Source: a virus (taxonomy: Duplodnaviria; Caudoviricetes). Taken from it: a stretch of 64,000 nt of DNA. Where the stretch lies: the IMG/VR virus record IMGVR_UViG_3300042554_001750, one strand, 5' to 3'. The notes under the pieces were generated by a model, which did not search any database, was not told where the DNA came from, and saw nothing but the letters and a program-made list of their open reading frames with translations. A program made the translations under genes and the position numbers. Of this stretch, positions 1 to 64,000 are shown piece after piece; the first letter of the stretch is position 1, and every line of letters begins with the position of its first letter.

Positions 1-1787
1 CTAATTTTATAGCAGGTAGCGGCTCAGGTGGAAACTTAACTGGTGCTAATGTGATTAGTGCCAATACATTTATTGGTGCATTTGCCAATGGTAATAGTAA
101 TGTTAACATTCCAGCAGCTAATGGCAACGTTACCGTAAGCGTAGCTGGTAATGCAAATATATTAACTGTTACTGGCACAGGCGCAAATATTTCTGGTACT
201 GGTAATTTTACTGGAAATTTATCAGCAGCAAATGCAAGTTTAGGTAATCTTGTTACTGCTAACTTCTACACCGGGGTATTAACAACAGCAGCACAACCCA
301 ATATTACCAGTCTTGGTACATTAGGCAGTTTGACGACAACCGGTAATGTAAGTGTTGGTGGAAATTTAAGTGTTACTGCCACTAGTAACTTAGGGGCGGT
401 AGCCAACGTAGTCATCACTGGTGGAAGCAATGGACAAGTACTAACAACAAATGGTAGTGGCGGTCTTAGCTGGACGACTGTAAGCGGGGGTGGAGGTGGC
501 GGTGGCGCCAGTATAAGCAATGGCAACAGTAACATCAATATTGCCACTGCTAACGGTAATCCCACAGTAAGCGTAAACAACACAGCTAACGTGGCAACAT
601 TCTTGAGCACTGGTTTGCAAATAGGCAATGCCACTGGCGGTAACGTCACTGGTGCCAATGTGATTAGTGCTAATACACTGAGTATTGTGAACGAAACTGT
701 TACTGGTAACAGTAACATAGGCACATTAAGTGTTACAAGCAACGTCACAGTGGGTGGTAATATTACCACTGGCGCTAGTGGTAACGGTGGTAATATCACC
801 GGAGCAAACCTAATCAGTGCCAACAGTTTGATTACCACTGGTAATGCCAATGTGGGTAATTTGACTGTGGGTTCAGGCACTGGCGGTAACATAACTGGTG
901 CAAACGTAATAAGTCTTGTTACATTACTAGCTAGTGGAAATATAACTGGCGCCAACATTACAAGCAATGGTAATGTGCAAGTGGGCAATGCCAGCGGTGG
1001 AAACATCACTGGGGCTAATGTAATATCTGCTAATACCTTATTAGTAGCCACAGCCAACATTTCAGGAAACACCACAACAGGAAATATCACAGTGGCCAGT
1101 AATGTGAGTGTGGCTGGCAATATTTTGACTGGAGGAGGAAACGGCGGTAATATTACGGGTGCTAATTTAATTACTGCTAATAGCATAGTATTAGCAGGCA
1201 ATGCCAACGTTGGCAACTTGACGATAGGAGCTGGTACTGGTGGCAATATCACTGGCGCCAACGTGATTAGTGCTACTACATTCACTATGGCTAGTGTGGA
1301 TAATGTGTACCCAATTGTAAGAGCCACAGTACAAAACACAACTTCTGGTACAAATGTAGATTTTACTGGTATTCCAACTTGGGTTAAAAGAATTACATTG
1401 ATGTTAAGTGGAGTAAGTACAAGCGGAACAAACAATTGGTTAATCCAAATCGGAACTTCCAGTGGTGTTGAGAGCAGTGGTTATTTGGGTGTAGGTGCGT
1501 ATCTAGGGGCTACCCCCAGTGGCACAAACTATACTACAGGCTTTGGTCTTTTTATCACTGGTGCGACTCATGTGATGCATGGAACTATTGTTCTTACTTT
1601 GCTTTCTGCAACAGCTAATACATGGACTTGTTCAGGTAGTTTAGGCGGCACTGGCGCTGCTGCTGGGTACATATACTCAACTGCTGGAGCAAAATCTTTG
1701 ACTGGGACTCTAGACCGAGTAAGGTTAACAACAGTCGGCGGCACTGACACATTTGACGCAGGTTCAGTCAACATAATGTATGAATAA
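1..1787 (+). CDS. Tail-fibre-like virion protein, 5'-partial (frame open from window start)
   Basis: Frame is open from position 3; many GGNITGAN(V/L)ISAN repeats; G/N/T/V-rich; distinct globular C-terminus. Confidence 0.7.
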   Translation, partial: NFIAGSGSGGNLTGANVISANTFIGAFANGNSNVNIPAANGNVTVSVAGNANILTVTGTGANISGTGNFTGNLSAANASLGNLVTANFYTGVLTTAAQPNITSLGTLGSLTTTGNVSVGGNLSVTATSNLGAVANVVITGGSNGQVLTTNGSGGLSWTTVSGGGGGGGASISNGNSNINIATANGNPTVSVNNTANVATFLSTGLQIGNATGGNVTGANVISANTLSIVNETVTGNSNIGTLSVTSNVTVGGNITTGASGNGGNITGANLISANSLITTGNANVGNLTVGSGTGGNITGANVISLVTLLASGNITGANITSNGNVQVGNASGGNITGANVISANTLLVATANISGNTTTGNITVASNVSVAGNILTGGGNGGNITGANLITANSIVLAGNANVGNLTIGAGTGGNITGANVISATTFTMASVDNVYPIVRATVQNTTSGTNVDFTGIPTWVKRITLMLSGVSTSGTNNWLIQIGTSSGVESSGYLGVGAYLGATPSGTNYTTGFGLFITGATHVMHGTIVLTLLSATANTWTCSGSLGGTGAAAGYIYSTAGAKSLTGTLDRVRLTTVGGTDTFDAGSVNIMYE

Positions 1788-1795
1788 GGTCAAAC

Positions 1796-3820
1796 ATGAT
1801 ATTAGGTAATGTAGCAATCACAGCAGGCACAGGATTCGGAAATTTAAATGATCCTAACTACAACAATGTGGGATTGTTATTGACTGGGGCTGGCGGTACT
1901 AACGGCGCCACCAATAATACATTTCTAGACAGTAGTCCATATGGTCAGACTGTAACTCGCAACGGTGATGTAACGCAGGGTAGTTTTACACCTTATCTTG
2001 GATATTACGGTGCTTATTTTGATGGTAGTGGTGATTATTTAAGTATCAACTATTCATCGGGATCAACTATAGCAGGTGACTTTACTTGGGAAACCTGGGC
2101 ATGGGATACCGGTGCAACTGCATTTGGAACCTTATTGGGTTGGAGAACTGGGTCGCCTTGGCAGGGATTTTTAATCCAAAGAAACAATAACAACAATTTA
2201 TCTGTCTACATCAATCAGTCTGGCGGCCTGACTATAACACAAACTAGCAACACATATTTAACAAATCAGTGGAACCATGTGGCACTGGTCCGTTCAGGAT
2301 CAACAGTTACATTATATGTAAACGGTACAAGTGCAGGTTCAGGTACATATTCAGGCAGTTTCAACCCAGGAACTAGTTATTGGATAGGTTCCGACCCCTT
2401 AAACAACATTGCAACAGTTCAGTTACAAGGTTACATAAGTAATCAAAGATTTGTAAATGGCACAGCAGTTTACACCAGCAATTTTACCCCTAGCACTACG
2501 CCACTAACTGCTGTTACAAATACAACTTTACTAACCTGTCAAAGCAATCGTTTCGTTGATAACAGCCCCAATAACTTTGCTATCACCCGCAACGGTAACG
2601 TTACAGTAACACATTTTAACCCATTCACTTGGAACGGTGGGCCATACAGTACCGCATTCAACGGCGGCAGTATGTATTTTGATGGTAGTGGGGATTTTCT
2701 TACAACACCCAGTTCAGGAATAATTAATTTTAGTAGTAATTCATTCACAATTGAAACTTGGTTTTACACAACTTCAACGGCACACCAAACAATTATTGAA
2801 AGACGAACAACTGGGTTTGTAACTGGGGATTGGTTGTTATTTATCAACGAATCGGCCGGCAACATGACTTTTTATGTTGCTGACGTAGGCGGTGCAGCCG
2901 TGCTAACAGCAGCCAGTGTAGTAGTGACCAATACTTGGACCCATGTGGCAATAGTTAGGAATGGCTCAAATTTTAGAATGTATGTAAACGGAACTTCAGT
3001 TGCCACAGCTACGAGTTCAGCGACCATTGGTAATAACTCAGAATCAATTACAGTTGGTAGAGATAATGTCAGTGGCGGGCGATTTTTCTTTACGGGATAT
3101 TTGAGTGGTCTTAGAATTATCAATGGCACGGAAGTTTATACATCTAACTTCACCCCACCCACACAACCCTTGCAACCCGTTTTAAACACTGTATTATTAT
3201 TAAACGGCACCAACGCTGGCATAGTTGACCGTTCAGAAAACAATAATTTAGTAACAGTGGGCAACACTAGTTTAAGCACTGCACAAACAAGATTTAACCC
3301 CACTAGTATATTTTTTGATGGCACAGGAGATTACTTAACTACCATTGACAACCCAGCTTGGTCTCTATTAACAAGTAATTTTACTATTGAATTTTGGTAT
3401 AACCCCACATCTATAGCAGCAAATCACATACTAGTACAGCAAGGTGCCGATGTCAATAACAGATGGATTTTGTATTGGTCAACCACTACTGGCATGAGTT
3501 TTGACGTAGCATCAGCCAGTTCAACTATAATTGCTTGTAGACAAGGTGCAACCACAGGGTGGACGGCAGGCACTTGGTATTATGTTACTTTGGTTAGAAA
3601 TGGCAACGTCTTTACTATATACCGTAATGGTGTTTCTATAGCCACCCTAACAGACACCGATAGTATACCTGATTTTAGTGGATTGTTATACGTGGGCGGC
3701 GGAAACTTGTCAGGTGATACTTCTCTGAACGGTTACATTGACGATCTTAGAATTACACCCGGTGTGGCCCGCTATACATCCAACTTCACACCACCAACCT
3801 ATTCACCATTGGGATTCTAA
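1796..3820 (+). CDS. Concanavalin A-like lectin/LamG domain virion protein
   Basis: Three repeats of the YFDGSGDYL...FTIE.W...W.HVA.VR.G...YVNG...GYI..LR pattern. Confidence 0.85.
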   Translation: MILGNVAITAGTGFGNLNDPNYNNVGLLLTGAGGTNGATNNTFLDSSPYGQTVTRNGDVTQGSFTPYLGYYGAYFDGSGDYLSINYSSGSTIAGDFTWETWAWDTGATAFGTLLGWRTGSPWQGFLIQRNNNNNLSVYINQSGGLTITQTSNTYLTNQWNHVALVRSGSTVTLYVNGTSAGSGTYSGSFNPGTSYWIGSDPLNNIATVQLQGYISNQRFVNGTAVYTSNFTPSTTPLTAVTNTTLLTCQSNRFVDNSPNNFAITRNGNVTVTHFNPFTWNGGPYSTAFNGGSMYFDGSGDFLTTPSSGIINFSSNSFTIETWFYTTSTAHQTIIERRTTGFVTGDWLLFINESAGNMTFYVADVGGAAVLTAASVVVTNTWTHVAIVRNGSNFRMYVNGTSVATATSSATIGNNSESITVGRDNVSGGRFFFTGYLSGLRIINGTEVYTSNFTPPTQPLQPVLNTVLLLNGTNAGIVDRSENNNLVTVGNTSLSTAQTRFNPTSIFFDGTGDYLTTIDNPAWSLLTSNFTIEFWYNPTSIAANHILVQQGADVNNRWILYWSTTTGMSFDVASASSTIIACRQGATTGWTAGTWYYVTLVRNGNVFTIYRNGVSIATLTDTDSIPDFSGLLYVGGGNLSGDTSLNGYIDDLRITPGVARYTSNFTPPTYSPLGF

Positions 3821-3823
3821 CAC

Positions 3824-5839
3824 ATGTTTTTAACATCTGGACTTACAATCACAGGCGGACTTACTATAGGCACACCCAGCGATAGTACCAGTCCCAGAAA
3901 CGCATTATTATTGAGTGGCAACTACGGCGTCAACAATGGAACCAACAATACATTCCTAGATAGCAGCTCCTATGCTCAAACTGTTACTAGAAACGGTGAT
4001 GCCACACAGGGCAGTTTTACGCCCTATGATTTTAACTACAGTGTGTTTTTTAACGGTAGTAGTGATTTCTTACAATTACCCAGTAATACTGCGTTTGTGT
4101 TGGGCACTGGTAATTTTACTATTGAATGCTGGGTCTATTTTAATTCTTTATCTACAACTCAGCATATTATTGACATGCGTGGTGGTGCCGCTGCTGCGGT
4201 CGGTGTAGCCATTTATATGACTTCTAGTACAATTAGATTCTACACAGCAAACGCAGACCGAATTACCAGTTCAAGTATATCTGCTGGCACCTGGTATCAT
4301 GTGGCTGTAGTGAGAAATTTTGGCACAACTACAATGTACCTGAATGGCACAGCCACTGGCAGTACATATGCCGATACCAATAGTTATATTATTAACGGTC
4401 CTTTTATTGGCAGATTCAGTGGCAGCGCAGCAGATTTTATGAACGGTTATATCAGTAACCTACGCATCACACGTGGTCAAGCATTGTATACGGCCACGTT
4501 TACACCACCCACTGCCACACTCACAACTACCAGTCAGGCTGCAACCGCTAGTAACGTGGCTGCACTGGTATGTCAGAGTAACAGATTTATGGATAACAGT
4601 CCCAACAACTTCACTGTAACTGTAAATAGCGCGCCACGAATTGCAGCGTTTAGTCCGTTTGTGTTGCCCTACAGTTACAATCCAGATGCTGTCAATAGAT
4701 TTTATGTAGGTAGTGGATATTTTGATGGTACTGGGGACCAGTTGTCAGTAGCTTATAGTACTTTACTTAATCCTTCTAGCGGCGTTGATTTTACTATAGA
4801 ATGTTGGGCGTATTGTACGGCACGAACTGACTCCCACAATGTGGTAAGTATGAATAGTACCACTTTAAGTAACTGGAGAATAATAGATGATAGTGGCTCA
4901 TGGGTATGTACTTTGGGTAGTGCTACTGTAACTGGCAGTACTGTAAGACTACATACCTGGACGCATTTGGCCATGGTTCAATCATCAAACAATTTACTAT
5001 TTTTTGTAAATGGAGTACAGCAAGGCAGCACTACTGCCATTACCTCATGGAATACTAATAGCATTCCACTAACTGTTAGTGGCAGAAATGGCGGTGACAG
5101 AATTTTTACTGGGTACATAGCTAACGTTCGTGTTATTAGAGGTACAGCAGTTTACACCACAGCATTTACACCACCCACACTACCATTGTCCACAGTAAAC
5201 AACACTGTACTATTACTTAATTTCACTAATAGTAATATACCCGATTATACCATGAACAACAATTTGGTCACAGTGGGTGACGCAAAACTATCAAGCACAG
5301 TAACCAAATACAATCCCTACAGTATTGCGTTTGATGGTACTGGTGACTATTGCCAATTTAGAATGACGGATGTTAATAAATTTGGATCAATGGATTTTAC
5401 TATTGAAGGCTGGATTTACAGAAATAACTCGTCCGACGGCGGATTTTACACGGATAGAGCTACTTCGCCGGATTACTCAGGTTTATCTATTACTATCAGA
5501 ACGAATCAAATCGCAATCCTTGCTTCTGTGAACGGTAGTACCTGGGGAATTAATACAGTGGCTACACCAACAGGCAACACAGTGTCAGTGACTGCATGGG
5601 CGCATATAGCAATTACCAGAAGTGGCAGTACTTGGTATGTGTTTATTAACGGCGTATTAAGTTATTCTCAAACATTGGCTGGTACTCTAGTACAATCACA
5701 AAATACAGCGTACATAGGTGCAGACATTCCTGATTCAAAGTATCTGAATGGATACATAGATGATTTACGTATCACAAAAGGATTAGCCAGATACACAGCC
5801 AACTTCACTCCACCACAAGGACCATTGCCACTGGCCTAA
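3824..5839 (+). CDS. LamG domain virion protein, paralog of the previous gene
   Basis: Same three-LamG layout; near-identical N-terminal NNTFLDSS.Y.QTVTRNGD.TQGSFTPY block. Confidence 0.85.
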   Translation: MFLTSGLTITGGLTIGTPSDSTSPRNALLLSGNYGVNNGTNNTFLDSSSYAQTVTRNGDATQGSFTPYDFNYSVFFNGSSDFLQLPSNTAFVLGTGNFTIECWVYFNSLSTTQHIIDMRGGAAAAVGVAIYMTSSTIRFYTANADRITSSSISAGTWYHVAVVRNFGTTTMYLNGTATGSTYADTNSYIINGPFIGRFSGSAADFMNGYISNLRITRGQALYTATFTPPTATLTTTSQAATASNVAALVCQSNRFMDNSPNNFTVTVNSAPRIAAFSPFVLPYSYNPDAVNRFYVGSGYFDGTGDQLSVAYSTLLNPSSGVDFTIECWAYCTARTDSHNVVSMNSTTLSNWRIIDDSGSWVCTLGSATVTGSTVRLHTWTHLAMVQSSNNLLFFVNGVQQGSTTAITSWNTNSIPLTVSGRNGGDRIFTGYIANVRVIRGTAVYTTAFTPPTLPLSTVNNTVLLLNFTNSNIPDYTMNNNLVTVGDAKLSSTVTKYNPYSIAFDGTGDYCQFRMTDVNKFGSMDFTIEGWIYRNNSSDGGFYTDRATSPDYSGLSITIRTNQIAILASVNGSTWGINTVATPTGNTVSVTAWAHIAITRSGSTWYVFINGVLSYSQTLAGTLVQSQNTAYIGADIPDSKYLNGYIDDLRITKGLARYTANFTPPQGPLPLA

Positions 5840-5872
5840 CACACAATAAATACATACTGTACAGGAACAAAC

Positions 5873-8800
5873 ATGATTATAGGACCCGGTGTAAACATTC
5901 AAAGTGGCGTGAACATGGTAGTGCCACAGGACCAATTCTTTGCCAACGAAACACTATTGTTGAGCTATGGACCCAATGTTGCCCCGGCTGGTGATGCACA
6001 GAGTTTTACACAAGATGCCAGCACTAACAATTTCGCAGTCACAATCAATGGTGACGCCAAAAACGAAACATTCAGCCCATTCTGGCCTGATGGGTATTGG
6101 AGTAATTATTTTGATGGTGCCGGGGATTGTTTAACAGTTCCTTCAAACGCAACTTTTGCTTTTGGCACAGGCAATTTTACGATAGAATGTTGGGTGTATC
6201 TATCTGCTTATAATGGCACTTACGGTAGTCAAATTTTTGGAGGCCATAATTATGGTGTTGGTGCAGATTTAATTTTCATGGTAAATACAACAGGAAAATT
6301 ATATTTTCAGATATCTGGAAGTTCTACTGGCGCGATAACATCAACATCATCAGTATCTCTTAATACATGGACACATGTTGCTGTAGTCAGAAGTGGAGGA
6401 ACGGTCACACCTTACATAAACGGCACCAACGCAGGAGGAGGTGCATCATATACTACCTCAATATCAAGCACTATAAATCCAGGTATTGGATCTAGCTCTA
6501 ATAATAATAATGCTGCCGCTCTGACTGGATACATTTCAAATTTGCGTGTAGTAAACGGCACCGCAGTTTACACTTCAGCATTTACTACACCCACTGCCCC
6601 ACTAACTGCCATCACAAACACCAGCTTGCTAACATGTCAGAGCAATCGGTTTATTGACAATAGTACTAATAATTTCGCTATTACTGTCAATGGTAATACC
6701 TCAGTCACAGTCACAGAACCCTTTGGATTCAGACTGGGTACTGTTACTGCCACAGTACCCAACTCTAGCGCTGTCACTAGTGGATACAGTAGTACAGCGT
6801 TTAATGGTACTAGTGATTATCTTGTAAATACCACCATCTCAAACCCCCTGTATAACTTATCTTCTGGCAGTTGGACCGTTGAAGCCTGGATATATAAAAC
6901 TGCAAGTGGTGCGGCATCAATTTTGACTTTGGTTAATGCCGCCGGAAACAATAGCGGGTTGAGTTTTTATGTAAATGCCTCTAATCAGTTAGCACAGGAT
7001 AACGGTGTTACTGGAACCACTGCTGCTGGAACGATCCCCTTGAACACTTGGACTCATGTGGCTGCTGTGTGCAATGGCACAAACACAACATTATACATTA
7101 ATGGTGCGAGTGTGGGTAGTGCCATTACTCAACTCCCTAACACAGCGCAATTTATTTATTTGGGTTCTACAGCCACTCCTAACCAATTTTTTCCTGGATA
7201 CATTAGTAATCTCAGAATTACCCGGGGAGTAGCAGTTTACACCGGTAACTTCACTGTACCCACAGCACCATTAGGTTTGACACAAAGCGCCGGTACAAAT
7301 ATAAGTGCGATCACCACTGGTCAAACTGTATTCCTGCTTAACGGCACAACTTACGGGAATAACAAAAACTATATTGACAGTAGTACTAATAATTTTTCTG
7401 TCACATTGAACGGTAATCCCTCACAAATTCCACTCACGCCGTTCTATGGCACTAACTACGGCATGCAGGTCACCACAAGTGATAGCATTGCTGTTCCCAA
7501 CATAAACTTTGCTAGTAACAATTTTACAATTGAAGGCTGGTACTATTTTACTGGTACGACTTTTGCTGTAGGAAGTCCCGCATTAACTAATTTCTGGGGA
7601 ACAACGAACGGCACTGGCGCAGTCCCTAAATTAATATTGAGTGCAGACGCTACCAATTTGACTCTTTTACAAACTAGCACAAACATTGTTCAAAATGCTC
7701 ATGGCATGGTACCTAATCGTTGGTATCATGTGGCAGTGGTAAGAACAGGTACAGGAGCCAATCAGGTATTTATATATATTAACGGCACTGCCATAAACAC
7801 TACTTCAACAGCACTGGGATCATTATCAGGTATAACCGGGGTTTTTAACATAGGTTTTGCCGGTGAAGCGTACGGAACCAGATTTCAGGGCTACATCAGT
7901 AATTTCCGAATGGTAAACGGCACCGCACTTTATACCAGTGCTTTCACACCATCTACTACACCCCTGACTAATATCAGTAATACATTCTTATTAACCTGTC
8001 AAAGTAGTAGATTCGTTGACAATAGTAATTTTGGCGCCACAATCACGCGCACTGGCAATCCCGCAATATCTCAATTTATACCATTCAATGTCACATATAG
8101 TGCGGCTCTTTATGGTGGCAGTATGTACTGTGCAGCAACAAGTGACTTTGTGAGTTTCGCACCAGCCGGCACCGACTCATTTGGTACCGGTAATTTTACA
8201 GTTGAATGCTGGTTAAATCCACTGGCTGCTACAGCAGTAAACTTGAGTTTGCCCAGCGCCAACACAAACACTTGGGGATTTCTTACATTCAGTGGTCAAT
8301 TGTATTGGCAAGAAAACGGAAGCAATCTAGGAGGTGGCGGATTTGGCTCAGTAATTCAACAGGCCTGGAATCATTTAGCAGTATGTCGTTCAGGCACAAC
8401 CATCAGATGGTTTGTAAATGGCATACAAGTCAACAGTGCCACAAACAGTTTCAACTACAGCGGAGCACCGGCCACCAGAAACATTGGTCCAGGATCAGGT
8501 GGCAGTGCACCGGCAATAATATCTAACTTTAGAATTGTAAGAGGCACTGCGTTATATACCGCATCGTTCACACCACCCTCAATACCATTAACAGCGGTAA
8601 CCAACACCAGCTTGTTATTAAATACCAACAATGTGAACACTTACGACTTGACATTGAGCAATCCTGTTACCAATGTGAGTGGCGCCAGTCAGAGCACACG
8701 CCAGCCATTTACTGTTCCTACTACTGGAATTACATACTCGGGCGTATCTACATTCGGCAGTGCTTACTTTGATGGTACTGGTGATTATCTAAATAATATT

Positions 8801-11299
8801 GGTACGGCAAGTAGTTTTAATTTTTTACACAATAGTAGTGCGTTATTTACCGTAGAAGCCTGGGTATATACTACTGCAGGTGGAGTTCAAAGAACTCTAA
8901 TTGACACCAATGGAGCAGGTTCAGCAGGTATTGGAACTCTGGTTTTAATTGATACTGACAACACATTGCGAGTATTTATAACCAAAGGATCATCCGGTAA
9001 TCCTGTTTGTGATAGCAGATCAAATTCCACTGTGCCACTAAATCAGTGGGTGCACCTTGCCGTCACATATGATCAATCTCTTGGATCAACAAATGCTAAG
9101 TTTTACATAAATGGTGTTGCTTCAGGCACAGGAAATAAAACTGCAAATGCTCCTACAAATTCTAATGCATCATATTCAATGGCGATAGGTTCTTACAATG
9201 GACCAGGATCATATTTTACAGGATTTATTAGTAATTTACGAATAAACAATAGTATTGTGTATACGTCAGCCTTTACACCATCTACATTTCCATTATCAGC
9301 TATACCCACAACCAGTCTGCTCACAGTTCAGCAAGACGGTCCAGCCAACAACAGTGGTTTCATTGACAGTGGCCCCAACAACCTATTAGTCACTCGCAAT
9401 GGCAACACCACACAGGGCAGTTTCACACCCTACTGGCCCAATGGGTACTGGAGTAATTATTTTAATGGCAGTTCTGGACTACAACTGCCCTCAAGCAGTG
9501 CATTCAGTATAGCAACATCTACTACTCCATTTACTATAGAAGCCTGGATCTACCCCACTGCCAGCGGCGGTGCCATTTTTTCAGAACAATGGCCTCAAAC
9601 GGGAGCAGTAAATATAGCTTTCACGCTATCAGATGGAACAAATGTTTACGGATCTGGTTTATTTCCGGCCTTAGGCTATTATAATGGTACTAGCTGGGTC
9701 ACAGCAGCGGAATCAAATACTGCTGTTGTTTTAAACACATGGTCACATCTGGCTGTGGTTTTTACAGGATCAACAACTAGAATTTATATAAACGGCATTG
9801 ATAGAACAGCCTCCAGCCCGACACCAGCAACCACTTGGGGTGTAACAGGAAACAACGGTGAAGGTTGGTACATCGGTCGCAATTGGGACACAGTTTCTAC
9901 TATCTATTTTACTGGATACATAAGTAATTTAAGATTTACAAATGGCACTGCTGTGTATACTACAGCCTTCACACCTTCTATTACTCCACTGACAGTGACA
10001 GCAAATACTACATTATTGGCATGCCAGAGTAATAGATACCGAGATAATAGTATAAACAATCTTTCTTTTACTGTATCTAACGGTACTCCCAGTGTCCAAC
10101 GATTCCAACCCTTTAGTCCTCCGGCGGCATACACTCCGGCTCTATACGGTGCCAGTGCGTATTTTGATGGTACTGGAGATTCATTACAAACAACCAATAA
10201 TCCGTTATTAAATCTGCCTGGAGATTTTACGATTGAATTGTGGGCTTATTTCACGGTACTAAGTGGCAACCGCATATTATTAGAGCGTTGGGCATCCACA
10301 ATTAGTGGCACCTGGCAATTTTATTGGAGAGGCACCGGTACATCAATAGTCTGGTATGTAGTGGATACTATTATAATTCAAGATCCGTCAGCCACTACAA
10401 TTGCCGTAAACACATGGAATCACATTGCAGTTTCACGTTCAGGTACTACAGTTAGAATGTTTATTAATGGTGTTCAGGTAGGTTCAGCTACAAACAGCAA
10501 CACTCTTACAAATACACAAACATTGAGTGTGGGACGACAAGCATCAACCGGTACAAATGATTTTATTGGTTATATGTGTGATGTCCGTATTACAGCATCG
10601 GCGTTATATACCAGTAACTTTACACCACCTACCCAACCATTGCAACCAGTTGCTAATACACAGTACTTGTTGAATGTCAACAATGCAGCAATTTATGATC
10701 GCACCGGTAATAATGACTTAGAAACATTGGGCGGTGCACAAACAGTCACTAGCGTTCGCAGACTGGGCGCGGGGTCTATGTATTTTGATGGAAATGGAGA
10801 TTATCTGAATATTCCTTCAGGGCCCATTAATAATCTGACTCAATCTAATTTTACTATAGAATTTTGGATGTATCCCACTGCTACTCCCGCAACCGCAGGA
10901 TGGCTGTATGCCAACGTTGTTTCTGGCGCTACTTATGCAGTATCTTTGTCCTATCGCTCAACAAATAGATTTGAAATCTATTTCAAAACCACAGGTGGTA
11001 CAACATTCGGTCTGACAACTTCTACGGGCACTGCTCCGTTAAATACATGGAGTTACATCACACTCACAGTTTCAGGTTCAACTGCATATTTCTTTATAAA
11101 CGGAGTACTAGATAGCACTATTGCATTATCCTCTAACATTGTTGGTGCCGGTACTCAATCATATATAGGATTTGAATCTCCAGCAGGCGCCAGTTCTTTC
11201 TTTTATACCGGATATTTAGATAATTTTCAAATTACTCGTGGTGTAGCCCGTTACACCGCAAACTTCACTACACCAGTAAATAATCCTATCTATCAATAA
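5873..11299 (+). CDS. Large multi-LamG virion protein (1808 aa)
   Basis: About seven LamG-type repeats joined by LL.CQSNRF.DNS.NN linkers. Confidence 0.85.
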   Translation: MIIGPGVNIQSGVNMVVPQDQFFANETLLLSYGPNVAPAGDAQSFTQDASTNNFAVTINGDAKNETFSPFWPDGYWSNYFDGAGDCLTVPSNATFAFGTGNFTIECWVYLSAYNGTYGSQIFGGHNYGVGADLIFMVNTTGKLYFQISGSSTGAITSTSSVSLNTWTHVAVVRSGGTVTPYINGTNAGGGASYTTSISSTINPGIGSSSNNNNAAALTGYISNLRVVNGTAVYTSAFTTPTAPLTAITNTSLLTCQSNRFIDNSTNNFAITVNGNTSVTVTEPFGFRLGTVTATVPNSSAVTSGYSSTAFNGTSDYLVNTTISNPLYNLSSGSWTVEAWIYKTASGAASILTLVNAAGNNSGLSFYVNASNQLAQDNGVTGTTAAGTIPLNTWTHVAAVCNGTNTTLYINGASVGSAITQLPNTAQFIYLGSTATPNQFFPGYISNLRITRGVAVYTGNFTVPTAPLGLTQSAGTNISAITTGQTVFLLNGTTYGNNKNYIDSSTNNFSVTLNGNPSQIPLTPFYGTNYGMQVTTSDSIAVPNINFASNNFTIEGWYYFTGTTFAVGSPALTNFWGTTNGTGAVPKLILSADATNLTLLQTSTNIVQNAHGMVPNRWYHVAVVRTGTGANQVFIYINGTAINTTSTALGSLSGITGVFNIGFAGEAYGTRFQGYISNFRMVNGTALYTSAFTPSTTPLTNISNTFLLTCQSSRFVDNSNFGATITRTGNPAISQFIPFNVTYSAALYGGSMYCAATSDFVSFAPAGTDSFGTGNFTVECWLNPLAATAVNLSLPSANTNTWGFLTFSGQLYWQENGSNLGGGGFGSVIQQAWNHLAVCRSGTTIRWFVNGIQVNSATNSFNYSGAPATRNIGPGSGGSAPAIISNFRIVRGTALYTASFTPPSIPLTAVTNTSLLLNTNNVNTYDLTLSNPVTNVSGASQSTRQPFTVPTTGITYSGVSTFGSAYFDGTGDYLNNIGTASSFNFLHNSSALFTVEAWVYTTAGGVQRTLIDTNGAGSAGIGTLVLIDTDNTLRVFITKGSSGNPVCDSRSNSTVPLNQWVHLAVTYDQSLGSTNAKFYINGVASGTGNKTANAPTNSNASYSMAIGSYNGPGSYFTGFISNLRINNSIVYTSAFTPSTFPLSAIPTTSLLTVQQDGPANNSGFIDSGPNNLLVTRNGNTTQGSFTPYWPNGYWSNYFNGSSGLQLPSSSAFSIATSTTPFTIEAWIYPTASGGAIFSEQWPQTGAVNIAFTLSDGTNVYGSGLFPALGYYNGTSWVTAAESNTAVVLNTWSHLAVVFTGSTTRIYINGIDRTASSPTPATTWGVTGNNGEGWYIGRNWDTVSTIYFTGYISNLRFTNGTAVYTTAFTPSITPLTVTANTTLLACQSNRYRDNSINNLSFTVSNGTPSVQRFQPFSPPAAYTPALYGASAYFDGTGDSLQTTNNPLLNLPGDFTIELWAYFTVLSGNRILLERWASTISGTWQFYWRGTGTSIVWYVVDTIIIQDPSATTIAVNTWNHIAVSRSGTTVRMFINGVQVGSATNSNTLTNTQTLSVGRQASTGTNDFIGYMCDVRITASALYTSNFTPPTQPLQPVANTQYLLNVNNAAIYDRTGNNDLETLGGAQTVTSVRRLGAGSMYFDGNGDYLNIPSGPINNLTQSNFTIEFWMYPTATPATAGWLYANVVSGATYAVSLSYRSTNRFEIYFKTTGGTTFGLTTSTGTAPLNTWSYITLTVSGSTAYFFINGVLDSTIALSSNIVGAGTQSYIGFESPAGASSFFYTGYLDNFQITRGVARYTANFTTPVNNPIYQ

Positions 11300-11337
11300 T
11301 TAAAACTTGATCGTAATACTATATTAGTAAATACACA

Positions 11338-11781
11338 GTGAATATATTTCAATTAAATTACGAACAAAGATTAAAACATTGGCATCAACTTAGAATAGAT
11401 TTAGAAAATTCTGACACTAAAACAAAGTGTATAGAAATAGATAAATTTTGGCAAGCCGTACCCCTAGTAAATCATTACTTGCATACTGACTACATCCATG
11501 AATGGCCTGACCCATGGGAATTAATTAGTGACAATGAATATTGTGTCTATTCAAGAAGTTTGGGCATGATTTATACACTAATGCTATTGGGCATTAATGA
11601 TATTGACTTTGTTGACGCAAAAGACGATAATAATGAAGATGTGATATTAGTCATGGTAGACCACGCAAAATATATAATGAATTACTGGCCCAATACGGTA
11701 GTAAATAACTGTCTACAAGATTTCAAAATCACCAAGCGTCACAACTTAACACCCATAATTAAAAAAATAGGTCAAATATGA
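11338..11781 (+). CDS. Hypothetical protein
   Basis: GTG start 4 nt after TAAATA; overlaps the nrdA start. Confidence 0.75.
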   Translation: MNIFQLNYEQRLKHWHQLRIDLENSDTKTKCIEIDKFWQAVPLVNHYLHTDYIHEWPDPWELISDNEYCVYSRSLGMIYTLMLLGINDIDFVDAKDDNNEDVILVMVDHAKYIMNYWPNTVVNNCLQDFKITKRHNLTPIIKKIGQI

Positions 11782-14090
11782 AAATATACGTTACCAAACG
11801 ATCTGGACAAAAAGAACCTTTAACCTTAGAAAAATGGCAAAATCAAATACAAAAAATATGTAGTGGAATAGCTGATATAAGTCAGTCTATGATAGAAATC
11901 AAAGCACAGCCACACTTTTATGATGGAATTACAACACGCGAAATTGATGAAATCACACTTCGCGCCGTAGTTGATTTAATTGATGTAGAAAGCAATCCTG
12001 ATGTTGGTCATACCAATTATCAATATGCTGCGGGCAAACAACGCCTTAGTATGCTACGCAAAGATGTATACGGTGATTACAATCCTCCGAAACTATATGA
12101 AATTGTCAAAAGAAATATTGAAGTAGGATTGTACACTCCTGAATTGTTGTCCTGGTATTCTGAAGATGACTGGGATAAAATGGATTCGTTCATTGATCAT
12201 AGCAAAGATGAACTTTACAGTTACGCCGCCATTGAACAATTGATTGAAAAATATCTAGTAAGAAACCGTAGTACTAAACAAACATATGAGACACCTCAGG
12301 TTCGTTATATGGTTGCTGCCGCTACAGTCTTTCATAAAGAAGAACCTAATAACGCAAGAATGCGCTACATTAAGGAGTATTATAATGCTGCTTCGGATGG
12401 TTTGTTTACTCTTGCTACTCCTGTCCTCGCTGGCCTTGGCACACCGACCAAGCAGTTTAGTTCATGTGTCCTTATTCGTAGTGACGATGATTTGGATAGT
12501 ATATTTGCTTCGGGTGAAATGATGGCTAAGTATGCTAGCAAGCGTGCCGGCATCGGTTTAGAAATTGGTCGTTTGAGGCCTCTTGGTTCTCCTATTCGTG
12601 GTGGCGAGATTATGCACACAGGCATGATCCCTTTCTTGAAGAAATGGTTTGGTGACCTGCGTAGTTGCAGTCAAGGAGGTATTCGCAATGCAAGTGCTAC
12701 AGTTTTTTATCCTATTTGGCATCATCAGTTTGATGATCTTATTGTCCTTAAGAACAACCAAGGAACAGAAGAAACCCGAGTCCGTCATATGGATTATGGG
12801 GTTGTGTTGTCAGCTTTCTTCTGGAGACGATTTAAGAACAAAGAAAACATAACATTCTTTGATCCTAATGAAGTACCTGATTTATATGAAGCATTCTATT
12901 CAAACACAGAAAAGTTTGAAGAACTATATGTAAAGTATGAAAAACAAAAGGGCTTGCGTAAGAAAACTATGTCAGCCGAAGAAGTTTTTAAGAGTGGTAT
13001 ACTAAAGGAGAGAACTGATACAGGTAGAATTTATCTTGTGTTCATTGACAATGTAATGAATCAAGGTCCATTTGACCCTGAGTACCACACAATTTATCAG
13101 TCAAACTTATGCTGTGAAATACTTTTACCTACTAAGCCTTTTAAGCGTCTTGACGATGATAGTGGTCGGATCGCTTTATGTACTCTGGGAAGCATTAACT
13201 GGGGAGCTTTCCGTAATCCAGAAGATATGCGTAGGGCTTGCCGCATCTTGCAGCGTAGCCTTTGCAATATATTGGATTACCAAGATTTTCTTAGCATACA
13301 GTCCAAACTAAGCAACGACGAAATTCAGCCATTAGGCATTGGTGTAACCAATCTTGCTTATTGGCATGCAAAGCGTAGTCTTAAGTATGGCGAGAAAGAT
13401 GCATTACAAGAAGTTAAATCTTGGATGGAACATCAGGCATTCTACTTAACAGAAGCTACAGTTGAACTTGCCAAAGAAAGAGGCAAGTGTTTAGATAGTG
13501 ATAAGACACGATATGGTCAAGGTGTGTTCCCTTGGGAGCTTAGAGCGAAGGGTGTAAATGAATTGGCTAACTTTACTCCTGAATTAGACTGGGAACCGTT
13601 ACGCGAACAAATGAAACAGTACGGTGTTCGTAATGCAACACTGATGGCTATTGCTCCCGTAGAGTCTAGTTCTGTTGTTATTAATAGCACAAATGGTATT
13701 GAAATGCCAATGTCATTGATTTCAGTAAAAGAAAGTAAGGCAGGGTCATTCACTCAAGTAGTACCAGAATATCATAAACTAAAGAACAAATATCAATTAA
13801 TGTGGGAACAAAAAGACTGTGCAGGATATCTTAAGACTAGTGCTGTATTGGCAGCATATGTTGATCAAAGTATTAGTACCAATACTTTCTACAACCCTGC
13901 GCATTTCCCAGACCGTAAAGTACCAACTACATTGATTGCTAAAAACTTAATGAACTTCTACTACTGGGGCGGAAAGACACTATATTACTCACTTATCAAC
14001 AAGCAAGGTGCTAAAGTACAAGAAGAATCACATACGCCGTTAATAGAAGAAACATATGAAGAGGAAGACTGCGAGGCTTGCAAACTATGA
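11778..14090 (+). CDS. nrdA: Class Ia ribonucleotide reductase alpha subunit with ATP cone
   Basis: N-terminal VTKRSG ATP cone; TPVLAG, FSSC, QSNLCCEI, ALCTLG motifs; C-terminal CEAC; no intron or intein. Confidence 0.97.
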   Translation: MKIYVTKRSGQKEPLTLEKWQNQIQKICSGIADISQSMIEIKAQPHFYDGITTREIDEITLRAVVDLIDVESNPDVGHTNYQYAAGKQRLSMLRKDVYGDYNPPKLYEIVKRNIEVGLYTPELLSWYSEDDWDKMDSFIDHSKDELYSYAAIEQLIEKYLVRNRSTKQTYETPQVRYMVAAATVFHKEEPNNARMRYIKEYYNAASDGLFTLATPVLAGLGTPTKQFSSCVLIRSDDDLDSIFASGEMMAKYASKRAGIGLEIGRLRPLGSPIRGGEIMHTGMIPFLKKWFGDLRSCSQGGIRNASATVFYPIWHHQFDDLIVLKNNQGTEETRVRHMDYGVVLSAFFWRRFKNKENITFFDPNEVPDLYEAFYSNTEKFEELYVKYEKQKGLRKKTMSAEEVFKSGILKERTDTGRIYLVFIDNVMNQGPFDPEYHTIYQSNLCCEILLPTKPFKRLDDDSGRIALCTLGSINWGAFRNPEDMRRACRILQRSLCNILDYQDFLSIQSKLSNDEIQPLGIGVTNLAYWHAKRSLKYGEKDALQEVKSWMEHQAFYLTEATVELAKERGKCLDSDKTRYGQGVFPWELRAKGVNELANFTPELDWEPLREQMKQYGVRNATLMAIAPVESSSVVINSTNGIEMPMSLISVKESKAGSFTQVVPEYHKLKNKYQLMWEQKDCAGYLKTSAVLAAYVDQSISTNTFYNPAHFPDRKVPTTLIAKNLMNFYYWGGKTLYYSLINKQGAKVQEESHTPLIEETYEEEDCEACKL

Positions 14091-15187
14091 GCAAACAACA
14101 ATATAACTTACACACAAAGACAGATTATTTGAATAGAAAAATGTTTTTGGATCCACAGGGTCCAGTTACTATTCAACGGTTTGAGGAAGTCAAATATAAC
14201 AAAATTGCAGATTTTGAAAAAACAGCAAGAGGTTTCTTTTGGGTTCCAGAAGAAATTAGTTTAACTAAAGACGCAAATGATTTCAAAGATTCTAGTGATG
14301 CAGTTAAGCATATCTTTACTAGCAACCTATTACGACAAACAGCACTAGACAGTTTGCAAGGTCGTGGTCCTAGTCAAATCTTTACCCCAGTAATCAGCTT
14401 ACCTGAATTAGAGGCACTAGTTTATAACTGGACATTCTTTGAAACAAATATTCACAGTCGCAGTTATAGTCACATCATTCGCAACATTTATAATGTGCCA
14501 AAAGATGTTTTCAATAGTATCCATGACACTAAAGAAATCATAGACATGGCAAGTAGTGTTGGCAAGTACTATGATAAGTTGCATGAGGCAAATTGTAATA
14601 AAGAAGCCGGCATGTATGTTGAAGAAGATTATCATATCAAAGCAATCTATCTTGCATTGCATGCCAGTTACGCACTAGAAGCATTTAGATTTATGGTATC
14701 ATTTGCTACAAGTTTGGCGATGGTAGAAAACAAAATCTTTATTGGTAATGGCAACATTATCAGTTTGATTTTACAAGACGAATTGCTGCATAAGGGCTGG
14801 ACAGCATATCTTATCAATCAAGTGGTTAAAGAAGATAGCCGTTTTGCTAAGATTGCAGAAGAATGTAAATCAGAAGTAATTCAAATTTATACTGATGTAA
14901 TCAACGAAGAAAAAGCATGGGCCGATTATTTGTTTAAGAAAGGCCCTGTGATTGGTCTGAATGCAAATATTCTTAAAGACTTTGTAGACTATACAGCAGT
15001 AAACGCACTTAAAGATATTGGCATAAAGTATTGGGAGCATGCTCCTAAAACTACTCCGATACCTTGGTTTAACAAACATTCTGACACCAGTAAAAAGCAG
15101 GTTGCACTTCAAGAAAATGAATCAACAAACTATGTCATAGGTGTAATGGATTCAACTATAAATTATGATGAATTGCCTACTCTATAA
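14087..15187 (+). CDS. nrdB: Ribonucleotide reductase beta subunit
   Basis: [29 protein letters not shown]; ATGA overlap with the nrdA stop places the start at 14087. Confidence 0.96.
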
Positions 15188-15720
15188 CGACAATTATCAA
15201 AATGATAGCGTTTCATTGCATTGAACCCTCCTTCTAAACTGCAATGGGGGCAAATTATTTTGTATTTTTCACCTAATTTTTTGCCCTTCATTTTATTAGG
15301 AATACCCTTGTTCCATGCTGTGTAGCCTCTTGCTTTAGGACTTATCTTTCTTGCTGCAACCACATTTGCTATATGTTCTGTGGTTTTCTTTTTTCCGATC
15401 AACTTAGCACTAGCATTTTTTCTAAAATTCTCAGTCCTAACTGCACCCGCCGCACCTTCCCCTCCGTCTGTTTTGTTATGAAGAATTCCTGTACCTAAAT
15501 CTTTTCTACCATGCCATCTGATCATCCTTCTTTCTATCGCAAATGCCCCCACTTCCGATAAGTTGGATTCCATAAATATTATTTTAGATTTATCTTTTGG
15601 AGTATGAACGCCTCCCGTCTTTGTCCGGTGAGACTGAAAGGCGCGATTTCCTGAGCCTTTGCCAATATAATAAGGGGTGCCATCTTTTCTTAGATAGGCA
15701 TAAACATAATAAATACACAT
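15163..15720 (-). mobile_element. Free-standing GIY-YIG homing endonuclease with NUMOD3-like C-terminus
   Basis: [35 protein letters not shown]; inverted relative to neighbours; overlaps the nrdB 3' end by 25 bp. Confidence 0.88.
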
Positions 15721-15787
15721 GCTGATTGCTCCTATAAGCGTTAGAGTAGTTGGGAATCCCCATTCCGCGAACTACACTTTTATTTAT
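15721..15787 (-). promoter_or_regulatory. Late promoter and structured leader of the GIY-YIG gene
   Basis: Minus strand reads ATAAATA, then a GTAGTT/AACTAC stem enclosing GGAAT-GGGG-ATTCC, then AGGAG SD and ATG. Confidence 0.6.
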
Positions 15788-15845
15788 GCCGGATAAGTTG
15801 CTTTTGTCAGGCATTAGTATTATAATTATAATAAAGGAGAAAATT

Positions 15846-16079
15846 ATGAAAAAAGCAATTATCTGGAGCCGATACCACTGCCCTTTTTGCGACCAAGCTA
15901 AAGCATTATTAACACAAAACGGATATGAAATTGAAGAACGAAAAATTGGTGACGGATATACAAAAGAAGAATTGTTAGAAGCAATCCCAACAGCTAGAAC
16001 AGTACCGCAAATTTTAATCAATGATCAATATATTGGTGGATTTCAGGAACTAAAACAACACTTTGCAAAGGCAGCATAA
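15846..16079 (+). CDS. Glutaredoxin
   Basis: CPFC active site, TVPQI, IGGF; AAGGAG SD before ATG 15846. Confidence 0.93.
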   Translation: MKKAIIWSRYHCPFCDQAKALLTQNGYEIEERKIGDGYTKEELLEAIPTARTVPQILINDQYIGGFQELKQHFAKAA

Positions 16080-16381
16080 TGAAATTTGAAATAGGAAAAA
16101 TATACACACTAAAGTTTAACAGTGGCGAAGAAATGGTCGCCAAAGTACAATCAGAAAATACAGATAATACAATTACAGTGTCAAACCCTGTTAGTATTGC
16201 GCCAAGCGCACAGGGCATGGGATTAGTGCCCAGTATGTTCACCGCAGATCCCGACCAAATTATAACGATAAATACTAACAGTATTGCTATGTACGGAGTT
16301 ACCGAAGATAATGTTCAAACTAAGTACATTCAAGCAACAACTGGTATTCAAATACCAGAAAAGAAAATCGTAATGGGATAA
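16079..16381 (+). CDS. Hypothetical protein (Sm-like fold by eye)
   Basis: TLKFNSGEEMVAKV pattern; coupled to the glutaredoxin stop. Confidence 0.75.
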   Translation: MKFEIGKIYTLKFNSGEEMVAKVQSENTDNTITVSNPVSIAPSAQGMGLVPSMFTADPDQIITINTNSIAMYGVTEDNVQTKYIQATTGIQIPEKKIVMG

Positions 16382-16382
16382 T

Positions 16383-16664
16383 ATGCCACAATTAAGTCGT
16401 AAGGGTGATCAAAATACAACAGGAGGTAGAATAATTAGAGGGGCAGGAACTGTCTTCGCTAATGGTATCCCTGTTGGATTGCATGTAAGTGATATCACAC
16501 CTCATGCCCCTTTCGGCAGACCCCATCCACCGCATAAAGCTGCAAAAACAACAGAAGGTAGCCCAACTGTGTTTTGTGAAAATGTGCCTGTGTTAAGAGT
16601 TGGATCTGGTAATACATGTGGGCATAAAATAGTCCAAGGCAGTCAAAATATCTATTGTCCCTAA
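16383..16664 (+). CDS. PAAR-repeat spike tip protein
   Basis: RKGDQNTTGG, TVFANGIPV, GSPTVF, TCGH.IVQGS. Confidence 0.88.
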   Translation: MPQLSRKGDQNTTGGRIIRGAGTVFANGIPVGLHVSDITPHAPFGRPHPPHKAAKTTEGSPTVFCENVPVLRVGSGNTCGHKIVQGSQNIYCP

Positions 16665-16667
16665 ATC

Positions 16668-18107
16668 ATGGCATCTACTGGAAAACAAACACCGTTAGGC
16701 GTTAATGTCAACAGTTCTGTATTACAAAATATAGGATTTCACATTAATCCAGTAGCCGCCGGCTATATGGGTGCAAGCCGTGTTAATACTGAATATAGTT
16801 TTGGTAGTTTAGTTCAAGGTACTGTACTGAGATTATTGACATGGGCTATTCACGATGGATACAATAGAGGTCCCGGTGGATCAGCCGCAACACTAACAAC
16901 AAGCACATACAATAATTTAATTACTATTGGTCAAGGCGTACTTGAATCAATGGGTAATAGTAAGCCACCTACATATCAAGCTGTTGATCCTTCAGGCAGA
17001 TGGACAGCAGCAGGCACACCAGCAACAACGACTTACCCTATATCAGGTAATACAGGACAAGGACAATCTGCATCTTGGATCCCATACTTAATGACTAACC
17101 CTAATCATTCAGTAACACAATGGGGATTTATTAGATGTTGGGCATTGCAAGCTTGGAATGAATTTAACTACAATGGTGTACCTACAGGTTCAGGAATGCC
17201 AGAGTATAAAGACTTTACATCCTCATTTTTATCTAGCGATAGCTTTGTAAATTTTTCAAATGTTTCTATCAATGCTATGCAAAATAGCAAAACATTTTTA
17301 AAAGGTACATTCAGTAACGCAGATGATTTGATGACGGGTGATATAGCTGGTGTAACGCTAGCTACAAAAATATTTGGTCAAGATTGTATTGCGTTAGGCA
17401 AAGCAATTGATTTATCTTCTATACAAACATTTGGCATGCCAAGTGGATTATTAATAAATTTAAAAAAGAATAATGTATTAACGCAATCACTAAGTCTTGC
17501 TTTATTGTCCGCTGGATTAACTGTTGAAGATATTGATAATATTACGAATAGTGTTGTAGCACCGACTAAAACACAAGAACAACAAATATATGGCGCGTTT
17601 TTAATAATTATGGGCCAAGACTTGCAAGATATATTGGTTGTATTAAATTGCAAAACACAGAATTTAGAAACATTAGCTGATTTATTAAATATTAAAAAAT
17701 TATTTCCTAATAGTTATAAATCTTTAACTGTACCTGTTTACAACACTAATCCAGGACCTACTAATAGTAAAACATATTACCCAATATACGAAGGTAATAA
17801 TACTAATGTAAGACTTGAAAGCCCTGTTATTGCTGAACAAATAGGCACAGTAGTTCCTCCAATTGATCCGCCGATTGTTGAACCTGCTACACCGGCATTA
17901 TCTGTGACAACTGTTATAGAAAATAAACCTATAGAAGTTACTACTGCGCAAGTTATAGCAAGCGTATCAACAGAAGAAGTGCGACAAATAATTGAAGCAA
18001 TTGCTCCGATTATACCCGTTACTGACGTTGCACCTCAAGATGTACCTGGCAGGAGTGGCGGTAGCGCAAGTATATTAGAAAGAAATGATCAACTGGTGCA
18101 AAAATAA
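16668..18107 (+). CDS. Hypothetical protein, probably structural (baseplate/hub region)
   Basis: Long ORF co-oriented after PAAR; no catalytic motif recognised. Confidence 0.6.
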   Translation: MASTGKQTPLGVNVNSSVLQNIGFHINPVAAGYMGASRVNTEYSFGSLVQGTVLRLLTWAIHDGYNRGPGGSAATLTTSTYNNLITIGQGVLESMGNSKPPTYQAVDPSGRWTAAGTPATTTYPISGNTGQGQSASWIPYLMTNPNHSVTQWGFIRCWALQAWNEFNYNGVPTGSGMPEYKDFTSSFLSSDSFVNFSNVSINAMQNSKTFLKGTFSNADDLMTGDIAGVTLATKIFGQDCIALGKAIDLSSIQTFGMPSGLLINLKKNNVLTQSLSLALLSAGLTVEDIDNITNSVVAPTKTQEQQIYGAFLIIMGQDLQDILVVLNCKTQNLETLADLLNIKKLFPNSYKSLTVPVYNTNPGPTNSKTYYPIYEGNNTNVRLESPVIAEQIGTVVPPIDPPIVEPATPALSVTTVIENKPIEVTTAQVIASVSTEEVRQIIEAIAPIIPVTDVAPQDVPGRSGGSASILERNDQLVQK

Positions 18108-20035
18108 TGGCAGATGAATTTAATTATCAAGTAGCAGCCGTAGGATTCGGTTCATATTTAGATGGCATCGTACCAAAAGATGTAGCTATTGCTGCTGGCG
18201 CCTTTGCCGCAACCATGCAGCAAGTTAAAAATATTGAAAATGCAGAGTTTGAAAAGTTTGCACAGATCGTTACTAATATTGAAACTGCTAAGGGTTTAGA
18301 TTTAATAGGCGGCACAGATGTTCCAGTTAACTTACCATTGGCTAATCAAGGGCAAACATTAACAGCCTTAGGGTCCGGACCATACGGCACATTCACTATG
18401 AGTGATTTCTTTGGATGTATGTCAGGACTTCCTTATCCTTGGAAAGATTTGCAAAATAGTATTAATGAATTAACTACTACAAAATTATCAAATATCTACC
18501 ACGAATTGTTTTTAGCAGTAACATGGGAAAGAGCAGAAGTTTCTATTACACAAACAATATATAATGTAGAAATACAACCTTATATTCCACCTGACCCATC
18601 AGCAATCCCTCCAGTTGCAGGACAGCCACGAATTGACGATTGGTATTATACTGTATCATCTTCGCTCACACAAGACGGTGGTGGATATGGTCGCGGAAAT
18701 GCTCCTGCACCTTTAATAAGTTTTTCTCCTAACAACTGCGGCGCGTCTGCAACATGCACAATTGGTACTAATAATCAAAGTGCCGCTTCATTGGGCGGAG
18801 GAACATTTGGTAGAGTAACTTCATATAGTTTTAATGCCGGCACTGCATTTAAATATACAACAACTTCTGTCAATCAACCCGGACCACCTGCTACCCCGGC
18901 TGCACCAGTAGAATATGTTACCATTCAATCAGCACCTACCGCAGCTTTACCAGTGCAATCCAATGGTCAACGAGCCACCGGAGGCACAAACAGTGCCGGC
19001 ACCACAAAAGGTTCAGATGGCAGCACAACTATCTTAGAAGCCGGATGGGCATCACCAATGAATGGTGTTGTTCAAGGATACATTGATCAAGCAAATCAAG
19101 AAATTGCATTTATTAAAACTCGCTCCCCATTAAGAGCGAAAAATAATAATGTACTTTATGATGCATGTGGATTGCAACTTACTAGAGAACAAAGAGCTAG
19201 ATATACTGGTTTGCCTCCTGTACCTATTCCAAGAGATACATGGTTAAACTTATTCCCTACTGCACTATATGTTTTTACAGATTCAGTTCCTACATTAGGC
19301 TTGAACACAAATCCCCATATGAGTGCTCAAACTTTAGAAGCCATTAGTAATTTAAGTACAGTTGGTGGACAAAGTGTTATTGGAATGATGCGTGAAAGCA
19401 GAAATGAAAATAGATTAGTAGAAATAGGTGTTGAATTAGATAATCAGATCCCGGGTGACTTTGATCCCGATATCGGAAATCTATTACTTATAAATGGTAC
19501 TGTTCCTGTAGCCCTTGAAGGTATACCCGTTATTGGTATTAACGGCAATCCAACAGATCCTGTTGTTTCGTATACCTTGCCCAGTACGCTGGTACAAACT
19601 GACAATGACGGTAATTTAATAACCCCGCAAACATTGGGTTACTTAGATCCTAATATTAATAAATTTGTTGTAACACCTGACATTATAGATTACAATAATA
19701 ACAATCCTATAGAAAATATTTTAAATACAACTAACTTAGCTCCGAACGGTGAAAGCGTTTTAGGGCCGTATGGAGATGGCACAGGACCTGCTCTACCAAA
19801 CTCACCCGTTGCTATAGTTACTGCAGGAACTACTGCGCCCACTGGTTTGGGTAGCAACTTAGATACTGGGCAAGCTATAGCTCCCGGCAGCTTCGCAGGC
19901 TCTAGGTTCTCAAATCTATTGCCCAATACATTAAATACTACATATGCGGGAGGAAATATGCTTCCCGGTTCATATTCCGTACAAGAAGCAATTGATCAAG
20001 TTATTGCATGTAACTGTGATTGCTGGGTAGATTAA
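18107..20035 (+). CDS. Hypothetical protein, probably structural
   Basis: TAATG overlap with the previous gene; P/T/G-rich; ends in CNCDCW. Confidence 0.6.
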   Translation: MADEFNYQVAAVGFGSYLDGIVPKDVAIAAGAFAATMQQVKNIENAEFEKFAQIVTNIETAKGLDLIGGTDVPVNLPLANQGQTLTALGSGPYGTFTMSDFFGCMSGLPYPWKDLQNSINELTTTKLSNIYHELFLAVTWERAEVSITQTIYNVEIQPYIPPDPSAIPPVAGQPRIDDWYYTVSSSLTQDGGGYGRGNAPAPLISFSPNNCGASATCTIGTNNQSAASLGGGTFGRVTSYSFNAGTAFKYTTTSVNQPGPPATPAAPVEYVTIQSAPTAALPVQSNGQRATGGTNSAGTTKGSDGSTTILEAGWASPMNGVVQGYIDQANQEIAFIKTRSPLRAKNNNVLYDACGLQLTREQRARYTGLPPVPIPRDTWLNLFPTALYVFTDSVPTLGLNTNPHMSAQTLEAISNLSTVGGQSVIGMMRESRNENRLVEIGVELDNQIPGDFDPDIGNLLLINGTVPVALEGIPVIGINGNPTDPVVSYTLPSTLVQTDNDGNLITPQTLGYLDPNINKFVVTPDIIDYNNNNPIENILNTTNLAPNGESVLGPYGDGTGPALPNSPVAIVTAGTTAPTGLGSNLDTGQAIAPGSFAGSRFSNLLPNTLNTTYAGGNMLPGSYSVQEAIDQVIACNCDCWVD

Positions 20036-20114
20036 TACCCAAAATTTTTGCTTTAAAATATAAATTCTGTTATAGTACAGAATTACCAGCAAATTAAGAG
20101 AAAGGAAAAGTTAA

Positions 20115-20654
20115 ATGGAGTTTTCATTTAAGACTATCAATAGCCTTATTGGACTGGTGTTGGTTGCATTTCTAATCAATGCGGTAATGTCTTTTAAGTT
20201 CGGTGATCCCAAAGAAGTTATTATAACAAAACCAAAGTCATATGTTTCGGTTGAGAATGTAGACCGCCAACTTGATTGTTTGGCAATGAATATCTACAAA
20301 GAAGCAGGTCATGAACCATTTGAAGGTAAAGTGGCTGTAGCACAAGTTACACTAAACCGTGTAGACAATCCTAAGTTTCCTAAGGATATTTGTGCTGTTG
20401 TCTATCAGAAAAATGTAGTAATGGAAAAAGTAGTTTGCCAGTTTAGTTGGCATTGCGAAGGCTCGGCAACTAAAAAGCCAAAAGATAAAGCTTATCAAGA
20501 AAGCTATGCTGTAGCGAAGAAAGTTTTACTTGAAGGTTTTAGATTGGACAGTTTATCAGATGCGTTGTACTTTCATGCGGTATATGTTAATCCTGCCTGG
20601 CCCCATGAAAAAATTGGCAGAATCGGTAACCATGTATTTTATAAAGGTCGTTAA
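20115..20654 (+). CDS. Cell wall hydrolase, SleB/Hydrolase_2 family
   Basis: CLAMNIYKEAG.EP.EGKVAVAQVTLNR, CQFSW, LYFHA, IGNHVFY; N-terminal TM segment. Confidence 0.92.
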   Translation: MEFSFKTINSLIGLVLVAFLINAVMSFKFGDPKEVIITKPKSYVSVENVDRQLDCLAMNIYKEAGHEPFEGKVAVAQVTLNRVDNPKFPKDICAVVYQKNVVMEKVVCQFSWHCEGSATKKPKDKAYQESYAVAKKVLLEGFRLDSLSDALYFHAVYVNPAWPHEKIGRIGNHVFYKGR

Positions 20655-20656
20655 TT

Positions 20657-20980
20657 ATGAATAAACTTATTTTAATTTATCAGTATGTTTACAACAGTAT
20701 CCATGACTTCTTAACCAATAAGTTGAGTAAAGTCAGTGCTGATACCCTTGGATGGTTGGGAAATATTACACTACATGCCGCAACAATTCCCTCATTGCTA
20801 GCAATGATGACTGGTGTAACTGATAAACCACCTTCAGTTGATGTAGTATTGATGTTGTGGGCGGCTCTAGCACTATTGTTCTTCCGTAGTGTGTTGATGC
20901 GAGACTTGTTGAATATCATTACAATTGGTGTTGGCTTTATGATTCAGGCTATGTTGCTTGTTTTAATTTTCTTTAAGTGA
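20657..20980 (+). CDS. Small multi-pass membrane protein
   Basis: Three hydrophobic segments; lies next to the hydrolase. Confidence 0.7.
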   Translation: MNKLILIYQYVYNSIHDFLTNKLSKVSADTLGWLGNITLHAATIPSLLAMMTGVTDKPPSVDVVLMLWAALALLFFRSVLMRDLLNIITIGVGFMIQAMLLVLIFFK

Positions 20981-21447
20981 CTAAATCTAATTCAGCAAAG
21001 GGAAGAGAGAGTTATGACAGTACGGCTGGTGACTCTCTAATCCACTTTTTCAATCGCAATGTAACTCCCTATCCTACGGAAAGTTCGGGCCCTAAGTTTG
21101 ATTTGATTCCAGTAGAGAAACAAAAAGACATAATGGTAAATGTAGCTAGACTACATGCCCAACAAGAATATGATAGGATCATGGAACTTGTAAGTGTCTT
21201 GCAAAAGCAAGCTGAACAAATAAAAAGAAGGTTAGAGATTACTGATATGGTTCATCAAGCCAAATATGATTTTCAAATAGCACATGGAAATATATATTGG
21301 TTAGTTTATGATAACAATAAAAATTGTACGAGATTGTCCATAACAGGACCGAACGATTGGTTTACTGGTAAGCCTGTGACATACGAGTATATTTGTAAAG
21401 TTAAGTGGATGGGTGACTATACTTGGTTAGAGGTCAATGATGAGTAA
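20977..21447 (+). CDS. DUF2452-like protein
   Basis: RLHAQQEYDRIMELV.VLQKQA..IKRRL, A.Y.FQ...G..Y.LY, LSI.GP..W. Confidence 0.6.
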   Translation: MTKSNSAKGRESYDSTAGDSLIHFFNRNVTPYPTESSGPKFDLIPVEKQKDIMVNVARLHAQQEYDRIMELVSVLQKQAEQIKRRLEITDMVHQAKYDFQIAHGNIYWLVYDNNKNCTRLSITGPNDWFTGKPVTYEYICKVKWMGDYTWLEVNDE

Positions 21448-21979
21448 TTTGCGTAAAAGCCCACAGCGCGGTAGCTTCCAACTTGACAACTTGTTAAAGA
21501 GAGTTGAAAGTGGAGATACCTCTGTTGAACAGGCCGATGAACTGAAAGAACTTTATCAGTCTTGGGATCAACAAACATTAGAAAAAGAACAAACTAAAGA
21601 ATGGCGTATTAATAATATGGAATATGATTTGCGCACTAGTGAATATATTGCTGAGAAATGCAAGAAAGATAGTTACGCACAAAATCTATATGCCGCAATG
21701 TGTAATAACGACTTTGTAAAAAATGATGTTTGGCCTCTTTTAAAAGGAGAAACATGGAGTTGCAGTTGGCGTTATGCTGGCGGAATTATTGCCAACATTA
21801 GAGAAGAAGGTGATTATATTGATTGGTATTGTTCAGGTATCCGCGGCGGATATGACATGGGTGGCGGCCCTGAAGAAGATAACCGTGGGTATGTTGGTGA
21901 AGGTTTTGTAACGGATGAGATCCGCGATGACCTACTTAAAGTGGGTTGGGTAGTTGTAGACGATGCAAATACAGAATGA
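21437..21979 (+). CDS. Hypothetical protein
   Basis: YAQNLYAAMCNN, WSCSWRYAGGIIA, YIDWYCSG. Confidence 0.75.
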   Translation: MMSNLRKSPQRGSFQLDNLLKRVESGDTSVEQADELKELYQSWDQQTLEKEQTKEWRINNMEYDLRTSEYIAEKCKKDSYAQNLYAAMCNNDFVKNDVWPLLKGETWSCSWRYAGGIIANIREEGDYIDWYCSGIRGGYDMGGGPEEDNRGYVGEGFVTDEIRDDLLKVGWVVVDDANTE

Positions 21980-22006
21980 TAAATATCTTTGACTCAAGGA
22001 AATATT

Positions 22007-22162
22007 ATGCTAAGTTTAAACCGTCTACATGCTGGAAAACAATTACTTCAGCAAATCTGGGCGCAAGGAAAACAACCATCAAACACATTGTCTAAGCAGG
22101 GAATATTAGGCTCAACTCAATTACCAAAAAATTCTTTACCCCCGAAGAACTTTCAAAAATAA
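22007..22162 (+). CDS. Small hypothetical protein (51 aa), not in ORF track
   Basis: AAGGA SD, ATG 22007, TAA 22160; follows GATAAATA. Confidence 0.5.
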   Translation: MLSLNRLHAGKQLLQQIWAQGKQPSNTLSKQGILGSTQLPKNSLPPKNFQK

Positions 22163-22180
22163 TTAATAAGTGAGGCGTTT

Positions 22181-22483
22181 ATAAGTAATCCAAATGAAAA
22201 AATCAAAAATTCTAAACGTCGGCACAAAGATGAAACAGCAATAAACAAACAAGTAAAGATTGCTAAATCGCATGGATTTAATAGCAAAGATAAAGTTGTA
22301 AAAGAACCACATAGGTTAGCTAAACATCATGCAATGGATTGTGGAAATCCAGATTGCTATATATGCGGAAATCCTAGAAAAACGCATAAAGATAAATTAA
22401 CTAAACAAGAGCAGAGTTTTTACCAAGATTTAGATTCTGTTAGAGATAAACATAGTAACGGATCCCCTCCAGTTGATGATTAA
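22181..22483 (+). CDS. Hypothetical protein (100 aa) with probable ATA start, not in ORF track
   Basis: GAGG SD 5 nt before ATA; open frame containing HRLAKHHAMDCGNPDCYICGNPRK; stop overlaps the next ATG. Confidence 0.6.
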   Translation: MSNPNEKIKNSKRRHKDETAINKQVKIAKSHGFNSKDKVVKEPHRLAKHHAMDCGNPDCYICGNPRKTHKDKLTKQEQSFYQDLDSVRDKHSNGSPPVDD

Positions 22484-22934
22484 ATTAATTGATTTCGCAA
22501 CCATACTTCAAGTATGGCAAAAAAACCTTTGGCCCAATCGTGTATCAGCTATTGAATCTAATAGTGCCATGATTTATTTAGGTGGTATAGAAGGTAAAAA
22601 CATGTTAACAACTCCTACCTTCTTTGGTTACTTCCACGACAATAATTTAGCCGGTGTGAACAGCGGGCATTTATGTGCAGACAATTCATACAGATCACGG
22701 GGACTATATGTATTTCCCGAATATCGTGGTATGGGCATTGGCAGTAAGTTATTAACTGCTACTATACAACAAGCTGAAGTAGAAGAAGCAACATTAGTGT
22801 GGAGCTTGCCTAGACGAACTAGCTGGAACACCTATAGGCGCGCCGGCTTTACTCAAACTAGTGATTGGTTTAAAACTGAAACATCTGATGAAAATGCCTA
22901 CTGCGCATTTGATTTAATGGGCAAACAAATCTAA
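22476..22934 (+). CDS. GNAT-family acetyltransferase
   Basis: RSRGLYVFPEYRGMGIGSKLL motif A; YRRAGF. Confidence 0.88.
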   Translation: MIKLIDFATILQVWQKNLWPNRVSAIESNSAMIYLGGIEGKNMLTTPTFFGYFHDNNLAGVNSGHLCADNSYRSRGLYVFPEYRGMGIGSKLLTATIQQAEVEEATLVWSLPRRTSWNTYRRAGFTQTSDWFKTETSDENAYCAFDLMGKQI

Positions 22935-22998
22935 ATAGTAGCATATTAAGAGGTAGGGCAAGTTATAAGTACATTGTGCTCTACTACATGGTTTTGTT

Positions 22999-23337
22999 AT
23001 GAATGGTTGTTTTACTTGTTTAAATTGTGGCAAAATTAATTCAATTAAAGGTCATAGTTATACCAACAAATATTGCAATAACAGTTGTCAACAACAGCAC
23101 CGTTCTCGCTTATTAATAAAAGAATGGAAAGAACATCCAGAACAAAAATCCTGGAGACAAGTTCCCGAATGGATCAAAAAATATCTAATTCAGGCACGAG
23201 GACACAAATGTGAAGTGTGCGGTATTACTGAATGGTTAGGCGAACCCGCACCATTAGTAGTTTATTACAAAAATAACGTTAGCCATGCAGAAGAAAACTT
23301 ACAGTTAATTTGTCCCAACTGTAAGAGTCAAAAATAA
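22999..23337 (+). CDS. Zn-finger/HNH-like protein with degenerate catalytic His
   Basis: CLNC, YCNNSC, CEVC and NLQLICPNC, but LVVYYKNN stands where LE.HH.DG is expected. Confidence 0.65.
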   Translation: MNGCFTCLNCGKINSIKGHSYTNKYCNNSCQQQHRSRLLIKEWKEHPEQKSWRQVPEWIKKYLIQARGHKCEVCGITEWLGEPAPLVVYYKNNVSHAEENLQLICPNCKSQK

Positions 23338-23363
23338 TTTCATTACACACAAGGAGAAACACA

Positions 23364-23909
23364 ATGAAAACAATCGGTGATAAGGTAACAGAATTTGCAA
23401 TTACAGGTGTTAAGCCTGGTGCACTAACACCAGACAATGCTTTTGAAACTATTACGGAAAAGAGTTTTGAAGGCAAGTGGAAAGTAATCGTTTACTATCC
23501 TAAGGATTTTACTTTCGTATGTCCTACAGAAATCGTGGCATATGACAAGTTGGCAAAGGACTTTGCTGACCGTGATGCTATTCTATTGACAGGCAGTACC
23601 GACAATGAATTCTGTAAGTTGGCATGGCGTAATGCTCATGAGGATCTAAAGAAAACCAACAGTTGGATGTTTGCTGATGTTGCCCGTGGCGAGCTATCAT
23701 TAGCAGAACAACTAGGCATTTTCTATGCTCCTGCTGGTGCCGCACTTCGTGCTACATTCATTGTTGATCCTGACAATGTTATTCAGCATGTCACAGTAAA
23801 CAACTTAGATGTTGGTCGTAACCCAGACGAAACATTGCGTATTCTTGACGCATTGCAGACTGGCGAACTATGCCCATGCAGTCGCCCAATCGGTGGTGAG
23901 ACTCTATAA
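23364..23909 (+). CDS. ahpC: Alkyl hydroperoxide reductase C (2-Cys peroxiredoxin)
   Basis: YPKDFTFVCPTE, RATFIVDP, GELCPC. Confidence 0.95.
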   Translation: MKTIGDKVTEFAITGVKPGALTPDNAFETITEKSFEGKWKVIVYYPKDFTFVCPTEIVAYDKLAKDFADRDAILLTGSTDNEFCKLAWRNAHEDLKKTNSWMFADVARGELSLAEQLGIFYAPAGAALRATFIVDPDNVIQHVTVNNLDVGRNPDETLRILDALQTGELCPCSRPIGGETL

Positions 23910-24571
23910 TGTTAGAAACTGTTTCTGATTTATTTCAAGAAGCATACAAGCGGAACTGGATTACTGCCCGCGACGGCAACGCCAGTATCCGCTGGCATGA
24001 TAGAAATCATATGTACATCACGCCCAGTGGTATTAGAAAACAATATCTTCAACCAGAAATGTTTAAAAAGATTAAGTTTTCTACGGTTATGAGTGCAGTA
24101 CCTCCATTTCTTACTGATATTTGGGAAGAAATGGAATACACTGATATAAGTAAAAATCTAAAGCCTAGTGGTGAGTTACCAATGCATTTTGCATTGCAAG
24201 GTAAGATTGATACTGAAGTTAGGGTAGTATTGCATTTCCATCCAACATATACTGTAGCAGCCATGCATGCTGGTATACAACTGCCTGACTTGTTAAAAGA
24301 GTTTCCGGAACTAAGTAGGTATACCAGTGTTGCACCCAATGTTCCGTTGCTCCCACCTATTACACAGGATTTGGCTGATGCTTGTGTTAAAAATTTAGAA
24401 TTTGATAAAGCAACAGGTAAAGTTCCCTATAATATTGTGGGAATGGACAGGCATGGAGTGGTGGCAGTTGACACTAGCCCATGGCGTGCATTTGAGCACA
24501 TAGAAAGGCTAGAACATATTTGTAAAATAGTTTTATCAAGTAAAGGATATAAAAATGACAATAACACTTAA
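23909..24571 (+). CDS. Class II aldolase/adducin-family protein
   Basis: DGNAS, ITPSG, KPSGE..MH, VLHFHP, HGVVA metal ligands. Confidence 0.88.
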   Translation: MLETVSDLFQEAYKRNWITARDGNASIRWHDRNHMYITPSGIRKQYLQPEMFKKIKFSTVMSAVPPFLTDIWEEMEYTDISKNLKPSGELPMHFALQGKIDTEVRVVLHFHPTYTVAAMHAGIQLPDLLKEFPELSRYTSVAPNVPLLPPITQDLADACVKNLEFDKATGKVPYNIVGMDRHGVVAVDTSPWRAFEHIERLEHICKIVLSSKGYKNDNNT

Positions 24572-25091
24572 TGGTAATTGGATAGAGCAAGTCAAAGAAT
24601 CTATCCCTGATCATGCAAAAGATATTAGATTGAATTTAGATTCTGCAATCAATCGCAGTCCCCTAGATCCAGTAGATACTCATGCTGTAGCTTATGTGTC
24701 AGCATTGGCAGCAGGCAACGGTGGATTAGCATTTGAGATTGAACACAATAGCCCATTGTTTACCGCAGAAAAAGAGCGCGAAGCTGCAAAGACTGCGGCT
24801 GCATTAATGGGTATGAACAATGTGTATTATCCATTTGTTGAAATGACACAAGATCCTGAACTAAAAGGATTGCCACCTGGTTTAAGAATGCAAGCATACG
24901 CAACACACGGTGGTGTCACCAAGAAGCAATTTGAAATGTACGCATTGGCTGCTAGTATTGTGGGCAAATGCCACTTTTGTGTAAAGAATCATTATGATAC
25001 ACTAAAGAAAGAAGGCATGACTGTACAAGAATTACAACACGTGGGCAAGGTTGCAAGCATTGTTAACAGCATTGGCAAGATTGCAATTTAA
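24555..25091 (+). CDS. ahpD: Alkyl hydroperoxide reductase D
   Basis: PDHAKDIRLNL, MGMNNVYY, EMYALAASIVGKCHFCVKNH. Confidence 0.92.
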   Translation: MTITLNGNWIEQVKESIPDHAKDIRLNLDSAINRSPLDPVDTHAVAYVSALAAGNGGLAFEIEHNSPLFTAEKEREAAKTAAALMGMNNVYYPFVEMTQDPELKGLPPGLRMQAYATHGGVTKKQFEMYALAASIVGKCHFCVKNHYDTLKKEGMTVQELQHVGKVASIVNSIGKIAI

Positions 25092-25103
25092 TTACCCAAA
25101 AAG

Positions 25104-25132
25104 TTGACAACTATTCAAAATACAGTTACACT
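25104..25132 (+). promoter_or_regulatory. sigma70-type promoter at the entrance of the tRNA region
   Basis: TTGACA-17 nt-TACACT; followed by hairpin AAAACACGCA/TGCGTGTTTT and a TAAATA at 25183. Confidence 0.8.
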
Positions 25133-25196
25133 CATAAAAATTGAAAAAACACGCATTATTTGCGTGTTTTGTTAACCAGGAATAAATAAACTTACT

Positions 25197-25331
25197 ATGA
25201 ATAACTTTACTTGTAACATACTGAAACATCAGGCATCATGGTCTATAGCCATGATTACCTTTGCGCCAGTATATCCTACAAGTATCCGTGGCTCAGAGTA
25301 TAATCAAAGAGGGCTCCCGGGGACTAGGTAA
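25197..25331 (+). CDS. Putative attenuator leader peptide (44 aa)
   Basis: MNNFTCNILKHQASWSIAMITFAPVYPTSIRGSEYNQRGLPGTR; stop lies inside a hairpin that competes with the terminator. Confidence 0.6.
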   Translation: MNNFTCNILKHQASWSIAMITFAPVYPTSIRGSEYNQRGLPGTR

Positions 25332-25366
25332 AGTCTAAGTAGTAAAGATTTATCAAGCCCCTGGGA
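25315..25366 (+). promoter_or_regulatory. Putative antiterminator hairpin
   Basis: TCCCGGGG(A)CTAGGTAAAGTCT pairs with AGATTTATCAAG(C)CCCTGGGA, about 19 bp with two mismatches and one bulge. Confidence 0.6.
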
Positions 25367-25398
25367 AACTAAAAAGTCCCAGGGGTTCTTACTTTATT
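25356..25398 (+). terminator. Intrinsic terminator (attenuator)
   Basis: CCCCTGGGA/TCCCAGGGG stem with a 10-nt loop, followed by TTCTTACTTTATTT. Confidence 0.7.
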
Positions 25399-25407
25399 TG
25401 ACAGAAA

Positions 25408-25569
25408 ATGGAAAAACAGATACAGTACGAAAAATTGAAATTTACAGATTGGTCAAGGCATGTGACATTGACACCCGAACAACGAAATAAATTGATTCAG
25501 GAAAAGATTGAACGAGCCAAGATTCAATATCTGGCTACGCAGAAGTTACCTTTAAAAGTAACTCAGTAG
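25408..25569 (+). CDS. Small hypothetical protein (53 aa)
   Basis: MEKQIQYEKLKFTDWSRHVTLTPEQRNKLIQEKIERAKIQYLATQKLPLKVTQ. Confidence 0.5.
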   Translation: MEKQIQYEKLKFTDWSRHVTLTPEQRNKLIQEKIERAKIQYLATQKLPLKVTQ

Positions 25570-25571
25570 CA

Positions 25572-25700
25572 AAGTGTGTGTAGGAAACGTGGTCCTGAGG
25601 CGCACTTAAAACATGTCTTAAACGGGCGGACTGAAGGATGGAGCTTCTCTTGTGAAGCAAAAAATCTCAGGCTAGGGTATAGCTCTAGCATAGCGTAGAA
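25572..25700 (+). ncRNA. Candidate structured RNA of unknown class
   Basis: AAGTGTG/CGCACTT, TAGGA/TCCTG, GCTTC/GAAGC and GCTAGGG/CTCTAGC hairpins; non-coding and GC-richer than flanks. Confidence 0.4.
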
Positions 25701-25702
25701 AT

Positions 25703-25785
25703 ACGCTATTCTATAATACATTGAAGAACAAAGCCCTATACTTTTGATGTATAGAACAGGCATTCAGTGTATTATAGAATAGCGT
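25703..25785 (+). ncRNA. Long-stem structured RNA 1
   Basis: 23-bp stem ACGCTATTCTATAATACATTGAA/TTCAGTGTATTATAGAATAGCGT enclosing a CTATAC/GTATAG hairpin. Confidence 0.6.
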
Positions 25786-25791
25786 TTCAGT

Positions 25792-25866
25792 TGGAGGTTC
25801 GCCAAGTGGTAAGGCCCCGGATTTTGATTCCGGTATGCATAGGTTCGAATCCTATACCTCCTGCCA
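25792..25866 (+). tRNA. tRNA-Gln(TTG)
   Basis: CCGGA-TTTTGAT-TCCGG; TTCGAAT T-loop; CCA encoded; U1:U72 mismatch. Confidence 0.92.
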
Positions 25867-25872
25867 AACATT

Positions 25873-25947
25873 GCCTCATTAGCTCAGTGGTAGAGCAATC
25901 GCTTGATAAGCGATAGGTCCGTGGATCGTTCCCACGATGAGGCACCA
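25873..25947 (+). tRNA. tRNA-Ile(GAT)
   Basis: ATCGC-TTGATAA-GCGAT; CCA. Confidence 0.92.
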
Positions 25948-25952
25948 GTTTT

Positions 25953-26016
25953 AGGATACTAACAGCAAATTTTATACATTAGACTTTTAATCTAAACCGT
26001 AAAAATGTATCCTGTT
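25953..26016 (+). ncRNA. ACAGCAA-family RNA 1 (Lys-UUU anticodon-arm mimic)
   Basis: AGGATAC/GTATCCT stem, TA-ACAGCAA, TTAGA-CTTTTAA-TCTAA hairpin, no T-arm, GTT tail. Confidence 0.65.
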
Positions 26017-26025
26017 ATTTTCAAT

Positions 26026-26101
26026 GGTGCTCTTAGTGTAGTGGTCTGCACACCATGTTGTGACCTTGGTAGTATGAGTTCAATCCTCATAGAGTACCCC
26101 A
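26026..26101 (+). tRNA. tRNA-His(GTG)
   Basis: G-1 encoded, C73; CCATG-TTGTGAC-CTTGG; CCA. Confidence 0.9.
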
Positions 26102-26119
26102 ATTATTAAGGAGATTAAA

Positions 26120-26215
26120 ATGAATTGGGAACAAATGTGCGAGACACACAAAGAAAGTATTCAAGCATGGGATAATCTTTGTGAGGTCTATAGGGGGTGC
26201 CTTTACGCACTCTGA
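26120..26215 (+). CDS. Small hypothetical protein (31 aa)
   Basis: AAGGAG SD; MNWEQMCETHKESIQAWDNLCEVYRGCLYAL. Confidence 0.45.
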   Translation: MNWEQMCETHKESIQAWDNLCEVYRGCLYAL

Positions 26216-26223
26216 GATTATAA

Positions 26224-26300
26224 GCATCCGTAACTCAGTGGATAAGAGTACTGTGCTACGAACGCAGGAGTCGGAGGTTCGAATCCTTCCGGATGCGCCA
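26224..26300 (+). tRNA. tRNA-Arg(ACG)
   Basis: CTGTG-CTACGAA-CGCAG; CCA. Confidence 0.93.
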
Positions 26301-26306
26301 GTTATG

Positions 26307-26381
26307 GCTGATGTAGCGTAGTGGTAGCGCACTATCTTGGTAAGATAGGGGTCATGAGTTCAATCCTCATCATCAGCACCA
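26307..26381 (+). tRNA. tRNA-Thr(GGT)
   Basis: CTATC-TTGGTAA-GATAG; CCA. Confidence 0.93.
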
Positions 26382-26392
26382 ATAAATAAAAC

Positions 26393-27022
26393 ATGCAATC
26401 AGTTCCTAGAATTTCTTTAGCATGTGGACCTGCTGATGATGTTAGAACATTTAATTTGAAATTACCTTTCTTACAAAGAAGAATTGGTGTTCTAGTCAGC
26501 GGCGGATTAGATAGTGCGTTGTTGTATTATTGTTTACGATTAATAGAAAATGAAAACTATACAGTAACGCCTTATACTATCACTAGAAATGATGGTTCTA
26601 GTACACATGCACAACAGGTAATTGATTGTGTGAATAATATTCTTAATAAAAAAACACAGACTACTACAATAGTTACTATATCTGAACAGAATAGCGAATT
26701 ACAAGTTTCTGCAGGTATGAGAGTATTATTCAATACTAATCATAATATATTTTATATTGGATTAATAGAAACATTATCAGAACATGCAATTGGAGTTCCG
26801 AAACCATGGACTCCCGTAGATAGTTTAAGGGTTAATTTTCCCTTTAAGAATTTAAATAAATCACATATTGTTGATTTAATTTATAAATTTGATATTACTG
26901 AATTATTAAACATTACACATAGTTGTGTTTATCCAACAGGTAGATGCAATGTGTGTAATAGATGCAACGAAAGACAATGGGCATTCACTAAATTAGGTTT
27001 AGTGGATCCCGGCACCAGTTAG
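26393..27022 (+). CDS. QueC-like PP-loop ATPase
   Basis: VLVSGGLDS PP-loop; P..NLNKSHIV; THSC...CNVCNRC zinc site. Confidence 0.78.
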   Translation: MQSVPRISLACGPADDVRTFNLKLPFLQRRIGVLVSGGLDSALLYYCLRLIENENYTVTPYTITRNDGSSTHAQQVIDCVNNILNKKTQTTTIVTISEQNSELQVSAGMRVLFNTNHNIFYIGLIETLSEHAIGVPKPWTPVDSLRVNFPFKNLNKSHIVDLIYKFDITELLNITHSCVYPTGRCNVCNRCNERQWAFTKLGLVDPGTS

Positions 27023-27086
27023 GGATACTTACAGAAAATACTAACCAAACGATAGGTCGTTGGGTCAATCCCACTACTGGACACCA
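27021..27086 (+). pseudogene. Chimeric remnant: 5' end of an ACAGCAA-type RNA fused to a tRNA 3' half
   Basis: GGATAC-TT-ACAGAAA, then a T-arm-like hairpin and ACTGGAC-ACCA with no matching 5' acceptor strand. Confidence 0.5.
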
Positions 27087-27102
27087 ACAGAAAGGAAATA
27101 TC

Positions 27103-27351
<249 letters not shown>

Positions 27352-27353
27352 AT

Positions 27354-27382
27354 TTGACATAAATTATATTTTGTGTTACACT
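27354..27382 (+). promoter_or_regulatory. sigma70-type promoter
   Basis: TTGACA-17-TACACT immediately before tRNA-Arg(TCG). Confidence 0.75.
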
Positions 27383-27383
27383 A

Positions 27384-27459
27384 GGGACATTAACTCAGTG
27401 GACAGAGTGCTTGGCTTCGAACCAAGTGGTCAGGGGTTCGAATCCTCTATGTCCCTCCA
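27384..27459 (+). tRNA. tRNA-Arg(TCG)
   Basis: CTTGG-CTTCGAA-CCAAG; CCA. Confidence 0.93.
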
Positions 27460-27508
27460 GTAAGGCTCTAAATAAATGTAGACAGGCATAAAGAAAGCGA
27501 GGTTTATA

Positions 27509-28069
27509 ATGGCTGTTCTAGCACTAGATATAAGTGGAGTTCCCCGGCAATGGATCTCTTACGATGATGCAATTACTTACCAAGCTAAAAATGCTGTGGC
27601 ATGGTCTATGGGAGAAGTTGTTGCAAGATATCGCGGTGGAATCCAGAATGACGGCACATTGAGTTATCTGGAAACGCCTAGTATCATTGCCATTAAGGGT
27701 CATGGATTTGATCCGTATAAGCATGCACAAGTCGCATTAAGTAACAGAACATTGTTTGGTCGTGACCGACATGTATGTGCATATTGCGGTGGGCATTTTG
27801 CTAACTATCATTATCTAAGCCGTGATCACATTCTGCCTAAGAGCCGTGGTGGTGAAAACACTTGGATGAATGTTGTTACCGCATGTAAAGAATGTAATGG
27901 AAAGAAAGGTAATAAGACGCTTAAGGAAGCCCGTATGGAACTTCTATACGCACCTTATGTGCCTAATCACTTTGAAAACATGATTCTACAGAATCGCAAT
28001 ATTATTGCAGATCAGATGGAGTATCTATTGACAGGTGTTCCTAAGCATAGTAGAATTTTGAAAAATTAG
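27509..28069 (+). CDS. HNH endonuclease
   Basis: RDRHVCAYCG, RDHILPKSRGG.NTW.NVVTACKECNGKK. Confidence 0.92.
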   Translation: MAVLALDISGVPRQWISYDDAITYQAKNAVAWSMGEVVARYRGGIQNDGTLSYLETPSIIAIKGHGFDPYKHAQVALSNRTLFGRDRHVCAYCGGHFANYHYLSRDHILPKSRGGENTWMNVVTACKECNGKKGNKTLKEARMELLYAPYVPNHFENMILQNRNIIADQMEYLLTGVPKHSRILKN

Positions 28070-28081
28070 GATAACATGGGG

Positions 28082-28111
28082 TTGACAAAAAAATCAACTC
28101 TATGTTATACT
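28082..28111 (+). promoter_or_regulatory. sigma70-type promoter
   Basis: TTGACA-18-TATACT. Confidence 0.6.
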
Positions 28112-28127
28112 TAATAAATATTGAGAA

Positions 28128-28201
28128 GCCCTTGTAGTATATTGGTATTACAATTGCCTTGTAAGCATTAGAAGATGGTTCGATTCCATACTGGGGCACC
28201 A
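28128..28201 (+). tRNA. tRNA-Thr(TGT), several stem mismatches
   Basis: ATTGC-CTTGTAA-GCATT; CCA. Confidence 0.82.
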
Positions 28202-28207
28202 AACAAT

Positions 28208-28282
28208 TCCAGATTAGCTCAGAGGTAGAGCAGTTGACTGTTAATCAATTGGTCCCTGGTTCGATCCCAGGATCTGGAGCCA
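28208..28282 (+). tRNA. tRNA-Asn(GTT)
   Basis: GTTGA-CTGTTAA-TCAAT; CCA. Confidence 0.94.
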
Positions 28283-28296
28283 AATAATTTAATTGT

Positions 28297-28503
28297 ATGC
28301 TATTCAACGAACACGAAACATTTCAGTACCATTGCGATATAAACAAATATTGTATTAGTGGTATTGATTATTATGATGTACATTTTTACACAGTATATTT
28401 GGATGCTAAAAATCCAAATGAAAAGCATACAAAATTAAGAATGAATTTAACTCAATCTGAATTTAGTTCATTCTGTAAAATTTTTAAAAATTATCAGGAG
28501 TAG
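28297..28503 (+). CDS. Hypothetical protein
   Basis: 68-aa ORF directly before the SpeD-like gene. Confidence 0.6.
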   Translation: MLFNEHETFQYHCDINKYCISGIDYYDVHFYTVYLDAKNPNEKHTKLRMNLTQSEFSSFCKIFKNYQE

Positions 28504-28504
28504 T

Positions 28505-28867
28505 ATGTCACATTGGGGTTATCATTTAATGCTTGATTGCAGTGGATGCAATACAGGTATCGCTAGTAAAGACACAATCTATAATTTTGTCAAAGATTTA
28601 GTTAAGCGTATAGATATGGTTTCACACGGTGAACCTATTATTGAATATTTGTTACCCGGAGATCCTAAACAAGGATATAGTCTATTACAATTGATTACTA
28701 CTTCCAACATTAGTGCTCATTTTATGGAATTGGATGGCACTGCATATTTTGATATTTTTAGTTGTAAACCTTTTGACATTGAAACTGCAAAAAATATAGT
28801 TTCAGAATATTTTAGTCCAAAAAAAATGAGAGTAAACTTTATTACTCGCCACGCCGATATAGATTGA
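28505..28867 (+). CDS. speD: S-adenosylmethionine decarboxylase-like proenzyme (pyruvoyl)
   Basis: WGYHLMLDCSGC, GYS..QLITTSNISAHF, YFDIFSCKPFD. Confidence 0.85.
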   Translation: MSHWGYHLMLDCSGCNTGIASKDTIYNFVKDLVKRIDMVSHGEPIIEYLLPGDPKQGYSLLQLITTSNISAHFMELDGTAYFDIFSCKPFDIETAKNIVSEYFSPKKMRVNFITRHADID

Positions 28868-28901
28868 CTAATAATCACTAGTGTAGTAAAGTACACACTT
28901 A

Positions 28902-28979
28902 CTGGCGTTAGCTCAGTTGGATAGTAGCAACAGCCTTCTAAGCTGTAGGTCAGGGGTTCGAATCCCTTACGCCAGGCCA
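28902..28979 (+). tRNA. tRNA-Arg(TCT)
   Basis: ACAGC-CTTCTAA-GCTGT; CCA. Confidence 0.93.
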
Positions 28980-28985
28980 AATAAT

Positions 28986-29059
28986 ATCTCCTTAGTGTAA
29001 CGGCAGCATACGGGTCTCCAAAACCCTTGGTGGGAGTTCGAATCTCTCAGGGGATGCCA
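28986..29059 (+). tRNA. tRNA-Trp(CCA)
   Basis: CGGGT-CTCCAAA-ACCCT; CCA. Confidence 0.9.
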
Positions 29060-29090
29060 AGAAAAGGTAAACAAAATTTTTAAAAAATGT

Positions 29091-29151
29091 TTGACAATAA
29101 ATCAGAACTGTTATATACTAGCATCTGTTGATTGATTAATGTTCTTTAAAA
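29091..29151 (+). promoter_or_regulatory. sigma70 promoter with boxA-like site
   Basis: TTGACA-17-TATACT (29091-29119); TGTTCTTTAAAA (29140-29151). Confidence 0.75.
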
Positions 29152-29167
29152 GTTAAGTAAGTTTTTT

Positions 29168-29193
29168 GCCCGGGTGGTGAAATAGGTAGACAC
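29168..29193 (+). pseudogene. 5' fragment of a tRNA-Leu gene
   Basis: GCCCGGG-TG-GTGAAATAGGTAGACAC (acceptor 5' strand and D-arm) stops abruptly before the HNH gene. Confidence 0.7.
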
Positions 29194-29244
29194 TATAATA
29201 ATTACTTTCTTTGTGTTTAGTATAAATACATTAAGGAGATTATT

Positions 29245-29703
29245 ATGATTGTTTTGACTGAATACATCAAACGGGACAGAAGTGTGCGTAGGGCACATTT
29301 GGATTTGTCTGAGTCATGCCTTGAAAGAGGCGGAAATTCTACTAATCATAAAGGTGTTCTCGCACAATTTTTAAATACAGATATTCCTTCTGGTAGAATT
29401 TTGCTTTGCCATGCTTGTCATAATGGAAAATGCTCAAACCCCAAACATTTGTATTGGGGAACGGACCGTGATAATCTTGAAGATGCTAAAGAAAATGGGA
29501 CTCATAAAAGTCCTTGGGATAACCTTGTTGAAAAACATGGTTATGAAAAAGCATGTCAGATAAACAGTATCAAAATGCAAAATAACACTAATGGCTCAGG
29601 AAATGCAGGTAAATCTAAATCAGAGGAACACAAGAAAAATATTTCACTAAACCGCAAGGGTGGTAAACCTAAAGGTTGGCGAAAAAACAAATCTAGTGTA
29701 TAA
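29245..29703 (+). mobile_element. His-Me finger (HNH-type) homing endonuclease with NUMOD3-like tail
   Basis: CHACHNGKCSNPKHLYWGT..DN; KSEEHKKNIS; late promoter TATAAATA at 29221. Confidence 0.82.
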
Positions 29704-29714
29704 TAAAGTTTGTT

Positions 29715-29799
29715 GCGAGTGTGACGTAAGTGGTAGCCGTAGGAGACTTAAAATCTCCCGCCGTTAGGCGTGCCGGTTCGAGTCCGGCCACTCGCACCA
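29715..29799 (+). tRNA. tRNA-Leu(TAA)
   Basis: GGAGA-CTTAAAA-TCTCC; long variable arm; CCA. Confidence 0.94.
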
Positions 29800-29919
29800 T
29801 ATTGAAGCACATTGTAAGCCATTGCCGATGATCAAGGCAGCGTAGGGTGGCAGAAAGTAGATAATCGGCCGATACAGCTACTGAACCGCCTAGATAGTAT
29901 AGTGTGTTTCAATATGGTG
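29795..29919 (+). ncRNA. Long-stem structured RNA 2 (overlaps the tRNA-Leu ACCA)
   Basis: 19-bp CACCATATTGAAGCACATT/AGTGTGTTTCAATATGGTG enclosing TGCC/GGCA and a multi-segment TAGGGTGG...CCGCCTA arm. Confidence 0.65.
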
Positions 29920-29924
29920 ATTTA

Positions 29925-30001
29925 GGGCCTATAGCACAATTGGTTAGTGCAAACGACTCATAATCGTTAGGTTACAGGTTCGAGTCCTGTTGGGCCCACC
30001 A
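29925..30001 (+). tRNA. tRNA(CAT), probably Ile2
   Basis: AACGA-CTCATAA-TCGTT; GGGCCTA acceptor typical of Ile2; CCA. Confidence 0.85.
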
Positions 30002-30010
30002 TTTAATTTT

Positions 30011-30102
30011 GGAGCGTTGACCGAGAGGCTGAAGGTAGCGGTTTGCTAAACCGTCCACGTACTAAAATACGTGCATAGGTTCGAATCCTATACGCTCCGC
30101 CA
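30011..30102 (+). tRNA. tRNA-Ser(GCT)
   Basis: GCGGT-TTGCTAA-ACCGT; long variable arm; G73; CCA. Confidence 0.94.
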
Positions 30103-30113
30103 AAGGACATAAT

Positions 30114-30476
30114 ATGCACTTTACTATTCCTGAAGAATATATTACTGATGTTACAGTTAGGCATGAATACGATTATGTTAAAGATCGTAACAATCCTACA
30201 CATGAAGACCTTATCAAAATCCTTAAGGGATATGATAAAGGATATAGTATCAGTAGCAAAGACCACGATGAGTTTACTAAATTGCGTAACCAACTTGAAA
30301 GTGAAGGTTACATTAAGTGTGAGCGTGGTTGGTGGAATGGTGATCGTGTATTAAAGCCGTTCTATTTGAATGAATGGAAGTTTAAAAAGAATCATAAGTT
30401 TCCTTGCGCGGCAGCAATGCGTACAGGTATTGACTGTGCTAGGAAATTTGGATGGAAAAGTATTTCAAGTTTATAA
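30114..30476 (+). CDS. Hypothetical protein
   Basis: AAGGA SD; 120-aa ORF. Confidence 0.72.
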   Translation: MHFTIPEEYITDVTVRHEYDYVKDRNNPTHEDLIKILKGYDKGYSISSKDHDEFTKLRNQLESEGYIKCERGWWNGDRVLKPFYLNEWKFKKNHKFPCAAAMRTGIDCARKFGWKSISSL

Positions 30477-30489
30477 CAGAAAGGTAAAA

Positions 30490-30663
30490 ATGAAACCTAC
30501 TTCAACTTTTAAATTGCCCAAGTCTACTAAGATGTTACTAGATAATATCTTGGATCCGCATCTCCGCGGATCAATGCGTAGAGATTATATTAAGGCAATT
30601 TTAGAAAATCAAGTAAAAGCGAAATCTAATAAAAAGGATCGCAATCAAACTAACGATGAATAA
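30490..30663 (+). CDS. Small basic hypothetical protein
   Basis: AAGG SD before ATG 30490; MKPTSTFKLPKSTK. Confidence 0.6.
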   Translation: MKPTSTFKLPKSTKMLLDNILDPHLRGSMRRDYIKAILENQVKAKSNKKDRNQTNDE

Positions 30664-30668
30664 TTAAT

Positions 30669-30753
30669 GTATCGGTGGCAGAGTGGTTGAATGCAACGGA
30701 TTGCAAATCCGTACCGTATAGGCGCGTCGGTTCGAATCCGACCCGATACTCCA
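30669..30753 (+). tRNA. tRNA-Cys(GCA) with class II (long variable arm) scaffold
   Basis: ACGGA-TTGCAAA-TCCGT; 13-nt variable region ACCGTATAGGCGC; U73; CCA. Confidence 0.85.
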
Positions 30754-30758
30754 TTAAT

Positions 30759-30848
30759 GGAAGCGTGGTAGAGCGGTTGAATACACTGGTCTTGAAAACC
30801 AGCGAACATGAAAGTGTTCCGTGAGTTCGAATCTCACCGCTTCCGCCA
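30759..30848 (+). tRNA. tRNA-Ser(TGA)
   Basis: CTGGT-CTTGAAA-ACCAG; long variable arm; CCA. Confidence 0.94.
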
Positions 30849-30863
30849 ACAAAGGAGTCTAAT

Positions 30864-31442
30864 ATGCCCAGCGTGTTTTTAGTAAGTGATACTCACTTCG
30901 GTCACGCCGGAGTGTGTAGATTTTTGCGTGATGATGGAACCAAACTGCGTCCCTGGGATGACCCCAATGAAATGGACGAAGAAATGGTCAAGCGTTGGAA
31001 CGAAAGAGTAAAGCCTAACGATAAAGTTTATCATTTAGGTGATGTAGTAATTAATCGTAAAGCACTGAACATCCTTCGTAGATTGAACGGGGATAAGGTG
31101 CTTATCAAAGGTAACCACGATATTTTTAAGTTGGAAGATTATACTGACCACTTTAGAGATATTCGTGGCTATCATGTTATGAACGGTATGATTTTAAGTC
31201 ATATCCCTGTCCATGAAGAAAGTTTGGGCCGTTTTGGTGTAAACATTCACGGACATCTTCATGCAAACCGCGTTGTCAAAATCAAGCACAAGGGTGCTAC
31301 ACCTGAAGTTGATCACAGATATCATTGTGTTTGTGTGGAACAAACTGATTTTGCACCTATCTTATTTGAGGATGTGTTAAAGCGAATCAAAGAAGAAGGT
31401 GGCGAAGTTGGCTTTAAAAATGGTAATGGTGTTGTTATGTAA
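30864..31442 (+). CDS. Calcineurin-like metallophosphoesterase
   Basis: SDTHFGH, HLGD, GNHD, SHIP, HGHLH. Confidence 0.92.
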   Translation: MPSVFLVSDTHFGHAGVCRFLRDDGTKLRPWDDPNEMDEEMVKRWNERVKPNDKVYHLGDVVINRKALNILRRLNGDKVLIKGNHDIFKLEDYTDHFRDIRGYHVMNGMILSHIPVHEESLGRFGVNIHGHLHANRVVKIKHKGATPEVDHRYHCVCVEQTDFAPILFEDVLKRIKEEGGEVGFKNGNGVVM

Positions 31443-31458
31443 CTTTACCCAAAATTAC

Positions 31459-31487
31459 TTGTCAACAAGTGACTTTGGTGACATAAT
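31459..31487 (+). promoter_or_regulatory. sigma70-type promoter of the ACAGCAA-RNA/DUF2828 unit
   Basis: TTGTCA-17-CATAAT. Confidence 0.6.
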
Positions 31488-31511
31488 AACATCATTGAGT
31501 TAGAGATTATA

Positions 31512-31668
31512 AGGATCGGTACAGCAACATTTACTTTATAGTGAATGGTCTGGGCATAGTATGGTACATGCTGGAGGGACAACCCGTTGAAGGTGTGTAT
31601 TGAAATACTCCGGACGAACTCAGAGTGATGGCCTGAGTATAATAAAAGCAGTCAACAACGATCCTGTT
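31512..31668 (+). ncRNA. ACAGCAA-family RNA 2
   Basis: AGGATCG/CGATCCT stem, GT-ACAGCAA, CATTTAC/GTGAATG, GTCTGG/CCGGAC and ACTCAG/CTGAGT helices, GTT tail. Confidence 0.7.
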
Positions 31669-31676
31669 ATTTTGTT

Positions 31677-31872
31677 AGGATGATGACAGCAATCTAAAAC
31701 AATACTGCCTTGTTTTAGGGAAACCTAAACAGCCTGTTGGGGTTAGCCAACTTTGTGTCTAGTCAAGATACTAGGATCGGTCATGTACGATACATGATAG
31801 GCTTGTGGTACAAACTCCCTTAGTGGTAGGGGGCAAGCAGAAATATAAAATACCCGTATCGGTCATCCTGTT
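31677..31872 (+). ncRNA. ACAGCAA-family RNA 3
   Basis: AGGATGA/TCATCCT stem, TG-ACAGCAA, 10-bp TCTAAAACAA/TTGTTTTAGG, GTTGG/CCAAC, CTAGT/ACTAG, TCATGTA/TACATGA and CTCCCT/AGGGGG hairpins, GTT tail. Confidence 0.7.
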
Positions 31873-31880
31873 AGAATTAG

Positions 31881-31936
31881 TGAATGCTAACAGCAACTTT
31901 TTATTCAAACTTGAAAATTGAAATAAAACGCATTCA
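31881..31936 (+). ncRNA. ACAGCAA-family RNA 4 (abuts the DUF2828 RBS)
   Basis: TGAATGC/GCATTCA stem, TA-ACAGCAA, TTCAA/TTGAA hairpin around CTTGAAA. Confidence 0.65.
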
Positions 31937-31950
31937 GAAAGGAAAATGAA

Positions 31951-33366
31951 ATGAACGCATTTGTAAACGCAGTAGCGAACCAAGAAGCCCGTACCCAAAA
32001 TGGTATGAAGGCTCGTAAGTCTAGTGCTAACGCACTGGTTGATCTGTTCTATAACATCGGTGCAAGCCGTGGTAAGAACATTGTACCTGCTTTTACCTCT
32101 GCCTATGTCCAAGATAAGGACTTGGCATTGCGTATCGCATTGTGGGCCCGCGATGCCCGTAGTGGAGCAGGCGAACGTCAATTGTTCCGTGATATCTTGA
32201 CTCATTTGGAAAAGACTGATCCCGATGCGGCAGTCCGTCTGTTGAACAAGGTACCTGAACTTGGTCGTTTTGATGACTTGTTTGTTTTCAAGTCAAAGGA
32301 CATGAAGGCTAAGGCTTACACTCTGTTGGGTGATAACCTTCGTGTTAAGAATGGTCTTGCGGCTAAGTGGACTCCTCGTAAGGGCCCTGTTGCCCGCGAA
32401 ATCCGTGAGTTCTTCGGCATGAGTCCTAAGAACTACCGTAAGACTTTGGTCTCTATGACCAATGTCGTTGAATCACAAATGTGTGCCAACGACTGGGACA
32501 ACATCAACTTCAGCCATGTTCCCTCACAGGCTGCACGAATCTACAAGAAGGCGTTCAACCGTCATTCTGTTAAGTTCGCAGAGTATGTACAGAAGTTGGT
32601 TAGTGGAGATAAGACTGTCAAGGTTAACGCCGGCGCGATCTATCCTCATGATGTCCTGAAGGGTGTGATCAATGCATATGGTCGTGCGTCTTATGACAAG
32701 ACCGAGTTGGATCACATTGTTGCGCAATGGGATGCATTGCCTAACTATGTTGGTGATGCTAACATCATGCCGCTTGTTGACGTTAGTGGTTCTATGACTT
32801 GCCCTGCAGGTAAGAACACTAACGTTCGTTGCTTGGATGTTTCAGTCTCATTGGGATTGTACTTGGCTGATAAGAACAAGGGTGCGTTCCACGGAACCTT
32901 CTTGACTTTCAGCGAAAAGCCTGAATTGATGACCCTAAAGGGTAACATCGTTCAAAAGGCTGATCAAATGATCAAGTCAACTTGGGGCATGAGTACCAAT
33001 CTACATGCGGCTTTTGACAAGATCCTTAGCACCGCAGTTAAGAATTCTGTTCCTAACAGCGATATGCCAAAGATGTTGTTGATCCTTAGCGATATGCAGT
33101 TCAACCAATGCGTCCGTCATGATGACTCAGCAATGGAAATGATTGAACGCAAGTATCGTGACGCAGGCTACGAAATGCCAGCAGTGGTTTTTTGGAACTT
33201 GAACAGTAGCGACAACGTTCCTGTCAAGTCAGACAAGAGTGGTGCGGCACTTGTGTCAGGGTTCAGCCCAAGCATCATGACTAGTCTGTTGTCAGCAGAC
33301 CCGCTGGAATTCACTCCAGAAGGTATGATGATGAAGACCATCATGGCAGATCGTTACGATTGCTAA
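31951..33366 (+). CDS. DUF2828-type protein (helical TROVE-like N-terminus and vWA C-terminus; Ro60-like layout)
   Basis: DLFY, RDARSGAGER..FR, PELGRFDDL, AAKWTPR, VPS.A, DVSGSM MIDAS, GMSTNL, SDMQF, VFWNL. Confidence 0.82.
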   Translation: MNAFVNAVANQEARTQNGMKARKSSANALVDLFYNIGASRGKNIVPAFTSAYVQDKDLALRIALWARDARSGAGERQLFRDILTHLEKTDPDAAVRLLNKVPELGRFDDLFVFKSKDMKAKAYTLLGDNLRVKNGLAAKWTPRKGPVAREIREFFGMSPKNYRKTLVSMTNVVESQMCANDWDNINFSHVPSQAARIYKKAFNRHSVKFAEYVQKLVSGDKTVKVNAGAIYPHDVLKGVINAYGRASYDKTELDHIVAQWDALPNYVGDANIMPLVDVSGSMTCPAGKNTNVRCLDVSVSLGLYLADKNKGAFHGTFLTFSEKPELMTLKGNIVQKADQMIKSTWGMSTNLHAAFDKILSTAVKNSVPNSDMPKMLLILSDMQFNQCVRHDDSAMEMIERKYRDAGYEMPAVVFWNLNSSDNVPVKSDKSGAALVSGFSPSIMTSLLSADPLEFTPEGMMMKTIMADRYDC

Positions 33367-33375
33367 TGGACTATA

Positions 33376-33409
33376 AAGTTATATCGGATTAATCCGATAT
33401 AACTTTTCT
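33376..33409 (+). terminator. Terminator after DUF2828
   Basis: Perfect 13-bp AAGTTATATCGGA/TCCGATATAACTT followed by TTCT. Confidence 0.7.
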
Positions 33410-33426
33410 AGGAGTTATAATTTAAA

Positions 33427-34032
33427 ATGTTTGAAAAATTACAATTAATAAATCCTCATCCTAGCACAGAGTCTATATATGTAGGTGATATTCCTGCTGA
33501 AATTTTTTCAGAAATACAAACTAAGGTCAGTAAACTTCAAAAAAATTTTTTTGCAGTGTCTAAACTAACTTCTATGAATAAAAGTTTAGTTGGTCAAATA
33601 GAAAACTCGGTAAGAATGACTCCTCTACCTAGTTTAGAATCTTTCTTAAAAAACTTCTTTAAAGAAAATATATCAACTAAAGACATTGAAATTCATAGTA
33701 ATTGGGTAAACTTTCAAAAGAAAACAGAATACAATCCCAATCATACTCATACCGGTGACTGGGCATATGTGATATGGGTTAAAATACCCTTTTCATTTAA
33801 TGAAGAGGACATAGCACCCAATTCTATTCATTCAAGCACGAAAACTAATGGAAGATTTGAATTATCCTACATAAATGAAAATCTAGAAGTTACTTCAAAA
33901 AAGCTTGAAGTTGATTCAAAATTTGAAGGAAAATTTATTTTATTCAGATCCAATACACGGCATTGTGTATATCCATTCTATACCTCAGATGACTATAGAA
34001 TTTCTATGGCAGGAAATATTATATTTGTATAA
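33427..34032 (+). CDS. Putative 2OG-Fe(II) oxygenase
   Basis: WVNFQ...YNPNHTH, YVIW, ILFRS...HCVYPF, RISMAGNI. Confidence 0.78.
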   Translation: MFEKLQLINPHPSTESIYVGDIPAEIFSEIQTKVSKLQKNFFAVSKLTSMNKSLVGQIENSVRMTPLPSLESFLKNFFKENISTKDIEIHSNWVNFQKKTEYNPNHTHTGDWAYVIWVKIPFSFNEEDIAPNSIHSSTKTNGRFELSYINENLEVTSKKLEVDSKFEGKFILFRSNTRHCVYPFYTSDDYRISMAGNIIFV

Positions 34033-34040
34033 ATAAAATT

Positions 34041-34315
34041 GCAACTAGGTAAGTGTATAACGACACTTTAAACAAGATTGTGGACGCACATGATTCGGCC
34101 TAGTTCAACGATCACTCGGCTTACACTTTGCCGTAATCAAAAGTGGGTAGGCAGTTACCATATCTGCCGGGTACGCACGAACTTGACCTTAAGGCCCGCG
34201 ATGTATGGGCGACTTAAAAATATCGTGGGGCAGAACTTGACTGTCCATATGGAGACAAGTAGGACGGAACCTTACACCCATGTCGGGGCTTGGTAGTGCG
34301 AGTAGCCGACATTCT
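34041..34315 (+). ncRNA. Candidate structured RNA (~270 nt) after a late promoter
   Basis: TATAAATA at 34028; AACTAGG/CCTAGTT, AAGTGT/ACACTT, CACTTT/AAAGTG, GGCAG/CTGCC, CCGCGATGT/ATATCGTGG, GGGCAG/CTGTCC and ATGTCGG/CCGACAT helices. Confidence 0.55.
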
Positions 34316-34317
34316 TC

Positions 34318-34384
34318 TTGACAATAATTCCTACTTAGTATATAATAAGTGCATACGCTGAGAAATCGGCAATGCTCTTTAACA
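34318..34384 (+). promoter_or_regulatory. sigma70 promoter with boxB-like hairpin and rrn-consensus boxA
   Basis: TTGACA-17-TATAAT; GCTGA-GAAA-TCGGC (34357-34370); TGCTCTTTAACA (34373-34384). Confidence 0.85.
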
Positions 34385-34401
34385 GTTTATTGGTTTTATT
34401 T

Positions 34402-34478
34402 GGGACGTTAGCTCAGTTGGTAGCAGCACTCGGCTTTTAACCGATAGGTCATTGGTTCGAACCCAATACGTCCTACCA
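34402..34478 (+). tRNA. tRNA-Lys(TTT)
   Basis: CTCGG-CTTTTAA-CCGAT; CCA. Confidence 0.92.
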
Positions 34479-34587
34479 TATTAAAACACATTCAAGGCAA
34501 AGTACAAGCCTGGCAGAAGGTGCAGCCTTGCCCCGTATGGAGCAATGGTGGACGGTGCTACTCCGTCGAGTGTGTTTTAATATGGTA
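34474..34587 (+). ncRNA. Long-stem structured RNA 3 (overlaps the tRNA-Lys ACCA)
   Basis: TACCATATTAAAACACATTC/GAGTGTGTTTTAATATGGTA enclosing CAAGGC/GCCTTG and GACGG/CCGTC. Confidence 0.65.
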
Positions 34588-34592
34588 TCTTT

Positions 34593-34668
34593 GCTCGGTT
34601 CGTCTATCGGTTTAGGACGCTAGCCTTTCACGCTGGAAAGACGGGTTCGATTCCCGTACCGAGTACCA
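34593..34668 (+). tRNA. tRNA-Glu(TTC)
   Basis: CTAGC-CTTTCAC-GCTGG; CCA. Confidence 0.93.
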
Positions 34669-34682
34669 GTATTAAATACAGT

Positions 34683-34877
34683 ATGATTGTTGAAACCGTT
34701 AAAACTTATACTCATTGGGCCCGTGATAATATTGTTACCAAACAATATGTCACCGAAGTGGACAATAGCAATAAAAGAGTTTTAACAGTTATTGAAAATT
34801 CTTACATGCCCTACAGTATCAGAGGTGAGTTGCAAAAAGAAGATACTAAAGGTAAACATATTGATGTAAAAGTTTAA
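34683..34877 (+). CDS. Small hypothetical protein
   Basis: ATG 4 nt after TAAATA; no SD. Confidence 0.6.
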   Translation: MIVETVKTYTHWARDNIVTKQYVTEVDNSNKRVLTVIENSYMPYSIRGELQKEDTKGKHIDVKV

Positions 34878-34880
34878 AAC

Positions 34881-34965
34881 GGAGATGAAGCATCAATGGT
34901 GATGCAGTGGACTGTAAATCCGCCGCCTTATGGCACGACTGGTTCGATCCCAGTAATCTCCACCA
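34881..34965 (+). tRNA. tRNA-Tyr(GTA)
   Basis: GTGGA-CTGTAAA-TCCGC; variable arm; CCA. Confidence 0.93.
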
Positions 34966-34972
34966 AGATATT

Positions 34973-35049
34973 GCACCGTTAGATCAGTTGGTTAGATCGC
35001 ATGCCTGTCACGCATGAGGCCAGGGGTTCAAGTCCCCTACGGTGCGCCA
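34973..35049 (+). tRNA. tRNA-Asp(GTC)
   Basis: CATGC-CTGTCAC-GCATG; G73; CCA. Confidence 0.94.
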
Positions 35050-35053
35050 AATT

Positions 35054-35130
35054 GGTCGGGTATCTTAAGAGGAAGTAGAGCCTCCCTCATAAGGAGGAAT
35101 GTGGGATTTCGAGCGTCCCCCTGACCACCA
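35054..35130 (+). tRNA. tRNA(CAT), probably elongator Met, atypical D-arm
   Basis: CCTCC-CTCATAA-GGAGG; GGGAT-TTCGAGC-GTCCC; CCA. Confidence 0.8.
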
Positions 35131-35145
35131 GATAAATAATTTTGT

Positions 35146-35222
35146 GCGGGTATAGTGTTTAACGGTAGCACGGCAGCCTTCCAAGCTTTAAGAGAGGAGT
35201 TCGAATCTCCCTACCCGCTCCA
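35146..35222 (+). tRNA. tRNA-Gly(TCC)
   Basis: CTTCCAA loop; U73; CCA. Confidence 0.9.
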
Positions 35223-35223
35223 G

Positions 35224-35271
35224 TTGACAATATGTATGAAATCAAATATACTTCATACTTGTTCTTTAAGA
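35224..35271 (+). promoter_or_regulatory. sigma70 promoter with boxA-like site
   Basis: TTGACA-17-TATACT; TGTTCTTTAAGA (35260-35271). Confidence 0.7.
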
Positions 35272-35284
35272 TAAATAGTTTTTT

Positions 35285-35369
35285 GCCCTGGTGGTGTAAT
35301 TGGTAGCCACGCTGGTCTTAGAAGCCAGTGCTTAATCGCGTGTCGGTTCGAGTCCGACCTAGGGCACCA
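35285..35369 (+). tRNA. tRNA-Leu(TAG)
   Basis: CTGGT-CTTAGAA-GCCAG; variable arm; CCA. Confidence 0.94.
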
Positions 35370-35412
35370 CAATTTATTGGGAAATCACTTGCCTAGAGGA
35401 ATAAATACTTAT

Positions 35413-35967
35413 ATGAAAAGAGTTTATATAAGTGATATGCCCTGGGAAGAAATACAAAGGCACTACAACGAAGGAATGTCTTTGCGTGATTTACAGAAAA
35501 AGTTCAGAATTAGTTTTAAAACTTTTCAAAAAGCAAAAAAATTGAACTTATTTGTGCCTAGAGATTTATCATCAGCAATGAAAATAACTTTGATGATTAA
35601 CCCTAGAAATTACTCACATATAAGAAAGAACAGGTCAGCACTTAAAAATTATAGGGCTGATTGTACTTTTAAGTTTAACTTGTCAGATTATCCTGACGAA
35701 TTCAATTTTGAATTGATTGAAAGCTATGGTTGGTATAAACCCAAAAATAGGGGCGATAATATCAATGGTGTTAGCAGAGACCATGCAGTAAGTGTAAAAT
35801 ACGGGTTCGACAACAATTTACCTGCTGAACATTTGGCTCACCCTGCTAATTGTGTTTTAATGAGACACGGTGATAATGTGTCTAAATATAGCAAGATATC
35901 AATGTCTTATGAAGAATTGCTCAAACGCATTGAAGCATGGGACCAGAAATATGGGGGATTGGTATAG
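35413..35967 (+). mobile_element. HNH-type endonuclease with N-terminal HTH
   Basis: GMSLRDLQKKF HTH; SRDHAVS...HPANCVLM.H.DN; ATG 5 nt after TAAATA; stop inside tRNA-Ala. Confidence 0.75.
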
Positions 35968-36027
35968 TTGGGAACACGATGCCCTTGCAAGGCATAGTCA
36001 GCGGTTCGACCCCGCTATCCTCCACCA
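35953..36027 (+). tRNA. tRNA-Ala(TGC)
   Basis: ATGCC-CTTGCAA-GGCAT; G3:U70; CCA. Confidence 0.93.
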
Positions 36028-36033
36028 ATCAAT

Positions 36034-36109
36034 TGCGGCCGAGGGAGACAGTAACCCGCCAGTCTCATAAGCTGGAGATACCTGGTGCGACTCCAGGGGT
36101 TCGCAACCA
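36034..36109 (+). tRNA. tRNA(CAT), initiator-like but atypical
   Basis: TGCGGCC acceptor with one bulged nt on the 3' strand; CCAGT-CTCATAA-GCTGG; TGCGACT T-loop; CCA. Confidence 0.7.
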
Positions 36110-36152
36110 ATTAATATTTTTATTCTATATCTTATAGATAAGTAAGTTTACT

Positions 36153-36228
36153 CTCGGATTAGTATAGCCTGGTAGTATCCGTGCTTTGGGAGCATGTGGC
36201 GGGGGTTCAAATCCCTCATCCGAGACCA
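36153..36228 (+). tRNA. tRNA-Pro(TGG)
   Basis: CGTGC-TTTGGGA-GCATG; CCA. Confidence 0.93.
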
Positions 36229-36245
36229 TTTAAATTGAGGAAAAT

Positions 36246-36377
36246 ATGGCAGCAAAAAGTGAACAAAGAAAGAGTGTTGTAAAGCGTACTAGTCAAGGCG
36301 GTAGTAGCCCCAAGACCAGTTCAATGAATAAAACTGAAAAGCGTAGTTTCAAAAAGAATAGAGGACAAGGCAAATGA
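36246..36377 (+). CDS. Small basic protein (43 aa)
   Basis: GAGGA SD; MAAKSEQRKSVVKRTSQGG...KKNRGQGK. Confidence 0.6.
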   Translation: MAAKSEQRKSVVKRTSQGGSSPKTSSMNKTEKRSFKKNRGQGK

Positions 36378-36550
36378 GTGGCAAAGGTAGTAGTCCAAGA
36401 CCTTTTAGTGTGTCTCAAGAAGAATACGCAAATCGCTGGGACGCTATCTTTGGACGAGATTTAACTGATGATCTTAAAGTTAAGGAAGATGAACAAGCAT
36501 TGGACGAAGCTTTTGATCAAATAGAAACAGAGCAAGAAATTCGTAAATGA
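36374..36550 (+). CDS. Small acidic protein (58 aa)
   Basis: ATGA overlap; MSGKGSSPRPFSVSQEEYANRWDAIFG. Confidence 0.65.
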   Translation: MSGKGSSPRPFSVSQEEYANRWDAIFGRDLTDDLKVKEDEQALDEAFDQIETEQEIRK

Positions 36551-36556
36551 AATATT

Positions 36557-36632
36557 GGATCGTTAGCTCAGTTGGTAGAGCGGCGCCCTTACAAGGCGTA
36601 GGTCGGCGGTTCGAACCCGTCACGATCCACCA
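36557..36632 (+). tRNA. tRNA-Val(TAC)
   Basis: GCGCC-CTTACAA-GGCGT; CCA. Confidence 0.94.
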
Positions 36633-36647
36633 ATAATAAATAATGTT

Positions 36648-36797
36648 ATGAAATTGTTTGAGGCAACAATAAGAGTTAATGGTAAAGAGTTTAAAGATAG
36701 AGTCGGCGCAAACAACGCTGAAGAAGCTAAACTCTTACTGCAACAACGACATGGTCCAAGAGCCGTTCCTTATTTGCCAAAAATGATTCCAAGTTAA
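36648..36797 (+). CDS. Small hypothetical protein (49 aa)
   Basis: ATG 5 nt after TAAATA; MKLFEATIRVNGKEFKDRVG. Confidence 0.55.
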   Translation: MKLFEATIRVNGKEFKDRVGANNAEEAKLLLQQRHGPRAVPYLPKMIPS

Positions 36798-36798
36798 T

Positions 36799-36872
36799 GC
36801 GGGTATGATGTAAAGGTAACCTGAATCCTTGCCAAGGATTATTTGCGAGTTCGATTCTCGCTACCCGCTCCA
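36799..36872 (+). tRNA. tRNA-Gly(GCC)
   Basis: AATCC-TTGCCAA-GGATT; U73; CCA. Confidence 0.93.
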
Positions 36873-36874
36873 AA

Positions 36875-37456
36875 TTATTTTATCCCAATTACCATAAATC
36901 TTTTATACTCAAAGTGTGAGTAAACAATGGGTAACTCATCCTTAAACAAGATTTGTTCTAATGGGTATTTGTCTATAATAGAATCAATAGTGGGTGTATA
37001 GTCTTTTATATACCATGGATGATCTGTGATATCAATGTCGGTAGCTTGTAAACACACAATGCTACCTTTTTTTATGTTTGGAAACCAATCTCTGTTTTCA
37101 AGGTGTTCAATTGAACAGTTGATGTAAATCAAATCACCCTCATGATTGGTATAATCAATATGATTGATATCAACTAAATGATTTTGTATTTTAGGTTCTT
37201 CATAGTTCCAAGCATCAGTAATTTGATTCGCAATAGTTATAGATGAAGTATCAATGTCGTAAGAATGAATTTCTTGATACTGATGACCTTTACGGACACT
37301 AAGCATAAAGCCCAAAATATTAGTCCAGCCGGCTAGAATATGCACATTGTACTTTACATCATTTTGTATAATATTTTCTAATTCATTGCATAGCCAAAGT
37401 TTGCTTTTAATCAAACCATGCTTGAACGATTCAAAAGTTTCAAACTCTTTTCCCAT
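36875..37456 (-). CDS. SAM-dependent methyltransferase-like protein
   Basis: VHILAGW, IHSYDID, IYINCSIEHL resemble class I MTase motifs. Confidence 0.5.
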   Translation of the reverse strand: MGKEFETFESFKHGLIKSKLWLCNELENIIQNDVKYNVHILAGWTNILGFMLSVRKGHQYQEIHSYDIDTSSITIANQITDAWNYEEPKIQNHLVDINHIDYTNHEGDLIYINCSIEHLENRDWFPNIKKGSIVCLQATDIDITDHPWYIKDYTPTIDSIIDKYPLEQILFKDELPIVYSHFEYKRFMVIGIK

Positions 37457-37525
37457 AATCTTACTTAGTCATAATTTTGTAACAATTTTTTTATATACTC
37501 TGTATAAATAATCGTAGAGGATATC

Positions 37526-37966
37526 ATGCTTCAATTCATCAAAGACCTAACTGACAAACTACTAGAATTCATTAAAGATGATCCCGTTAGACCCGAAATT
37601 TCAAAAGATTTTCGTGTCAGTGACGGACGAATGGTTGCGGCATTAGTTGATGAAGAACGGAACCCCGAAGCTATGGTATGCGTTAGCTTTCATGACTTTG
37701 TTCCTGAAACTGTAGAAGGATTGAACAAGACTACTCAAGTGCCCACAACTGCGGTATTCTATACAATTTGGAGTTATAAGTCAGGCGCCGGTGCTGAATT
37801 GTTGGCTGCGGCTGTACATGGCATCAAAGAACAATACCCCAGTGTAACAAGGTTTGTTACTTTAAGCCCAAAAACAAACATGGCTAGACGATTTCATTTA
37901 AAGAATGGTGCTATTGTTTTTCGTGAGAACGATGACACAGTAAATTATGAGTACATTACCAGATAA
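37526..37966 (+). CDS. GNAT-fold protein resembling the malonyl-CoA decarboxylase catalytic domain
   Basis: TAVFYTIWSY..GAG..LL....I...YPSVTRFVTLSP. Confidence 0.5.
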   Translation: MLQFIKDLTDKLLEFIKDDPVRPEISKDFRVSDGRMVAALVDEERNPEAMVCVSFHDFVPETVEGLNKTTQVPTTAVFYTIWSYKSGAGAELLAAAVHGIKEQYPSVTRFVTLSPKTNMARRFHLKNGAIVFRENDDTVNYEYITR

Positions 37967-38396
37967 TGGTAAGATACAATTTATTTACAACACGGATACT
38001 TTTGATGGTGTCCGTGAAACTGTAATTACTAATCTTACAATCAAGGCTAGGAAATTTTTAGAACTTCCACCTAGCTTGGAAGTTGAATTTAAAAAATTAC
38101 CTATGCATATGCATGCTGAAACATTATTGAATCCTAGATTCAATAACAGAATAAGACTGCAGGATATGCTAAACAGCAAAGAAGTTATTGTTCCCTACTT
38201 GCATGAACTTATACACATAAATCAAGTTTACAAAAAAATACTGATTCCTAGAAATAACTCCTATGTGTCATGGAAAAATAGGTTGTATGTTATACAAGCA
38301 AACCAATCTGATCCTGACGAGTGGGCCAAACTTCCATGGGAAATAGACGTTGCCAATCGGCTGCCTACTTTAGTTCAAAATATCCTATCGGCTTGA
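37947..38396 (+). CDS. HExxH metallopeptidase-like protein
   Basis: LHELIHINQ ... LPWEIDV. Confidence 0.6.
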   Translation: MSTLPDNGKIQFIYNTDTFDGVRETVITNLTIKARKFLELPPSLEVEFKKLPMHMHAETLLNPRFNNRIRLQDMLNSKEVIVPYLHELIHINQVYKKILIPRNNSYVSWKNRLYVIQANQSDPDEWAKLPWEIDVANRLPTLVQNILSA

Positions 38397-38452
38397 CAAT
38401 AATTATTTGTTAGTAAGCACTCACTTACCAATATTGTAAGGAATCTGTAAGG

Positions 38453-38481
38453 TTGACAATAAATCAAATTGGGTATACAAT
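38453..38481 (+). promoter_or_regulatory. Early sigma70-type promoter
   Basis: TTGACA-ATAAAT..-17-TACAAT. Confidence 0.8.
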
Positions 38482-38488
38482 ATGAATT

Positions 38489-38824
38489 ATGTTGAAAGTT
38501 ACCCGTAAGCGCAGATCCGATCGTAATCAGGTCATCTACTTCATTGAGGATGTAGTGACCCGTGAGGTCTATATCGGTCTGACCGCACTCTCATTCAAAG
38601 GCAATGTGTTTCGTACCCTTCGCCGTCGTATGCAAAAGCATATGCAACGGGCCCTTGCTGAAAACAAGGATTGGGGTCTGAGCCGTGCATTGCGTGAGCG
38701 TGGTGCCGAGCGTTTTGTGTTCGGTGTTGTAGAGGTTGTGCGTGGTAAGAAAGCCGCTCATGCACGTGAGACCGAACTTATTAACACTATGCAACCCGCC
38801 CTTAACACTTTTGGAATCAAGTAA
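38489..38824 (+). CDS. GIY-YIG-like nuclease domain protein
   Basis: VIYFIE...VYIGLT, R..KH, AHARETELI. Confidence 0.7.
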   Translation: MLKVTRKRRSDRNQVIYFIEDVVTREVYIGLTALSFKGNVFRTLRRRMQKHMQRALAENKDWGLSRALRERGAERFVFGVVEVVRGKKAAHARETELINTMQPALNTFGIK

Positions 38825-38841
38825 ATAGCCTTCTTAGCCTT

Positions 38842-38867
38842 ATAGGGACTTCGGTCCCTATTTTTTT
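38842..38867 (+). terminator. Intrinsic terminator
   Basis: ATAGGGAC-TTCG-GTCCCTAT followed by a T-tract. Confidence 0.9.
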
Positions 38868-39013
38868 GGCTACCCAACCTACCTATAAATAATGTAGGAG
38901 CAGTAGCATGATTCGGGCAAAAACACTATTGCGGGTTTTTAAGTACCTTGCTATAATAATAAGTGTCATAGGATTTTTTATTCTGTGGACAAGTGTACCT
39001 GAAGATAATCTAA

Positions 39014-39547
39014 ATGAAACAGAGGTTAATCATGCATCTGAGCAAAGTAAATGAAGCACTAGACCATCGTATTACTGGTGGTAGCGAATATCAATGGGAC
39101 TGTTACGGTCTTGATGTGAGGTTTCTTGACTACGAAAGTGATTACGCACATGCCAGTGTAGTTTTTGATACTACCACACAGACTGTATACGAGGCTACGG
39201 TAAATAGCAAGGACGAGTCAGTTAGGCCATATCGTTGGTTGAATCCTAATACCAAACAAGAATATTTGGATGAATGTAAGGATAGAAACATTGACCCTAA
39301 TGAAGCATGGGACGATGTAAAGTGGGTAGACCTTGAAACTATGGAAGACTTCCTTGACAAGGCTAGTGCTATCTTTAATGGTGAATCATTTGATGAGCGT
39401 GTTCAAGTCCCTCTTGATTTGAGTCGTGATGAGTTGTTCCAACTTATGCAAATGGCGCATGAGCGTGATATGACATTGAATGAATTGGTTGAGGACATTC
39501 TTTGGGATGTAATAAATCGTGAGAAAAAGGTCGGGGTTTTTGAATAA
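39014..39547 (+). CDS. Hypothetical protein (possible C-terminal ribbon-helix-helix)
   Basis: ITGGSEYQW.CYG; AHERDMTLNELVE. Confidence 0.7.
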   Translation: MKQRLIMHLSKVNEALDHRITGGSEYQWDCYGLDVRFLDYESDYAHASVVFDTTTQTVYEATVNSKDESVRPYRWLNPNTKQEYLDECKDRNIDPNEAWDDVKWVDLETMEDFLDKASAIFNGESFDERVQVPLDLSRDELFQLMQMAHERDMTLNELVEDILWDVINREKKVGVFE

Positions 39548-39603
39548 ATAATTTGTCAACTATATAATGCTCAAATGCGTTATATAGTATATAGGAGCAA
39601 GTT

Positions 39604-40005
39604 ATGAAGAAAATCATTCTAGCATCATTGGTATTGATAACACTTACCGGCTGTGCTACCAATCGTCAAAATGGTGAATTACTAGGGGCGATGACCGGTG
39701 CCGCAGTAGGAAAAACATTTGGCGGTACAGGGGGTGCAGTTATTGGAGCTGCTGTGGGAGCCGCGGCCGGAGGGCAAGTTGGTCAGTCTATTGACAATCA
39801 AACACCAATGGCTCCGCCCATTGTAACACATGTTGATCCTAAAGACATACCATATGTAGCACCTCCTTCAGTAGTATATGTTCAACCATATTGGCCAGCA
39901 CCATATGTAGGAATGCGTTGGATCTATGTTCCTAGATATGGATGGGGTTGGCATCATCATAGACATGGTTTTTACTATCGCCATCCACATCGCCACTGGC
40001 GTTAA
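39604..40005 (+). CDS. Glycine-zipper lipoprotein
   Basis: Lipobox LTGC; GAMTGAAVG..GAVIGAAVGAAAGG; His-rich C-terminus. Confidence 0.8.
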   Translation: MKKIILASLVLITLTGCATNRQNGELLGAMTGAAVGKTFGGTGGAVIGAAVGAAAGGQVGQSIDNQTPMAPPIVTHVDPKDIPYVAPPSVVYVQPYWPAPYVGMRWIYVPRYGWGWHHHRHGFYYRHPHRHWR

Positions 40006-40022
40006 TTTTTTAAAGGAAAAAA

Positions 40023-40328
40023 GTGAACGATATTATTGTACCGGCACCTACCGCTGAATGGACTGATAAAGATTGGAATAAATTCCGTGATTGGTTGAAG
40101 GGTATGTTGAAAGTAGGTGAAATGACAATCACCTTCACAAAGAAAGATGGAACCGAGCGTGTTATGAATTGCACCTTGAATCCTGACCAGTTGCCTCCTG
40201 CACCAGTTACTGAAAATAAAAAAGAACGCAAGGTCAATGATGATGTTTTGGCAGTGTATGATATTGAGGCAAAAGGATGGCGTAGTTTTACACTTAAGAC
40301 CGTTATCCGTGTTCAACTAACCATTTGA
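40023..40328 (+). CDS. WYL-like/SH3-fold protein
   Basis: TITFTKKDGTER.MNCTL; VYDIE.KGWRSF. Confidence 0.72.
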   Translation: MNDIIVPAPTAEWTDKDWNKFRDWLKGMLKVGEMTITFTKKDGTERVMNCTLNPDQLPPAPVTENKKERKVNDDVLAVYDIEAKGWRSFTLKTVIRVQLTI

Positions 40329-40353
40329 CAATAAATGCCATATCTGCTAGAAT
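40325..40353 (+). promoter_or_regulatory. Early promoter
   Basis: TTGACA-ATAAAT..-17-TAGAAT. Confidence 0.8.
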
Positions 40354-40379
40354 ATGGGTTATGTCGTTAGAGATTCATT

Positions 40380-40550
40380 ATGAACAAGCAACACCTTTCT
40401 TTTAAGATTCCACGAATCAAGCCTCGTTCACACAAGGCGCTTTTTGACAATGATCTTCCTTTCCAACCCAAGATTGAGAAGGCCAAAAAGTCTCAGTACA
40501 ATCGGCGTCCCAAGCATAGAAACACCCCAGATTGGGATTCCGAATATTGA
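40380..40550 (+). CDS. ArfA-like small basic protein (56 aa), not in ORF track
   Basis: KALFDNDLPFQPKIEKAKKSQYNRRPKHRNTPDW aligns by eye with the ArfA core. Confidence 0.6.
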   Translation: MNKQHLSFKIPRIKPRSHKALFDNDLPFQPKIEKAKKSQYNRRPKHRNTPDWDSEY

Positions 40551-40575
40551 CAATAAATGGATATCCTGTTACACT
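40547..40575 (+). promoter_or_regulatory. Early promoter
   Basis: TTGACA-ATAAAT..-17-TACACT. Confidence 0.8.
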
Positions 40576-40581
40576 TAAAAC

Positions 40582-40992
40582 ATGGAAATCAAAGTAGAAG
40601 GTAGTCGCAGGAACCGTAAATTCGTAGAGGCATTATTGCCTTCTATGATTACTCAACTGAACCTGGACAACTGCCGTAAAGGTCTGCTCATTCGCATTTA
40701 TGATGAATGTGAGGACAATCAAGGGATAACACTAGACCTGACCAATCTTACTGGTTGCTATCTTGTTGTTATCAAGCCCGACCGTAACTTGAAAGAAATG
40801 GGACTTACCCTTGCCCATGAATTAGTACATGTAAAGCAAATGGCTAAAGGTACACTAAAGACCACAAAAAATGGAAACCATCTTTGGGCCGGCAAAAAGT
40901 ATAGTAAGAAAATGGCATACTTAAATATGCCTTGGGAAGTTGAAGCCTTCAGTCGCCAAGAACTCATCCTCCGTCGTGCATTTGAGGAATAA
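40582..40992 (+). CDS. HExxH metallopeptidase-like protein
   Basis: LAHELVHVKQ ... YLNMPWEVEAF. Confidence 0.7.
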   Translation: MEIKVEGSRRNRKFVEALLPSMITQLNLDNCRKGLLIRIYDECEDNQGITLDLTNLTGCYLVVIKPDRNLKEMGLTLAHELVHVKQMAKGTLKTTKNGNHLWAGKKYSKKMAYLNMPWEVEAFSRQELILRRAFEE

Positions 40993-40995
40993 AAA

Positions 40996-41063
40996 GGTTG
41001 ACAATAAATCAATTTGGGCATATAATAGTCTCATAGACAGTTGATTAACGGAGCAACAAATGG
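40996..41063 (+). repeat. 68-bp promoter-leader-RBS direct repeat, copy 1
   Basis: 57/68 identical to 41345-41412; contains TTGACA-17-TATAAT and ACGGAGCAA. Confidence 0.85.
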
Positions 41064-41344
41064 AACGATTGACGGAAATTCAGCAAATCAATTCTAGCAT
41101 CATGTTCGGTTCGTTTAGTAACGACCAACTGGACTCCATTATCATGGCAGTAAAGTTCGCTAGGAATCAGATTGCCAAACAAACCAAATATACCCTTGTC
41201 AAAGGTGCTAAGGTCAAGTTCACTTCTAGCCGTACAGGGCAGACCGTCGTCGGCGAAGTGACCGAGGTCAAGCGTAAGTTCGCACATGTCCGTAGCGGCA
41301 TGACCAACTGGCGTGTTCCCATGAATATGTTGTCGGCCGCATAA
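41060..41344 (+). CDS. Hypothetical protein (SH3-like C-terminus)
   Basis: GGAG SD; own promoter. Confidence 0.75.
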   Translation: MERLTEIQQINSSIMFGSFSNDQLDSIIMAVKFARNQIAKQTKYTLVKGAKVKFTSSRTGQTVVGEVTEVKRKFAHVRSGMTNWRVPMNMLSAA

Positions 41345-41412
41345 GGTTGACAATAAATCGGTTTGGGTATATAATACATACATAGACAGTTAGATAACGG
41401 AGCAATAAATGG
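41345..41412 (+). repeat. 68-bp promoter-leader-RBS direct repeat, copy 2
   Basis: See copy 1. Confidence 0.85.
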
Positions 41413-41840
41413 CTTACATGAATCCGGAACGCAAAGCAAAGATCGCAACTGCTATCAAGCCGATCCTTAGTAAGTACGGTGTCAAGGGTTCCTTGAGTGT
41501 TAGGAATCATTCTAGTATCGTGTTGACCCTCAAGTCCGGTAAGATTGATTTCATTGAGAATTTTATCAAGACCGACACCGATAGTATTGTTGGTCGGAAA
41601 ATGGATCAAAGTCAGATTGATTACATCCGCAAGAATCAGAGTTTGGATGTAAATCCCTACTGGTTTCAGGAGCATTTCAGTGGTGATGCTAAGGCTTTCT
41701 TGGCCGAGGCTTTCAAGGCACTGAAGTCGGCTGACTGGTATGATGAGTCCGATCCAATGACGGATTATTTCAACATCGCCTACTATGTTGATGTTAATGT
41801 TGGTAAATGGGATCGTCCTTACGAGGTGACCAATGCTTGA
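41409..41840 (+). CDS. Hypothetical protein
   Basis: GGAG SD; WYDESDPMTDYFNIAYY. Confidence 0.78.
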   Translation: MAYMNPERKAKIATAIKPILSKYGVKGSLSVRNHSSIVLTLKSGKIDFIENFIKTDTDSIVGRKMDQSQIDYIRKNQSLDVNPYWFQEHFSGDAKAFLAEAFKALKSADWYDESDPMTDYFNIAYYVDVNVGKWDRPYEVTNA

Positions 41841-41948
41841 CAAAATTAAAGAATGGCTGTATACTTATTTTTGGTGGCTAGAGCCTGCTGTATGGTTGGC
41901 TATAGTTTTGTGTAGTGTGTATTTTCTAGCATGGAATGCGAGGTTAAT

Positions 41949-42107
41949 ATGAATCAATATTGGGTACTTGTGAAGTTTAAAGATGAGCCTGGATCAGCTT
42001 TTCAACGGATGTATATTTTTGCTGGTGATCCTTATCAGGCAATTCAAATGGCCAAGGCACAGTACGGTCGTTTGCTGATTTCAGAATCAGCAACCCCGGT
42101 TTATTGA
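41949..42107 (+). CDS. Small hypothetical protein (52 aa)
   Basis: GAGG SD; MNQYWVLVKFKDEPG; promoter TTGACA-17-TATACT at 41837-41865. Confidence 0.6.
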   Translation: MNQYWVLVKFKDEPGSAFQRMYIFAGDPYQAIQMAKAQYGRLLISESATPVY

Positions 42108-42206
42108 ATTCGGGCAAATTAATGGTTGACATTTACTACGCCCGGTACTATAATAGTAAATGTCGCAATGACTTTTTTATCAACTCTAGACAACAAAGGA
42201 AACACA

Positions 42207-42605
42207 ATGTCTAATCAAACTTTCAAAGTCGCTGGTATTACTGTTCACAATGGCAACGCTAAGGTCCGTTTTACGGATGACATGGTCCGTCGCATTAAGC
42301 AATTTACGAAAGGTGGCGCAACCCGTGCTGACTTCGTAGAGTTGCCGAGTGAGATGACCAAGGTTGAAGCACTTACTTATATGCTTACTCTTCCCGAGTT
42401 CGCAAGTGCAGGAGATCAGGCAACCATCAATGATGCACTGGCTGACCGTGCTAAGGATGCAAGCAAGGGTACGGTCAAGGTCAAAGTGTCCAAGGCAAAG
42501 GCTAAGCCTAGCATTGACAGCATCAAGGCACGTGCCAAGAAGTCTGCTACTGTTGAGACTCCCGCCGAGACTCCTGTTGAAGCCCTTCCCGAAGCTCCTT
42601 TCTAA
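42207..42605 (+). CDS. Hypothetical protein with K/A-rich tail
   Basis: AAGGA SD before ATG 42207; promoter TTGACA-17-TATAAT at 42126-42154. Confidence 0.75.
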   Translation: MSNQTFKVAGITVHNGNAKVRFTDDMVRRIKQFTKGGATRADFVELPSEMTKVEALTYMLTLPEFASAGDQATINDALADRAKDASKGTVKVKVSKAKAKPSIDSIKARAKKSATVETPAETPVEALPEAPF

Positions 42606-42640
42606 TAGGCAGGTGATAGGCAACTATCACCTTTATCCTT

Positions 42641-42874
42641 ATGCGATACTCTGTACTAAACAATTTTCATCAACGCCGCAGATTTGATCCTACGAATACT
42701 GAGGATCTTGCTGAACTGAAATTCTTTTTAGAACACAATCATTGGCGTAATGCTTGTCCGTTCTATGCTGAGTATCCTTGGGAAGATATTCCGGCAATGT
42801 GTTATTACAAATACACTGAACGCATGTTGTCACATTTAAAAGTGACTACACAAAAACAAAAAAGCCCCGAGTAA
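42641..42874 (+). CDS. Hypothetical protein
   Basis: 77-aa ORF ending in the terminator loop. Confidence 0.65.
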   Translation: MRYSVLNNFHQRRRFDPTNTEDLAELKFFLEHNHWRNACPFYAEYPWEDIPAMCYYKYTERMLSHLKVTTQKQKSPE

Positions 42875-42885
42875 GGGGCTTTTTT
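42858..42885. terminator. Bidirectional terminator
   Basis: AAAAAAGCCCC-GAGTAA-GGGGCTTTTTT between convergent genes. Confidence 0.9.
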
Positions 42886-42902
42886 ATGGCTACCTAATTC
42901 AA

Positions 42903-45900
42903 TTAAGCGTTAGGTGCTTTTATAACCATAAATCTTATTGTTACTGCTTCATTGGCTGTACTAAATGTATCTATATTTTTTAAGTATAAATAAAATCCAT
43001 TACCCACAAGGCTTGTAGGCAATGGAGTAACTAAATAACACCCATTGTGATAACTTACTACTTGAGCATATACAATATCAGTTGCAGGATCTACTTGATT
43101 GTTATTGACCACAATAGCATCTACTTGATTTGGAACCATAACAGCACTTGTGGTGATGATAGTACCAGCTAAACTATTGATAGTTACACCTTGACTTCTG
43201 TTAGTAGTTTGAGTAACAGTAGAACCTGATGCATAACCAATTTTACCAGTTGAAGTTAATGTACCAGTTACATTAGCACCAGTACCAGTAACTGTCATAG
43301 TTGTGTTACCAACTGCGGAAATAGTTACATTACCGTTTGCTGTTGCGATAGAAACATTACTATTACCGTTAGCGATGATAGATGATGATGGAATAGCAGC
43401 GAATGCACCGTTGCCTAACAGGACCTGACTTGTGTTTCCATTCAAGTTGATAGTGGCGATATTACCAAATGCTGCCGAACCATTAGCAAATTTAATTGCC
43501 ACTGCATTACCCGGTAGTGTCAAGTTACCTGTGCTATCAAATGCCCAAGTGTTGATTGTACCAGTAGCATTGGTTTGAATAGTAGCGTTAGTAGCGTATG
43601 CTGATACGATACTAGTTGCAGCTCCTGCATTAGTCATTGACAACAATTGTGCTGGGTTGTTTGTACCATTATCAACTGCCGCAATACCGATAGAAGCATT
43701 TGCTACTGTTTTAATGAATCCACCTGATGAACCTGGAATAATCAAGTTACCAGTGCTATCAAATGTCCAAGTGTTTGAGTTGGCGTTGATAGTTACATTT
43801 GAGTTACCATTTGTGAATTGTAGTGCGCTTACGCTGCTAAATCCTCTGATGACTGGAGCAGGGCTTGCGCTTATTGCAACTAAGTCACCGGGTAATGTTA
43901 AGTTACCATCTACGCCAAAGGCCCATGTATTAGTATTGGCTGTGATATTAACACTAGTATTAGCAGTTTCACTTATTTGGCTACCTTGAGGCAATGTTAA
44001 TACACCGTCATTACCAAATGTCCAACTGTATTCAGTATTGCCGCCCGAGTTAGCCCAAATCTGAAGATTTGCTGTTGAACTAATTTCACCATCATCAGGA
44101 TAAATCTTAATTGCGTCACCAGTGAAACCAGTGAATATAGTATTAAGAGCCGAAATACCAAGATTAGCAGGACCTGCTAAACTAGCGTCAGTTGAAGTGA
44201 TTGTAGGATTTGCACCACCGATAATATTTAAGATAGGATCAGTAGTATTAGGACCAGTATCACGCGGGAATACTAGAGTACCAGCAGTGTCAAATGTCCA
44301 AGTGTTGTTATTACTGTGAATGTATAAGTTAGGAACATTACCGTTATAATAACCTACTTCAAAACTTGATGCTTCACCACCTAAGAAGATATTAGCATCT
44401 GGTTCGTCAATATTTGCACCTGGTGCTCGTAAGTGAATATGACTTGGACCAGTTGGGTCAAGTACTAGTGACTGTGAACTAAGGAGAGCATCAGGTGTAA
44501 AGACCATTGTGCTGACATTTGGATATAATGGCTCCGATGAACTGTTAGCGATACTTTGAATCACACTGTTGCCACCTGCTAATATTAAATTACCAGTTGT
44601 GTCAAGTGTCCAGGTATATGATGTGTTACCATCATACGAACTCATAATGATATTGCCAGTGCTGCTTACTTGAACAAACTTATCATCATTACCTACAATC
44701 AAATCATATGCTTCACTATTACCCGTATCAAAGTGAATATGACTTGCTACATCGCCCGCACGAACTTGCAAATATGCTAAGTTAGCAGTATAGTCTGGGC
44801 CGGCACTCAAGTTCAATTCATTGTCGCCCTGAACTGTTACGTCATCAAATGTCACATTGCCGAGTTGAGCAGCGCCAAGTGGTACTTGAGTACCGTTAGC
44901 ATAGTTAACTGCGAAAGTATTGTCTGGTAAGGTTAGGTTGCCAGTACCGTCAAATGTCCAAGTGCCACCGTTACCATTAGCACTGCTAGGTATGTTTATT
45001 TGCACTCGGCCCGCTAATGCGTTTGCACCAGCAAGACCGGTATTTAGAATGATTTCGCCACCACTATCACCATTGCCAGTACTATCACCGGCATTTATGG
45101 TTACATCACCGCCGCTAGCACCTAGGGCAATATTGCCACCGTTACCACCAGCATCGCCTGCACTAAATGTAAGAGAACCGCCACTTAACGCCTCGTAATT
45201 AGCAGAGGCTGCACCACCATCACCGGCTTCAATCCGAATAAATCCACCCGAACCACCAAAGTCAATATTAGATGCTCCGCCATTACCGGCTTCAATGATA
45301 ACATCACCTCCTGATGTGTCACTATCTTCAGCAGAATCACCGGCAAAGATATTAATGTCACCACCTTCTGAGGTAGATCCTGTAGCACGATCACGGGCTT
45401 GTAGTGTGATATCGTCGGCTGAATATAGATTAATATCTGCACTATTACCAGAAGCACGGTTGTCAATTTCTATTGTGCTTGATCCAATAATGTTCCCACT
45501 TAAATTAACATTACCTGCACCTATATTGCCTGTATATGTTGGAAGATATGCTGCAACATTACTATTTCCATAGTCTCCGTTTCCGCCGCCACCTGTTGCA
45601 TTAATAGTGACAACACCGGTACCACTAGCACCAGTAGAAGTAATAGTTACACCAGTGCCTGCAAGAATTTGACTGACTCCGGAATCTATAGAGGTATACT
45701 GATTGATGACTTGATTGATAGGATTTACAGTAATACGACCAGCAGTTGTATAAACAGTTGTAATATCTCCGGTATCATTATTAACTGATGAGTTAATTGT
45801 GACTGAGTTGCTACTTGTTGTTGTAGTGGACTGTGGGAAAATAACATCTTCACCTGATACTACAGGTGCTACGGCTCGGATTCCACTTGAAGTTACAGTG

Positions 45901-46031
45901 GGAGTTGTAGTTCCGCCCACTACCGTTGGATTAGAAGCGGGTTTAACAAGTGCCGTATCTGTTTGACGCTGAATTTGTCTTAAAATAGATGGGTCACTTC
46001 CGTTGACATTAGGTGCTGTATTTGCTGCCAT
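42903..46031 (-). CDS. Tail-fibre-like virion protein
   Basis: Repeated WTFD..GNL.LP modules; GNSNVAAYLPTYTGN; G/N/T/S-rich. Confidence 0.7.
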   Translation of the reverse strand: MAANTAPNVNGSDPSILRQIQRQTDTALVKPASNPTVVGGTTTPTVTSSGIRAVAPVVSGEDVIFPQSTTTTSSNSVTINSSVNNDTGDITTVYTTAGRITVNPINQVINQYTSIDSGVSQILAGTGVTITSTGASGTGVVTINATGGGGNGDYGNSNVAAYLPTYTGNIGAGNVNLSGNIIGSSTIEIDNRASGNSADINLYSADDITLQARDRATGSTSEGGDINIFAGDSAEDSDTSGGDVIIEAGNGGASNIDFGGSGGFIRIEAGDGGAASANYEALSGGSLTFSAGDAGGNGGNIALGASGGDVTINAGDSTGNGDSGGEIILNTGLAGANALAGRVQINIPSSANGNGGTWTFDGTGNLTLPDNTFAVNYANGTQVPLGAAQLGNVTFDDVTVQGDNELNLSAGPDYTANLAYLQVRAGDVASHIHFDTGNSEAYDLIVGNDDKFVQVSSTGNIIMSSYDGNTSYTWTLDTTGNLILAGGNSVIQSIANSSSEPLYPNVSTMVFTPDALLSSQSLVLDPTGPSHIHLRAPGANIDEPDANIFLGGEASSFEVGYYNGNVPNLYIHSNNNTWTFDTAGTLVFPRDTGPNTTDPILNIIGGANPTITSTDASLAGPANLGISALNTIFTGFTGDAIKIYPDDGEISSTANLQIWANSGGNTEYSWTFGNDGVLTLPQGSQISETANTSVNITANTNTWAFGVDGNLTLPGDLVAISASPAPVIRGFSSVSALQFTNGNSNVTINANSNTWTFDSTGNLIIPGSSGGFIKTVANASIGIAAVDNGTNNPAQLLSMTNAGAATSIVSAYATNATIQTNATGTINTWAFDSTGNLTLPGNAVAIKFANGSAAFGNIATINLNGNTSQVLLGNGAFAAIPSSSIIANGNSNVSIATANGNVTISAVGNTTMTVTGTGANVTGTLTSTGKIGYASGSTVTQTTNRSQGVTINSLAGTIITTSAVMVPNQVDAIVVNNNQVDPATDIVYAQVVSYHNGCYLVTPLPTSLVGNGFYLYLKNIDTFSTANEAVTIRFMVIKAPNA

Positions 46032-46072
46032 GAGCTAGTTTCCTTATTATAATTATAATGTATTTATCGTGG

Positions 46073-46105
46073 AAATGGAAAAAGCCCTAAGGGCTTTTTC
46101 CATTT
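46073..46105. terminator. Bidirectional terminator
   Basis: AAATGGAAAAAGCCC-TAA-GGGCTTTTTCCATTT. Confidence 0.85.
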
Positions 46106-46123
46106 TGAGCAATCTAAATCAGA

Positions 46124-47521
46124 TTACCAACTTGTTGTACCTGTGAACTTAGCCCAAGTATTTGTTGACACACATACATACAAGTTACCGCCCGTATCAT
46201 ATGCAGCCTGTCCTGCTGTTCCTGCACTTGTGTTTGCTACAGGAGCAGTAGTCCAAACTACAGTGTTTGCGTTGATAACTGGAAGAGCAACGAATGTACC
46301 ATTGCCGGTTAGGACATTTGAAACGTTGCCGTCTAAGTTAGTAGCAACAATGTTTCCAAATGCGGCTGAACCATTAGCAAAGTTAATTGCTACAGTATTT
46401 CCGGGCAATTGTAAGTTACCATCATTGCCGAATGTCCATGTTGTAGTTCCGTTTGCAGTAATTGTGACATTACCGTTAGCGGTAGCAATATTAAGATTGC
46501 TATTACCATTTGATAGTGGTAAACCACCTCCACCGGCTTGTGCTACCCAAGCACCATTGCCTCCTAGTACTTGATTACCATTACCGTTTAGGTTGATACC
46601 AGCAATATTACCTAAACCAGTGACATTACCTGCAGGTAAACCATGTGCAAACGCTAAATCACCTACAAAATAAGTCGCATCTACTCTTGATACTGTTAAT
46701 ATTCCGTCTGCTGGATTATATTGAAAATCATCATCAATATCATTGTGTAATGTATAGTCATTAGGACCGGTTGTTAAAACCACATGATAACTAAAATTAT
46801 TACTTACAGCTTCTACATAAACACTATTTGCAAATTCTGCATTTTGAACTGTGCCACTTACATTTGCCCCATTAATGTTAGATAAATTTCCACCGTCCCC
46901 GGTTAAACTAACTGATGGGCTAGCAGCAAACACGCCGTTACCATATAGTATATTGCTTGTATTGCCGTCTAAATTTAACTCAGCTATGTTTCCGATATTA
47001 TTTGCAGAAATATTACCAGTAACGCTGATGTTTCCTGCTGTTAAATTTCCTGTATATGTTGGTAAATAACTAGCAACATTACTGTTACCATAAGACGTAC
47101 CATCTGCTACCCAACTTAAATTACCTGTACCGTCGGTTCTTAAAATTTGTCCTACTGATCCGCCTAGTATTCTAACATTTGCAACACTACCTAAATTTAC
47201 AGTGCCGCCTACAGTTAAGCTTGTTAAAGTACCAACACTTGTAATGTTTGGTTGTGCTGCATTGGTTACAGATTGAGAATAGATTGATGAATTTGCGCTA
47301 GGGAAACCGTTGCCTGCGTTGTTCAAAATTAAGTTACCAACAATCTGCAAGTTTGCTTTTTGCGTTGTTGGAGTCCCTGCCATGTTAACTACTGGCACTA
47401 GTGTATTTTGATTTAAACTATTGCCGATGTTTGTTAACTCAGTAATTTTTATTTGCGTTGTCATTTTTATTATCCTATTTATTATGCAAATGCTACACCG
47501 TTCTGTCCTATGCAATACCAT
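46124..47521 (-). CDS. Tail-fibre-like virion protein
   Basis: Shares modules with 42903-46031 and 1-1787; C-terminal LYVCVSTNTW. Confidence 0.7.
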   Translation of the reverse strand: MVLHRTERCSICIINRIIKMTTQIKITELTNIGNSLNQNTLVPVVNMAGTPTTQKANLQIVGNLILNNAGNGFPSANSSIYSQSVTNAAQPNITSVGTLTSLTVGGTVNLGSVANVRILGGSVGQILRTDGTGNLSWVADGTSYGNSNVASYLPTYTGNLTAGNISVTGNISANNIGNIAELNLDGNTSNILYGNGVFAASPSVSLTGDGGNLSNINGANVSGTVQNAEFANSVYVEAVSNNFSYHVVLTTGPNDYTLHNDIDDDFQYNPADGILTVSRVDATYFVGDLAFAHGLPAGNVTGLGNIAGINLNGNGNQVLGGNGAWVAQAGGGGLPLSNGNSNLNIATANGNVTITANGTTTWTFGNDGNLQLPGNTVAINFANGSAAFGNIVATNLDGNVSNVLTGNGTFVALPVINANTVVWTTAPVANTSAGTAGQAAYDTGGNLYVCVSTNTWAKFTGTTSW

Positions 47522-48582
47522 TTACTGTTTATATATTGCAAGGTGCATCCATCACCTATATCACCGAATGTGATTGTACCTGTTCCTGATGTTTTCCATC
47601 CAGCGTTTGTGACTGTGATTACCATGTCACCGCCGTCAGCTACCATCATAAATGTTTTGATTAATCCTGCGGTGCCAGCAGCTAATGTTGCTGTGCTAGC
47701 ACCAGTTGTTGTAAAATAACTAGCCGTTACTAATAAATTAGCAGCACTACCACTAGTTAAATTTTCACTACCACTTAAAGTAAGTTGACCAGTAACTGGA
47801 ACATTTGCTTTTAATTCTATACCGATCGTTCCTGATGTTACCACTGGGCTACTGGTTACATTCAATGTTGAACTAGAAACCCCTACACTGGTAACTGTGC
47901 CACCTGCTAGTGTAGTAGAAACTGTAACTTCTCCATTACTTCCACTTAGTAAAATACCAGTACCTGCACTTAACCGGGTTACACCGGTATTAGTAACTGT
48001 CATTGTTCCGCTGCTGGTTATTGGACTTCCTGTAACTTGTATTCCTGTGCCAGGAGTAATACCTACACTTGTAACTGTACCGACACTAGCACCATTGCTT
48101 GCCGCTGTTATTCTACCATACGAATCAACAGTAAAAGTAGGATATGTATATTGTCCTGCAACTACACCCGTGGTCGTCAAGTCTAATGTTATACTACCTG
48201 CTCCGACAATGGGGTTACCTGCGGCTGTAATTCTTGCATTGCCTGCAGCACCAAAAACACTAATGCTAGTAACTGTTCCGCCACCGTTACCACCGCCACC
48301 AGTACTACTAATCGTAACTTGGCCATTGCTTCCACTTAAAACAACACCAGATCCTGCAACTAAAGAAGTTACTCCTGTGTTGGTTATCGTTACAATACCG
48401 GTAGTAGAATTTGCAGATGCAGAAATTCCTGCACCACTGTTAAAAGTGTTATATGGACTGGCACAAGCAAATAAATTGTTAAAATTTTGCTTTGTTTTGT
48501 TGAAGGCATCGTATAAACTGTCGCTGCCTACGGATTCATTGGGTAATCCTACATTAATTACTTGTTGTCCGGAAATCGCCAT
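47482..48582 (-). CDS. Virion structural protein with GVTS/GTVTSV repeats
   Basis: N-terminal INVG.PN...GSD.L..AF.K...NF (gp9/gp10-like start); TVDSYGRITAA. Confidence 0.65.
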   Translation of the reverse strand: MAISGQQVINVGLPNESVGSDSLYDAFNKTKQNFNNLFACASPYNTFNSGAGISASANSTTGIVTITNTGVTSLVAGSGVVLSGSNGQVTISSTGGGGNGGGTVTSISVFGAAGNARITAAGNPIVGAGSITLDLTTTGVVAGQYTYPTFTVDSYGRITAASNGASVGTVTSVGITPGTGIQVTGSPITSSGTMTVTNTGVTRLSAGTGILLSGSNGEVTVSTTLAGGTVTSVGVSSSTLNVTSSPVVTSGTIGIELKANVPVTGQLTLSGSENLTSGSAANLLVTASYFTTTGASTATLAAGTAGLIKTFMMVADGGDMVITVTNAGWKTSGTGTITFGDIGDGCTLQYINSKWYCIGQNGVAFA

Positions 48583-48608
48583 AGAAAAAGTTCCTCATAG
48601 TGTATTTA

Positions 48609-48947
48609 TCACACACTAAAGGAACTTCCACATCCGCAAGTAGTAGTAGAATTAGGATTGTTAATTACAAAACTTGAACCTAACAGTTCTTCTTTATAAT
48701 GAACTTCGGCTCCCTCTAGATATTGCATGCTCATACTGTCAACCAGGACACTTGTGGATCCTGCAGGAATTACAAAATCATCGTCATTTTGCTCGGTATC
48801 AAGTGTAAATCCATAGCTAAATCCTGCGCATCCGCCTCCCTGTATAAACATTCTTAATTTGATGTTTGGATCGTTATTTTCTGCAATAATATCACTAATC
48901 TTTAGTGATGCCTCTTTTGTTAATGTAATCATAAATTCTTCCCCCAT
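48609..48947 (-). CDS. erpA: A-type Fe-S cluster carrier (ErpA/IscA)
   Basis: GGGCAGFSYGF, VDSMS..YL.GA, CGCGSSF. Confidence 0.92.
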   Translation of the reverse strand: MGEEFMITLTKEASLKISDIIAENNDPNIKLRMFIQGGGCAGFSYGFTLDTEQNDDDFVIPAGSTSVLVDSMSMQYLEGAEVHYKEELLGSSFVINNPNSTTTCGCGSSFSV

Positions 48948-49498
48948 CTAGTGTTTATATAAACCCAATTGATTATTTTCCAGGTATTTTCTAAATATTG
49001 CTTCTTGTCAGCTTGGTAGTCTAAGGACCAAGCGTGTTCCCACCAATCAACTAACAATAGTATATCGTCACGGACTTCGTGGTTTACGATAGTTTTTATG
49101 TCACCGTTGTAAGACAAGTAAATCCAACCTGACCCTTGAATTTTCATTGCTTCAGTTTTGAACTGTTCTTTGAAATCTCTCCAATAACCATACTTGCGTT
49201 TGATAAGATTCAATACAGGTCCGTTGGGACTATTATCATCTTGTGGTTTACGGAACTGGGCAAAATAGATATTATGAAGGAATACACCGGCATAATTGAA
49301 TTCACTATCACCTTCTCCGGCGTTATATCGTTTAGCATATCCTTTAGCTAAACTATCAAAATGGTAATCCAGTGTTGCTTTAGACAACACTGGATTTAAA
49401 TCCGTGAGGGAATATTTAAGTTTATCTAACTCTATTCTCTTTTTCTTGGATTCTTCTATGCGCTCTACAATGTCATACATTATAGAGTATTTAGTCAC
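48929..49498 (-). CDS. sod: Fe/Mn superoxide dismutase (Mn-type signature)
   Basis: Ligands DYH, FLHN and DWWEHA retained; QGSGW; start may be ATG 49480. Confidence 0.88.
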
Positions 49499-49707
49499 CT
49501 GCGGCGAGTGATTCTACCTTTTGTTAGGTCATATGGACTCAAGTCTAATTCAACTGTATCACCCAATAAGATTTTAATGTCATGCTGCCGCATCTTTCCG
49601 GATATGTATCCTAGAATTACTCCATTGCCCACTTTAACTTTAAATGTGGCATTAGGCAACACATCAACTACTTGACCTTCTACTTTAATTGCTTCTTCTT
49701 TAGCCAT
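49495..49707 (-). CDS. infA: Translation initiation factor IF-1
   Basis: AKEEAI.VEG.V...LPNA.FKV...[28 protein letters not shown]. Confidence 0.96.
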
Positions 49708-49729
49708 GATTTTTAGCTATATTCTCCCT

Positions 49730-50110
49730 TTAACCTCTACGCATGGTGCTAATGTCCTTGGCTTGCTGGTCACTGAAGATTGGAACAGCGTTGGACTTGT
49801 GCATGGTACCGATACCGATAATCTTATCTCCGGTATATTGTTGTGTTTGTTTGACATTAACGGCCCCAGTAACCCAAGAATTAAGACTGGGGATTTTTTT
49901 AGTATCAGCAGTCTTGGTTACTGTACCGATCTTTTTAACTGTAAATGATTTGGGTGCAGGCTTGCTCATAGATTTCCATTTAGCCTGATTTTCTTCCCAA
50001 AGAGCCTGAAGGTCACGGGCCTTACGGGCCTCCTCAGCATTACGGAACTTTTGTTTACCCTTACGCTTGCCTGACATAGACAACCATGGGCCTTCAAGAT
50101 GCATGGTCAT
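49730..50110 (-). CDS. Basic hypothetical protein
   Basis: YTGDKIIGIGTMHKSNAVPIF; early promoter TTGACA-17-TATACT on the minus strand at 50168-50140. Confidence 0.75.
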   Translation of the reverse strand: MTMHLEGPWLSMSGKRKGKQKFRNAEEARKARDLQALWEENQAKWKSMSKPAPKSFTVKKIGTVTKTADTKKIPSLNSWVTGAVNVKQTQQYTGDKIIGIGTMHKSNAVPIFSDQQAKDISTMRRG

Positions 50111-50170
50111 AACATTACCATATTAGTTATTACATGCATAGTATAGCAGAAAAGGCAATTATTGTCAAAT

Positions 50171-50608
50171 TCACTTCTTTAAAATATCCCATATCTTTTC
50201 TTTTTCAATAATCTCTTTTTCTAGTTCCATGTACTGTTTGCGTAAGTTACGCAATTCTTCCCATTTTTCTTCTAGTTGTTCGTTGGGGCGTAGTATCGCT
50301 AATTTTTCTTCAATCTTTTCTAAACTGTCAATAAGACTCTTGCCTTTGATTTTAATATCACCTTCAAAGTTTGCGTCACCGTTGACTTGTAGTGTATTTG
50401 ACAGATTGCCCCAATCTGCGATGGTGATAGTATCTGTGCCGGTTCCCGTTGATATAGTATTCCAATTATAACCCGGCGATGTATAAATTGGGGCTGTGTT
50501 ACTTGTTTGTGTTATAGTGTATATACCACTAGATCCACTGCCTAATGTATTAGTTCCACTGCCCAAAGTGATGGTCATGTCGTTAAAAGTATATGGATCA
50601 TTATTCAT
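50171..50608 (-). CDS. Hypothetical protein with C-terminal coiled coil
   Basis: LEKIEEKLAIL.PN..LEEKW. Confidence 0.7.
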   Translation of the reverse strand: MNNDPYTFNDMTITLGSGTNTLGSGSSGIYTITQTSNTAPIYTSPGYNWNTISTGTGTDTITIADWGNLSNTLQVNGDANFEGDIKIKGKSLIDSLEKIEEKLAILRPNEQLEEKWEELRNLRKQYMELEKEIIEKEKIWDILKK

Positions 50609-50796
50609 TTGTGTGCCTTTTTGATATACAATGTTCCATCTGAAGCTACTTCAAATTCAACATCATCTCCCTCTTGGAGCTTTAATGCGCGGAGTAGTTC
50701 TTCAGGAATAGGCAACAATAAATCACCAGTGGCGTCATCCTCTTGAATGATTACTTCATAACGAATTTGTGTTTTGGCAGGATCTTTTTTAGACAT
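50605..50796 (-). CDS. AbrB/MazE-like DNA-binding protein
   Basis: GDLLLPIPEELLRALKLQEGDDVEF. Confidence 0.78.
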   Translation of the reverse strand: MSKKDPAKTQIRYEVIIQEDDATGDLLLPIPEELLRALKLQEGDDVEFEVASDGTLYIKKAHK

Positions 50797-50844
50797 ACTG
50801 CATTCTATATAATTTTCGTTGAATATTATATATTATTGGGTAAA

Positions 50845-51405
50845 TTACCATGCGCGGCATGACCAATATCTTGCCTTCCAGCGTGGACCTGGATTATCGC
50901 AATTATGTCTAGCACGGAAGCTCTTGCGGCGTGCGGGATTTGATTTCTTTATTCGCATCTTTTTGTCACCAAAGTTCACTTTGACAACATTTCCCTTTGG
51001 ACCGCGAACATAAACTTTAGATTTCTTAACATCACCTGCCATTGGCTTGCCAAGTTGAACTTCTCTTCCCTGATACTTAGCCTCATCAATATCATTTACA
51101 GTATGCCAAAATTCTTTTATCCATTCTTCATCACCGTACTTGTCGCAGAATTCTTCTAATTCCATGCGCTCTGCATCATCATGCATTGCTTGTTTGGTCA
51201 TACCTTCGGTTAATTGCTTTTTAGCGTCAATTATTAAACTAAGTGCAGTTTCATCTATTTTTACAATTACGCCATCTTCTGTGATATCTTCAATGTATGT
51301 TTCTACTAATGTATCACCTAAATCAATTCCAACTATATCACCAACCTGTGGTTCGTGGTCAACTGAAATATCTTCTAATTTGTTAAGAAAGTCTCTGAAG
51401 TTCAT
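50845..51405 (-). CDS. Hypothetical protein: acidic N-terminus, basic Cys-containing C-terminal domain
   Basis: KVNFGD...RRKSFRARHNC...ARYWSC. Confidence 0.72.
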   Translation of the reverse strand: MNFRDFLNKLEDISVDHEPQVGDIVGIDLGDTLVETYIEDITEDGVIVKIDETALSLIIDAKKQLTEGMTKQAMHDDAERMELEEFCDKYGDEEWIKEFWHTVNDIDEAKYQGREVQLGKPMAGDVKKSKVYVRGPKGNVVKVNFGDKKMRIKKSNPARRKSFRARHNCDNPGPRWKARYWSCRAW

Positions 51406-51422
51406 AATTATTTCCTGATCTT

Positions 51423-51995
51423 TTATTTATTCAAAAATGGACGATAAATCTTTTCTAATTGTTTTATGGTTTCTGTAGCAGAGTTAGGATCCTCATGCTC
51501 ATCTTCATGCTTGACTGCGATGCCACCGGCGTTTCGCCAAGCTTGCAAATATTTGCCAAAGTCATCTACTAAGACTTGAGGTTGTCCGTCCTTCATAGCA
51601 TACTTGTACTTTTCACCAGTAAAAATAGCGTTACCTGAAGTTCCTGGATTGTATTGATCTAGCCAATCTTTTTTAGCTTCAATACTAGCATCGTTATATG
51701 GTCCTCTTAGAGGAGCACTTAAAACAGTAAATGGTATTTTATTTTGATGTAGCCAAGCTACAACTTTATTACCACCTTTTAAGGGCTTCAAATCTCTAAA
51801 AAAGTCATACACTTCTTTTGCTGAACTGTTTGCTAAAATCTCAATTTCTTTTTCTTTGTCATTGATTGCCTTCCAATGACCGACTTTATTTCTTTCAGCC
51901 CAGGCACCAAAGAAGTCAGCTTGCACCCCATCCATATCTAGATATAGATGTGGCATTTGTTTTAAATCTTCAAAAATAAAATCTTTAGCTCTCAT
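51423..51995 (-). CDS. 5'(3')-deoxyribonucleotidase, HAD family
   Basis: YLDMDGVQADF, LSAP, K..W, LVDD. Confidence 0.85.
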   Translation of the reverse strand: MRAKDFIFEDLKQMPHLYLDMDGVQADFFGAWAERNKVGHWKAINDKEKEIEILANSSAKEVYDFFRDLKPLKGGNKVVAWLHQNKIPFTVLSAPLRGPYNDASIEAKKDWLDQYNPGTSGNAIFTGEKYKYAMKDGQPQVLVDDFGKYLQAWRNAGGIAVKHEDEHEDPNSATETIKQLEKIYRPFLNK

Positions 51996-52399
51996 TAGTC
52001 ATCTCCGGCAGCATCTTTAACTTCTTGTGCTGTTGCCTTTCGTCCTTTAGGACCGCCTATAGGTTTGTTAGCTTCTTCGGCTGCCCGTTTAGCTGCCTCT
52101 TCTTCTTTGCGCTTTTTAAACGGATCTTGGTTAATATCCTGTTCGGCAATCATACGCTCTTTTTCAATAGTTTTACCACGCAATTGCATGACTGTTTCAA
52201 CTTTTTGATTGAGGCGTATCAAATCATTATCTAACATTCTGATGCGGTCAATCAATGCTATCAGGGTGCCATTGGCTTGACCAATCACGGGTTTAATTTC
52301 TGTAGTTACCCACTTCCAAACAAAGTATACGAAATACCCCATACCGACTGCTGCGATAATGGGGAATCCGTATTTGTTTACTAAATCAACTAGATCCAT
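51995..52399 (-). CDS. Single-TM membrane protein with coiled coil
   Basis: GFPIIAAVGMGYFVYFVW. Confidence 0.72.
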   Translation of the reverse strand: MDLVDLVNKYGFPIIAAVGMGYFVYFVWKWVTTEIKPVIGQANGTLIALIDRIRMLDNDLIRLNQKVETVMQLRGKTIEKERMIAEQDINQDPFKKRKEEEAAKRAAEEANKPIGGPKGRKATAQEVKDAAGDD

Positions 52400-52403
52400 A
52401 ATT

Positions 52404-52922
52404 TTATAGTATAAATGGTAACCACATCCATAGTGCCTGGCTTACGAATACAGACCCGACTGCTCCGACTACTACACTAATATAAAACATTGGCATACTA
52501 ACAGCAAGAATACTAGCAGTTAGCAGAACAATGGCGATCTGTAACACACTGCCGCCCCATGTAAACCAGGGTGACTTCTTGCGGGCTACCTCACGCTCGG
52601 CTTCGAGAGCCTTGGCCTTTTCCATAATTTCTTTCTTGTCTGCTTCCATACGGGCAGCTTCGGCTTCAAACTTGGCTTTGTTTTCAGGAATCTTGGCCTC
52701 CATTGCGGATGTTTCATATAGAACTTGACGCACATTTTTTGCTTGATACCAAGCCCACTGGTTATTAGCAGCAATTGTATTGTTCATAATTTTACTGCTA
52801 TTTTGACCACCTATCATAGTATTGATAGCCAATAATGCTGCAAAGAACACAATAACAAAGCCTGCTTTGTCTTTAATTTTAGCTTCTTTTTCACTTCTTG
52901 AAAGTGGTTTTACCTCTGACAT
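52404..52922 (-). CDS. DUF4337-like membrane protein
   Basis: AALLAI, NQWAWYQAK, LQIAIVL.TASIL. Confidence 0.72.
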   Translation of the reverse strand: MSEVKPLSRSEKEAKIKDKAGFVIVFFAALLAINTMIGGQNSSKIMNNTIAANNQWAWYQAKNVRQVLYETSAMEAKIPENKAKFEAEAARMEADKKEIMEKAKALEAEREVARKKSPWFTWGGSVLQIAIVLLTASILAVSMPMFYISVVVGAVGSVFVSQALWMWLPFIL

Positions 52923-52946
52923 TTTATTTCCTTTATGGTTATTATG

Positions 52947-53228
52947 TTAATCTTTTCTTTGGTCTGCTTGTTCTGCTCTTGACAAACGGTCATAATCAGG
53001 CTGTAATCCCAATGCATGACTGACTTTAACATCAATTCTTTGTAATTGATTAGTCATGGTATCCACCCGAGCGTCAAGGCCCTTAATAATTCCGCCCATG
53101 CCGTTAACACTAGAAGTTACCCCGGCAAGTATAAATTTTAGTGTTAAAAACACGAAATATCCAGCCCCTAAAGCAGCAGCGATAGGGAATCCCAATTCAG
53201 CGATAAGTTTTAGCATGTCCATACGCAT
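52947..53228 (-). CDS. Single-TM membrane protein, paralog of 51995-52399
   Basis: GFPIAAALGAGYFVFL. Confidence 0.72.
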   Translation of the reverse strand: MRMDMLKLIAELGFPIAAALGAGYFVFLTLKFILAGVTSSVNGMGGIIKGLDARVDTMTNQLQRIDVKVSHALGLQPDYDRLSRAEQADQRKD

Positions 53229-53274
53229 ATTTATCTAAAAAATAATATATGCGTACACATATACTAAATACCAT

Positions 53275-53646
53275 ATGGACGGTATTGTCATAATGCTATT
53301 GCTCCAAATAAAGCATTGGTATGCTGATTTTTGGATTCAAACATATCATCAAACGGTTTATAAAGGCGTTTATGGGAATCCTGTGGGTATCAGTCATACA
53401 TTAGAACATACCATTGGAACAGTTTTAGCATTGCTGATAGCTAACAGTTTTGTTCCTATATCAGTCTCCGTGATTATCTTACTATCGCTTTTGGATTTTA
53501 TAATCCACTATCATGTTGATTTTGTCAAAGTTAAATATGGCATTAAAGACAATAAAACCACAAGATACTGGCGAGAGTTTGGTCTAGACCAACTTGCACA
53601 CCAGCTTACATACATTTTAATAACCTACATTATAATTAGTCGTTGA
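53275..53646 (+). CDS. DUF3307-like membrane protein
   Basis: KHWYADFWIQT, H, HYHVD, GLDQLAHQ. Confidence 0.78.
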   Translation: MDGIVIMLLLQIKHWYADFWIQTYHQTVYKGVYGNPVGISHTLEHTIGTVLALLIANSFVPISVSVIILLSLLDFIIHYHVDFVKVKYGIKDNKTTRYWREFGLDQLAHQLTYILITYIIISR

Positions 53647-53706
53647 GATTACTCCCCAGTTTTATATAAATACAAGTATACTAAAAACTAAATTTGGGAG
53701 TAATTT

Positions 53707-54177
53707 ATGAAAAGAATCCTATTAGGATTGTTGTTCATGCCGGTTGTAGCATCTGCACAACTTGTACAACAGTTTAAAAATCCGGCTTTCAATAGCCAGG
53801 GTTGGAGCAGCCATGCACTTACGATTGATAGTATAGAAAAAAGTCGCAAGGATGCTATAGCTGCCGAGAAAAAGGCTGAGTTAGCAGCATTAGAAGCAGC
53901 AGCACAAAATACACCTTTAGCTAGATTTATGAATTTGTTCAGCAGCCAAGTGTATGCGCAACTTGCTACTCAATTAAGTAATAATTTATTTCAGAACAAA
54001 TGTGCTGGAGTAGCCGGGCCTATTCCGGGTTGTGTCAATCCAACTACCGGACAGTTTCAATTAGACGGCAATACGGTTACATGGGTTAAAACAGATAAAG
54101 AAGTAACATTAACTGTTGTTGATGCCAAAGGTACAATCACAATTGTTAAAGTACCTATAGCAAGTTTTGGATTCTAA
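53707..54177 (+). CDS. csgF: CsgF-like curli assembly component
   Basis: Signal peptide; LVQQFKNPAFN; SQVYAQL..QL; IVKVP. Confidence 0.72.
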   Translation: MKRILLGLLFMPVVASAQLVQQFKNPAFNSQGWSSHALTIDSIEKSRKDAIAAEKKAELAALEAAAQNTPLARFMNLFSSQVYAQLATQLSNNLFQNKCAGVAGPIPGCVNPTTGQFQLDGNTVTWVKTDKEVTLTVVDAKGTITIVKVPIASFGF

Positions 54178-54178
54178 T

Positions 54179-54991
54179 ATGAAATATACTAAAATATTAA
54201 TTGCGTGTTTATCAGCCTTAGCATTTACTGGATGTAGTACTATAAGACCTATGCAGGATTTAGAAAGAACTACGGAACCTAGAATTGCTGAAAATATTAA
54301 TGAAAGTTTTAAGGATGTTGCAGCGCCTGCAGGCCCACCAGTTGTAGTGGCTGTGTATGGCTTCAAGGATCTGACAGGACAGCGTAAGCCTAGCACTACA
54401 CTAAGCAGTTTCAGCAGTGCAGTTACACAAGGCGCTGAAAGTTATCTAATTAAGAGTTTACAGGAAGTTGGCAACCGTCAGTGGTTTACTGTAGTTGAGC
54501 GTGTTGGTCTAGACAATCTGTTAAAAGAGCGTCAAATGATCAAACAAACCCGTGAAATCTATGATGGTGCCAATGCTAAGATGTTACCTCCTCTTGCACT
54601 AGCCGGAGTTATACTAGAAGGTGGAATCATTGATTACAATAGTCATACATTAACAGGCGGTACTGGTGCTCGTTGGTTAGGTATTGGACCATATACACAG
54701 TATACCCAAGATTTAGTTGTTATCAGTATGCGTTTAGTAAGTGTTCAAACCGGTGAAGTACTAACCACCGTAACCGTTGAAAGAGACCTACTAAGCACCG
54801 GAGAAGGTATAACAGCTTTAAGATTTTTCAATCAAGCAACTAAAGCTTTTGAATTTGACAGTAGCCAAACATACAACGAACCCGGCAACTATGCATTGCG
54901 TAGTGCCATAGAAACTGGGGTTGTTGAATTGATTCGCAAAGGAGAACGTCAGGGCCTTTGGAAGTACAAAACACCTGACACTAAAAAATAA
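54179..54991 (+). CDS. csgG: CsgG curli secretion lipoprotein
   Basis: Lipobox AFTGC; VAVYGFKDLTGQRKP, SSAVTQGA, WF.VVER.GL.NLL.ERQ, EGGII.Y. Confidence 0.92.
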   Translation: MKYTKILIACLSALAFTGCSTIRPMQDLERTTEPRIAENINESFKDVAAPAGPPVVVAVYGFKDLTGQRKPSTTLSSFSSAVTQGAESYLIKSLQEVGNRQWFTVVERVGLDNLLKERQMIKQTREIYDGANAKMLPPLALAGVILEGGIIDYNSHTLTGGTGARWLGIGPYTQYTQDLVVISMRLVSVQTGEVLTTVTVERDLLSTGEGITALRFFNQATKAFEFDSSQTYNEPGNYALRSAIETGVVELIRKGERQGLWKYKTPDTKK

Positions 54992-55015
54992 TAATAACAA
55001 GGGAGTATTCCTCAT

Positions 55016-55810
55016 ATGAAATTTAATAAAATATTTGCAGCAGCAATATTATCTTTAAGTGGGTTATCTGCATTTGCGCAAACTGCCGTGACACCACCCA
55101 CTGCACCCACTGTTCCCAACACAGTAACAGTTAGTCCCAATGCTACCACAGCATTGGGTAACAGCACAACCAACCGCATCTTTATTGATCAAAGTGGTTC
55201 CAATCCTGATGTGAACATGACACAAGATGGCAGTGGCAACAAGCAAGGAAGCGCACAAAGACCCATTTACTTGCGTGGTGCTGATCAGGTGATCATCACT
55301 CGTCAGATTGGCAACAACAATGAGATAGACTTAGAAGTTTCCAATCCCACAACAGGAGCCAGTGTGGGTGCCAAAGTTACCATTCAACAGATTGGCAACA
55401 GCAACAAAGTTGATGCAGCTTGCGGATATGGTAACAGCAGCACTGGCACAGCTCTAACAGGTTGCAAGAATGCTGACTTGAACTGGAAGTTCACTGGCAA
55501 CAGCAATGAGTTTCAGTTCCGTGCCAGTGGTGACGACATTCGCAGTGCTGTCACAGTAGCAGGCAATGGCAACAAGTTCTGGATTGACGCTGTGGGCAAC
55601 AAGCACAGTCAGACTCTAATGGTAACTGGTGACAACAATGAATTCAATCTAAGTCAAACCAGTACTGGCAGTGCTGGCAGCAGCATCTGGATTGATCAGA
55701 CTGGCACTGGCACCAAGTTCTTTGTGGCTCAAAGTGGAACTGTTGACAACGTTCTGAACATCAAGAGTGTTGCAACAGGAGGAACCTTTAATATAGTTCA
55801 GAAGAACTAA
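55016..55810 (+). CDS. Secreted curlin-like repeat protein
   Basis: Signal peptide; repeated (I/V).Q.G..N units. Confidence 0.7.
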   Translation: MKFNKIFAAAILSLSGLSAFAQTAVTPPTAPTVPNTVTVSPNATTALGNSTTNRIFIDQSGSNPDVNMTQDGSGNKQGSAQRPIYLRGADQVIITRQIGNNNEIDLEVSNPTTGASVGAKVTIQQIGNSNKVDAACGYGNSSTGTALTGCKNADLNWKFTGNSNEFQFRASGDDIRSAVTVAGNGNKFWIDAVGNKHSQTLMVTGDNNEFNLSQTSTGSAGSSIWIDQTGTGTKFFVAQSGTVDNVLNIKSVATGGTFNIVQKN

Positions 55811-55818
55811 GGATCATT

Positions 55819-57069
55819 GTGAAGCGACTACTTGTGGCCTTGTGTGGGCTAGTACTAAGCACAAGTGTACTAGCCAATGTGGGTTCTGTAGCAGAACTCA
55901 CGGGCACAGCCGTGATCAAGCGAGGCAAAACCACTGTACCAGTGACAAATGGCACAGTGGTTGAAATGAATGACCGAGTAGAAACTAAAAACGGTAAACT
56001 GAAAATTGTTTTCCGTGATAAAACCACTGTTAGTGTCACTGAAAGTAGTGCATTAGACATAGATGAGTTTGTGTATGATCCGAAAAATGCTGGTGCAGGC
56101 AAACTAGGTATAAAAGCTGCGGCGGGCACAGTACGATATGTCAGTGGTGCTATTGCTGGCGCTAATCCCAACGCTGTAAACATCAAAACACCCACAGCAG
56201 CCATCGCAGTTCGTGGTACAGATTTTGTCATGAGTGTGAATGAGATCGGTGGTAGCATGATTATCTTGATGCCACAGTGTGAGGAGCATGGTATAAATGT
56301 TCGTGGCATGATATGTGGTAGTGGCCGGATAGATGTTGAAAGTGGCGGAACAGTGGTGAACATGTCCAGACCCTATCAAGCCACACTAGTAGAAAAAACA
56401 GGCTCACCACCTAGTCCGCCCATTACAGTAAATCTATTCAATACACCAATTAGTAATAACTTGCAAATAGCTCCACCCAGAACCATGAGTGGTGGCAGTG
56501 TGGTAGCAGCAGCCCGGGCAGCAGTAGCACAAACTAGCAGTGGTGTTCGCAGTGCTGCAAGATCAAGTAGTGGCAGTGGTAGTTCAAGTGGCAGTAGTGG
56601 TTCAAGTGGCGGCGGAGCAGAACCTGCAGCAGCAAGCGATGCACCTCCAGCAGAGGCTGTTGTAGCCAGCGAATCAAATAAACCTGAAACGGTCGCCAGT
56701 AAAAGCGAAGAAACAACGACAGCAGTAGAAGCACCCAGTAATATCGTGTCTCTTGAACCAGTGCTTGAGCTAGTTACTAAAACAACAGAATCTGCCAAAG
56801 ATGAAAAAGCTGAACCCGCACCAACTGTGACAACCACTGAAACTAAAAGCGATGAAGATGCCAATCTCAGAAAGATTTATAGTGGAGCTTCACAATCAGG
56901 ATGGGGCTACGAAAGTTTGAGTAAAACCAGTCGTAACTATGCCAACATTGTGTTGCCTATCAATACTGCCATACAAATTTACATAGTTCAAGATAACATG
57001 GTTGCTGCTAAAAACTTTAGCAGTGGTCGCCCACAAGGGCAAATAGTAATCAATCAGACATTCAGATGA
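55819..57069 (+). CDS. FecR-domain protein
   Basis: Signal peptide; D.VET..G, IDEFVYDP, GTVRYVSG, IKTPTAAIAVRGTDF; S/A/E-rich linker. Confidence 0.85.
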   Translation: MKRLLVALCGLVLSTSVLANVGSVAELTGTAVIKRGKTTVPVTNGTVVEMNDRVETKNGKLKIVFRDKTTVSVTESSALDIDEFVYDPKNAGAGKLGIKAAAGTVRYVSGAIAGANPNAVNIKTPTAAIAVRGTDFVMSVNEIGGSMIILMPQCEEHGINVRGMICGSGRIDVESGGTVVNMSRPYQATLVEKTGSPPSPPITVNLFNTPISNNLQIAPPRTMSGGSVVAAARAAVAQTSSGVRSAARSSSGSGSSSGSSGSSGGGAEPAAASDAPPAEAVVASESNKPETVASKSEETTTAVEAPSNIVSLEPVLELVTKTTESAKDEKAEPAPTVTTTETKSDEDANLRKIYSGASQSGWGYESLSKTSRNYANIVLPINTAIQIYIVQDNMVAAKNFSSGRPQGQIVINQTFR

Positions 57070-58889
57070 AACTCTTACTAGCATTCATATTACTGTTGTT
57101 TTCAAATTTCAGTCAGGCAGCTTTTACTGACATAAAGTTTGGCCGCTATCAAGTAGCCGACAGTCAGTGGAATGTGAGTGCCTGCTTGAATACAACCACT
57201 TGCCAGATATACAGCAAGAATCCAGGAACTATGTACAAGATACCCTGGACCAGTGGCCAGTGGAGTTGGCAAACTGGGCAGTATGTTCAGTTCAGCCTAA
57301 GTGGTAACGCCAGCTTTCCCTATGAAGGCAAAGTGTATAATAGTAACGGCACCTTAGCAGGTACTATAGGCATTGGCAAGATAGTAAACATGGGCCCTGA
57401 CTATTTCTTCTTTGTGGGCAGTGACAATAACACAGGTCAATTGTTCAGCGGTAGTAGTGGCATGAGTAACACCAGTGGTGTTAGTTGGACAGGAACATTG
57501 AATCCTACAACAGCACAAGCAGATGCTTATGCTGATGCAAGTTATAGCACAGTGCCTTTAGCGGCAGGACAAACTGCTACAGTAACTCCCAGTTCATCTA
57601 ATACACCTGCACCCAACCCCAGACCAGTTTGGCCTGTGATCAATCGTGCCGCCAATCAAGTTCAGTTTGGCAGTGGTCGCACTGGTGGCTGGAGTACATA
57701 CTGGCAAGATTGTTGTGGCAGTGGAGGCGGAACATGGGGGTCAATAAATTATGGTGGCAATGGAAACAGTTCAGCACAATTTTGGGCTACAACATATATG
57801 CGTTGGCCAGGAGCAGACAATGGGGTAAGCAGAACCATATGGTTTAGAACGGGTCTGGATGACGCCCATCAATTACGAATAAATGGTCAACTGGTCACTA
57901 GTGGTGGTTGCTGTAGTTGGGCATATGGGTCATATACTGCCAAGCCTGGCGAAATTGTAAAACTTGAGTTCTACAGTAATAACTCTGGCGGCAATGACTG
58001 GGTATTTCAGGTTGCCTGGGATCCGCAAGGTGATGGTAGTTATGAATTACTAGACAGCAACACAGTCGCACTACAAAGTGCCACAGATGGTGGTGGCGGT
58101 TTCTGGTACGGCAGCGGTATAACCACAGATCAAACTAATATCATGAACAGTGCCAGAACACGCACAGGAGCTGTAGCACTGGGCAATCGCATTGACCTAG
58201 AACAAAAAATAGGCACTAGTGGCAGTGTAGTTACAATAGAACAGACTGGTAACTATAATTTGATTCAGGGGTTAGGTGGCGGCAATGCCATCATTGATGG
58301 TCAGAACAACACACTAAACATCAAGCAAGGTGACACATTGGGTCGTAACTTGATTGAATTGGGTGTATACGGAAATACCAATACTGTTACAGTAAATCAA
58401 GCCCGTAATACTACCACTGGGTTGCAAGATGGCAGCGAAAGCGGCGGACATTATGCTGGCTTAGGCGTCAATGGTAATAGTAACACAGTCACAATTAGAC
58501 AGGGCAATGATGGTGGTATCAGTAGCGGACATTTCGGTTTAATGTACATCAAGGGTGATACCAACAACATGTCACTTACACAAGCCAACAACAATGACAA
58601 GAGAGCATTTATTAGTGTTGATGGTAACAATAATAATAGCATATTATCGCAATCAGGTTTGGGCAACCACTATATTGACTTAATGATGACTGGCAACGGT
58701 CACACAGCCAACATCACACAGTCAGGAAATGCCACACATAGAGCCACAATCAACTTGACCAATGCCGGCGGTTCAAGCATTCTAAACTTGATTCAGCAAG
58801 GTAGTACAGCACAACAATACAGTATTGTGCAGCAATGTGCTAACTTACAGGGCTGTAGTGTTACTGTAACACAAGGCAATGGACCGTAA
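57066..58889 (+). CDS. Secreted protein: PA14-like domain and C-terminal curlin repeats
   Basis: LDDAHQLRINGQ (PA14-like DD); C-terminal EQTGNYN, KQGD, RQGN, SQSG.GN, TQSGN repeats. Confidence 0.68.
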   Translation: MKLLLAFILLLFSNFSQAAFTDIKFGRYQVADSQWNVSACLNTTTCQIYSKNPGTMYKIPWTSGQWSWQTGQYVQFSLSGNASFPYEGKVYNSNGTLAGTIGIGKIVNMGPDYFFFVGSDNNTGQLFSGSSGMSNTSGVSWTGTLNPTTAQADAYADASYSTVPLAAGQTATVTPSSSNTPAPNPRPVWPVINRAANQVQFGSGRTGGWSTYWQDCCGSGGGTWGSINYGGNGNSSAQFWATTYMRWPGADNGVSRTIWFRTGLDDAHQLRINGQLVTSGGCCSWAYGSYTAKPGEIVKLEFYSNNSGGNDWVFQVAWDPQGDGSYELLDSNTVALQSATDGGGGFWYGSGITTDQTNIMNSARTRTGAVALGNRIDLEQKIGTSGSVVTIEQTGNYNLIQGLGGGNAIIDGQNNTLNIKQGDTLGRNLIELGVYGNTNTVTVNQARNTTTGLQDGSESGGHYAGLGVNGNSNTVTIRQGNDGGISSGHFGLMYIKGDTNNMSLTQANNNDKRAFISVDGNNNNSILSQSGLGNHYIDLMMTGNGHTANITQSGNATHRATINLTNAGGSSILNLIQQGSTAQQYSIVQQCANLQGCSVTVTQGNGP

Positions 58890-58902
58890 TAAATAAAAGA
58901 CT

Positions 58903-60960
58903 ATGAAAAAAATCTTATTAAATCCCTGGACAGCACTTGCCACCCTCGTAATTGTGTTATTCGTCCGTATGTTAGATCCTACATTTGTAGAAAGTGTAAG
59001 GTTACGCTATTTTGATACACTAATTACTAGCCAACCGGATAAACCTGTCAGTGTTAGTGTTGTCAACATAGATGAAGCTAGTTTAGACAAGTATGGACAG
59101 TTTCCATTTCCAAGAGATGTATATGCTCAAATAATACAGGACATTTATAAACGAAACGCAGGATTAGTTGTATTCAATGTATTGATGCCTGAAAAGGACA
59201 GATTTAACAAAGATACCGTTTTAGCTCAAACATTAGAAAAAAATCCAGTTGTATTACCTGCATTAGGTAGCACTAAGAGTAAAAATACTGATGTTGGTAG
59301 CGCAGTTCAAATTGTTGGAAAAAATGTAGAAGGCAGTCTAGTACAGTACCCTGGATACATTACATCAGTTAATGAAATATCTGATAAGGCTGCAGGAGTT
59401 GGTATCGTTAATACTTTTCCAGAAGTTGACGGTGTTGTTCGTCGCATGCCATTAGTTATTATTGCAGGAGAAAATGTTCACCCTGCACTATCATTAGAAG
59501 CATTGAGAGTTATAGCACAAGATACAAAAATTCAAGTTAAAATTTCAGAGTTGGGCGTTGAAGCATTGCGTATTCCAAATTTTGCAAAAATCAAAACAGA
59601 CAATTTAAGTCGTATATGGATAGATTATAGTGGTAAACCCGAGCAGTATAGTTTAGTTGATATGCCAAAAGATTTTGAAGGCAAAGTTGTTGTGGTTGGT
59701 TTAAGTGCAGCTGGATTAGTAAATCCTGTGCCAACAAGTCGCGGAGAAATATGGCCACAAGAACTACAAGCCAGTGTAATGGGAACCATCTTAAATGATA
59801 CAGTAATCAGTCGTCCTAATTATGCCAATGAGTTAGAAATACTTGCAATATTAGTTGCAGGTATATTATTGATATTCTTAATGAGGTGGACATATGTTGG
59901 TATTGCGGCAACAGTTGTTACGGTTGGTGGTGTTATTGTTGGTAGCATCTATGCTTACAGTAACTTTTTATTCTTATTTGATAGTACTGCCTTCGCAGTT
60001 GGCGTTGGATTGGTCGCTCTGCACGCCTACATGGTCAAGTTCGTATCAGAATTCTTACAGAAACAGCAAATAAGAAAACAGTTCCAAAGTTATCTAAGCC
60101 CTGACTTAGTTGCTAAGTTAATCAAAGATCCTAGTTTATTAAAACTAGGCGGTGAGGAAAAAGAACTGTCTATTATGTTTACTGATGTTCGCGGATTTAC
60201 ATCAATCTCTGAACATTATGGTCGTGATGTACAAGGACTTACTAGCATCATGAACCGTTATATGACTGCCATGACTAGAACTATTCTAGAAACAGGTGGC
60301 ACATTAGACAAGTACATCGGTGACGCACAAATGGCATTCTGGAATGCACCATTAGATGAAACTAAGCACTGCAAAGATGCTGTTAAAGCCGCGTTAGAAA
60401 TGTTAGGAAGTTTAGATGGGTTTAATGCAGGTATTAAAGAAGAAGGGGTTCCTCCATTCGGTATGGGCATTGGTATTAACACTGGTGTTGTTGTGGTTGG
60501 CAATATGGGTAGTGAGCAACGCTTTGACTATACTTGCCTTGGCGACGCTGTTAATTTGGCTAGTCGTTTAGAAGGTCAATCTAAGAACTATGGCGTACTA
60601 ATTGTTCTTGGTCCTGTGACTGCTGAACGGTTAGGTGATGAATACTTTACATTAGAATTAGATTGTATTGCTGTTAAGGGTAAAAAAGAAGGTGTTAATA
60701 TCTATACAGTATTCTACAATCCTTCAACAAATGTTGAAATGGTAAAATGGAAAACAGCAAAAGAGTTACATGAATTAATGTTAGCTTATTATCGCAAACA
60801 ACAGTGGGATAAGGCAATAGAATTGATACACAGCCTTAAGGGAGAATTTAGTGGCGGCATGGATAATTATTATGATCTATGGCTTGAAAGAGTTGAAGAA
60901 ATGCGCAATGCTAATTTACCAACTGATTGGGACGGAGTGTTCCGGGCTACAAGTAAATAA
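58903..60960 (+). CDS. CHASE2-domain class III adenylate cyclase
   Basis: VVNIDEASL..YGQFPFPR, DGVVRR (CHASE2); 3 TM; FTDVRGFT, DKYIGD, DYT.LGDAVNLASRLE. Confidence 0.93.
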   Translation: MKKILLNPWTALATLVIVLFVRMLDPTFVESVRLRYFDTLITSQPDKPVSVSVVNIDEASLDKYGQFPFPRDVYAQIIQDIYKRNAGLVVFNVLMPEKDRFNKDTVLAQTLEKNPVVLPALGSTKSKNTDVGSAVQIVGKNVEGSLVQYPGYITSVNEISDKAAGVGIVNTFPEVDGVVRRMPLVIIAGENVHPALSLEALRVIAQDTKIQVKISELGVEALRIPNFAKIKTDNLSRIWIDYSGKPEQYSLVDMPKDFEGKVVVVGLSAAGLVNPVPTSRGEIWPQELQASVMGTILNDTVISRPNYANELEILAILVAGILLIFLMRWTYVGIAATVVTVGGVIVGSIYAYSNFLFLFDSTAFAVGVGLVALHAYMVKFVSEFLQKQQIRKQFQSYLSPDLVAKLIKDPSLLKLGGEEKELSIMFTDVRGFTSISEHYGRDVQGLTSIMNRYMTAMTRTILETGGTLDKYIGDAQMAFWNAPLDETKHCKDAVKAALEMLGSLDGFNAGIKEEGVPPFGMGIGINTGVVVVGNMGSEQRFDYTCLGDAVNLASRLEGQSKNYGVLIVLGPVTAERLGDEYFTLELDCIAVKGKKEGVNIYTVFYNPSTNVEMVKWKTAKELHELMLAYYRKQQWDKAIELIHSLKGEFSGGMDNYYDLWLERVEEMRNANLPTDWDGVFRATSK

Positions 60961-61011
60961 CCTTTGACTCATTGGTAAAAATATGTTATACTATAAAGAA
61001 TGGATTAATTT

Positions 61012-61770
61012 ATGCTACGATCATTATACAAAATATTTTTTATTGGTATACTACTTTCCTTATTTCCTAGCTGGGGCAGAGCCGATCCTCTGCCCAACAT
61101 CACCGCGCAAGCCTGGTTAATTGCTGATGTAAATGGTAATATTTTACAAGGTTCTAACACAACTGATGTCCGTAGTATAGCAAGTATTACAAAATTAATG
61201 ACTGTGATGGTTGTTATTGATGCACAACAAGACCTCAATGAAGTTGTCACCAAGAAGTTATTCAATAAAAATCTAACTAGAATGGATCTTATTGATTTAG
61301 CAATCGTTAAATCAGATAATGAAGCTTCAAAAATATTATGTGACAAGTACCCGGGTGGGTACAAAAGTTGCGTTCAGGCTATGAATGATAAGGCGCGTGG
61401 ATTGCAAATGTACAATACCAGCTTTACTGATCCAACTGGAAGAATGCATGACAATGTAAGCACTGCTCAAGACTTAATAAAATTAGTTATAGCCTCTAGC
61501 TCTTATCAAGTAATTGTTGATGCTAGCAAAAAGGATCATTTAAGTTACTCAACAGGAAAAAGAAATTCTATAGTATTCAACAATACTAATAATTTAGTCG
61601 GAAAAGGTTACGATTTTATTGTCACTAAAACCGGCTTCATAAACAAAGCAGGTGGCTGCATTGTGTTTATGATAGACACTGTTCGTGGAGTAAGAACTGT
61701 GATTGTATTGGGAAGTAAAAATACTAGAACTAGAATCCCCGAAGCTTTCTTGTTATCTACATTATACTGA
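61012..61770 (+). CDS. D-alanyl-D-alanine carboxypeptidase (peptidase S11)
   Basis: SITK, SDN and KTG catalytic motifs. Confidence 0.9.
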   Translation: MLRSLYKIFFIGILLSLFPSWGRADPLPNITAQAWLIADVNGNILQGSNTTDVRSIASITKLMTVMVVIDAQQDLNEVVTKKLFNKNLTRMDLIDLAIVKSDNEASKILCDKYPGGYKSCVQAMNDKARGLQMYNTSFTDPTGRMHDNVSTAQDLIKLVIASSSYQVIVDASKKDHLSYSTGKRNSIVFNNTNNLVGKGYDFIVTKTGFINKAGGCIVFMIDTVRGVRTVIVLGSKNTRTRIPEAFLLSTLY

Positions 61771-62064
61771 CTTTAAAGAATCCAAATACTTTTTGTATTT
61801 TAAATTACCTTCAGGTATGTAGTCAATATTCATAACAGGGCTGTAATCAGTTTCAACTAGATTGACAATTTCATCCCCGAACTTAATGGTCAAGTATGAT
61901 AATGTTTTATCACTATTTTCTTGACCTTCACTGAATGCCAACAATAAATGATGTAGCCACTTGATTTTTCTTTTACAATATTTTTTAACTTGGGAATCTG
62001 ATAAGATATCAGTAAAGTTATTTGACTCGCGGTAAAATACTAGATATTTCATTATTTCTTCCAA
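61762..62064 (-). CDS. Hypothetical protein
   Basis: Part of a contiguous minus-strand cluster. Confidence 0.6.
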   Translation of the reverse strand: MEEIMKYLVFYRESNNFTDILSDSQVKKYCKRKIKWLHHLLLAFSEGQENSDKTLSYLTIKFGDEIVNLVETDYSPVMNIDYIPEGNLKYKKYLDSLKSV

Positions 62065-62255
62065 ATTGTAAAAGCGATGTAGTCTCTTTCTGATTCAAAA
62101 AAGAATATCCAGCTATTATACATTTCTTCATGCGGATCTTCCATGTACCTCCACTCACTAGTACAATTACGATCACACCATTCAACAACGGGTCGTAGTT
62201 CGCCGTATGGTAATTTTATCTCAACTTTATACGCTGTCGGTATACTGATGGACAT
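62052..62255 (-). CDS. Hypothetical protein
   Basis: WCDRNC..EW; FFFESERDY..F. Confidence 0.65.
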   Translation of the reverse strand: MSISIPTAYKVEIKLPYGELRPVVEWCDRNCTSEWRYMEDPHEEMYNSWIFFFESERDYIAFTIWKK

Positions 62256-62757
62256 TGACCCCGCCTTGTTTTAAAAAGGTTACTCCTGAGTCATCGCGGT
62301 ATTGCTCACGGTAGTATAGTGTATTGATTCCTGATTGGTATATCAGTTTAGCGCACTCAATACATGGCGCATGTGTACAAAACATAGTTGCCCCGTCACT
62401 GCTTTCAGTGGACCTGGACACTTTAGCGATGGAGTTACTTTCGGCGTGAAGTACCTCTGGTTTGGTTCGTAAGCGATAGCGTCCCTCTACCTCGTTCCCG
62501 TTGGCATCTACATATGTGCCTTCATGGGGCCAACGTTCCTCAATTTCATCAGGGTTTAGCCAACCACCTGCGTCACCGCTCATCCATTCCCGATCTTCAC
62601 AATTGTTTTCCCAACCAGTGGGCATACCATTGTAGCCTGTGCCAATGATTTGATTACCTTTAACGATTACTGCACCTACTTGTAATCGTTTCGCATAGCT
62701 TAACTTACTCGTCAAGTTTGCTATACTCATAAAGTAATCAATAAATTTCTTTTTCAC
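62227..62757 (-). CDS. dCMP deaminase
   Basis: QVGAVIV, GYNG, HAESN, THAPCIEC. Confidence 0.94.
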   Translation of the reverse strand: MKKKFIDYFMSIANLTSKLSYAKRLQVGAVIVKGNQIIGTGYNGMPTGWENNCEDREWMSGDAGGWLNPDEIEERWPHEGTYVDANGNEVEGRYRLRTKPEVLHAESNSIAKVSRSTESSDGATMFCTHAPCIECAKLIYQSGINTLYYREQYRDDSGVTFLKQGGVNVHQYTDSV

Positions 62758-63083
62758 TTAATATAACCTAGTTTTTCAATATGAAGTTTGGCAGTTGAAT
62801 CACTTAATGCTTTTAGAAAAAAATTGTTAAATCCAAATCTTTCGCAGAATGCTTCTCCGAATGTCTTACCTTTTAATTTATCAAAAATAAATTCCTCACA
62901 GAATATTTCATAGTCAACAGTACTTATTGTTTTTTCACTGTTGGTTGTTAAACTTTCTAATGCACCCAACGAATACATAAAACTGTCGTTCATATTAATC
63001 CCAAAGATTCCTATAATACTTACCAAACAATTCAAGACCTTCTTGAATTCGTTCTTCGTGTAATTGGTGACCAACATGATCAT
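62754..63083 (-). CDS. Hypothetical protein (true start probably near 62994)
   Basis: FIFDKLKG..FG.AFCERF. Confidence 0.55.
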   Translation of the reverse strand: MIMLVTNYTKNEFKKVLNCLVSIIGIFGINMNDSFMYSLGALESLTTNSEKTISTVDYEIFCEEFIFDKLKGKTFGEAFCERFGFNNFFLKALSDSTAKLHIEKLGYIK

Positions 63084-63534
63084 ACCAATGTTGATTGGGA
63101 TTTTTATCTACCATGCGAAATGTATCTTCCATCTTACCTGAAATGGGATTAGGATATTGTTTATCAGACTTTACAAAATCATACTCACTTTTTCCATGCC
63201 GATATTTATCTTCGTATGATTCTAGTGCTATCTGTTGGAAACTCCAAATCATCTTGTCAAGAACTTCGTCCCAAAGTTTACACTTTTCATCAAATGCTTC
63301 TTTGTGTGTTTCTTTGTAAAAGTCAAAACTGTCTTGATCAACATAATCTTCTCCCCCTATATCAGCAATAAAATCACCAGGAACACCGTGTTTTGTTGCC
63401 TTCAATTGTAAAAGTGCAGGAAGGATAATTAATGCAAGTGTGTAATCTAAACTGAATGTGTCGTGTCTTTCAATATCAATATCAAATCTTTGTCCAATTT
63501 CTGATTTGAGATACTTACCAATCTTTACCTTCAT
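62995..63534 (-). CDS. Hypothetical protein
   Basis: TLALIILPAL.QLK...HGVP; W..VLDKMIWSF; GLELFGKYY..LWD. Confidence 0.78.
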   Translation of the reverse strand: MKVKIGKYLKSEIGQRFDIDIERHDTFSLDYTLALIILPALLQLKATKHGVPGDFIADIGGEDYVDQDSFDFYKETHKEAFDEKCKLWDEVLDKMIWSFQQIALESYEDKYRHGKSEYDFVKSDKQYPNPISGKMEDTFRMVDKNPNQHWYDHVGHQLHEERIQEGLELFGKYYRNLWD

Positions 63535-63872
63535 TGTATTTTACCATTAATAATTTTAATAATTTTATTATCCGGCGCCGCAAGTAAAGCAAAGTTCACA
63601 TTTTTATTTTTAAATAGATTTTCTGCAACTTCGTCTAATGATGATCCTTGCGCCATAAAATCATTTGATTTAATGTCGTATGTATAAAAAACATTGTTAT
63701 GAGTTTCTACTTTTAACATTCTAATATCAGGTGTCACAACTTTATTTTCTTCTAGGTTTATGCCTTCCTTTTCTGCTAACTTTATAAGTTGACGATATAC
63801 TTTGAATGCAAAATAATTATAGCCCAAAAAACAGCCTATAACAAATCCTATGAGGTAATTTAGAAGTTCCAT
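63531..63872 (-). CDS. Hypothetical membrane-anchored protein
   Basis: N-terminal TM; FYTYD...NDFMAQG. Confidence 0.7.
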   Translation of the reverse strand: MELLNYLIGFVIGCFLGYNYFAFKVYRQLIKLAEKEGINLEENKVVTPDIRMLKVETHNNVFYTYDIKSNDFMAQGSSLDEVAENLFKNKNVNFALLAAPDNKIIKIINGKIQ

Positions 63873-64000
63873 GATGTGTATTTATTTGATTTTAATGTTA
63901 GAATAGACTTTCAATTTCTCAAACTTTTTATTTTTGGCAGTGTTAATACCATCTTGTGAAACACCTACCTTTTGTTTCACAAGAAGTTGAATCATAGCCT

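Follow-up and report, generated by a model that had tools for sequence, protein, structure and literature searches.

In the attenuators of amino-acid operons (trpL, hisL, leuL, thrL, pheL and the Ile/Leu/Val attenuator of ilvGMEDA), a leader ORF lies behind a sigma70 promoter and is followed by an intrinsic terminator, and the phage leader unit described here has the same layout. In both, a strand at the end of the ORF offers the 5′ arm of the terminator an alternative partner, and the position of the ribosome is expected to choose between the two structures. The two differ in what the leader encodes and in what it precedes: the operon leaders carry a cluster of regulating codons and control biosynthetic enzymes, whereas the phage leader has no such run, contains approximately all amino acids, many of them once, and stands before tRNA genes. 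The phage peptide, with its length of 42–59 aa and its conserved positions, is also unlike the peptides of the operon leaders.

Analogous in architecture are the translation-stress attenuators. The 54-aa leader bmrB of the bmrB-bmrCD system of Bacillus subtilis, which works through a terminator and an antiterminator, responds to a general slowing of ribosomes (PMC4191407), and the mef/msr and ABC-F resistance leaders are likewise attenuators that respond to translation stress (PMC4335068). These leaders share with the phage unit a longish ORF, a terminator/antiterminator pair and, if the proposal below holds, the lack of a single-amino-acid signal. Their signal is a ribosome stalled by an antibiotic, and the genes under their control encode transporters or ribosome protection, whereas the phage leader precedes tRNA genes and has a pan-amino-acid composition that is described for none of them. 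T-box leaders of translation-related genes sense the charging or availability of tRNA through a terminator and an antiterminator, as is proposed here; a T-box binds one uncharged tRNA directly and without translation, whereas sensing by the phage leader would go through the ribosome and would address all tRNAs at once. Finally, TnaC, SecM and ErmCL resemble the phage leader in having a conserved peptide upstream of a regulatory RNA element. They act through Rho access or translation, and the phage leader would act through a predicted intrinsic terminator before tRNA genes.

The reasons proposed for phages to carry tRNA genes are debated and include matching of codon usage, compensation for the degradation of host tRNAs and escape from anticodon nucleases. 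To our knowledge, little has been learned about the control of these genes in phages, and we found no publication on a pan-amino-acid leader before such genes.

The leader unit and its relatives

The window, i.e., the whole stretch of 64,000 nt that was analyzed, comes from a lake-water giant phage (IMGVR_UViG_3300042554_001750). In it, the leader unit heads an array of 27 tRNA genes (25792–36872) covering all 20 amino acids and interspersed with ORFs and structured RNAs; the array includes a tRNA-Tyr gene at 34881–34965. The unit, the array and the other features given below with coordinates lie on the + strand. Working from the sequence alone, the initial annotation had proposed a leader-peptide attenuator at this place, composed of a sigma70 promoter, a TAAATA box, a 44-codon ORF, a hairpin and a terminator, and we found each of these elements where it had placed them.

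Promoter P1 (25104–25132) is a sigma70-like TTGACA-17-TACACT with 10/12 matches and a predicted transcription start at ~25139; a P1-like promoter with at least 10/12 matches lies approximately 57–108 nt before the ATG in 52/59 relatives. The leader ORF (25197–25331, 44 codons and a TAA) begins 58 nt downstream of the start predicted for P1. The intervening region contains a hairpin (25141–25175; stem 25146–25152 with 25158–25164, A/T-run extensions, then a T-run) that is terminator-like and may double as the end of the AhpC/AhpD operon upstream. Relatives carry a hairpin of other sequence at this place, or none where P1 is closer (L149, L017, L117, L043), and the leader unit therefore does not need it. 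The nearly invariant part of the 5′ region is the motif TTAACCAGGA(A/C)TAAATAAA (25172–25190), which ends 7–8 nt before the ATG and holds the TAAATA at 25183–25188. This motif is the minimal 5′UTR and probably serves translation initiation and/or acts as a T4-type late-promoter box; the sole Shine-Dalgarno-like AGGA is located ~15 nt from the ATG, a point against the attenuator reading set out below. We rejected the motif as a general phage promoter, since its full form shows no enrichment in the window. TAAATA with an ATG 4–10 nt behind it is also seen ahead of other genes of this phage, while the invariant AACCAGGAC upstream of TAAATA is absent from the other TAAATA sites.

Homologous units were recovered as 59 distinct sequences, all from contigs of uncultivated giant phages. 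The short ORF (42–59 codons) is open and the terminator is kept in 59/59, and with this conservation the features of the unit stand far above chance. A short ORF upstream of tRNA arrays in related phages, one of the checks proposed at the outset, is thus present in these relatives: same-strand tRNA genes follow 182–1349 nt downstream in 44 of the 46 loci with enough flanking sequence, which places the unit at the start of the array as the initial annotation had it for the window, and none of 57 loci has tRNA genes upstream of the unit. The upstream neighbor of the unit varies among the relatives.

Searches in reference collections returned neither the unit nor its peptide. Phages in GenBank gave no DNA match and no peptide match, and therefore no cultured model is available. 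A cmscan of 24000–38000 against Rfam (E up to 1) reported tRNAs and chance hits only, with nothing at 25100–25400; covariance models of the leader families (Trp_leader, His_leader, Leu_leader, Thr_leader and others) did not match at 25100–25400, and no T-box riboswitch model matched within 24000–38000. The leader peptide had no relative or name in Pfam, PHROGs, the PDB sequences, the ESM Atlas or a word-indexed protein search.

Competing helices at the end of the leader ORF

The last five codons of the leader ORF and its stop codon form the 5′ strand of an antiterminator hairpin of 19 bp (25315–25366). Its outer helix pairs strand R1 (25315–25325), which lies within the last five codons (TCCCGGGG.CT), with 25356–25366, and its inner helix pairs 25327–25336, including the stop codon, with 25346–25354. 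Strand 25356–25366, here called R2, is at the same time the 5′ arm of an intrinsic terminator hairpin (25356–25387; 11 bp with a 10-nt loop), whose 3′ arm is R3 (25377–25387). The T-rich tail (25388–25399) is imperfect in this phage (TTCTTACTTTATTT), a weakness already pointed out in the initial annotation, and has the canonical form TTTTTTGTTT in most relatives. Folding of both conformers, as had been suggested for the ~19-bp hairpin and the terminator that share a strand, gave nearly equal energies in the window (antiterminator −21.0, terminator −20.2 kcal/mol); the family means were −23.1 kcal/mol for the antiterminator and −19.4 kcal/mol for the terminator. Untranslated RNA is predicted to favor the antiterminator kinetically.

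The competing arrangement is maintained across the family. The best complement of R2 found anywhere in the ORF is the 3′ end of the ORF in ~52/59 units. R1 occupies the stretch from 15 to 3 nt ahead of the stop codon, or lies 18–40 nt before it in a subgroup with long peptides; in that subgroup, a ribosome that terminates would reach no more than the inner part of the antiterminator, and the picture of a ribosome waiting at the stop codon fits less well. A plain MAFFT alignment shifts two subgroups by one base within R1 and thereby lowers the pairing counts, and therefore alignment-free tests and a model-fitted alignment were used instead. In the alignment-free test, the duplex energy of R1 with its own R2 was −15.96 kcal/mol versus −14.14 ± 0.23 kcal/mol with permuted partners, and none of 5000 permutations was as good. 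In the model-fitted alignment, which leans towards structure, the antiterminator hairpin was 75.9% paired, as compared to 30–61% with slid partners, and the covariation score was 0.197 against 0.122 for shuffles (0/500).

Individual substitutions follow the same pattern. One pair of the inner helix is CG in 18 cases, AU in 17 and GC in 17, and compensatory series lead from C:G to U:A (L032, L037), from G.U to A-U, and from A-U through G.U to G-C (L187 to L073/L116). The R1 nucleotides GCCCGGGGA are kept even though they are read as G-P-G in one subgroup and as A-R-G in another. In 34 relatives, pairing of the terminator reaches 97.3%, again with compensatory changes. By this comparative evidence, the terminator/antiterminator arrangement overlapped by the ORF is real, conserved and covarying, and the his/trp-type geometry of competing helices recognized in the window holds for its relatives. 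A role of the 5′ motif as a second partner of R2, suggested by its resemblance to R1, has little in its favor: pairing would be limited to two 5-bp blocks, and this resemblance is seen in one subgroup and missing from others.

Composition and conservation of the leader peptide

The frame of the leader ORF is open in 59/59 distinct homologues at identities down to ~29%, its conserved residues show synonymous codon change, and a profile search of 1.84 billion proteins found members of the family only as ORFs of 41–81 aa. Since the frame is kept in this way, the conservation pattern marks the leader ORF as translated.

The peptide of the window contains 19 of the 20 amino acids, Asp being the missing one, with no run of a single residue. 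As the initial annotation itself cautioned, this is only modestly unusual for one peptide (P ~0.04–0.05), and its idea of a general sensor draws more strength from the family than from the window. All 20 amino acids are present in 49/54 distinct homologous peptides of ~45 residues and in 44/58 independent cluster representatives (at most 50% identity), while the chance of finding all 20 is ~0.4% for 42 residues and ~0.4–1% for these two sets. In 47/51 cases the set is complete upstream of R1 already, within a mean of 41.6 residues (chance 0.004). Cys, His and Trp usually occur exactly once each, and where one of them is lost from its usual position it is usually found at another. Shuffling within alignment columns yielded 19.2 ± 3.5 peptides with all 20 amino acids, as compared to 90/108 observed, and shuffling within clades yielded 45.5 ± 3.4, as compared to 76/88 observed, so that neither null reproduced the property.

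Codon content shows the same breadth. Of the 27 decoding classes that the phage tRNAs provide, leader ORFs use on average 25.7 (24 in the window), as compared to 18.4 ± 2.1 in background windows, and class coverage exceeded the expectation for random synonymous codons in 54/54 ORFs. A hungry-codon sensor for one tRNA was also considered; conserved residues swap codons synonymously, and the array covers all amino acids.

Apart from composition, particular positions are conserved. At least 90% of members keep S29, I30 and R31 while the codons for them change synonymously, H11 and W15 are nearly invariant across the family, and the spacing from S-I-R-G to R1 is approximately constant at 8–9 codons. 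If composition were all that mattered, the conservation of H, W and S-I-R-G would be left unexplained, and it suggests a further role at the level of the peptide. AlphaFold2 with an alignment of 54 sequences predicted no confident fold (pLDDT 59, pTM 0.16). The S-I-R-G codons (25281–25294) may instead be constrained at the RNA level: they are nearly invariant and could serve 25311–25325 as a protector (“1:2”) strand in a helix predicted by RNAalifold. This candidate helix is 94.8% paired, shows no compensatory change, and corresponds to a local hairpin of −10.7 kcal/mol. If no protector helix forms, untranslated transcripts would read through by default, which counts against the attenuator reading set out below.

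Entry to the array and proposed attenuation

Directly after the terminator lies a second promoter, P2 (25398–25426; TTGACA, 17-nt spacer, TACAGT), which has counterparts 10–39 nt past the terminator in 40/59 relatives. Judged from its sequence, P2 is an independent entry to the array in the window and in these relatives, and it counts against sole gating by the leader; given this promoter after the terminator, the switch would modulate P1-derived transcription and would not be the only entry to the array. In the remaining 19/59 relatives there is no sigma70-type promoter at this place, and in L037, L028, L126, L207, L156 and L210 the first tRNA gene is only 175–345 nt away. A 53-aa ORF (25408–25569), conserved in a subset of relatives and without a match in Pfam, has its start codon upstream of the predicted transcription start of P2.

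We consider it probable that the unit acts ahead of the phage tRNA array as a transcription attenuator that works through the ribosome and senses overall decoding and tRNA supply; from the geometry, we infer that ribosome position chooses the helix and that stalling is the signal, as well as which way the response goes. Host RNA polymerase would start at P1 and transcribe the short leader ORF. Pairing of R1 and the stop-codon region with 25346–25366 would form the antiterminator and sequester R2, the 5′ arm of the terminator. With fast translation, a ribosome would unwind or cover R1 (at the stop codon it would cover ~25311–25341), R2 would pair with R3, and the P1 transcript would end at ~25390–25398. 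A ribosome lagging or stalled within approximately the first 35 codons would leave R1 free, the antiterminator would form first, and the polymerase would continue into the small ORF, the structured RNAs and the tRNA genes. As approximately every amino acid and nearly every class of phage tRNA is represented in the leader, a shortage of any one aminoacyl-tRNA would raise transcription of the array. Such a shortage might arise from a host pool mismatched to the phage codons, from cleavage of tRNA by host anticodon nucleases or from starvation, and the outcome would be a homeostatic feedback on decoding capacity. A bolder version, which to us could equally be right or wrong, holds that the leader is a universal decoding test of ~45 codons selected to need every amino acid and almost every phage tRNA. 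Any loss of tRNA, through anticodon nucleases or phage-induced host shut-off, would then switch on the whole array, in a circuit for counter-defense and homeostasis that has no described counterpart among tRNA genes.

The conserved positions of the peptide bear on two other explanations. The same RNA switch might respond to arrest by a specific nascent peptide (H, W, P-T-S-I-R-G) in the manner of TnaC, SecM or Erm, with a ligand, a factor or the state of the ribosome as the signal. We regard this as unlikely. The near-invariant H11 and W15 and the synonymous changes under S29, I30 and R31 are in its favor, and a ribosome stalled at S-I-R-G, ~8–9 codons ahead of R1, would leave R1 free; the presence of every amino acid and the relocation of Cys, His and Trp are left unexplained, the peptide is similar neither to known arrest peptides nor to any other family, and the S-I-R-G codons may reflect the RNA-level constraint mentioned above. 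Rather unlikely, too, is an ordinary small gene whose peptide acts in trans, for instance on translation or the tRNA machinery of the host or on defense, the R1:R2 pairing tuning 3′-end formation or stability of its mRNA while P2 drives the array. Trans-acting leader peptides exist, peTrpL being a precedent (PMC7298713), and P1, ORF and terminator would make a complete unit, with P2 immediately after it in 40/59 and with position-specific conservation in the peptide. A plain gene, however, has no use for a strand within its ORF that competes and covaries with the terminator and persists when the reading frame changes, and an all-20 composition kept by compensation is unexpected for a folded or binding peptide. 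The fold prediction is poor (pLDDT 59). P2 is also missing in a third of the relatives, and the linkage of the unit to the array start is strict.

The layout of the 5′ region raises a temporal alternative: early transcripts from P1, with their 58-nt leader, would be translated and terminated, while late ones starting from the TAAATA box would be poorly translated, form the antiterminator and read through, making the array a late one. The invariant TAAATA 7–8 nt before the ATG, the same layout before other genes of the window and the predicted kinetic preference of untranslated RNA for the antiterminator agree with it. We nevertheless find it improbable: the invariant AACCAGGAC before TAAATA is not common to other sites, the pan-amino-acid composition goes unexplained, and most relatives read CTAAATA, which is further from the T4 late promoter consensus, TATAAATA. 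That the ORF and the competing stems coincide by chance has almost no probability left. The mildly unusual composition of a single peptide and the imperfect U-tract of the window would allow it, but it is contradicted by the comparative data, with all features kept in 59 homologues, and by the tests of structure and composition.

If the attenuator reading is true, it provides a direct and testable link from the state of the tRNA pool to the synthesis of phage tRNAs, because the test peptide needs every amino acid. Ribosome-mediated attenuation would be extended beyond a single amino acid to the entire decoding apparatus, beyond biosynthetic operons to tRNA genes and beyond bacteria to viruses. 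The element is compact (~300 nt) and could be used to report on global translation capacity or on how active tRNA-targeting defenses are, and the presence of all 20 amino acids in ~45 residues under strong selection is an unusual, quantifiable signature that can be searched for in other genomes.

Metatranscriptome contigs from eight lake runs cover this region sparsely, with possible DNA carry-over and no information on transcript ends. Within these bounds, one contig of a relative bridges the terminator, and one contig identical to the window spans 25410–25627.

Layout and conservation of the leader unit

On the + strand, peroxiredoxin (AhpC/TSA), class II aldolase-like and AhpD/CMD-like proteins are encoded consecutively (23364–25091), directly 5' of a sigma70-type promoter, P1 (TTGACA-17-TACACT, 25104–25132, +). 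No fewer than 54 viral contigs share the AhpD-like gene. Next comes a terminator-like hairpin flanked by A and T runs (25141–25175, +), which lies only ~7 nt past the predicted P1 start and therefore has to be traversed by every P1 transcript. In relatives this position holds a hairpin of other sequence, or none where P1 lies closer. Beyond it lie a 19-nt motif, TTAACCAGGAATAAATAAA (25172–25190, +), a leader ORF of 44 codons (25197–25331, +), a long hairpin (25315–25366, +) and a terminator hairpin with a T-rich tail (25356–25387, +). A second promoter, P2 (TTGACA-17-TACAGT, 25398–25426, +), a 53-aa ORF (25408–25569, +) and ~220 nt of structured non-coding sequence (+) separate the terminator from a tRNA array starting at 25792 (+), which comprises 26 genes by ARAGORN plus tRNA-Tyr (34881–34965) and covers all 20 amino acids. 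The tRNA-Tyr(GTA) gene was missed by default ARAGORN and recovered both with Rfam and with ARAGORN run at a lower threshold; an additional weak Rfam tRNA match at 36035–36105 is a candidate only. The structured stretch (25575–25790), immediately before tRNA-Gln, matched no Rfam family and is conserved in parts among relatives; where the 53-aa ORF is missing, as in locus L037, it directly follows the terminator.

Neither the window DNA nor the leader peptide had a match among GenBank phages. The DNA is present in lake-water metagenomes, and the relatives come from IMG/VR, on contigs reaching ~350 kb, indicating an uncultivated freshwater giant phage lineage. Homologues were collected using the AhpD-like neighbour, the terminator and the 5' motif as seeds, and matches were then gathered with a nucleotide profile, giving 59 distinct units. 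All 59 have an open frame of 42–59 codons starting 7–8 nt past a TAAATA box, and a terminator after the stop, with a canonical T-tract in most; in 52 of them the ATG is preceded by a promoter that fits the consensus at 10 or more of 12 positions. Where 600 nt or more of downstream sequence was available (46 loci), 44 have same-strand tRNA genes 182–1349 nt further on (median 461); where 1 kb or more was available upstream (57 loci), none has a tRNA gene on that side. The upstream neighbour differs among loci, with the unit lying 2–3.5 kb beyond the AhpD gene in several. The unit thus delimits the tRNA array on its 5' side.

Amino-acid and codon coverage of the leader peptide

The initial annotation had counted 19 of 20 amino acids in the window peptide and called this modestly unusual, a judgement that holds for a single peptide (P ~0.04–0.05). 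Across the family, all 20 amino acids are present in 49 of 54 distinct peptides and, in 47 of 51, already upstream of R1, the antiterminator 5' strand in the 3' end of the ORF (mean 41.6 residues); among 42-residue windows from this phage's own proteins, the all-20 frequency is 0.004. Cys, His and Trp each occur exactly once in ~50/54 peptides, and when one of them is lost from its usual position, the residue is mostly present elsewhere; in loci L116 and L063, all three are at changed positions. A broader, independent sample gave the same picture: searching 1.84 billion representative proteins with a profile returned 58 clusters, all of 41–81 aa, of which 44 have the full set of 20 amino acids and 11 have 19. 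Shuffling residues column by column in the alignment yielded 19.2 ± 3.5 all-20 peptides vs 90/108 observed, and shuffling within clades yielded 45.5 ± 3.4 (maximum 56 in 2000 shuffles) vs 76/88 observed. Since both shuffles fall short of the observed counts, site-specific conservation does not explain the all-20 property.

The coverage extends to tRNA species. Of the 27 decoding classes of this phage's own tRNA set, leader ORFs draw on 25.7, compared with 18.4 ± 2.1 in background 44-codon windows (P of 25 or more = 0.001) and 24.3 for the same peptides with random synonymous codons, the real ORFs scoring higher in 54/54 cases. The window leader uses 24 classes, and its 19 amino-acid types all appear within the first 35 codons.

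The leader peptide has no confident predicted fold (pLDDT 59) and no relative in curated libraries. His, Trp and the string S-I-R-G are nearly invariant, which suggests either an additional role of the peptide (such as arrest or action in trans) or an RNA constraint. In a long-peptide subgroup (L020, L190, L191, L073 and others), a C-terminal extension, F-I-E-G, is encoded by the invariant TTCATAGAAGGAG, which holds a strong Shine–Dalgarno-like AAGGAG just past R1, 12–20 nt before the stop; this AAGGAG may be a pause site. TTCATAGAAGGAG also belongs to the extended antiterminator stem.

Mutually exclusive antiterminator and terminator folds

Folding predicted that nascent RNA ending at 25366 forms a 19-bp hairpin (−21.0 kcal/mol), whose 5' strand spans the five final codons plus the stop, and whose 3' strand doubles as the 5' arm of the terminator (R2, 25356–25366; terminator fold −20.2 kcal/mol). 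Both predicted conformers thus agree with the earlier proposal from the sequence, sharing a strand and excluding each other, and in the window they are near-isoenergetic; family averages are −23.1 kcal/mol for the antiterminator and −19.4 kcal/mol for the terminator. The terminator is 97.3% paired in relatives. The imperfect U-tract noted initially was borne out as a weak T-tract in the window, those of the relatives being mostly canonical.

An alignment-free search of the whole ORF placed the best partner of R2 at the ORF 3' end in ~52/59 sequences. Two subgroups have it 15 to 3 nt before the stop; the long-peptide subgroup, in which the helix reaches 11–12 bp and −23 kcal/mol, has it 40 to 18 nt before. 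Compensatory changes include CCC/GGG to CTC/GAG in L032 and separately in L037/L036, G.U to A-U several times over, and the series GAAAC/GTTTC to GAAGC/GTTTC (L187) to GAAGC/GCTTC (L073, L116, L063). In a permutation test with R1 anchored via the peptide alignment rather than by pairing, own R1–R2 duplexes averaged −15.96 kcal/mol vs −14.14 ± 0.23 with permuted partners (0/5000). GCCCGGGGA is retained though read as G-P-G in one subgroup and A-R-G in another; its preservation across two reading frames points to an RNA-level constraint.

A plain MAFFT alignment left subgroups one base out of register and was replaced by a covariance-model alignment of all 59 sequences. In this alignment, which leans towards structure, the hairpin is 75.9% paired vs 30–61% for slid partners, two-sided changes occupy 65 cells vs 30 expected, the covariation score is 0.197 vs 0.122 in shuffles (0/500), and a single inner-helix pair varies as CG 18, AU 17 and GC 17. 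Folding also predicted a putative protector helix (−10.7 kcal/mol) in which the I-R-G codons pair with R1; it showed no compensatory changes.

Proposed attenuation and entry points of transcription

We infer ribosome covering, stalling and readthrough as steps of the proposed mechanism. Ribosome footprint dimensions are established and were used to place the cover: a ribosome with UAA in its A site would cover ~25311–25341, the whole antiterminator 5' half. With R1 so covered, R2 would be free and the terminator would form. A ribosome held within roughly the first 35 codons would leave R1 free, the antiterminator would form as soon as R2 was made, and the polymerase would continue. To sense any missing aminoacyl-tRNA, a leader would require amino acids and isoacceptors to be covered almost completely upstream of R1, as they are here, and as the output would be the genes of the sensed tRNAs, the arrangement would constitute a feedback loop. 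In the long-peptide subgroup, R1 lies behind the terminating ribosome, and its masking would depend on steric exclusion or following ribosomes.

This architecture works like trp, his and ilv leader attenuators, and resembles the ribosome-stress attenuator bmrB-bmrCD (PMC4191407) in the breadth of its signal. Unlike trp/his/ilv leaders, it has no run of regulatory codons and controls different genes; since it also has no Rfam match, it is not a member of the trp/his/ilv or bmrB-type families. Searches of published full texts turned up neither a case of leader-peptide attenuation acting on phage tRNA genes nor a leader under selection to include every amino acid.

P2 lies 10–39 nt past the terminator in the window and 40 of 59 relatives, so the array has another entry, and the switch would supply or hold back only the transcription that comes from P1. 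No sigma70-type promoter was found before the first tRNAs in the remaining 19 relatives, where readthrough would thus be required; the first tRNAs are 175–345 nt away in six of them. The ATG of the conserved 53-aa ORF (25408) sits between the P2 −35 and −10 boxes, upstream of the predicted P2 start, and its translation from there would need attenuator readthrough transcripts. In relatives this ATG is further upstream still, yet TTGACA-17-TAGAAT persists at the nucleotide level, lying in a different frame. A 218-nt lake metatranscriptome contig matches 25410–25627 exactly, beginning 23 nt upstream of the predicted P2 start, and is indistinguishable from DNA carry-over.

In the 5'UTR, a nearly invariant 17-nt motif, AACCAGGACTAAATAAA in relatives and AGGAATAAATA in the window (25172–25190), occupies the homologous position in 59 loci. 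Its conservation exceeds that of the ORF that follows, it always ends 7–8 nt before the ATG, and it constitutes the minimal 5'UTR; its only Shine–Dalgarno-like AGGA is ~15 nt away from the ATG. The motif may serve to load ribosomes, to bind a protein or as a late promoter; within the window it is not a general signal. Its TAAATA box, with an ATG 3–10 nt further on and no Shine–Dalgarno sequence between, also stands before other window genes, at 26383, 34673, 35402, 36637, 53265 and 58890 on the + strand and at 49493, 53233 and 63884 on the − strand. This pattern suggests T4-type late promoters giving leaderless or near-leaderless mRNAs. Before the 685-aa gene at 58903, TAAATAAAAGACTATG is identical to a string in the leader units of relatives.

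Follow-up and report, generated by a model that had tools for sequence, protein, structure and literature searches.

Long-stem elements of the tRNA array

The window (the whole 64-kb stretch of DNA analysed here) carries a phage tRNA array in which, apart from the tRNAs, structured RNAs that are not tRNAs are encoded on the tRNA strand, as happens with the small RNAs of phages T4 and T5. Three of these elements, all on the plus strand, have closing stems of 20-25 bp around unrelated structured inserts, and they are the only stems of at least 20 pairs within the window. Elements 1 and 2 were located by folding, an inverted-repeat scan and an arm-pattern search. Element 1 (29796-29918, 123 nt) has its 5' arm at 29796-29813, extending to 29816, and its 3' arm at 29901-29918, extending from 29898; its insert, about 85 nt long, folds into two or three hairpins. 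Element 2 (34475-34586, 112 nt) has its arms at 34475-34492 and 34569-34586, and four small hairpins in its insert. In the inverted-repeat scan the arms of element 1 (29795-29816/29898-29919, 22 nt) show 86% Watson-Crick pairing, and all positions pair if G-U is allowed, while the arms of element 2 (34474-34493/34568-34587, 20 nt) are 95% complementary. Element 3 (25703-25785) consists of a stem of 23-25 bp and a 37-nt insert, and the scan gives arms of 23 nt (25703-25725/25763-25785) with 96% complementarity. Fold energies of the three elements compared with shuffled controls gave z = -5.8, -6.1 and -9.4, none of 200 shuffles being equally good.

A preliminary description of this DNA had presented elements 1 and 2 as long, nearly identical stems around unrelated structured inserts; coordinates and sequences are as it described, and the two inserts belong to different insert families. 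The 18-nt arm pattern, with up to three mismatches, has four matches (0.67 expected), which are the four arms of these two elements. The same description took element 3 as a third copy. Its inner core ACAUU/AGUGU (U-G then U-A) is indeed that of elements 1 and 2, but the outer stem differs: only AAUACAUU/AGUGUAUU, U-G wobble included, is common to the three, and the consensus arm is matched at 10 of 18 positions. Element 3 is therefore a member of a sister subfamily and not a true copy. It has a homolog at about L178:6774-6855, with the same stem and upstream flank and a different insert.

The position of the elements with respect to the tRNAs was established with ARAGORN. tRNA-Leu(UAA) (29715-29799) and tRNA-Lys(UUU) (34402-34478) end at 29799 and 34478, and consequently the terminal ACCA of each (29796-29799 and 34475-34478) also forms the first four pairs of the stem of elements 1 and 2, respectively, as had been noticed before. 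Each element is followed by a tRNA on the plus strand that starts 6 nt after it: tRNA-Met (29925-30001) after element 1, tRNA-Glu (34593-34668) after element 2 and tRNA-Gln (25792-25866), the first tRNA of the array, after element 3. Two putative plus-strand promoters were found by consensus matching: a perfect sigma-70-type sequence, TTGACA-17-TATAAT (34318-34346), upstream of tRNA-Lys, element 2 and tRNA-Glu, and a promoter-like site matching at 11 of 12 positions (29091-29119), upstream of an endonuclease ORF, tRNA-Leu and element 1. Homing endonuclease genes lie near the elements. Between the elements there is also a gene (31951-33366) for a Ro60-like DUF2828/DUF7788 protein, directly upstream of which a different conserved RNA type, with a short stem and ACAGCAA, is located.

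Distribution and modularity of the stem family

The stem is not exclusive to this DNA, as the exact 18-nt arm was found in at least 119 IMG/VR stretches. Among the matches listed, 139 of 144 arm occurrences have the partner arm at no more than 500 nt, and a looser search revealed at least 297 elements in at least 134 IMG/VR loci. The carriers are very different (a 98-kb genome, T4-like phages and a 400-kb jumbo phage), and the elements occur exclusively in tRNA operons, in sense orientation. No clamp, as the closing stem is called from here on, was found in the cultured phages of the collection; in 596 Gb of bacterial genomes the 69 arm matches equal the chance expectation and none of them has a partner arm. 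An Rfam search across 24500-37500 with E values up to 5 gave no match, Y_RNA and YrlA included. The clamp family is spread over many uncultured lake phages, in which it carries more than 100 different small folded RNAs.

The inserts are modular, with at least 138 unrelated families in one stem type. Among the matches listed, the 202 distinct elements represent 138 insert families; of the 35 families with several members, 21 are found in at least two upstream contexts, and 22 different insert families follow tRNA-Lys(UUU). The same insert can stand behind different tRNAs, and the same site can hold different inserts. The relatives of insert 1, and those of insert 2 in L122, L031, L136 and L103, keep their hairpins by compensatory changes. 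Neither ARAGORN nor Rfam (24500-37500) calls the inserts of the window tRNAs. Hairpins resembling a T arm are seen in some inserts of other phages.

Selection at the RNA level

Selection on these elements acts at the RNA level. Among the matches listed, the tRNA strand pairs better in 188 cases and the opposite strand in 11; the stems contain 311 G-U pairs vs 53 A-C pairs; and stem position 9 covaries (G-C 133, A-U 26, A-C 29, G-U 1; Fisher p = 1e-15). The stem follows position-specific rules: U-G is always found at position 17, G-U is tolerated at 12 and not at 9, and A-C is tolerated at 9. A sample unbiased with respect to the motif, made of tRNA arrays fetched via a protein, contained 103 distinct long stems on the sense strand and 85 on the antisense strand. 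The U-G/U-A step, which in this sample lies 18-22 bp inward of the stem's outer end, is present in 50 of the 103 sense stems vs 16 of the 85 antisense ones, and CAUU/AGUG in 27 vs none. Related to the junction with the tRNA, an upstream tRNA abuts the 5' side of the stem in 98 of 202 elements among the matches listed; in 64 of 103 elements without an upstream tRNA, a local hairpin extends right up to the stem, compared with 27% of random windows.

Comparison with RNase III determinants

In E. coli RNase III substrates, the distal box is U-A then U-G and the proximal box consists of pb1 G-C, pb2 A-U or U-A, pb3 A-U and pb4 A-U or U-A, all of these determinants lying inside an 11-bp helix (Pertzev and Nicholson 2006, PMC1540722). 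G-C or C-G at pb2 blocks binding of the enzyme, and G-C at pb4 slows catalysis 7- to 14-fold leaving binding unharmed (PMC1540722). The determinants scored here are those of the E. coli type; the preferences of the phage host may differ, given that distal-box preferences may vary between bacteria according to Pertzev and Nicholson (PMC1540722). It is also known that E. coli RNase III participates in the maturation of phage T4 tRNAs (PMC4810235).

The most conserved part of the stem, RAARCACAUU/AGUGUGUUUY, fits the E. coli determinants, including the U-A/U-G distal box. The T7 R1.1 site reads CAAGGUCAUU[CGCAAG]AGUGGCCUUU and the clamp RAARCACAUU[insert]AGUGUGUUUY, the distal-box context being identical in both. 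The U-G/U-A step is present in the three elements of the window and, among the matches listed, in 149 of 203 elements of the motif set; on the other hand, half of the unbiased long stems are devoid of it, which is a point against the RNase III reading. G-C or C-G at pb2 was found in none of 45 unbiased stems and in none of 149 motif-set stems among the matches listed, which is weak evidence because the helix is A/U-rich throughout and the genome has 40% G+C. A-U occupies pb3 in 137 of 149 motif-set stems, among the matches listed. The two remaining positions of the six specified fit the E. coli rule poorly: at pb1, A-U or G-U is commoner than G-C, and about two thirds of the copies have G-C at pb4. 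Non-canonical pairs peak at pb4, beside the predicted scissile bond (35 of 202 elements vs at most 5 at the neighbouring positions, among the matches listed), and T7 R1.1 has its C-U mismatch at the same place. The stems of 20-25 bp also have the length of about two helical turns (roughly 20-22 bp) that such a site requires, together with no fewer than 11 bp from the cut to the helix end. The predicted cut would leave 10 bp and 1-4 further pairs on the insert side, and 8 bp plus the abutting acceptor stem or hairpin on the other.

Proposed processing of the elements and alternative readings

On balance, the clamp is probably a processing site of the host RNase III, which by analogy with known substrates would cut 4 nt past the CCA of the upstream tRNA and free the insert as a small hairpin-closed RNA. 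This is close to the carrier or processing stem proposed in the preliminary description, a reading consistent with the at least 138 insert families and with the likeness of the core to the E. coli determinants and to T7 R1.1; as for the switch of upstream tRNA 3' maturation that was proposed as well, nothing points to a reversible switch. Each element would be an RNA cassette transcribed inside a tRNA operon, with the closing stem of 18-25 bp as candidate site for this double-strand-specific endonuclease. The inner 10 bp (5'-RAARCACAUU/AGUGUGUUUY-3') would contain what an E. coli-type enzyme recognises, i.e. the U-A/U-G distal box beside the insert, C-G/A-U in the middle and an A/U-rich proximal box. 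The outer 8 bp (ACCAUAUU/AAUAUGGU) would complete roughly two helical turns needed by the enzyme, and probably stack on the upstream tRNA's acceptor stem, or on a mini-hairpin in elements that have no such tRNA.

The enzyme would make a staggered cut at a distance of 10 bp from the distal box, ACCAUAUU^RAAR on the 5' arm and ...UUUYAA^UAUGGU on the 3' arm. On the RNase III analogy, the predicted cuts fall at 29803^29804 and 29912^29913 in element 1, at 34482^34483 and 34580^34581 in element 2 and at 25712^25713 and 25777^25778 in element 3. The upstream tRNA would be left with a 4-nt trailer, to be trimmed to CCA by exonucleases, and its 3' maturation would therefore take place in the same event. 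The downstream tRNA would keep a short leader for RNase P, which in tRNA-Met would be the remnant of the 3' arm plus the spacer. The insert would be released with a 10-bp closing stem and a 2-nt 3' overhang, the inserts being presumably independent and exchangeable structured RNAs. We infer that RNase III is the enzyme, that the cuts lie at these positions and that the insert accumulates. An RNase III encoded by the phage was looked for in five large records, of which two are complete, and none was found; the enzyme would therefore be that of the host.

The 18 conserved positions exceed what RNase III alone would need, and horizontal spread or another binding partner may contribute to them. 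In this sense, the stem could be the docking site of a specific phage or host protein other than RNase III, as the Y RNA stem docks Ro60, the inserts being effector modules of the ribonucleoprotein; in the window, the first protein to consider would be the Ro60-like one encoded at 31951-33366. We consider this unlikely. The Y-RNA-like architecture (conserved closing stem and variable interior), the DUF2828 and DUF7788 gene located between the elements, a conservation beyond simple dsRNA recognition and the T-arm-like hairpins in some inserts of other phages would agree with it, but DUF7788 is not matched in two complete stem-bearing genomes, one of 400 kb and the other of 98 kb with terminal repeats, and for this reason the DUF2828 gene is probably not the partner. 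Besides, a DUF7788 match appears in only one of ten large records and the consensus element in only 18 of 80 DUF2828 loci; among the matches listed, the DUF2828 gene is present in only 11 of 119 motif loci and no protein family in more than 28 of 119. Neither Y RNA nor YrlA from Rfam is matched in 24500-37500 with E up to 5, and the RNA directly upstream of the DUF2828 gene is of the ACAGCAA type.

It could also be considered that no dedicated enzyme takes part, the stem being a stable clamp that shields the insert and the tRNA ends from exonucleases while the neighbouring tRNAs fold independently, and its uniform sequence resulting from cassette recombination or horizontal exchange between phages. 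The stems are very stable, the carriers range from a 98-kb genome and T4-like phages to a 400-kb jumbo phage, and recombination between 18-bp arms could give the variable combinations of inserts and tRNAs. However, without a cut in the stem the upstream tRNA would be of no use, its CCA being trapped in an 18-bp helix, and the rules at positions 17, 12 and 9 point to recognition rather than to stability alone, which makes this reading rather improbable. Far less credible is that the arms are terminal inverted repeats of small MITE-like mobile DNA, or recombination sites at the DNA level. Variable DNA enclosed by inverted repeats in unrelated phages, with homing endonuclease genes nearby, would be expected from it, but not the strand bias (188 vs 11 for the tRNA strand, among the matches listed) or the excess of G-U over A-C (311 vs 53), a difference relevant only in RNA. 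The restriction to tRNA operons in sense orientation, the unrelated interiors inside one "family", the flanks, in which no target-site duplication was seen, and the absence from the 596 Gb of bacterial genomes searched also argue against it.

Returning to the processing site, many uncultured lake phages would mount their small RNAs in one standard double-stranded frame resembling an RNase III site, and a model for cutting tRNAs and small RNAs from one transcript follows from the clamp. The 18-nt arms are a simple sequence handle by means of which hundreds of structured RNA families still lacking annotation could be gathered, and the design suggests a natural portable cassette for the expression of defined small RNAs in bacteria. 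A wider proposal, which we put forward tentatively and regard as doubtful, is that the clamp serves universally to express and process a large hidden set of phage small RNAs, of which more than 130 insert families are seen among the matches listed, that these are swapped between tRNA arrays by recombination at the 18-bp arms like integron cassettes, and that many inserts act in trans, e.g. as tRNA mimics, decoys or inhibitors against tRNA-directed host defences, and are not spacer filler. If the inserts did act on host defences or translation, phage RNA effectors would gain a new class of considerable size.

Relation to known systems

As in the E. coli RNase III sites (T7 R1.1, R0.3-R18.5 and the stalks of the rRNA operons), the stem of the clamp is formed by sequences flanking the RNA that would be released. 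The loop-proximal run C-G, A-U, U-G, U-A is identical in T7 R1.1 and the clamp, and RNase III sites likewise show A-U at pb2/pb3 and a mismatch-prone position beside the scissile bond, which in the clamp is a predicted one. Unlike those sites, the clamp lies within tRNA arrays, its first 4 bp are common with the CCA end of a tRNA, and it is nearly invariant over hundreds of uncultured phages as the common frame of more than 100 inserts. Its helix of 18-25 bp is continuous, without the T7-type internal loop, cleavage is a prediction, and pb1 and pb4 depart from the E. coli optimum.

Small stable RNAs have been known in phage tRNA clusters since the 1970s (T4 species 1 and 2, and the T5 RNAs). 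Like the clamp RNAs, T4 rnaC/rnaD (species 1 and 2) and T5 RNAI, RNAIII, RNAIV, RNA1, RNA2 and RNA2H are RNAs of about 100-170 nt located between tRNA genes on the same strand, in which a terminal stem closes internal hairpins; in T5 RNAIII this stem measures 12 bp and leaves a 2-nt 3' overhang, and some of these RNAs have T-arm-like hairpins, as some clamp inserts do. However, they show no sequence similarity to the clamp, and each has a short stem of its own instead of one common stem. The 3' end of T5 RNAIII abuts tRNA-His, and this end would consequently be formed by RNase P and not by RNase III.

The Y RNAs bound by Ro60/Rsr, including the bacterial and phage YrlA, also have a variable interior closed by a conserved stem, with several paralogous RNAs per genome and, as here, a Ro60-like gene in the same array. 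The clamp differs from them in having no Rfam match and in being present in complete genomes without a Ro60-like protein. The ACAGCAA RNA type is a better-placed partner of the Ro60-like DUF2828 protein than the clamp RNA.

Three long stems within a tRNA array

The tRNA array of the window comprises 26 tRNAs recognised by ARAGORN on the plus strand between 25.8 and 36.9 kb, to which Rfam adds two weaker tRNA-like matches. Three long hairpins had been placed inside this array by the preliminary description, and an inverted-repeat scan recovered them at the same positions, all on the plus strand: element 3 (arms 25703-25725/25763-25785), element 1 (29795-29816/29898-29919) and element 2 (34474-34493/34568-34587). 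There is no other stem of at least 20 pairs within the 64-kb window, and all three fold much more stably than shuffled controls, with z values of -9.4, -5.8 and -6.1 for elements 3, 1 and 2, respectively.

The conserved closing stem, referred to here as the clamp, has arms common to elements 1 and 2 (ACCAUAUUR AAR CACAUU / AGUGUGUUUY AAUAUGGU), and the arm pattern with up to 3 mismatches is matched 4 times against 0.67 expected. The overlap with the preceding tRNA that had been noticed is also real: the first four nucleotides of the stem are the ACCA of tRNA-Leu(UAA) in element 1 and of tRNA-Lys(UUU) in element 2, and 6 nt after the stem the next tRNA follows (tRNA-Met and tRNA-Glu, respectively). 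Element 3, described as a third copy, has only the inner core in common (AAUACAUU/AGUGUAUU, the U-G wobble included) and is followed after 6 nt by tRNA-Gln, with which the array begins. Sigma-70-like promoters, recognised by consensus match only, are found upstream of the units, the one at 34318-34346 being a perfect TTGACA-17-TATAAT; therefore the elements, as far as the sequence tells, are parts of the tRNA transcripts. Another arrangement, in which each tRNA would itself be the insert of a clamp formed by pairing of its leader with its trailer, fails for the tRNA-Leu and tRNA-Lys of the window as judged by eye.

Related to element 3, the heptamer AUAGCGU occurs twice, just upstream of the element and at the end of its 3' arm (25684-25709 and 25779-25785), so the start of the 5' arm (ACGCUAU) could pair with either copy and an alternative pairing may exist. 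The upstream copy and the small hairpin before it are kept in another phage locus, L178.

Distribution of the clamp

The exact 18-nt arm is present in at least 119 IMG/VR stretches (the motif loci), and among the matches listed the partner arm lies within 500 nt in 139 of 144 arm occurrences. When 3 mismatches per arm are allowed, at least 297 elements are found in at least 134 loci, with 1-10 per locus. The bacterial and archaeal genomes scanned (596 Gb) contain 69 matches to the arm pattern, all of them lacking a partner arm; with 16 fixed and 2 two-fold positions, chance alone would give about as many. No cultured phage record carries the clamp arms, and no close relative of the window was found among cultured phages. 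Some of the carriers are T4-like, as judged by the RegA, clamp loader, RNase H, dCMP deaminase and Hsp20 genes adjoining the elements; two complete genomes, one of 98 kb with terminal repeats and one of 400 kb, also carry the clamp. Each genome contains 1-4 clamp copies, grouped within a few kb.

Selection on the RNA

A long stem could also be an inverted repeat acting at the DNA level, in which case both strands would pair equally well. Among the listed elements of up to 160 nt, pairing is unequal between strands in 199 of 241 (the other 42 are ties), and the better-pairing strand is the tRNA strand in 188 and the opposite strand in 11. On the tRNA strand G-U pairs outnumber A-C oppositions (311 vs 53), and position 9 covaries (G-C 133, A-U 26, A-C 29, G-U 1; Fisher p = 1e-15). 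The strand bias, the excess of G-U over A-C and the covariation argue against a DNA-level repeat. For a sample independent of the motif, 80 loci were retrieved by way of the DUF2828 protein and their tRNA arrays examined. Long stems of 18-29 bp adjoining tRNAs are common in these arrays; the outer part of the stem varies and covaries (ACCAUAUA..., ACCAUAAG..., ACCAUUAA...), and the inner AACACAUU/AGUGUGUU is its most constant part.

Comparison with RNase III sites

The E. coli RNase III site lies within an 11-bp helix, defined by Pertzev and Nicholson (PMC1540722). Its distal box has U-A at position 1 and U-G at position 2 and is followed by a 2-bp middle box; the proximal box (pb) has G-C at pb1, A-U or U-A at pb2, A-U at pb3 and A-U or U-A at pb4, which adjoins the scissile bond (PMC1540722). 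G-C or C-G pairs block binding at pb2 and slow catalysis at pb4 (PMC1540722). The R1.1 site taken from the T7 record (CAAGGUCAUU[CGCAAG]AGUGGCCUUUAU^G) can be aligned with the phage stem, RAARCACAUU[insert]AGUGUGUUUYAA^UAUGGU. The two share the four loop-side pairs (C-G, A-U, U-G and U-A) as well as the A-U pairs at pb2 and pb3. Besides, pb2 is never G-C or C-G in the clamp copies, a 5' G stands at pb1 in 58% of them, and non-canonical pairs reach 35 of 202 at pb4, the place of the natural C-U mismatch of R1.1, compared with 5 or fewer at neighbouring positions. On the other hand, some features do not fit: U is a commoner partner than C at pb1, two thirds of the copies have G-C at pb4, and the whole helix is A/U-rich in a genome of 40% G+C. 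The rules scored are those of E. coli, and those of the phage host may differ. The RNase III-like stem and the modular inserts discussed below support the earlier proposal of a processing or carrier stem, which would most readily be a substrate of the host RNase III; a phage-encoded RNase III was not found in five large records, two of them complete.

Proposed processing

By analogy with R1.1, cuts are predicted at 29803^29804 (5' arm) and 29912^29913 (3' arm) in element 1, at 34482^34483 and 34580^34581 in element 2, and at 25712^25713 and 25777^25778 in element 3. Such cuts would leave a UAUU trailer on tRNA-Leu and tRNA-Lys for exonucleolytic trimming, would provide RNase P with short leaders on the downstream tRNAs, and would release the inserts, each on a 10-bp stem ending in a 2-nt 3' overhang. 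The RNA so released would measure about 98 nt for element 2 and 109 nt for element 1. This whole scheme, cuts included, is an inference. It is known that RNase III takes part in T4 tRNA maturation (PMC4810235).

The outer 8 bp alone are too short for a second half-site. In 98 of 202 elements the 5' side of the stem is abutted by the acceptor stem of a tRNA; otherwise a local hairpin abuts it in 64 of 103 cases, compared with 27% of random windows. The 3' arm overlaps the next tRNA in 30 elements, its final GGU also being the three nucleotides with which that tRNA starts. A mini-hairpin, GCCAG-CAACA-CUGGC (or GCCGGAUUUUGUAACCGGC), ends where the ACCA of the clamp begins in the phage loci L081, L102, L107 and L096, among others; found within 50 nt upstream of elements that have no upstream tRNA, it takes the place of the acceptor stem.

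Inserts

The 202 distinct elements of up to 160 nt among the matches listed contain 138 insert families; of the 35 families that have at least two members, 21 are found in two or more upstream contexts. After tRNA-Lys(UUU) 22 different insert families are found, and the tRNA-Lys/tRNA-Met pair encloses six. The homologue of element 3 in L178 has the same stem and upstream flank with a different insert. Relatives of the element 1 insert keep its internal hairpins with 9 pairs changed on both sides (alignment of 4 sequences), and those of the element 2 insert do so with 8 (alignment of 5 sequences). In view of these compensatory changes and of the varied contexts, the inserts look like real, exchangeable structured RNAs and not filler.

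Candidate protein partners

The position of a DUF2828+DUF7788 gene, coding for a Ro60-like protein, between elements 1 and 2 (31951-33366) led to the consideration of the clamp as a Y-RNA-like partner of this protein. Co-occurrence tests rejected this as the main reading: only 18 of 80 DUF2828 loci contain the consensus element, only 11 of 119 motif loci contain the DUF2828 gene, and a DUF7788 match is absent from 9 of 10 large records, both complete genomes included. A PDB sequence search with the DUF2828 protein as query gave no match. When all ORFs of the 119 motif loci were clustered, no protein family occurred in more than 28 of them. The commonest neighbour, in 28 of 119, is a YkuK-type RNase H-like protein (PF04308, RNaseH_like, about 156 aa), encoded for instance at 3557-4027 on the minus strand of the motif locus L083 and at C1:7283-7714 of the genome record G009; it was discarded as a partner, being missing from one complete genome and from the window.

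A second type of RNA is found at 31488-31940 and 25948-26022, consisting of a short stem whose 5' strand is followed by ACAGCAA and whose 3' strand is followed by UGUUA (GGAUCGGU-ACAGCAA...GAUCC-UGUUA; GGAUGAUG-ACAGCAA...CAUCC-UGUUA; GGAUAC-UAACAGCAA...GUAUCC-UGUUA). Two or three of these units lie directly upstream of the DUF2828+DUF7788 gene, and each of the three regions is also conserved elsewhere among the DUF2828 loci. The ACAGCAA RNAs, and not the long clamps, look like the partners of the protein.

Comparison with known systems

Functionally, the clamp has its closest analogues in the early RNase III sites of T7 and the processing stalks of rRNA. In kind, its closest counterparts are the unexplained stable RNAs encoded in the tRNA regions of T4 (rnaC, rnaD) and T5 (RNAI, RNAIII, RNAIV and others), which have short closing stems of their own, whereas the clamp stem is a shared frame. 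No sequence relation to the clamp was found in T4 rnaC and rnaD, in the region upstream of T4 tRNA-Gln or in the T5 stable RNAs. T5 RNAIII (4285-4390, minus strand, of L271, the T5 locus) folds with a 12-bp closing stem, a 2-nt 3' overhang and three internal hairpins, resembling the predicted mature clamp RNA, although the sequences are unrelated.

Rfam searches at gathering and permissive thresholds returned only tRNAs and noise, without a match for the clamp; a weak mir-148 match merely reflects the hairpin. The shared stem was not found described in Rfam or in the searched literature, and neither was an RNase III-like, near-invariant frame that is joined to tRNA ends and common to more than 100 insert families of uncultured phages. 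The catalogue of 8,495 IMG/VR candidate RNAs (PMC10690425) does not describe the shared stem, and it may include some of the clamp inserts. The function of the inserts is the interesting part of the finding.

Other features of the array

In the segment 29168-29703, a 5' fragment of tRNA-Leu (GCCCGGGUGGUGAAAUAGGUAGACAC) precedes a promoter-like site and an ORF of 152 aa whose match to His-Me endonuclease is weak, after which comes the intact tRNA-Leu(UAA) with element 1; the segment looks like an insertion of a homing endonuclease into the array. Three further stretches, two of them Rfam tRNA matches (36 and 31 bits) left uncalled by ARAGORN and the third resembling a tRNA fragment (34881-34962, 36035-36105 and 26999-27095), may be tRNA-like genes of a degenerate or non-canonical kind. 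A noncoding region of about 280 nt, richer in G+C (34036-34320), separates the 2OG-Fe(II) oxygenase gene from the tRNA-Lys promoter; it has no Rfam match and probably represents a further structured RNA. In the phage loci L001 and L002 it is 93% identical, and parts of it are found at 69-83% identity in L010, L155, L183, L012 and L199.

What the first reader, a model, noticed from the sequence alone, without database searches (positions are those of the whole stretch)
25953..26016. Minimal tRNA-Lys(UUU) anticodon mimic without a T-arm
Seen: a 61-nt element with a 7-bp acceptor-like stem, ACAGCAA, and a perfect 5-bp/7-nt anticodon arm (CU-UUU-AA), but no T-arm or CCA. Established: tRNA-Lys(UUU) is the target of PrrC and PARIS AriB. 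Inference: a decoy for anticodon nucleases or a presented substrate for the DUF2828 protein. RNA 4 of the same family carries CU-UGA-AA, matching tRNA-Ser(UGA).
Basis: partly seen in the sequence, partly recalled or inferred. Interest (0 to 1): 0.62.

Follow-up and report, generated by a model that had tools for sequence, protein, structure and literature searches.

The report
Phage Y-like RNA showing anticodon arm
A 61-base RNA gene sitting in a tRNA slot of a giant phage's tRNA cluster joins a conserved "handle", which travels with a Ro60-shaped phage protein, to a hairpin built like the anticodon arm of lysine tRNA. It is most likely a small Y-type RNA that displays a fake anticodon arm, possibly as bait for host enzymes that cut tRNAs.

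Summary
At 25953-26013 there is a 7-bp closing stem, then UA, then ACAGCAA. After a short second helix comes a 5-bp hairpin whose 7-nt loop equals the phage's own tRNA-Lys(UUU) anticodon loop. There is no D arm, T arm or CCA.

- **Position.** It lies 5 nt after tRNA-Ile and 13 nt before tRNA-His, which is a tRNA slot.
- **Family.** It is the smallest of four "clamp + ACAGCAA" RNAs in the window. The other three lie directly upstream of a DUF2828 gene whose model matches Ro60.
- **Anticodon likeness.** Of 179 distinct short handle RNAs from related phages, 49 carry a 5-bp hairpin whose loop is identical to a real tRNA anticodon loop. Shuffles gave 0.5, and 1.6% of other hairpins in the same DNA do so. 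The loop's flanking positions are much more conserved than the triplet, and the stems covary.
- **Relatives.** RNAs of about 113 nt place the same hairpin where the anticodon arm sits in a rotated, complete tRNA (YrlA topology).

So "anticodon-arm mimic" is supported. The decoy function and binding by the Ro60-like protein remain inferred. The claim about RNA 4 holds only in part. The scan has already met this handle family in at least 114 other genomes. The new points here are the statistics on the anticodon-arm cargo and cultured phages that carry it (Pseudomonas phage Milchi, Felix O1-like phages).

The parts
25873..25947 (+). tRNA-Ile(GAU), upstream neighbour; ends 5 nt before the element
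   Evidence: ARAGORN and Rfam
25953..25959 (+). 5' strand of the 7-bp clamp (acceptor-like closing stem)
   Evidence: Sequence. In loci anchored on DUF2828, 218 of 303 ACAGCAA sites on the gene strand have a perfect clamp at this fixed offset, against 7-13% at control offsets. Covariation is shown.
25960..25968 (+). UA plus the invariant ACAGCAA, the unpaired part of the handle
   Evidence: invariant in alignment A1
25970..25977 (+). 5' strand of the second helix (pairs with 25999-26005, A25974 bulged)
   Evidence: MFE fold; UAC/GUA changes to AAC/GUU in orthologues
25979..25995 (+). Anticodon-arm look-alike: 5-bp stem and 7-nt loop, triplet UUU at 25986-25988
   Evidence: The loop is identical to that of the phage's tRNA-Lys(UUU) at 34402-34478. 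Enrichment tests are and stem covariation.
25999..26005 (+). 3' strand of the second helix
26007..26013 (+). 3' strand of the clamp
26014..26017 (+). Conserved 3' tail (G, then mostly UU), in the place of discriminator plus CCA
   Evidence: The commonest tails across the family are GUUA, GUUU and GUAA
26027..26101 (+). tRNA-His, downstream neighbour; its RNase P site would free the element's 3' side
   Evidence: the processing step is inferred
25398..25426 (+). Nearest upstream promoter-like site (another at 25104-25132); no + strand terminator-like site before the element
   Evidence: consensus scan only
31512..31665 (+). Family member, 154 nt, same handle
31677..31869 (+). Family member, 193 nt, same handle
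31881..31936 (+). Family member, 56 nt ('RNA 4'), just before the ribosome-binding site of the DUF2828 gene
   Evidence: model R1 gives 42 bits
31951..33366 (+). DUF2828/DUF7788 protein, predicted Ro60-like ring plus vWA domain; presumed partner of the handle
   Evidence: Pfam; PHROG 850 'RNA-binding protein'; AF2 model and Foldseek, with the top 13 PDB matches all Ro60/TROVE

Best explanation
The element is a small non-coding RNA of about 61-65 nt. It is transcribed with the tRNA array and released from a tRNA slot when its neighbours are processed. It belongs to the 'clamp + ACAGCAA' handle family that travels with the phage's Ro60-like (DUF2828) protein, and it works like a Y RNA. The handle is the docking site for the Ro60-like ring. 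The rest of the RNA is cargo, and here the cargo is reduced to one module: a hairpin built like a tRNA anticodon arm carrying the tRNA-Lys(UUU) loop. The particle therefore displays a false anticodon arm. It most probably engages a factor that recognises anticodon loops, above all a host anticodon nuclease, acting as decoy or tether. Shown: the anatomy, family membership, the anticodon-loop signature, placement in a tRNA slot, the Ro60-like fold of the protein, and co-occurrence of handle and protein. Inferred: that the RNA is stable, that the protein binds the handle, and what the displayed arm engages.
For: (1) Handle. ACAGCAA is 5.6 times commoner on the gene strand, and 72% of sites have a perfect 7-bp clamp at a fixed offset against 7-13% at control offsets. 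The clamp covaries.
(2) Partner. Three handle RNAs abut the DUF2828 gene. Its model matches Ro60 over its full length (E down to 5.5e-9, TM 0.5-0.58). Four of five contigs that had elements but no DUF2828 gene in the stretch held carry the gene elsewhere. The same handle lies beside DUF2828 genes in Citrobacter, Felix O1-like, Pseudomonas and Mycobacterium phages.
(3) Anticodon likeness. 85 of 179 short elements have a 5-bp/7-nt hairpin (shuffles 26.6). 50 have Y32-U33-R37-A38 (shuffles 1.6, maximum 5). 49 have loops identical to real anticodon loops (shuffles 0.5, maximum 4), against 1.6% of other such hairpins in the same loci. A 7-nt loop is the preferred size, and A is avoided at position 34, as it is in the real tRNAs of these loci. 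Nine different stems carry the Lys loop.
(4) Homology of position. In relatives of about 113 nt the same hairpin is followed by a 5-nt variable loop, T arm, closed acceptor hairpin, UA and D arm. That is the anticodon arm of a rotated tRNA.
(5) Slot. 29 of 56 elements with such a hairpin start 1-6 nt after a tRNA, and 29 end within 30 nt of the next one, mostly 5-13 nt.
(6) Literature. AriB cleaves tRNA-Lys and phage T5 answers with an altered tRNA-Lys (PMC11455837). The Ro60-like gp130 of Bas63, next to its tRNAs, counters a defence system (PMC11482910).
Against: - There are no expression, processing or binding data.
- The fold is thermodynamically unremarkable (z -1.56).
- The element lies 5.9 kb from the DUF2828 gene.
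- Only about a quarter of short family members have an anticodon-like loop. The minimal RNAs of the mycobacteriophage, most copies in Milchi, and the RNAs just upstream of the DUF2828 gene do not. The Felix O1-like copy has A at position 33.
- The stems are AU-rich, whereas real anticodon stems in these phages are 60% GC.
- Several anticodon nucleases depend on base modifications that this RNA may lack (my knowledge).
- The sequences compared are related, so the counts are not independent events.
- No RtcB, Rnl2 or Rnl1 ligase was found in five related contigs. This removes a repair context but says nothing against a decoy.
Confidence: 0.55

Rival explanations
1. Evolutionary relic. The RNA is a handle-only Y RNA (YrlB-like) whose job needs only the handle. 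The hairpin is what was left when a rotated tRNA-like Y RNA lost its T, acceptor and D modules, and it looks like an anticodon arm by descent, not by present use.
For: Relatives of about 113 nt hold a complete rotated tRNA with the hairpin in the anticodon-arm position, and they share the flanking linkers with the minimal form. Many minimal members have loops that are not anticodon-like.
Against: Loop positions 32, 33, 37 and 38 are far better kept than the triplet, and the Lys loop persists on nine different covarying stems. That is purifying selection on the loop itself. A relic should drift at all seven positions.
Confidence: 0.15
2. Bait or sponge for anticodon-loop modification enzymes (t6A37, i6A37 or wobble-uridine pathways), or a modified RNA in its own right, and not a nuclease decoy.
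For: Nearly all the triplets end in U or A and are followed by AA. These are the loop contexts of t6A and i6A substrates (my knowledge). YrlA is modified by tRNA enzymes (PMC4201824).
Against: The inner sequence is 77% A+T, so U or A at position 36 is barely above expectation. No benefit to the phage is evident.
Confidence: 0.1
3. RNA-RNA recognition loop. The U-turn loop pairs with a complementary loop or codon-like sequence (for example another tRNA's anticodon, or an mRNA), as in antisense kissing complexes. It acts as a tRNA sponge or a regulator.
For: A 7-nt loop with a U at the second position is the classic fast-pairing scaffold (my knowledge). The triplet varies between orthologous slots: UUU, UCU and GCU after tRNA-Ile.
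Against: No complementary partner was sought or seen. Identity to whole 7-nt anticodon loops, including positions 32, 37 and 38, is not needed for pairing.
Confidence: 0.08
4. A working minimal ('armless') tRNA-Lys used in translation.
For: It has a 7-bp acceptor-like stem, a tRNA slot, an anticodon arm, and a loop at positions 32-38 counted from the first clamp base.
Against: There is no CCA, while the phage's real tRNAs encode it. There are no D or T arms. ARAGORN finds nothing on this strand even in mitochondrial mode. The phage already has a normal tRNA-Lys(UUU). The same handle occurs on RNAs of 150-280 nt.
Confidence: 0.02
5. A DNA-level or processing feature: inverted-repeat mobile element, homing-endonuclease site, or merely a spacer hairpin that guides tRNA processing.
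For: It lies in an array rich in HNH endonuclease genes. A partial duplicate of its start lies at 27011-27045.
Against: The motif is strongly strand-specific (303 against 54). G-U pairs work only on the + strand. The asymmetric ACAGCAA and the variable cargo do not fit terminal inverted repeats. Most tRNA junctions in the array do without it.
Confidence: 0.03

Closest known systems
YrlA / YrlB Y RNAs with Rsr (Ro60) in bacteria and mycobacteriophages (Rfam RF02553; Chen et al. 2014, PMC4201824)
   Same: These are small RNAs encoded on the same strand as a Ro60-type protein, with a closing stem and a conserved 5'-side motif as the presumed docking site, plus cargo that mimics tRNA. The larger relatives here have exactly the YrlA order: hairpin, T arm, closed acceptor hairpin, D arm. 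One lies beside the Ro-like gene of a mycobacteriophage and gives a weak YrlA hit. Like YrlB, this element lacks the T and D domains.
   Different: No Rfam hit. The motif is ACAGCAA, not GNCGAA. The partner is a DUF2828 protein that matches no TROVE Pfam model. The cargo is an anticodon arm, the one part of tRNA that YrlA was not described as mimicking. The gene sits in a tRNA slot 5.9 kb from the protein gene.
Dictyostelium Class I RNAs (Kjellin et al. 2021, PMC7919456)
   Same: They are 42-65 nt long, with a short stem joining the two ends and an 11-nt motif next to the 5' stem in which T3, C6, C9, A10 and A11 are conserved. All five fit bases 25958-25968 here. They also have a 3' CUGU, which is present here at 26012-26015. 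The rest of the RNA is variable. DUF2828 proteins also occur in eukaryotes (Pfam description; my knowledge).
   Different: Those are eukaryotic, polymerase-transcribed genes with their own promoter element. No Ro60-like partner is reported for them. No anticodon-like cargo has been described.
Deinococcus radiodurans Yrn1
   Same: A Y RNA that can be drawn with a possible anticodon arm of 5 bp (PMC4201824).
   Different: Its loop has 6 nt and no anticodon-loop signature, and its Ro-binding motif is different.
Phage tRNAs that evade anticodon nucleases (T5 tRNA-Lys against PARIS AriB; van den Berg et al. 2023, cited in PMC11455837)
   Same: A phage answer to tRNA-targeting defence, encoded in the tRNA array and centred on the Lys anticodon arm.
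   Different: Those are working tRNAs that replace the cleaved ones. This RNA cannot decode and could at most soak up or tether the attacker.
Stable small RNAs in the phage T4 tRNA cluster (species 1 and 2; my knowledge)
   Same: Non-tRNA small RNAs co-transcribed and processed with phage tRNAs.
   Different: No sequence or handle relation was tested, and their function is also unknown.

Membership tests
Clamp + ACAGCAA handle RNAs of phage DUF2828 loci (uncatalogued) | Perfect or near-perfect 7-bp closing stem ending 2 nt before ACAGCAA | tested here: met
   25953-25959 pairs with 26007-26013, and ACAGCAA is at 25962-25968. The offset rule holds for 72% of sites against 7-13% at control offsets.
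Clamp + ACAGCAA handle RNAs of phage DUF2828 loci (uncatalogued) | G (usually GU) directly after the 3' strand of the clamp | tested here: met
   GUUA at 26014-26017; the commonest family tails are GUUA, GUUU and GUAA
Clamp + ACAGCAA handle RNAs of phage DUF2828 loci (uncatalogued) | Same genome and same strand as a DUF2828 (Ro60-like) gene | tested here: met
   The gene is at 31951-33366 on the + strand. Four of five further contigs carry the gene away from the elements.
YrlA (Rfam RF02553) | Covariance-model match at the gathering score | tested here: not met
   No match even at E up to 10
YrlA (Rfam RF02553) | tRNA-like domain with T arm, closed acceptor hairpin and D arm | tested here: not met
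   Absent from this element; present in relatives of 113-126 nt
YrlA (Rfam RF02553) | GNCGAA(N)G motif near the 5' end | tested here: not met
   The motif here is ACAGCAA
YrlA (Rfam RF02553) | Within 4 kb of the Ro60 gene, same strand (criterion of Chen et al. 2014) | tested here: not met
   Same strand, but 5.9 kb upstream
Y RNA in the functional sense | Bound by a Ro60-family protein | not testable with these tools
   Only the Ro60-like fold of the neighbouring protein and co-occurrence could be shown
Canonical tRNA | Cloverleaf with D and T arms and a 3' CCA or discriminator | tested here: not met
   ARAGORN and Rfam tRNA are silent, and the tail is GUUA
Canonical tRNA | Anticodon arm: 5-bp stem, 7-nt loop, Y32 U33 R37 | tested here: met
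   25979-25995; the loop is identical to the phage tRNA-Lys(UUU) loop
Armless or T-armless mitochondrial-type tRNA | Called by a detector tuned to such tRNAs | tested here: not met
   ARAGORN in mitochondrial mode calls nothing on the + strand, only an artefact on the opposite strand
Dictyostelium Class I RNA | Length 42-65 nt, stem joining the ends, 11-nt motif with T3 C6 C9 A10 A11, 3' CUGU | tested here: met
   Bases 25958-25968 fit all five positions, and CUGU is at 26012-26015, judged against the description in PMC7919456. The full motif is not given in the paper's text.
Dictyostelium Class I RNA | Dictyostelid gene with the DUSE promoter element | tested here: not met
   This is a phage gene inside a tRNA operon. 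The resemblance is to the RNA, not to the gene family.

The most novel reading that the evidence does not exclude
Phage Ro60-like particles carry a swappable library of false anticodon arms (Lys, Thr, Arg, Ser, Asn, Tyr, Cys, Trp and others). Each arm is matched to a tRNA that some host anticodon nuclease attacks. The triplet changes seen at orthologous slots (UUU, UCU, GCU after tRNA-Ile) would then record an arms race in which the phage retargets its decoy with one or two point mutations.
Probability: 0.2. Interest if true: 0.85.

Novelty: new variant of a known kind. Interest (0 to 1): 0.66.

Why it matters
Bacterial and phage Y RNAs are known to imitate the elbow of tRNA (T and D arms), but what the imitation is for remains open. 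Here the same kind of RNA is stripped down to the other end of tRNA, the anticodon arm. That is the part attacked by many anti-phage nucleases (PrrC, PARIS AriB, retron and toxin-antitoxin nucleases) and by colicins.

If the arm is bait, this is a counter-defence principle distinct from replacement tRNAs. It would also give the large, uncharacterised DUF2828 protein family a concrete job.

The idea can be tested directly, because the same RNAs and protein occur in cultured phages: Pseudomonas phage Milchi and Felix O1-like phages. In the Felix O1-like phage Bas63, the Ro60-like gene already shows a defence-related phenotype.

The shared handle may also link these RNAs to the Class I RNAs of Dictyostelium, whose function has been unknown for about twenty years.

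Tried and rejected
- **Rfam.** Searches at gathering and at E up to 10 found only tRNAs and chance sub-threshold hits. A weak 'cow-rumen-1' hit at 26999-27095 (E 0.83) was dismissed.
- **Megablast of the region against cultured phages.** Only tRNA fragments matched.
- **Fetching orthologous slots through the QueC-like gene.** Only 3 distant loci came back, so the gene is not conserved. I used a DNA pattern for the handle instead.
- **Folding energy as evidence.** It is not significant for this element or for the Ci1 copy (z 0.06).
- **MFE-based loop tables.** These were too noisy for AU-rich hairpins and were replaced by explicit stem/loop counting with shuffles.
- **Mimic next to its cognate tRNA.** About five cases, no more than chance.
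- **Bias towards U or A at position 36 as a modification signal.** It is not separable from 77% A+T content.
- **Whole-genome search.** No genome is held for this window.
- **Sequence search of the protein against the PDB.** Nothing was found; only the fold search worked.
- **RNA-repair context.** No RtcB, Rnl2 or Rnl1 in five related contigs (the Rnl1 search had no positive control). The upstream phosphoesterase is only a distant PdeM-like metallophosphoesterase. No ligase appeared among the large ORFs of the window.
- **Armless-tRNA reading.** Rejected.

Full report
**Setting.** The window comes from an uncultured large phage. No cultured phage matches the region beyond tRNA fragments, and no whole genome is held. 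A cluster of 26-28 tRNA genes on the + strand runs from 25.8 to 36.9 kb. The finding lies between tRNA-Ile(GAU) (25873-25947) and tRNA-His (26027-26101). Two promoter-like sites precede the cluster, and no + strand terminator-like site lies between them and the element, so it should be co-transcribed with the tRNAs.

**Observation.**
- a perfect 7-bp clamp (25953-25959 with 26007-26013);
- UA, then ACAGCAA (25962-25968);
- a 5-bp hairpin (25979-25983 with 25991-25995) whose 7-nt loop reads C-U-UUU-A-A;
- a GUUA tail, with no D arm, T arm or CCA.

ARAGORN and the Rfam tRNA model do not call it. The MFE fold adds a second helix between handle and hairpin (25970-25977 with 25999-26005). The molecule is therefore a rod of about 19 bp, interrupted by the ACAGCAA internal loop and a small inner loop. 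Its energy is not remarkable (z -1.56), so everything below rests on comparison.

**The handle family and its protein.** The window holds three more RNAs with the same clamp + NN + ACAGCAA, followed by G after the clamp: 31512-31665, 31677-31869 and 31881-31936. They lie head to tail in front of a 471-aa DUF2828/DUF7788 gene.

I fetched 80 loci through that protein. In them, ACAGCAA occurs 303 times on the gene strand and 54 times on the other. 218 of the 303 have a perfect 7-bp clamp at the fixed 2-nt offset, against 7-13% at control offsets. Clamp sequences differ between copies while staying complementary.

An AlphaFold model of the protein (pLDDT 77) gave Ro60/TROVE structures as its 13 best PDB matches. 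These include a Thermus phage Ro60, Xenopus and human Ro60 and Deinococcus Rsr (E down to 5.5e-9, TM 0.5-0.58, full length). Sequence searches of the PDB and the TROVE Pfam model see nothing.

Homologues of the protein occur in 711 cultured phage records, some annotated 'Ro-like RNA binding protein'. I found the same handle beside the gene in four of them:
- Citrobacter phage Ci1 and a Felix O1-like coliphage;
- Pseudomonas phage Milchi, with ACAGCAC;
- Mycobacterium phage GuuelaD, with three copies downstream of the gene.

Of five contigs that held elements but no DUF2828 gene in the stretch fetched, four have the gene elsewhere. None of these RNAs matches an Rfam family. This agrees with the earlier follow-up on this window (e1-5370047) and with many notes from other genomes.

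**Is the hairpin an anticodon-arm mimic?** A pattern scan for the handle alone, blind to the cargo, gave 120 more phage stretches. Of these, 101 hold tRNA genes. Together with the first set, this gave 179 distinct short elements (40-72 nt).

| Test on the 179 short elements | Observed | Control |
|---|---|---|
| Has a 5-bp stem closing a 7-nt loop | 85 | 26.6 ± 4.3 in dinucleotide shuffles |
| Also has Y32, U33, R37, A38 | 50 | 1.6 ± 1.2, maximum 5 |
| Loop identical to a real anticodon loop of tRNAs in the same loci | 49 | 0.5 ± 0.7, maximum 4 |
| Same, as a share of hairpin-bearing elements | 49 of 85 | 1.6% of 29,402 hairpins of this shape elsewhere in the loci; 1.8% in the AT-rich subset |

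- Seven is the preferred loop size: 85 elements, against 14-27 for other sizes. The exception is nine (52), which belongs to the RNAs just upstream of the DUF2828 gene.
- With no selection on the loop, position 32 is C in 57% (background 15%) and position 33 is U in 71% (background 32%). Positions 37 and 38 are A in about 74% (background 45%).
- Position 34 is A in only 12% (background 45%). The real tRNAs of these loci show the same avoidance, with A in 4%.
- The loops correspond to Lys UUU (16 distinct elements), Thr UGU (6), Cys (5), Tyr (4), Asn, Ser UGA and Ser GCU (3 each), and Lys CUU, Arg UCU and Glu (2 each), among others.
- The Lys loop sits on nine different stems.
- In an alignment of 48 such elements, all five stem pairs show changes on both sides. 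One pair is AU, GC, CG or UA in 14, 14, 12 and 7 sequences. That alignment was chosen for having the hairpin, so only the covariation counts, not the percentage paired.
- The window's loop is identical to that of its own tRNA-Lys(UUU) at 34402-34478, but the stem is unrelated and AU-rich. It is therefore not a tRNA gene fragment.
- The closest orthologues keep the whole architecture. Some carry a compensatory stem change with the same loop. Others have UGU, UCU, GCU, GAU or CUU in place of UUU, with only positions 34 and 35 varying.
- In the syntenic slot after tRNA-Ile, four phages carry UUU, UUU, UCU and GCU.

**Why 'anticodon arm' is the right name.** Handle RNAs of about 113-126 nt in related phages, and in the Felix O1-like phage, read as follows: handle, the same kind of hairpin (with Ile, Arg, Cys or Leu loops), a 5-nt connector like a tRNA variable loop, a canonical T arm, a 7-bp hairpin closed by a tetraloop, UA, a D arm, one base, then the handle again.

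That is a complete tRNA written from position 27 round to position 26, with the acceptor ends closed and the handle inserted at the 26/27 junction. ARAGORN does not call these RNAs. The topology is that of YrlA, whose authors called the first hairpin a 'V' arm (PMC4201824). One such RNA in the mycobacteriophage gives a weak partial YrlA hit. The minimal element shares the flanking linkers and looks like the same RNA with the connector, T, acceptor and D modules removed. Of the handle RNAs of 73-140 nt, 33 of 78 carry a canonical T arm. Of those up to 72 nt, 51 of 193 carry a hairpin with an anticodon-type loop, and hardly any carry a T arm. The family thus displays different parts of tRNA on one handle.

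**A tRNA slot.** Of 56 elements with such a hairpin, 29 begin 1-6 nt after the 3' end of a tRNA on the same strand, and 29 end within 30 nt of the next tRNA, mostly 5-13 nt. In the window, tRNA-to-tRNA spacers are 5-6 nt and the element starts 5 nt after tRNA-Ile. If the four tail bases are counted like discriminator plus CCA, the element is spaced as a tRNA would be. Release by the processing of its neighbours (RNase P at tRNA-His, 3' trimming of tRNA-Ile) is an inference.

**Mechanism.** By analogy with Ro60 and Y RNAs, the handle, the only feature common to all these RNAs across very different phages, is the docking site for the Ro60-like ring, and the rest is cargo. Here the cargo is a false anticodon arm.

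- The most economical use is to engage something that reads anticodon loops. Host anticodon nucleases are the obvious candidates. AriB of PARIS cuts tRNA-Lys and T5 escapes with an altered tRNA-Lys (PMC11455837). PrrC also targets tRNA-Lys (my knowledge).
- The Ro60-like gp130 of the Felix O1-like phage Bas63, which lies next to its tRNA genes, counters a defence system (preprint PMC11482910).
- The predominance of Lys UUU and the presence of several different 'anticodons' per phage fit this reading, but they are not proof.
- I found no RtcB, Rnl2 or Rnl1 ligase in five related contigs, one of them 95% complete. A ligation-based repair platform is therefore not supported in this clade.

**Limits.**
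- The sequences compared come largely from one broad group of freshwater phages and are related. The shuffles control for composition, not for descent. The many stems and 13 loop types argue for repeated events, but a tree-based count was not done.
- Only about a quarter of short members have the signature.
- Nothing is known about expression, stability, modification or binding.

**RNA 4.** The 56-nt RNA at 31881-31936 scores 42 bits with the model built from the elements that carry such a hairpin. Its loop core equals the phage tRNA-Ser(UGA) loop, but it is flanked by an A-A mismatch, which gives a 9-nt loop. Close orthologues have a Thr-like core in the same frame. Most others have 9-nt loops unlike anticodon loops.

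**Comparison and novelty.**
- The closest known systems are Rsr/Ro60 with YrlA and YrlB. The topology of the larger relatives and the Ro60-like partner are the same. The docking motif, the Pfam family of the protein, the lack of any Rfam match and the anticodon-arm cargo are different.
The published description fits bases 25958-25968 and 26012-26015 at every stated position: 42-65 nt, a stem joining the ends, an 11-nt motif with T3, C6, C9, A10 and A11, and a 3' CUGU (PMC7919456). The paper's text does not give the motif in letters, so identity remains a lead.
- I class the finding as a new variant of a known kind: a Y-RNA-like RNA whose cargo is an anticodon arm. My paper searches found no description of it.

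Noticed in passing
window 27011-27095: The end of the QueC-like ORF (26393-27022) and the bases after it repeat the last bases of tRNA-Ile plus the start of the element, with a degenerate handle (ACAGAAA). They then continue into what looks like the variable loop, a T-arm-like hairpin and a 3' acceptor strand ending in CACCA. This looks like a chimeric remnant of an element and a tRNA, perhaps left by insertion of the QueC-like gene. Model R1 gives it only 16.9 bits.
   Followed up: partly
L192:6093-6205 (-), L095:1836-1949, L169:6439-6553 (-), L050:2231-2345, L205:10392-10517: Handle RNAs of 113-126 nt that contain a whole tRNA in rotated order: anticodon arm, variable loop, T arm, closed acceptor hairpin, D arm. 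ARAGORN does not see them. The Felix O1-like copy is overlapped by an annotated antisense 'hypothetical protein'.
   Followed up: partly
L206 (Pseudomonas phage Milchi) 8540-9067 and 16804-16859: This cultured phage carries five minimal handle RNAs (handle variant ACAGCAC). Four lie in a row between tRNA genes. One has the Lys anticodon loop 9 nt before the phage's tRNA-Lys. One is annotated as a 129-nt 'hypothetical protein' CDS (8655-8783).
   Followed up: partly
L207 (Mycobacterium phage GuuelaD) 3970-4240: Three handle RNAs with exact ACAGCAA lie downstream of the annotated 'Ro-like RNA binding protein'. The middle one holds the T arm, acceptor hairpin and D arm. The handle therefore spans phages of Actinobacteria and Proteobacteria.
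   Followed up: partly
window 25960-25965 and 26012-26017 (and the family in general): The conserved ACAG of the motif is complementary to the conserved CUGU that overlaps the 3' end of the clamp. In this element, UAACAG can pair with CUGUUA. This alternative pairing competes with the last clamp pairs. The neighbouring positions do not covary consistently, so its meaning is open.
   Followed up: partly
window 25984-25990: Counted from the first clamp base, the loop occupies positions 32-38, the same numbers as in a tRNA. This spacing is not kept in other members (25-33 nt before the loop), so it is probably coincidence.
   Followed up: yes
window 34881-34962 and 36035-36105: The Rfam tRNA model calls two further tRNA-like genes that ARAGORN misses (36.0 and 31.1 bits). 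The first, at 82 nt, may be the tRNA-Tyr missing from the ARAGORN list.
   Followed up: no
window 30864-31442 and 33427-34032: The RNA-plus-DUF2828 block is flanked by a metallophosphoesterase (PHROG 547, distantly PdeM-like) and a 2OG-Fe(II) oxygenase. Whether they belong to the system is unknown.
   Followed up: partly
L204 (Citrobacter phage Ci1) 2389-2505: An annotated 'hypothetical protein' CDS lies inside a 137-nt handle RNA (2402-2538) between tRNA-Pro and tRNA-Asn. It is probably a mis-annotation.
   Followed up: no
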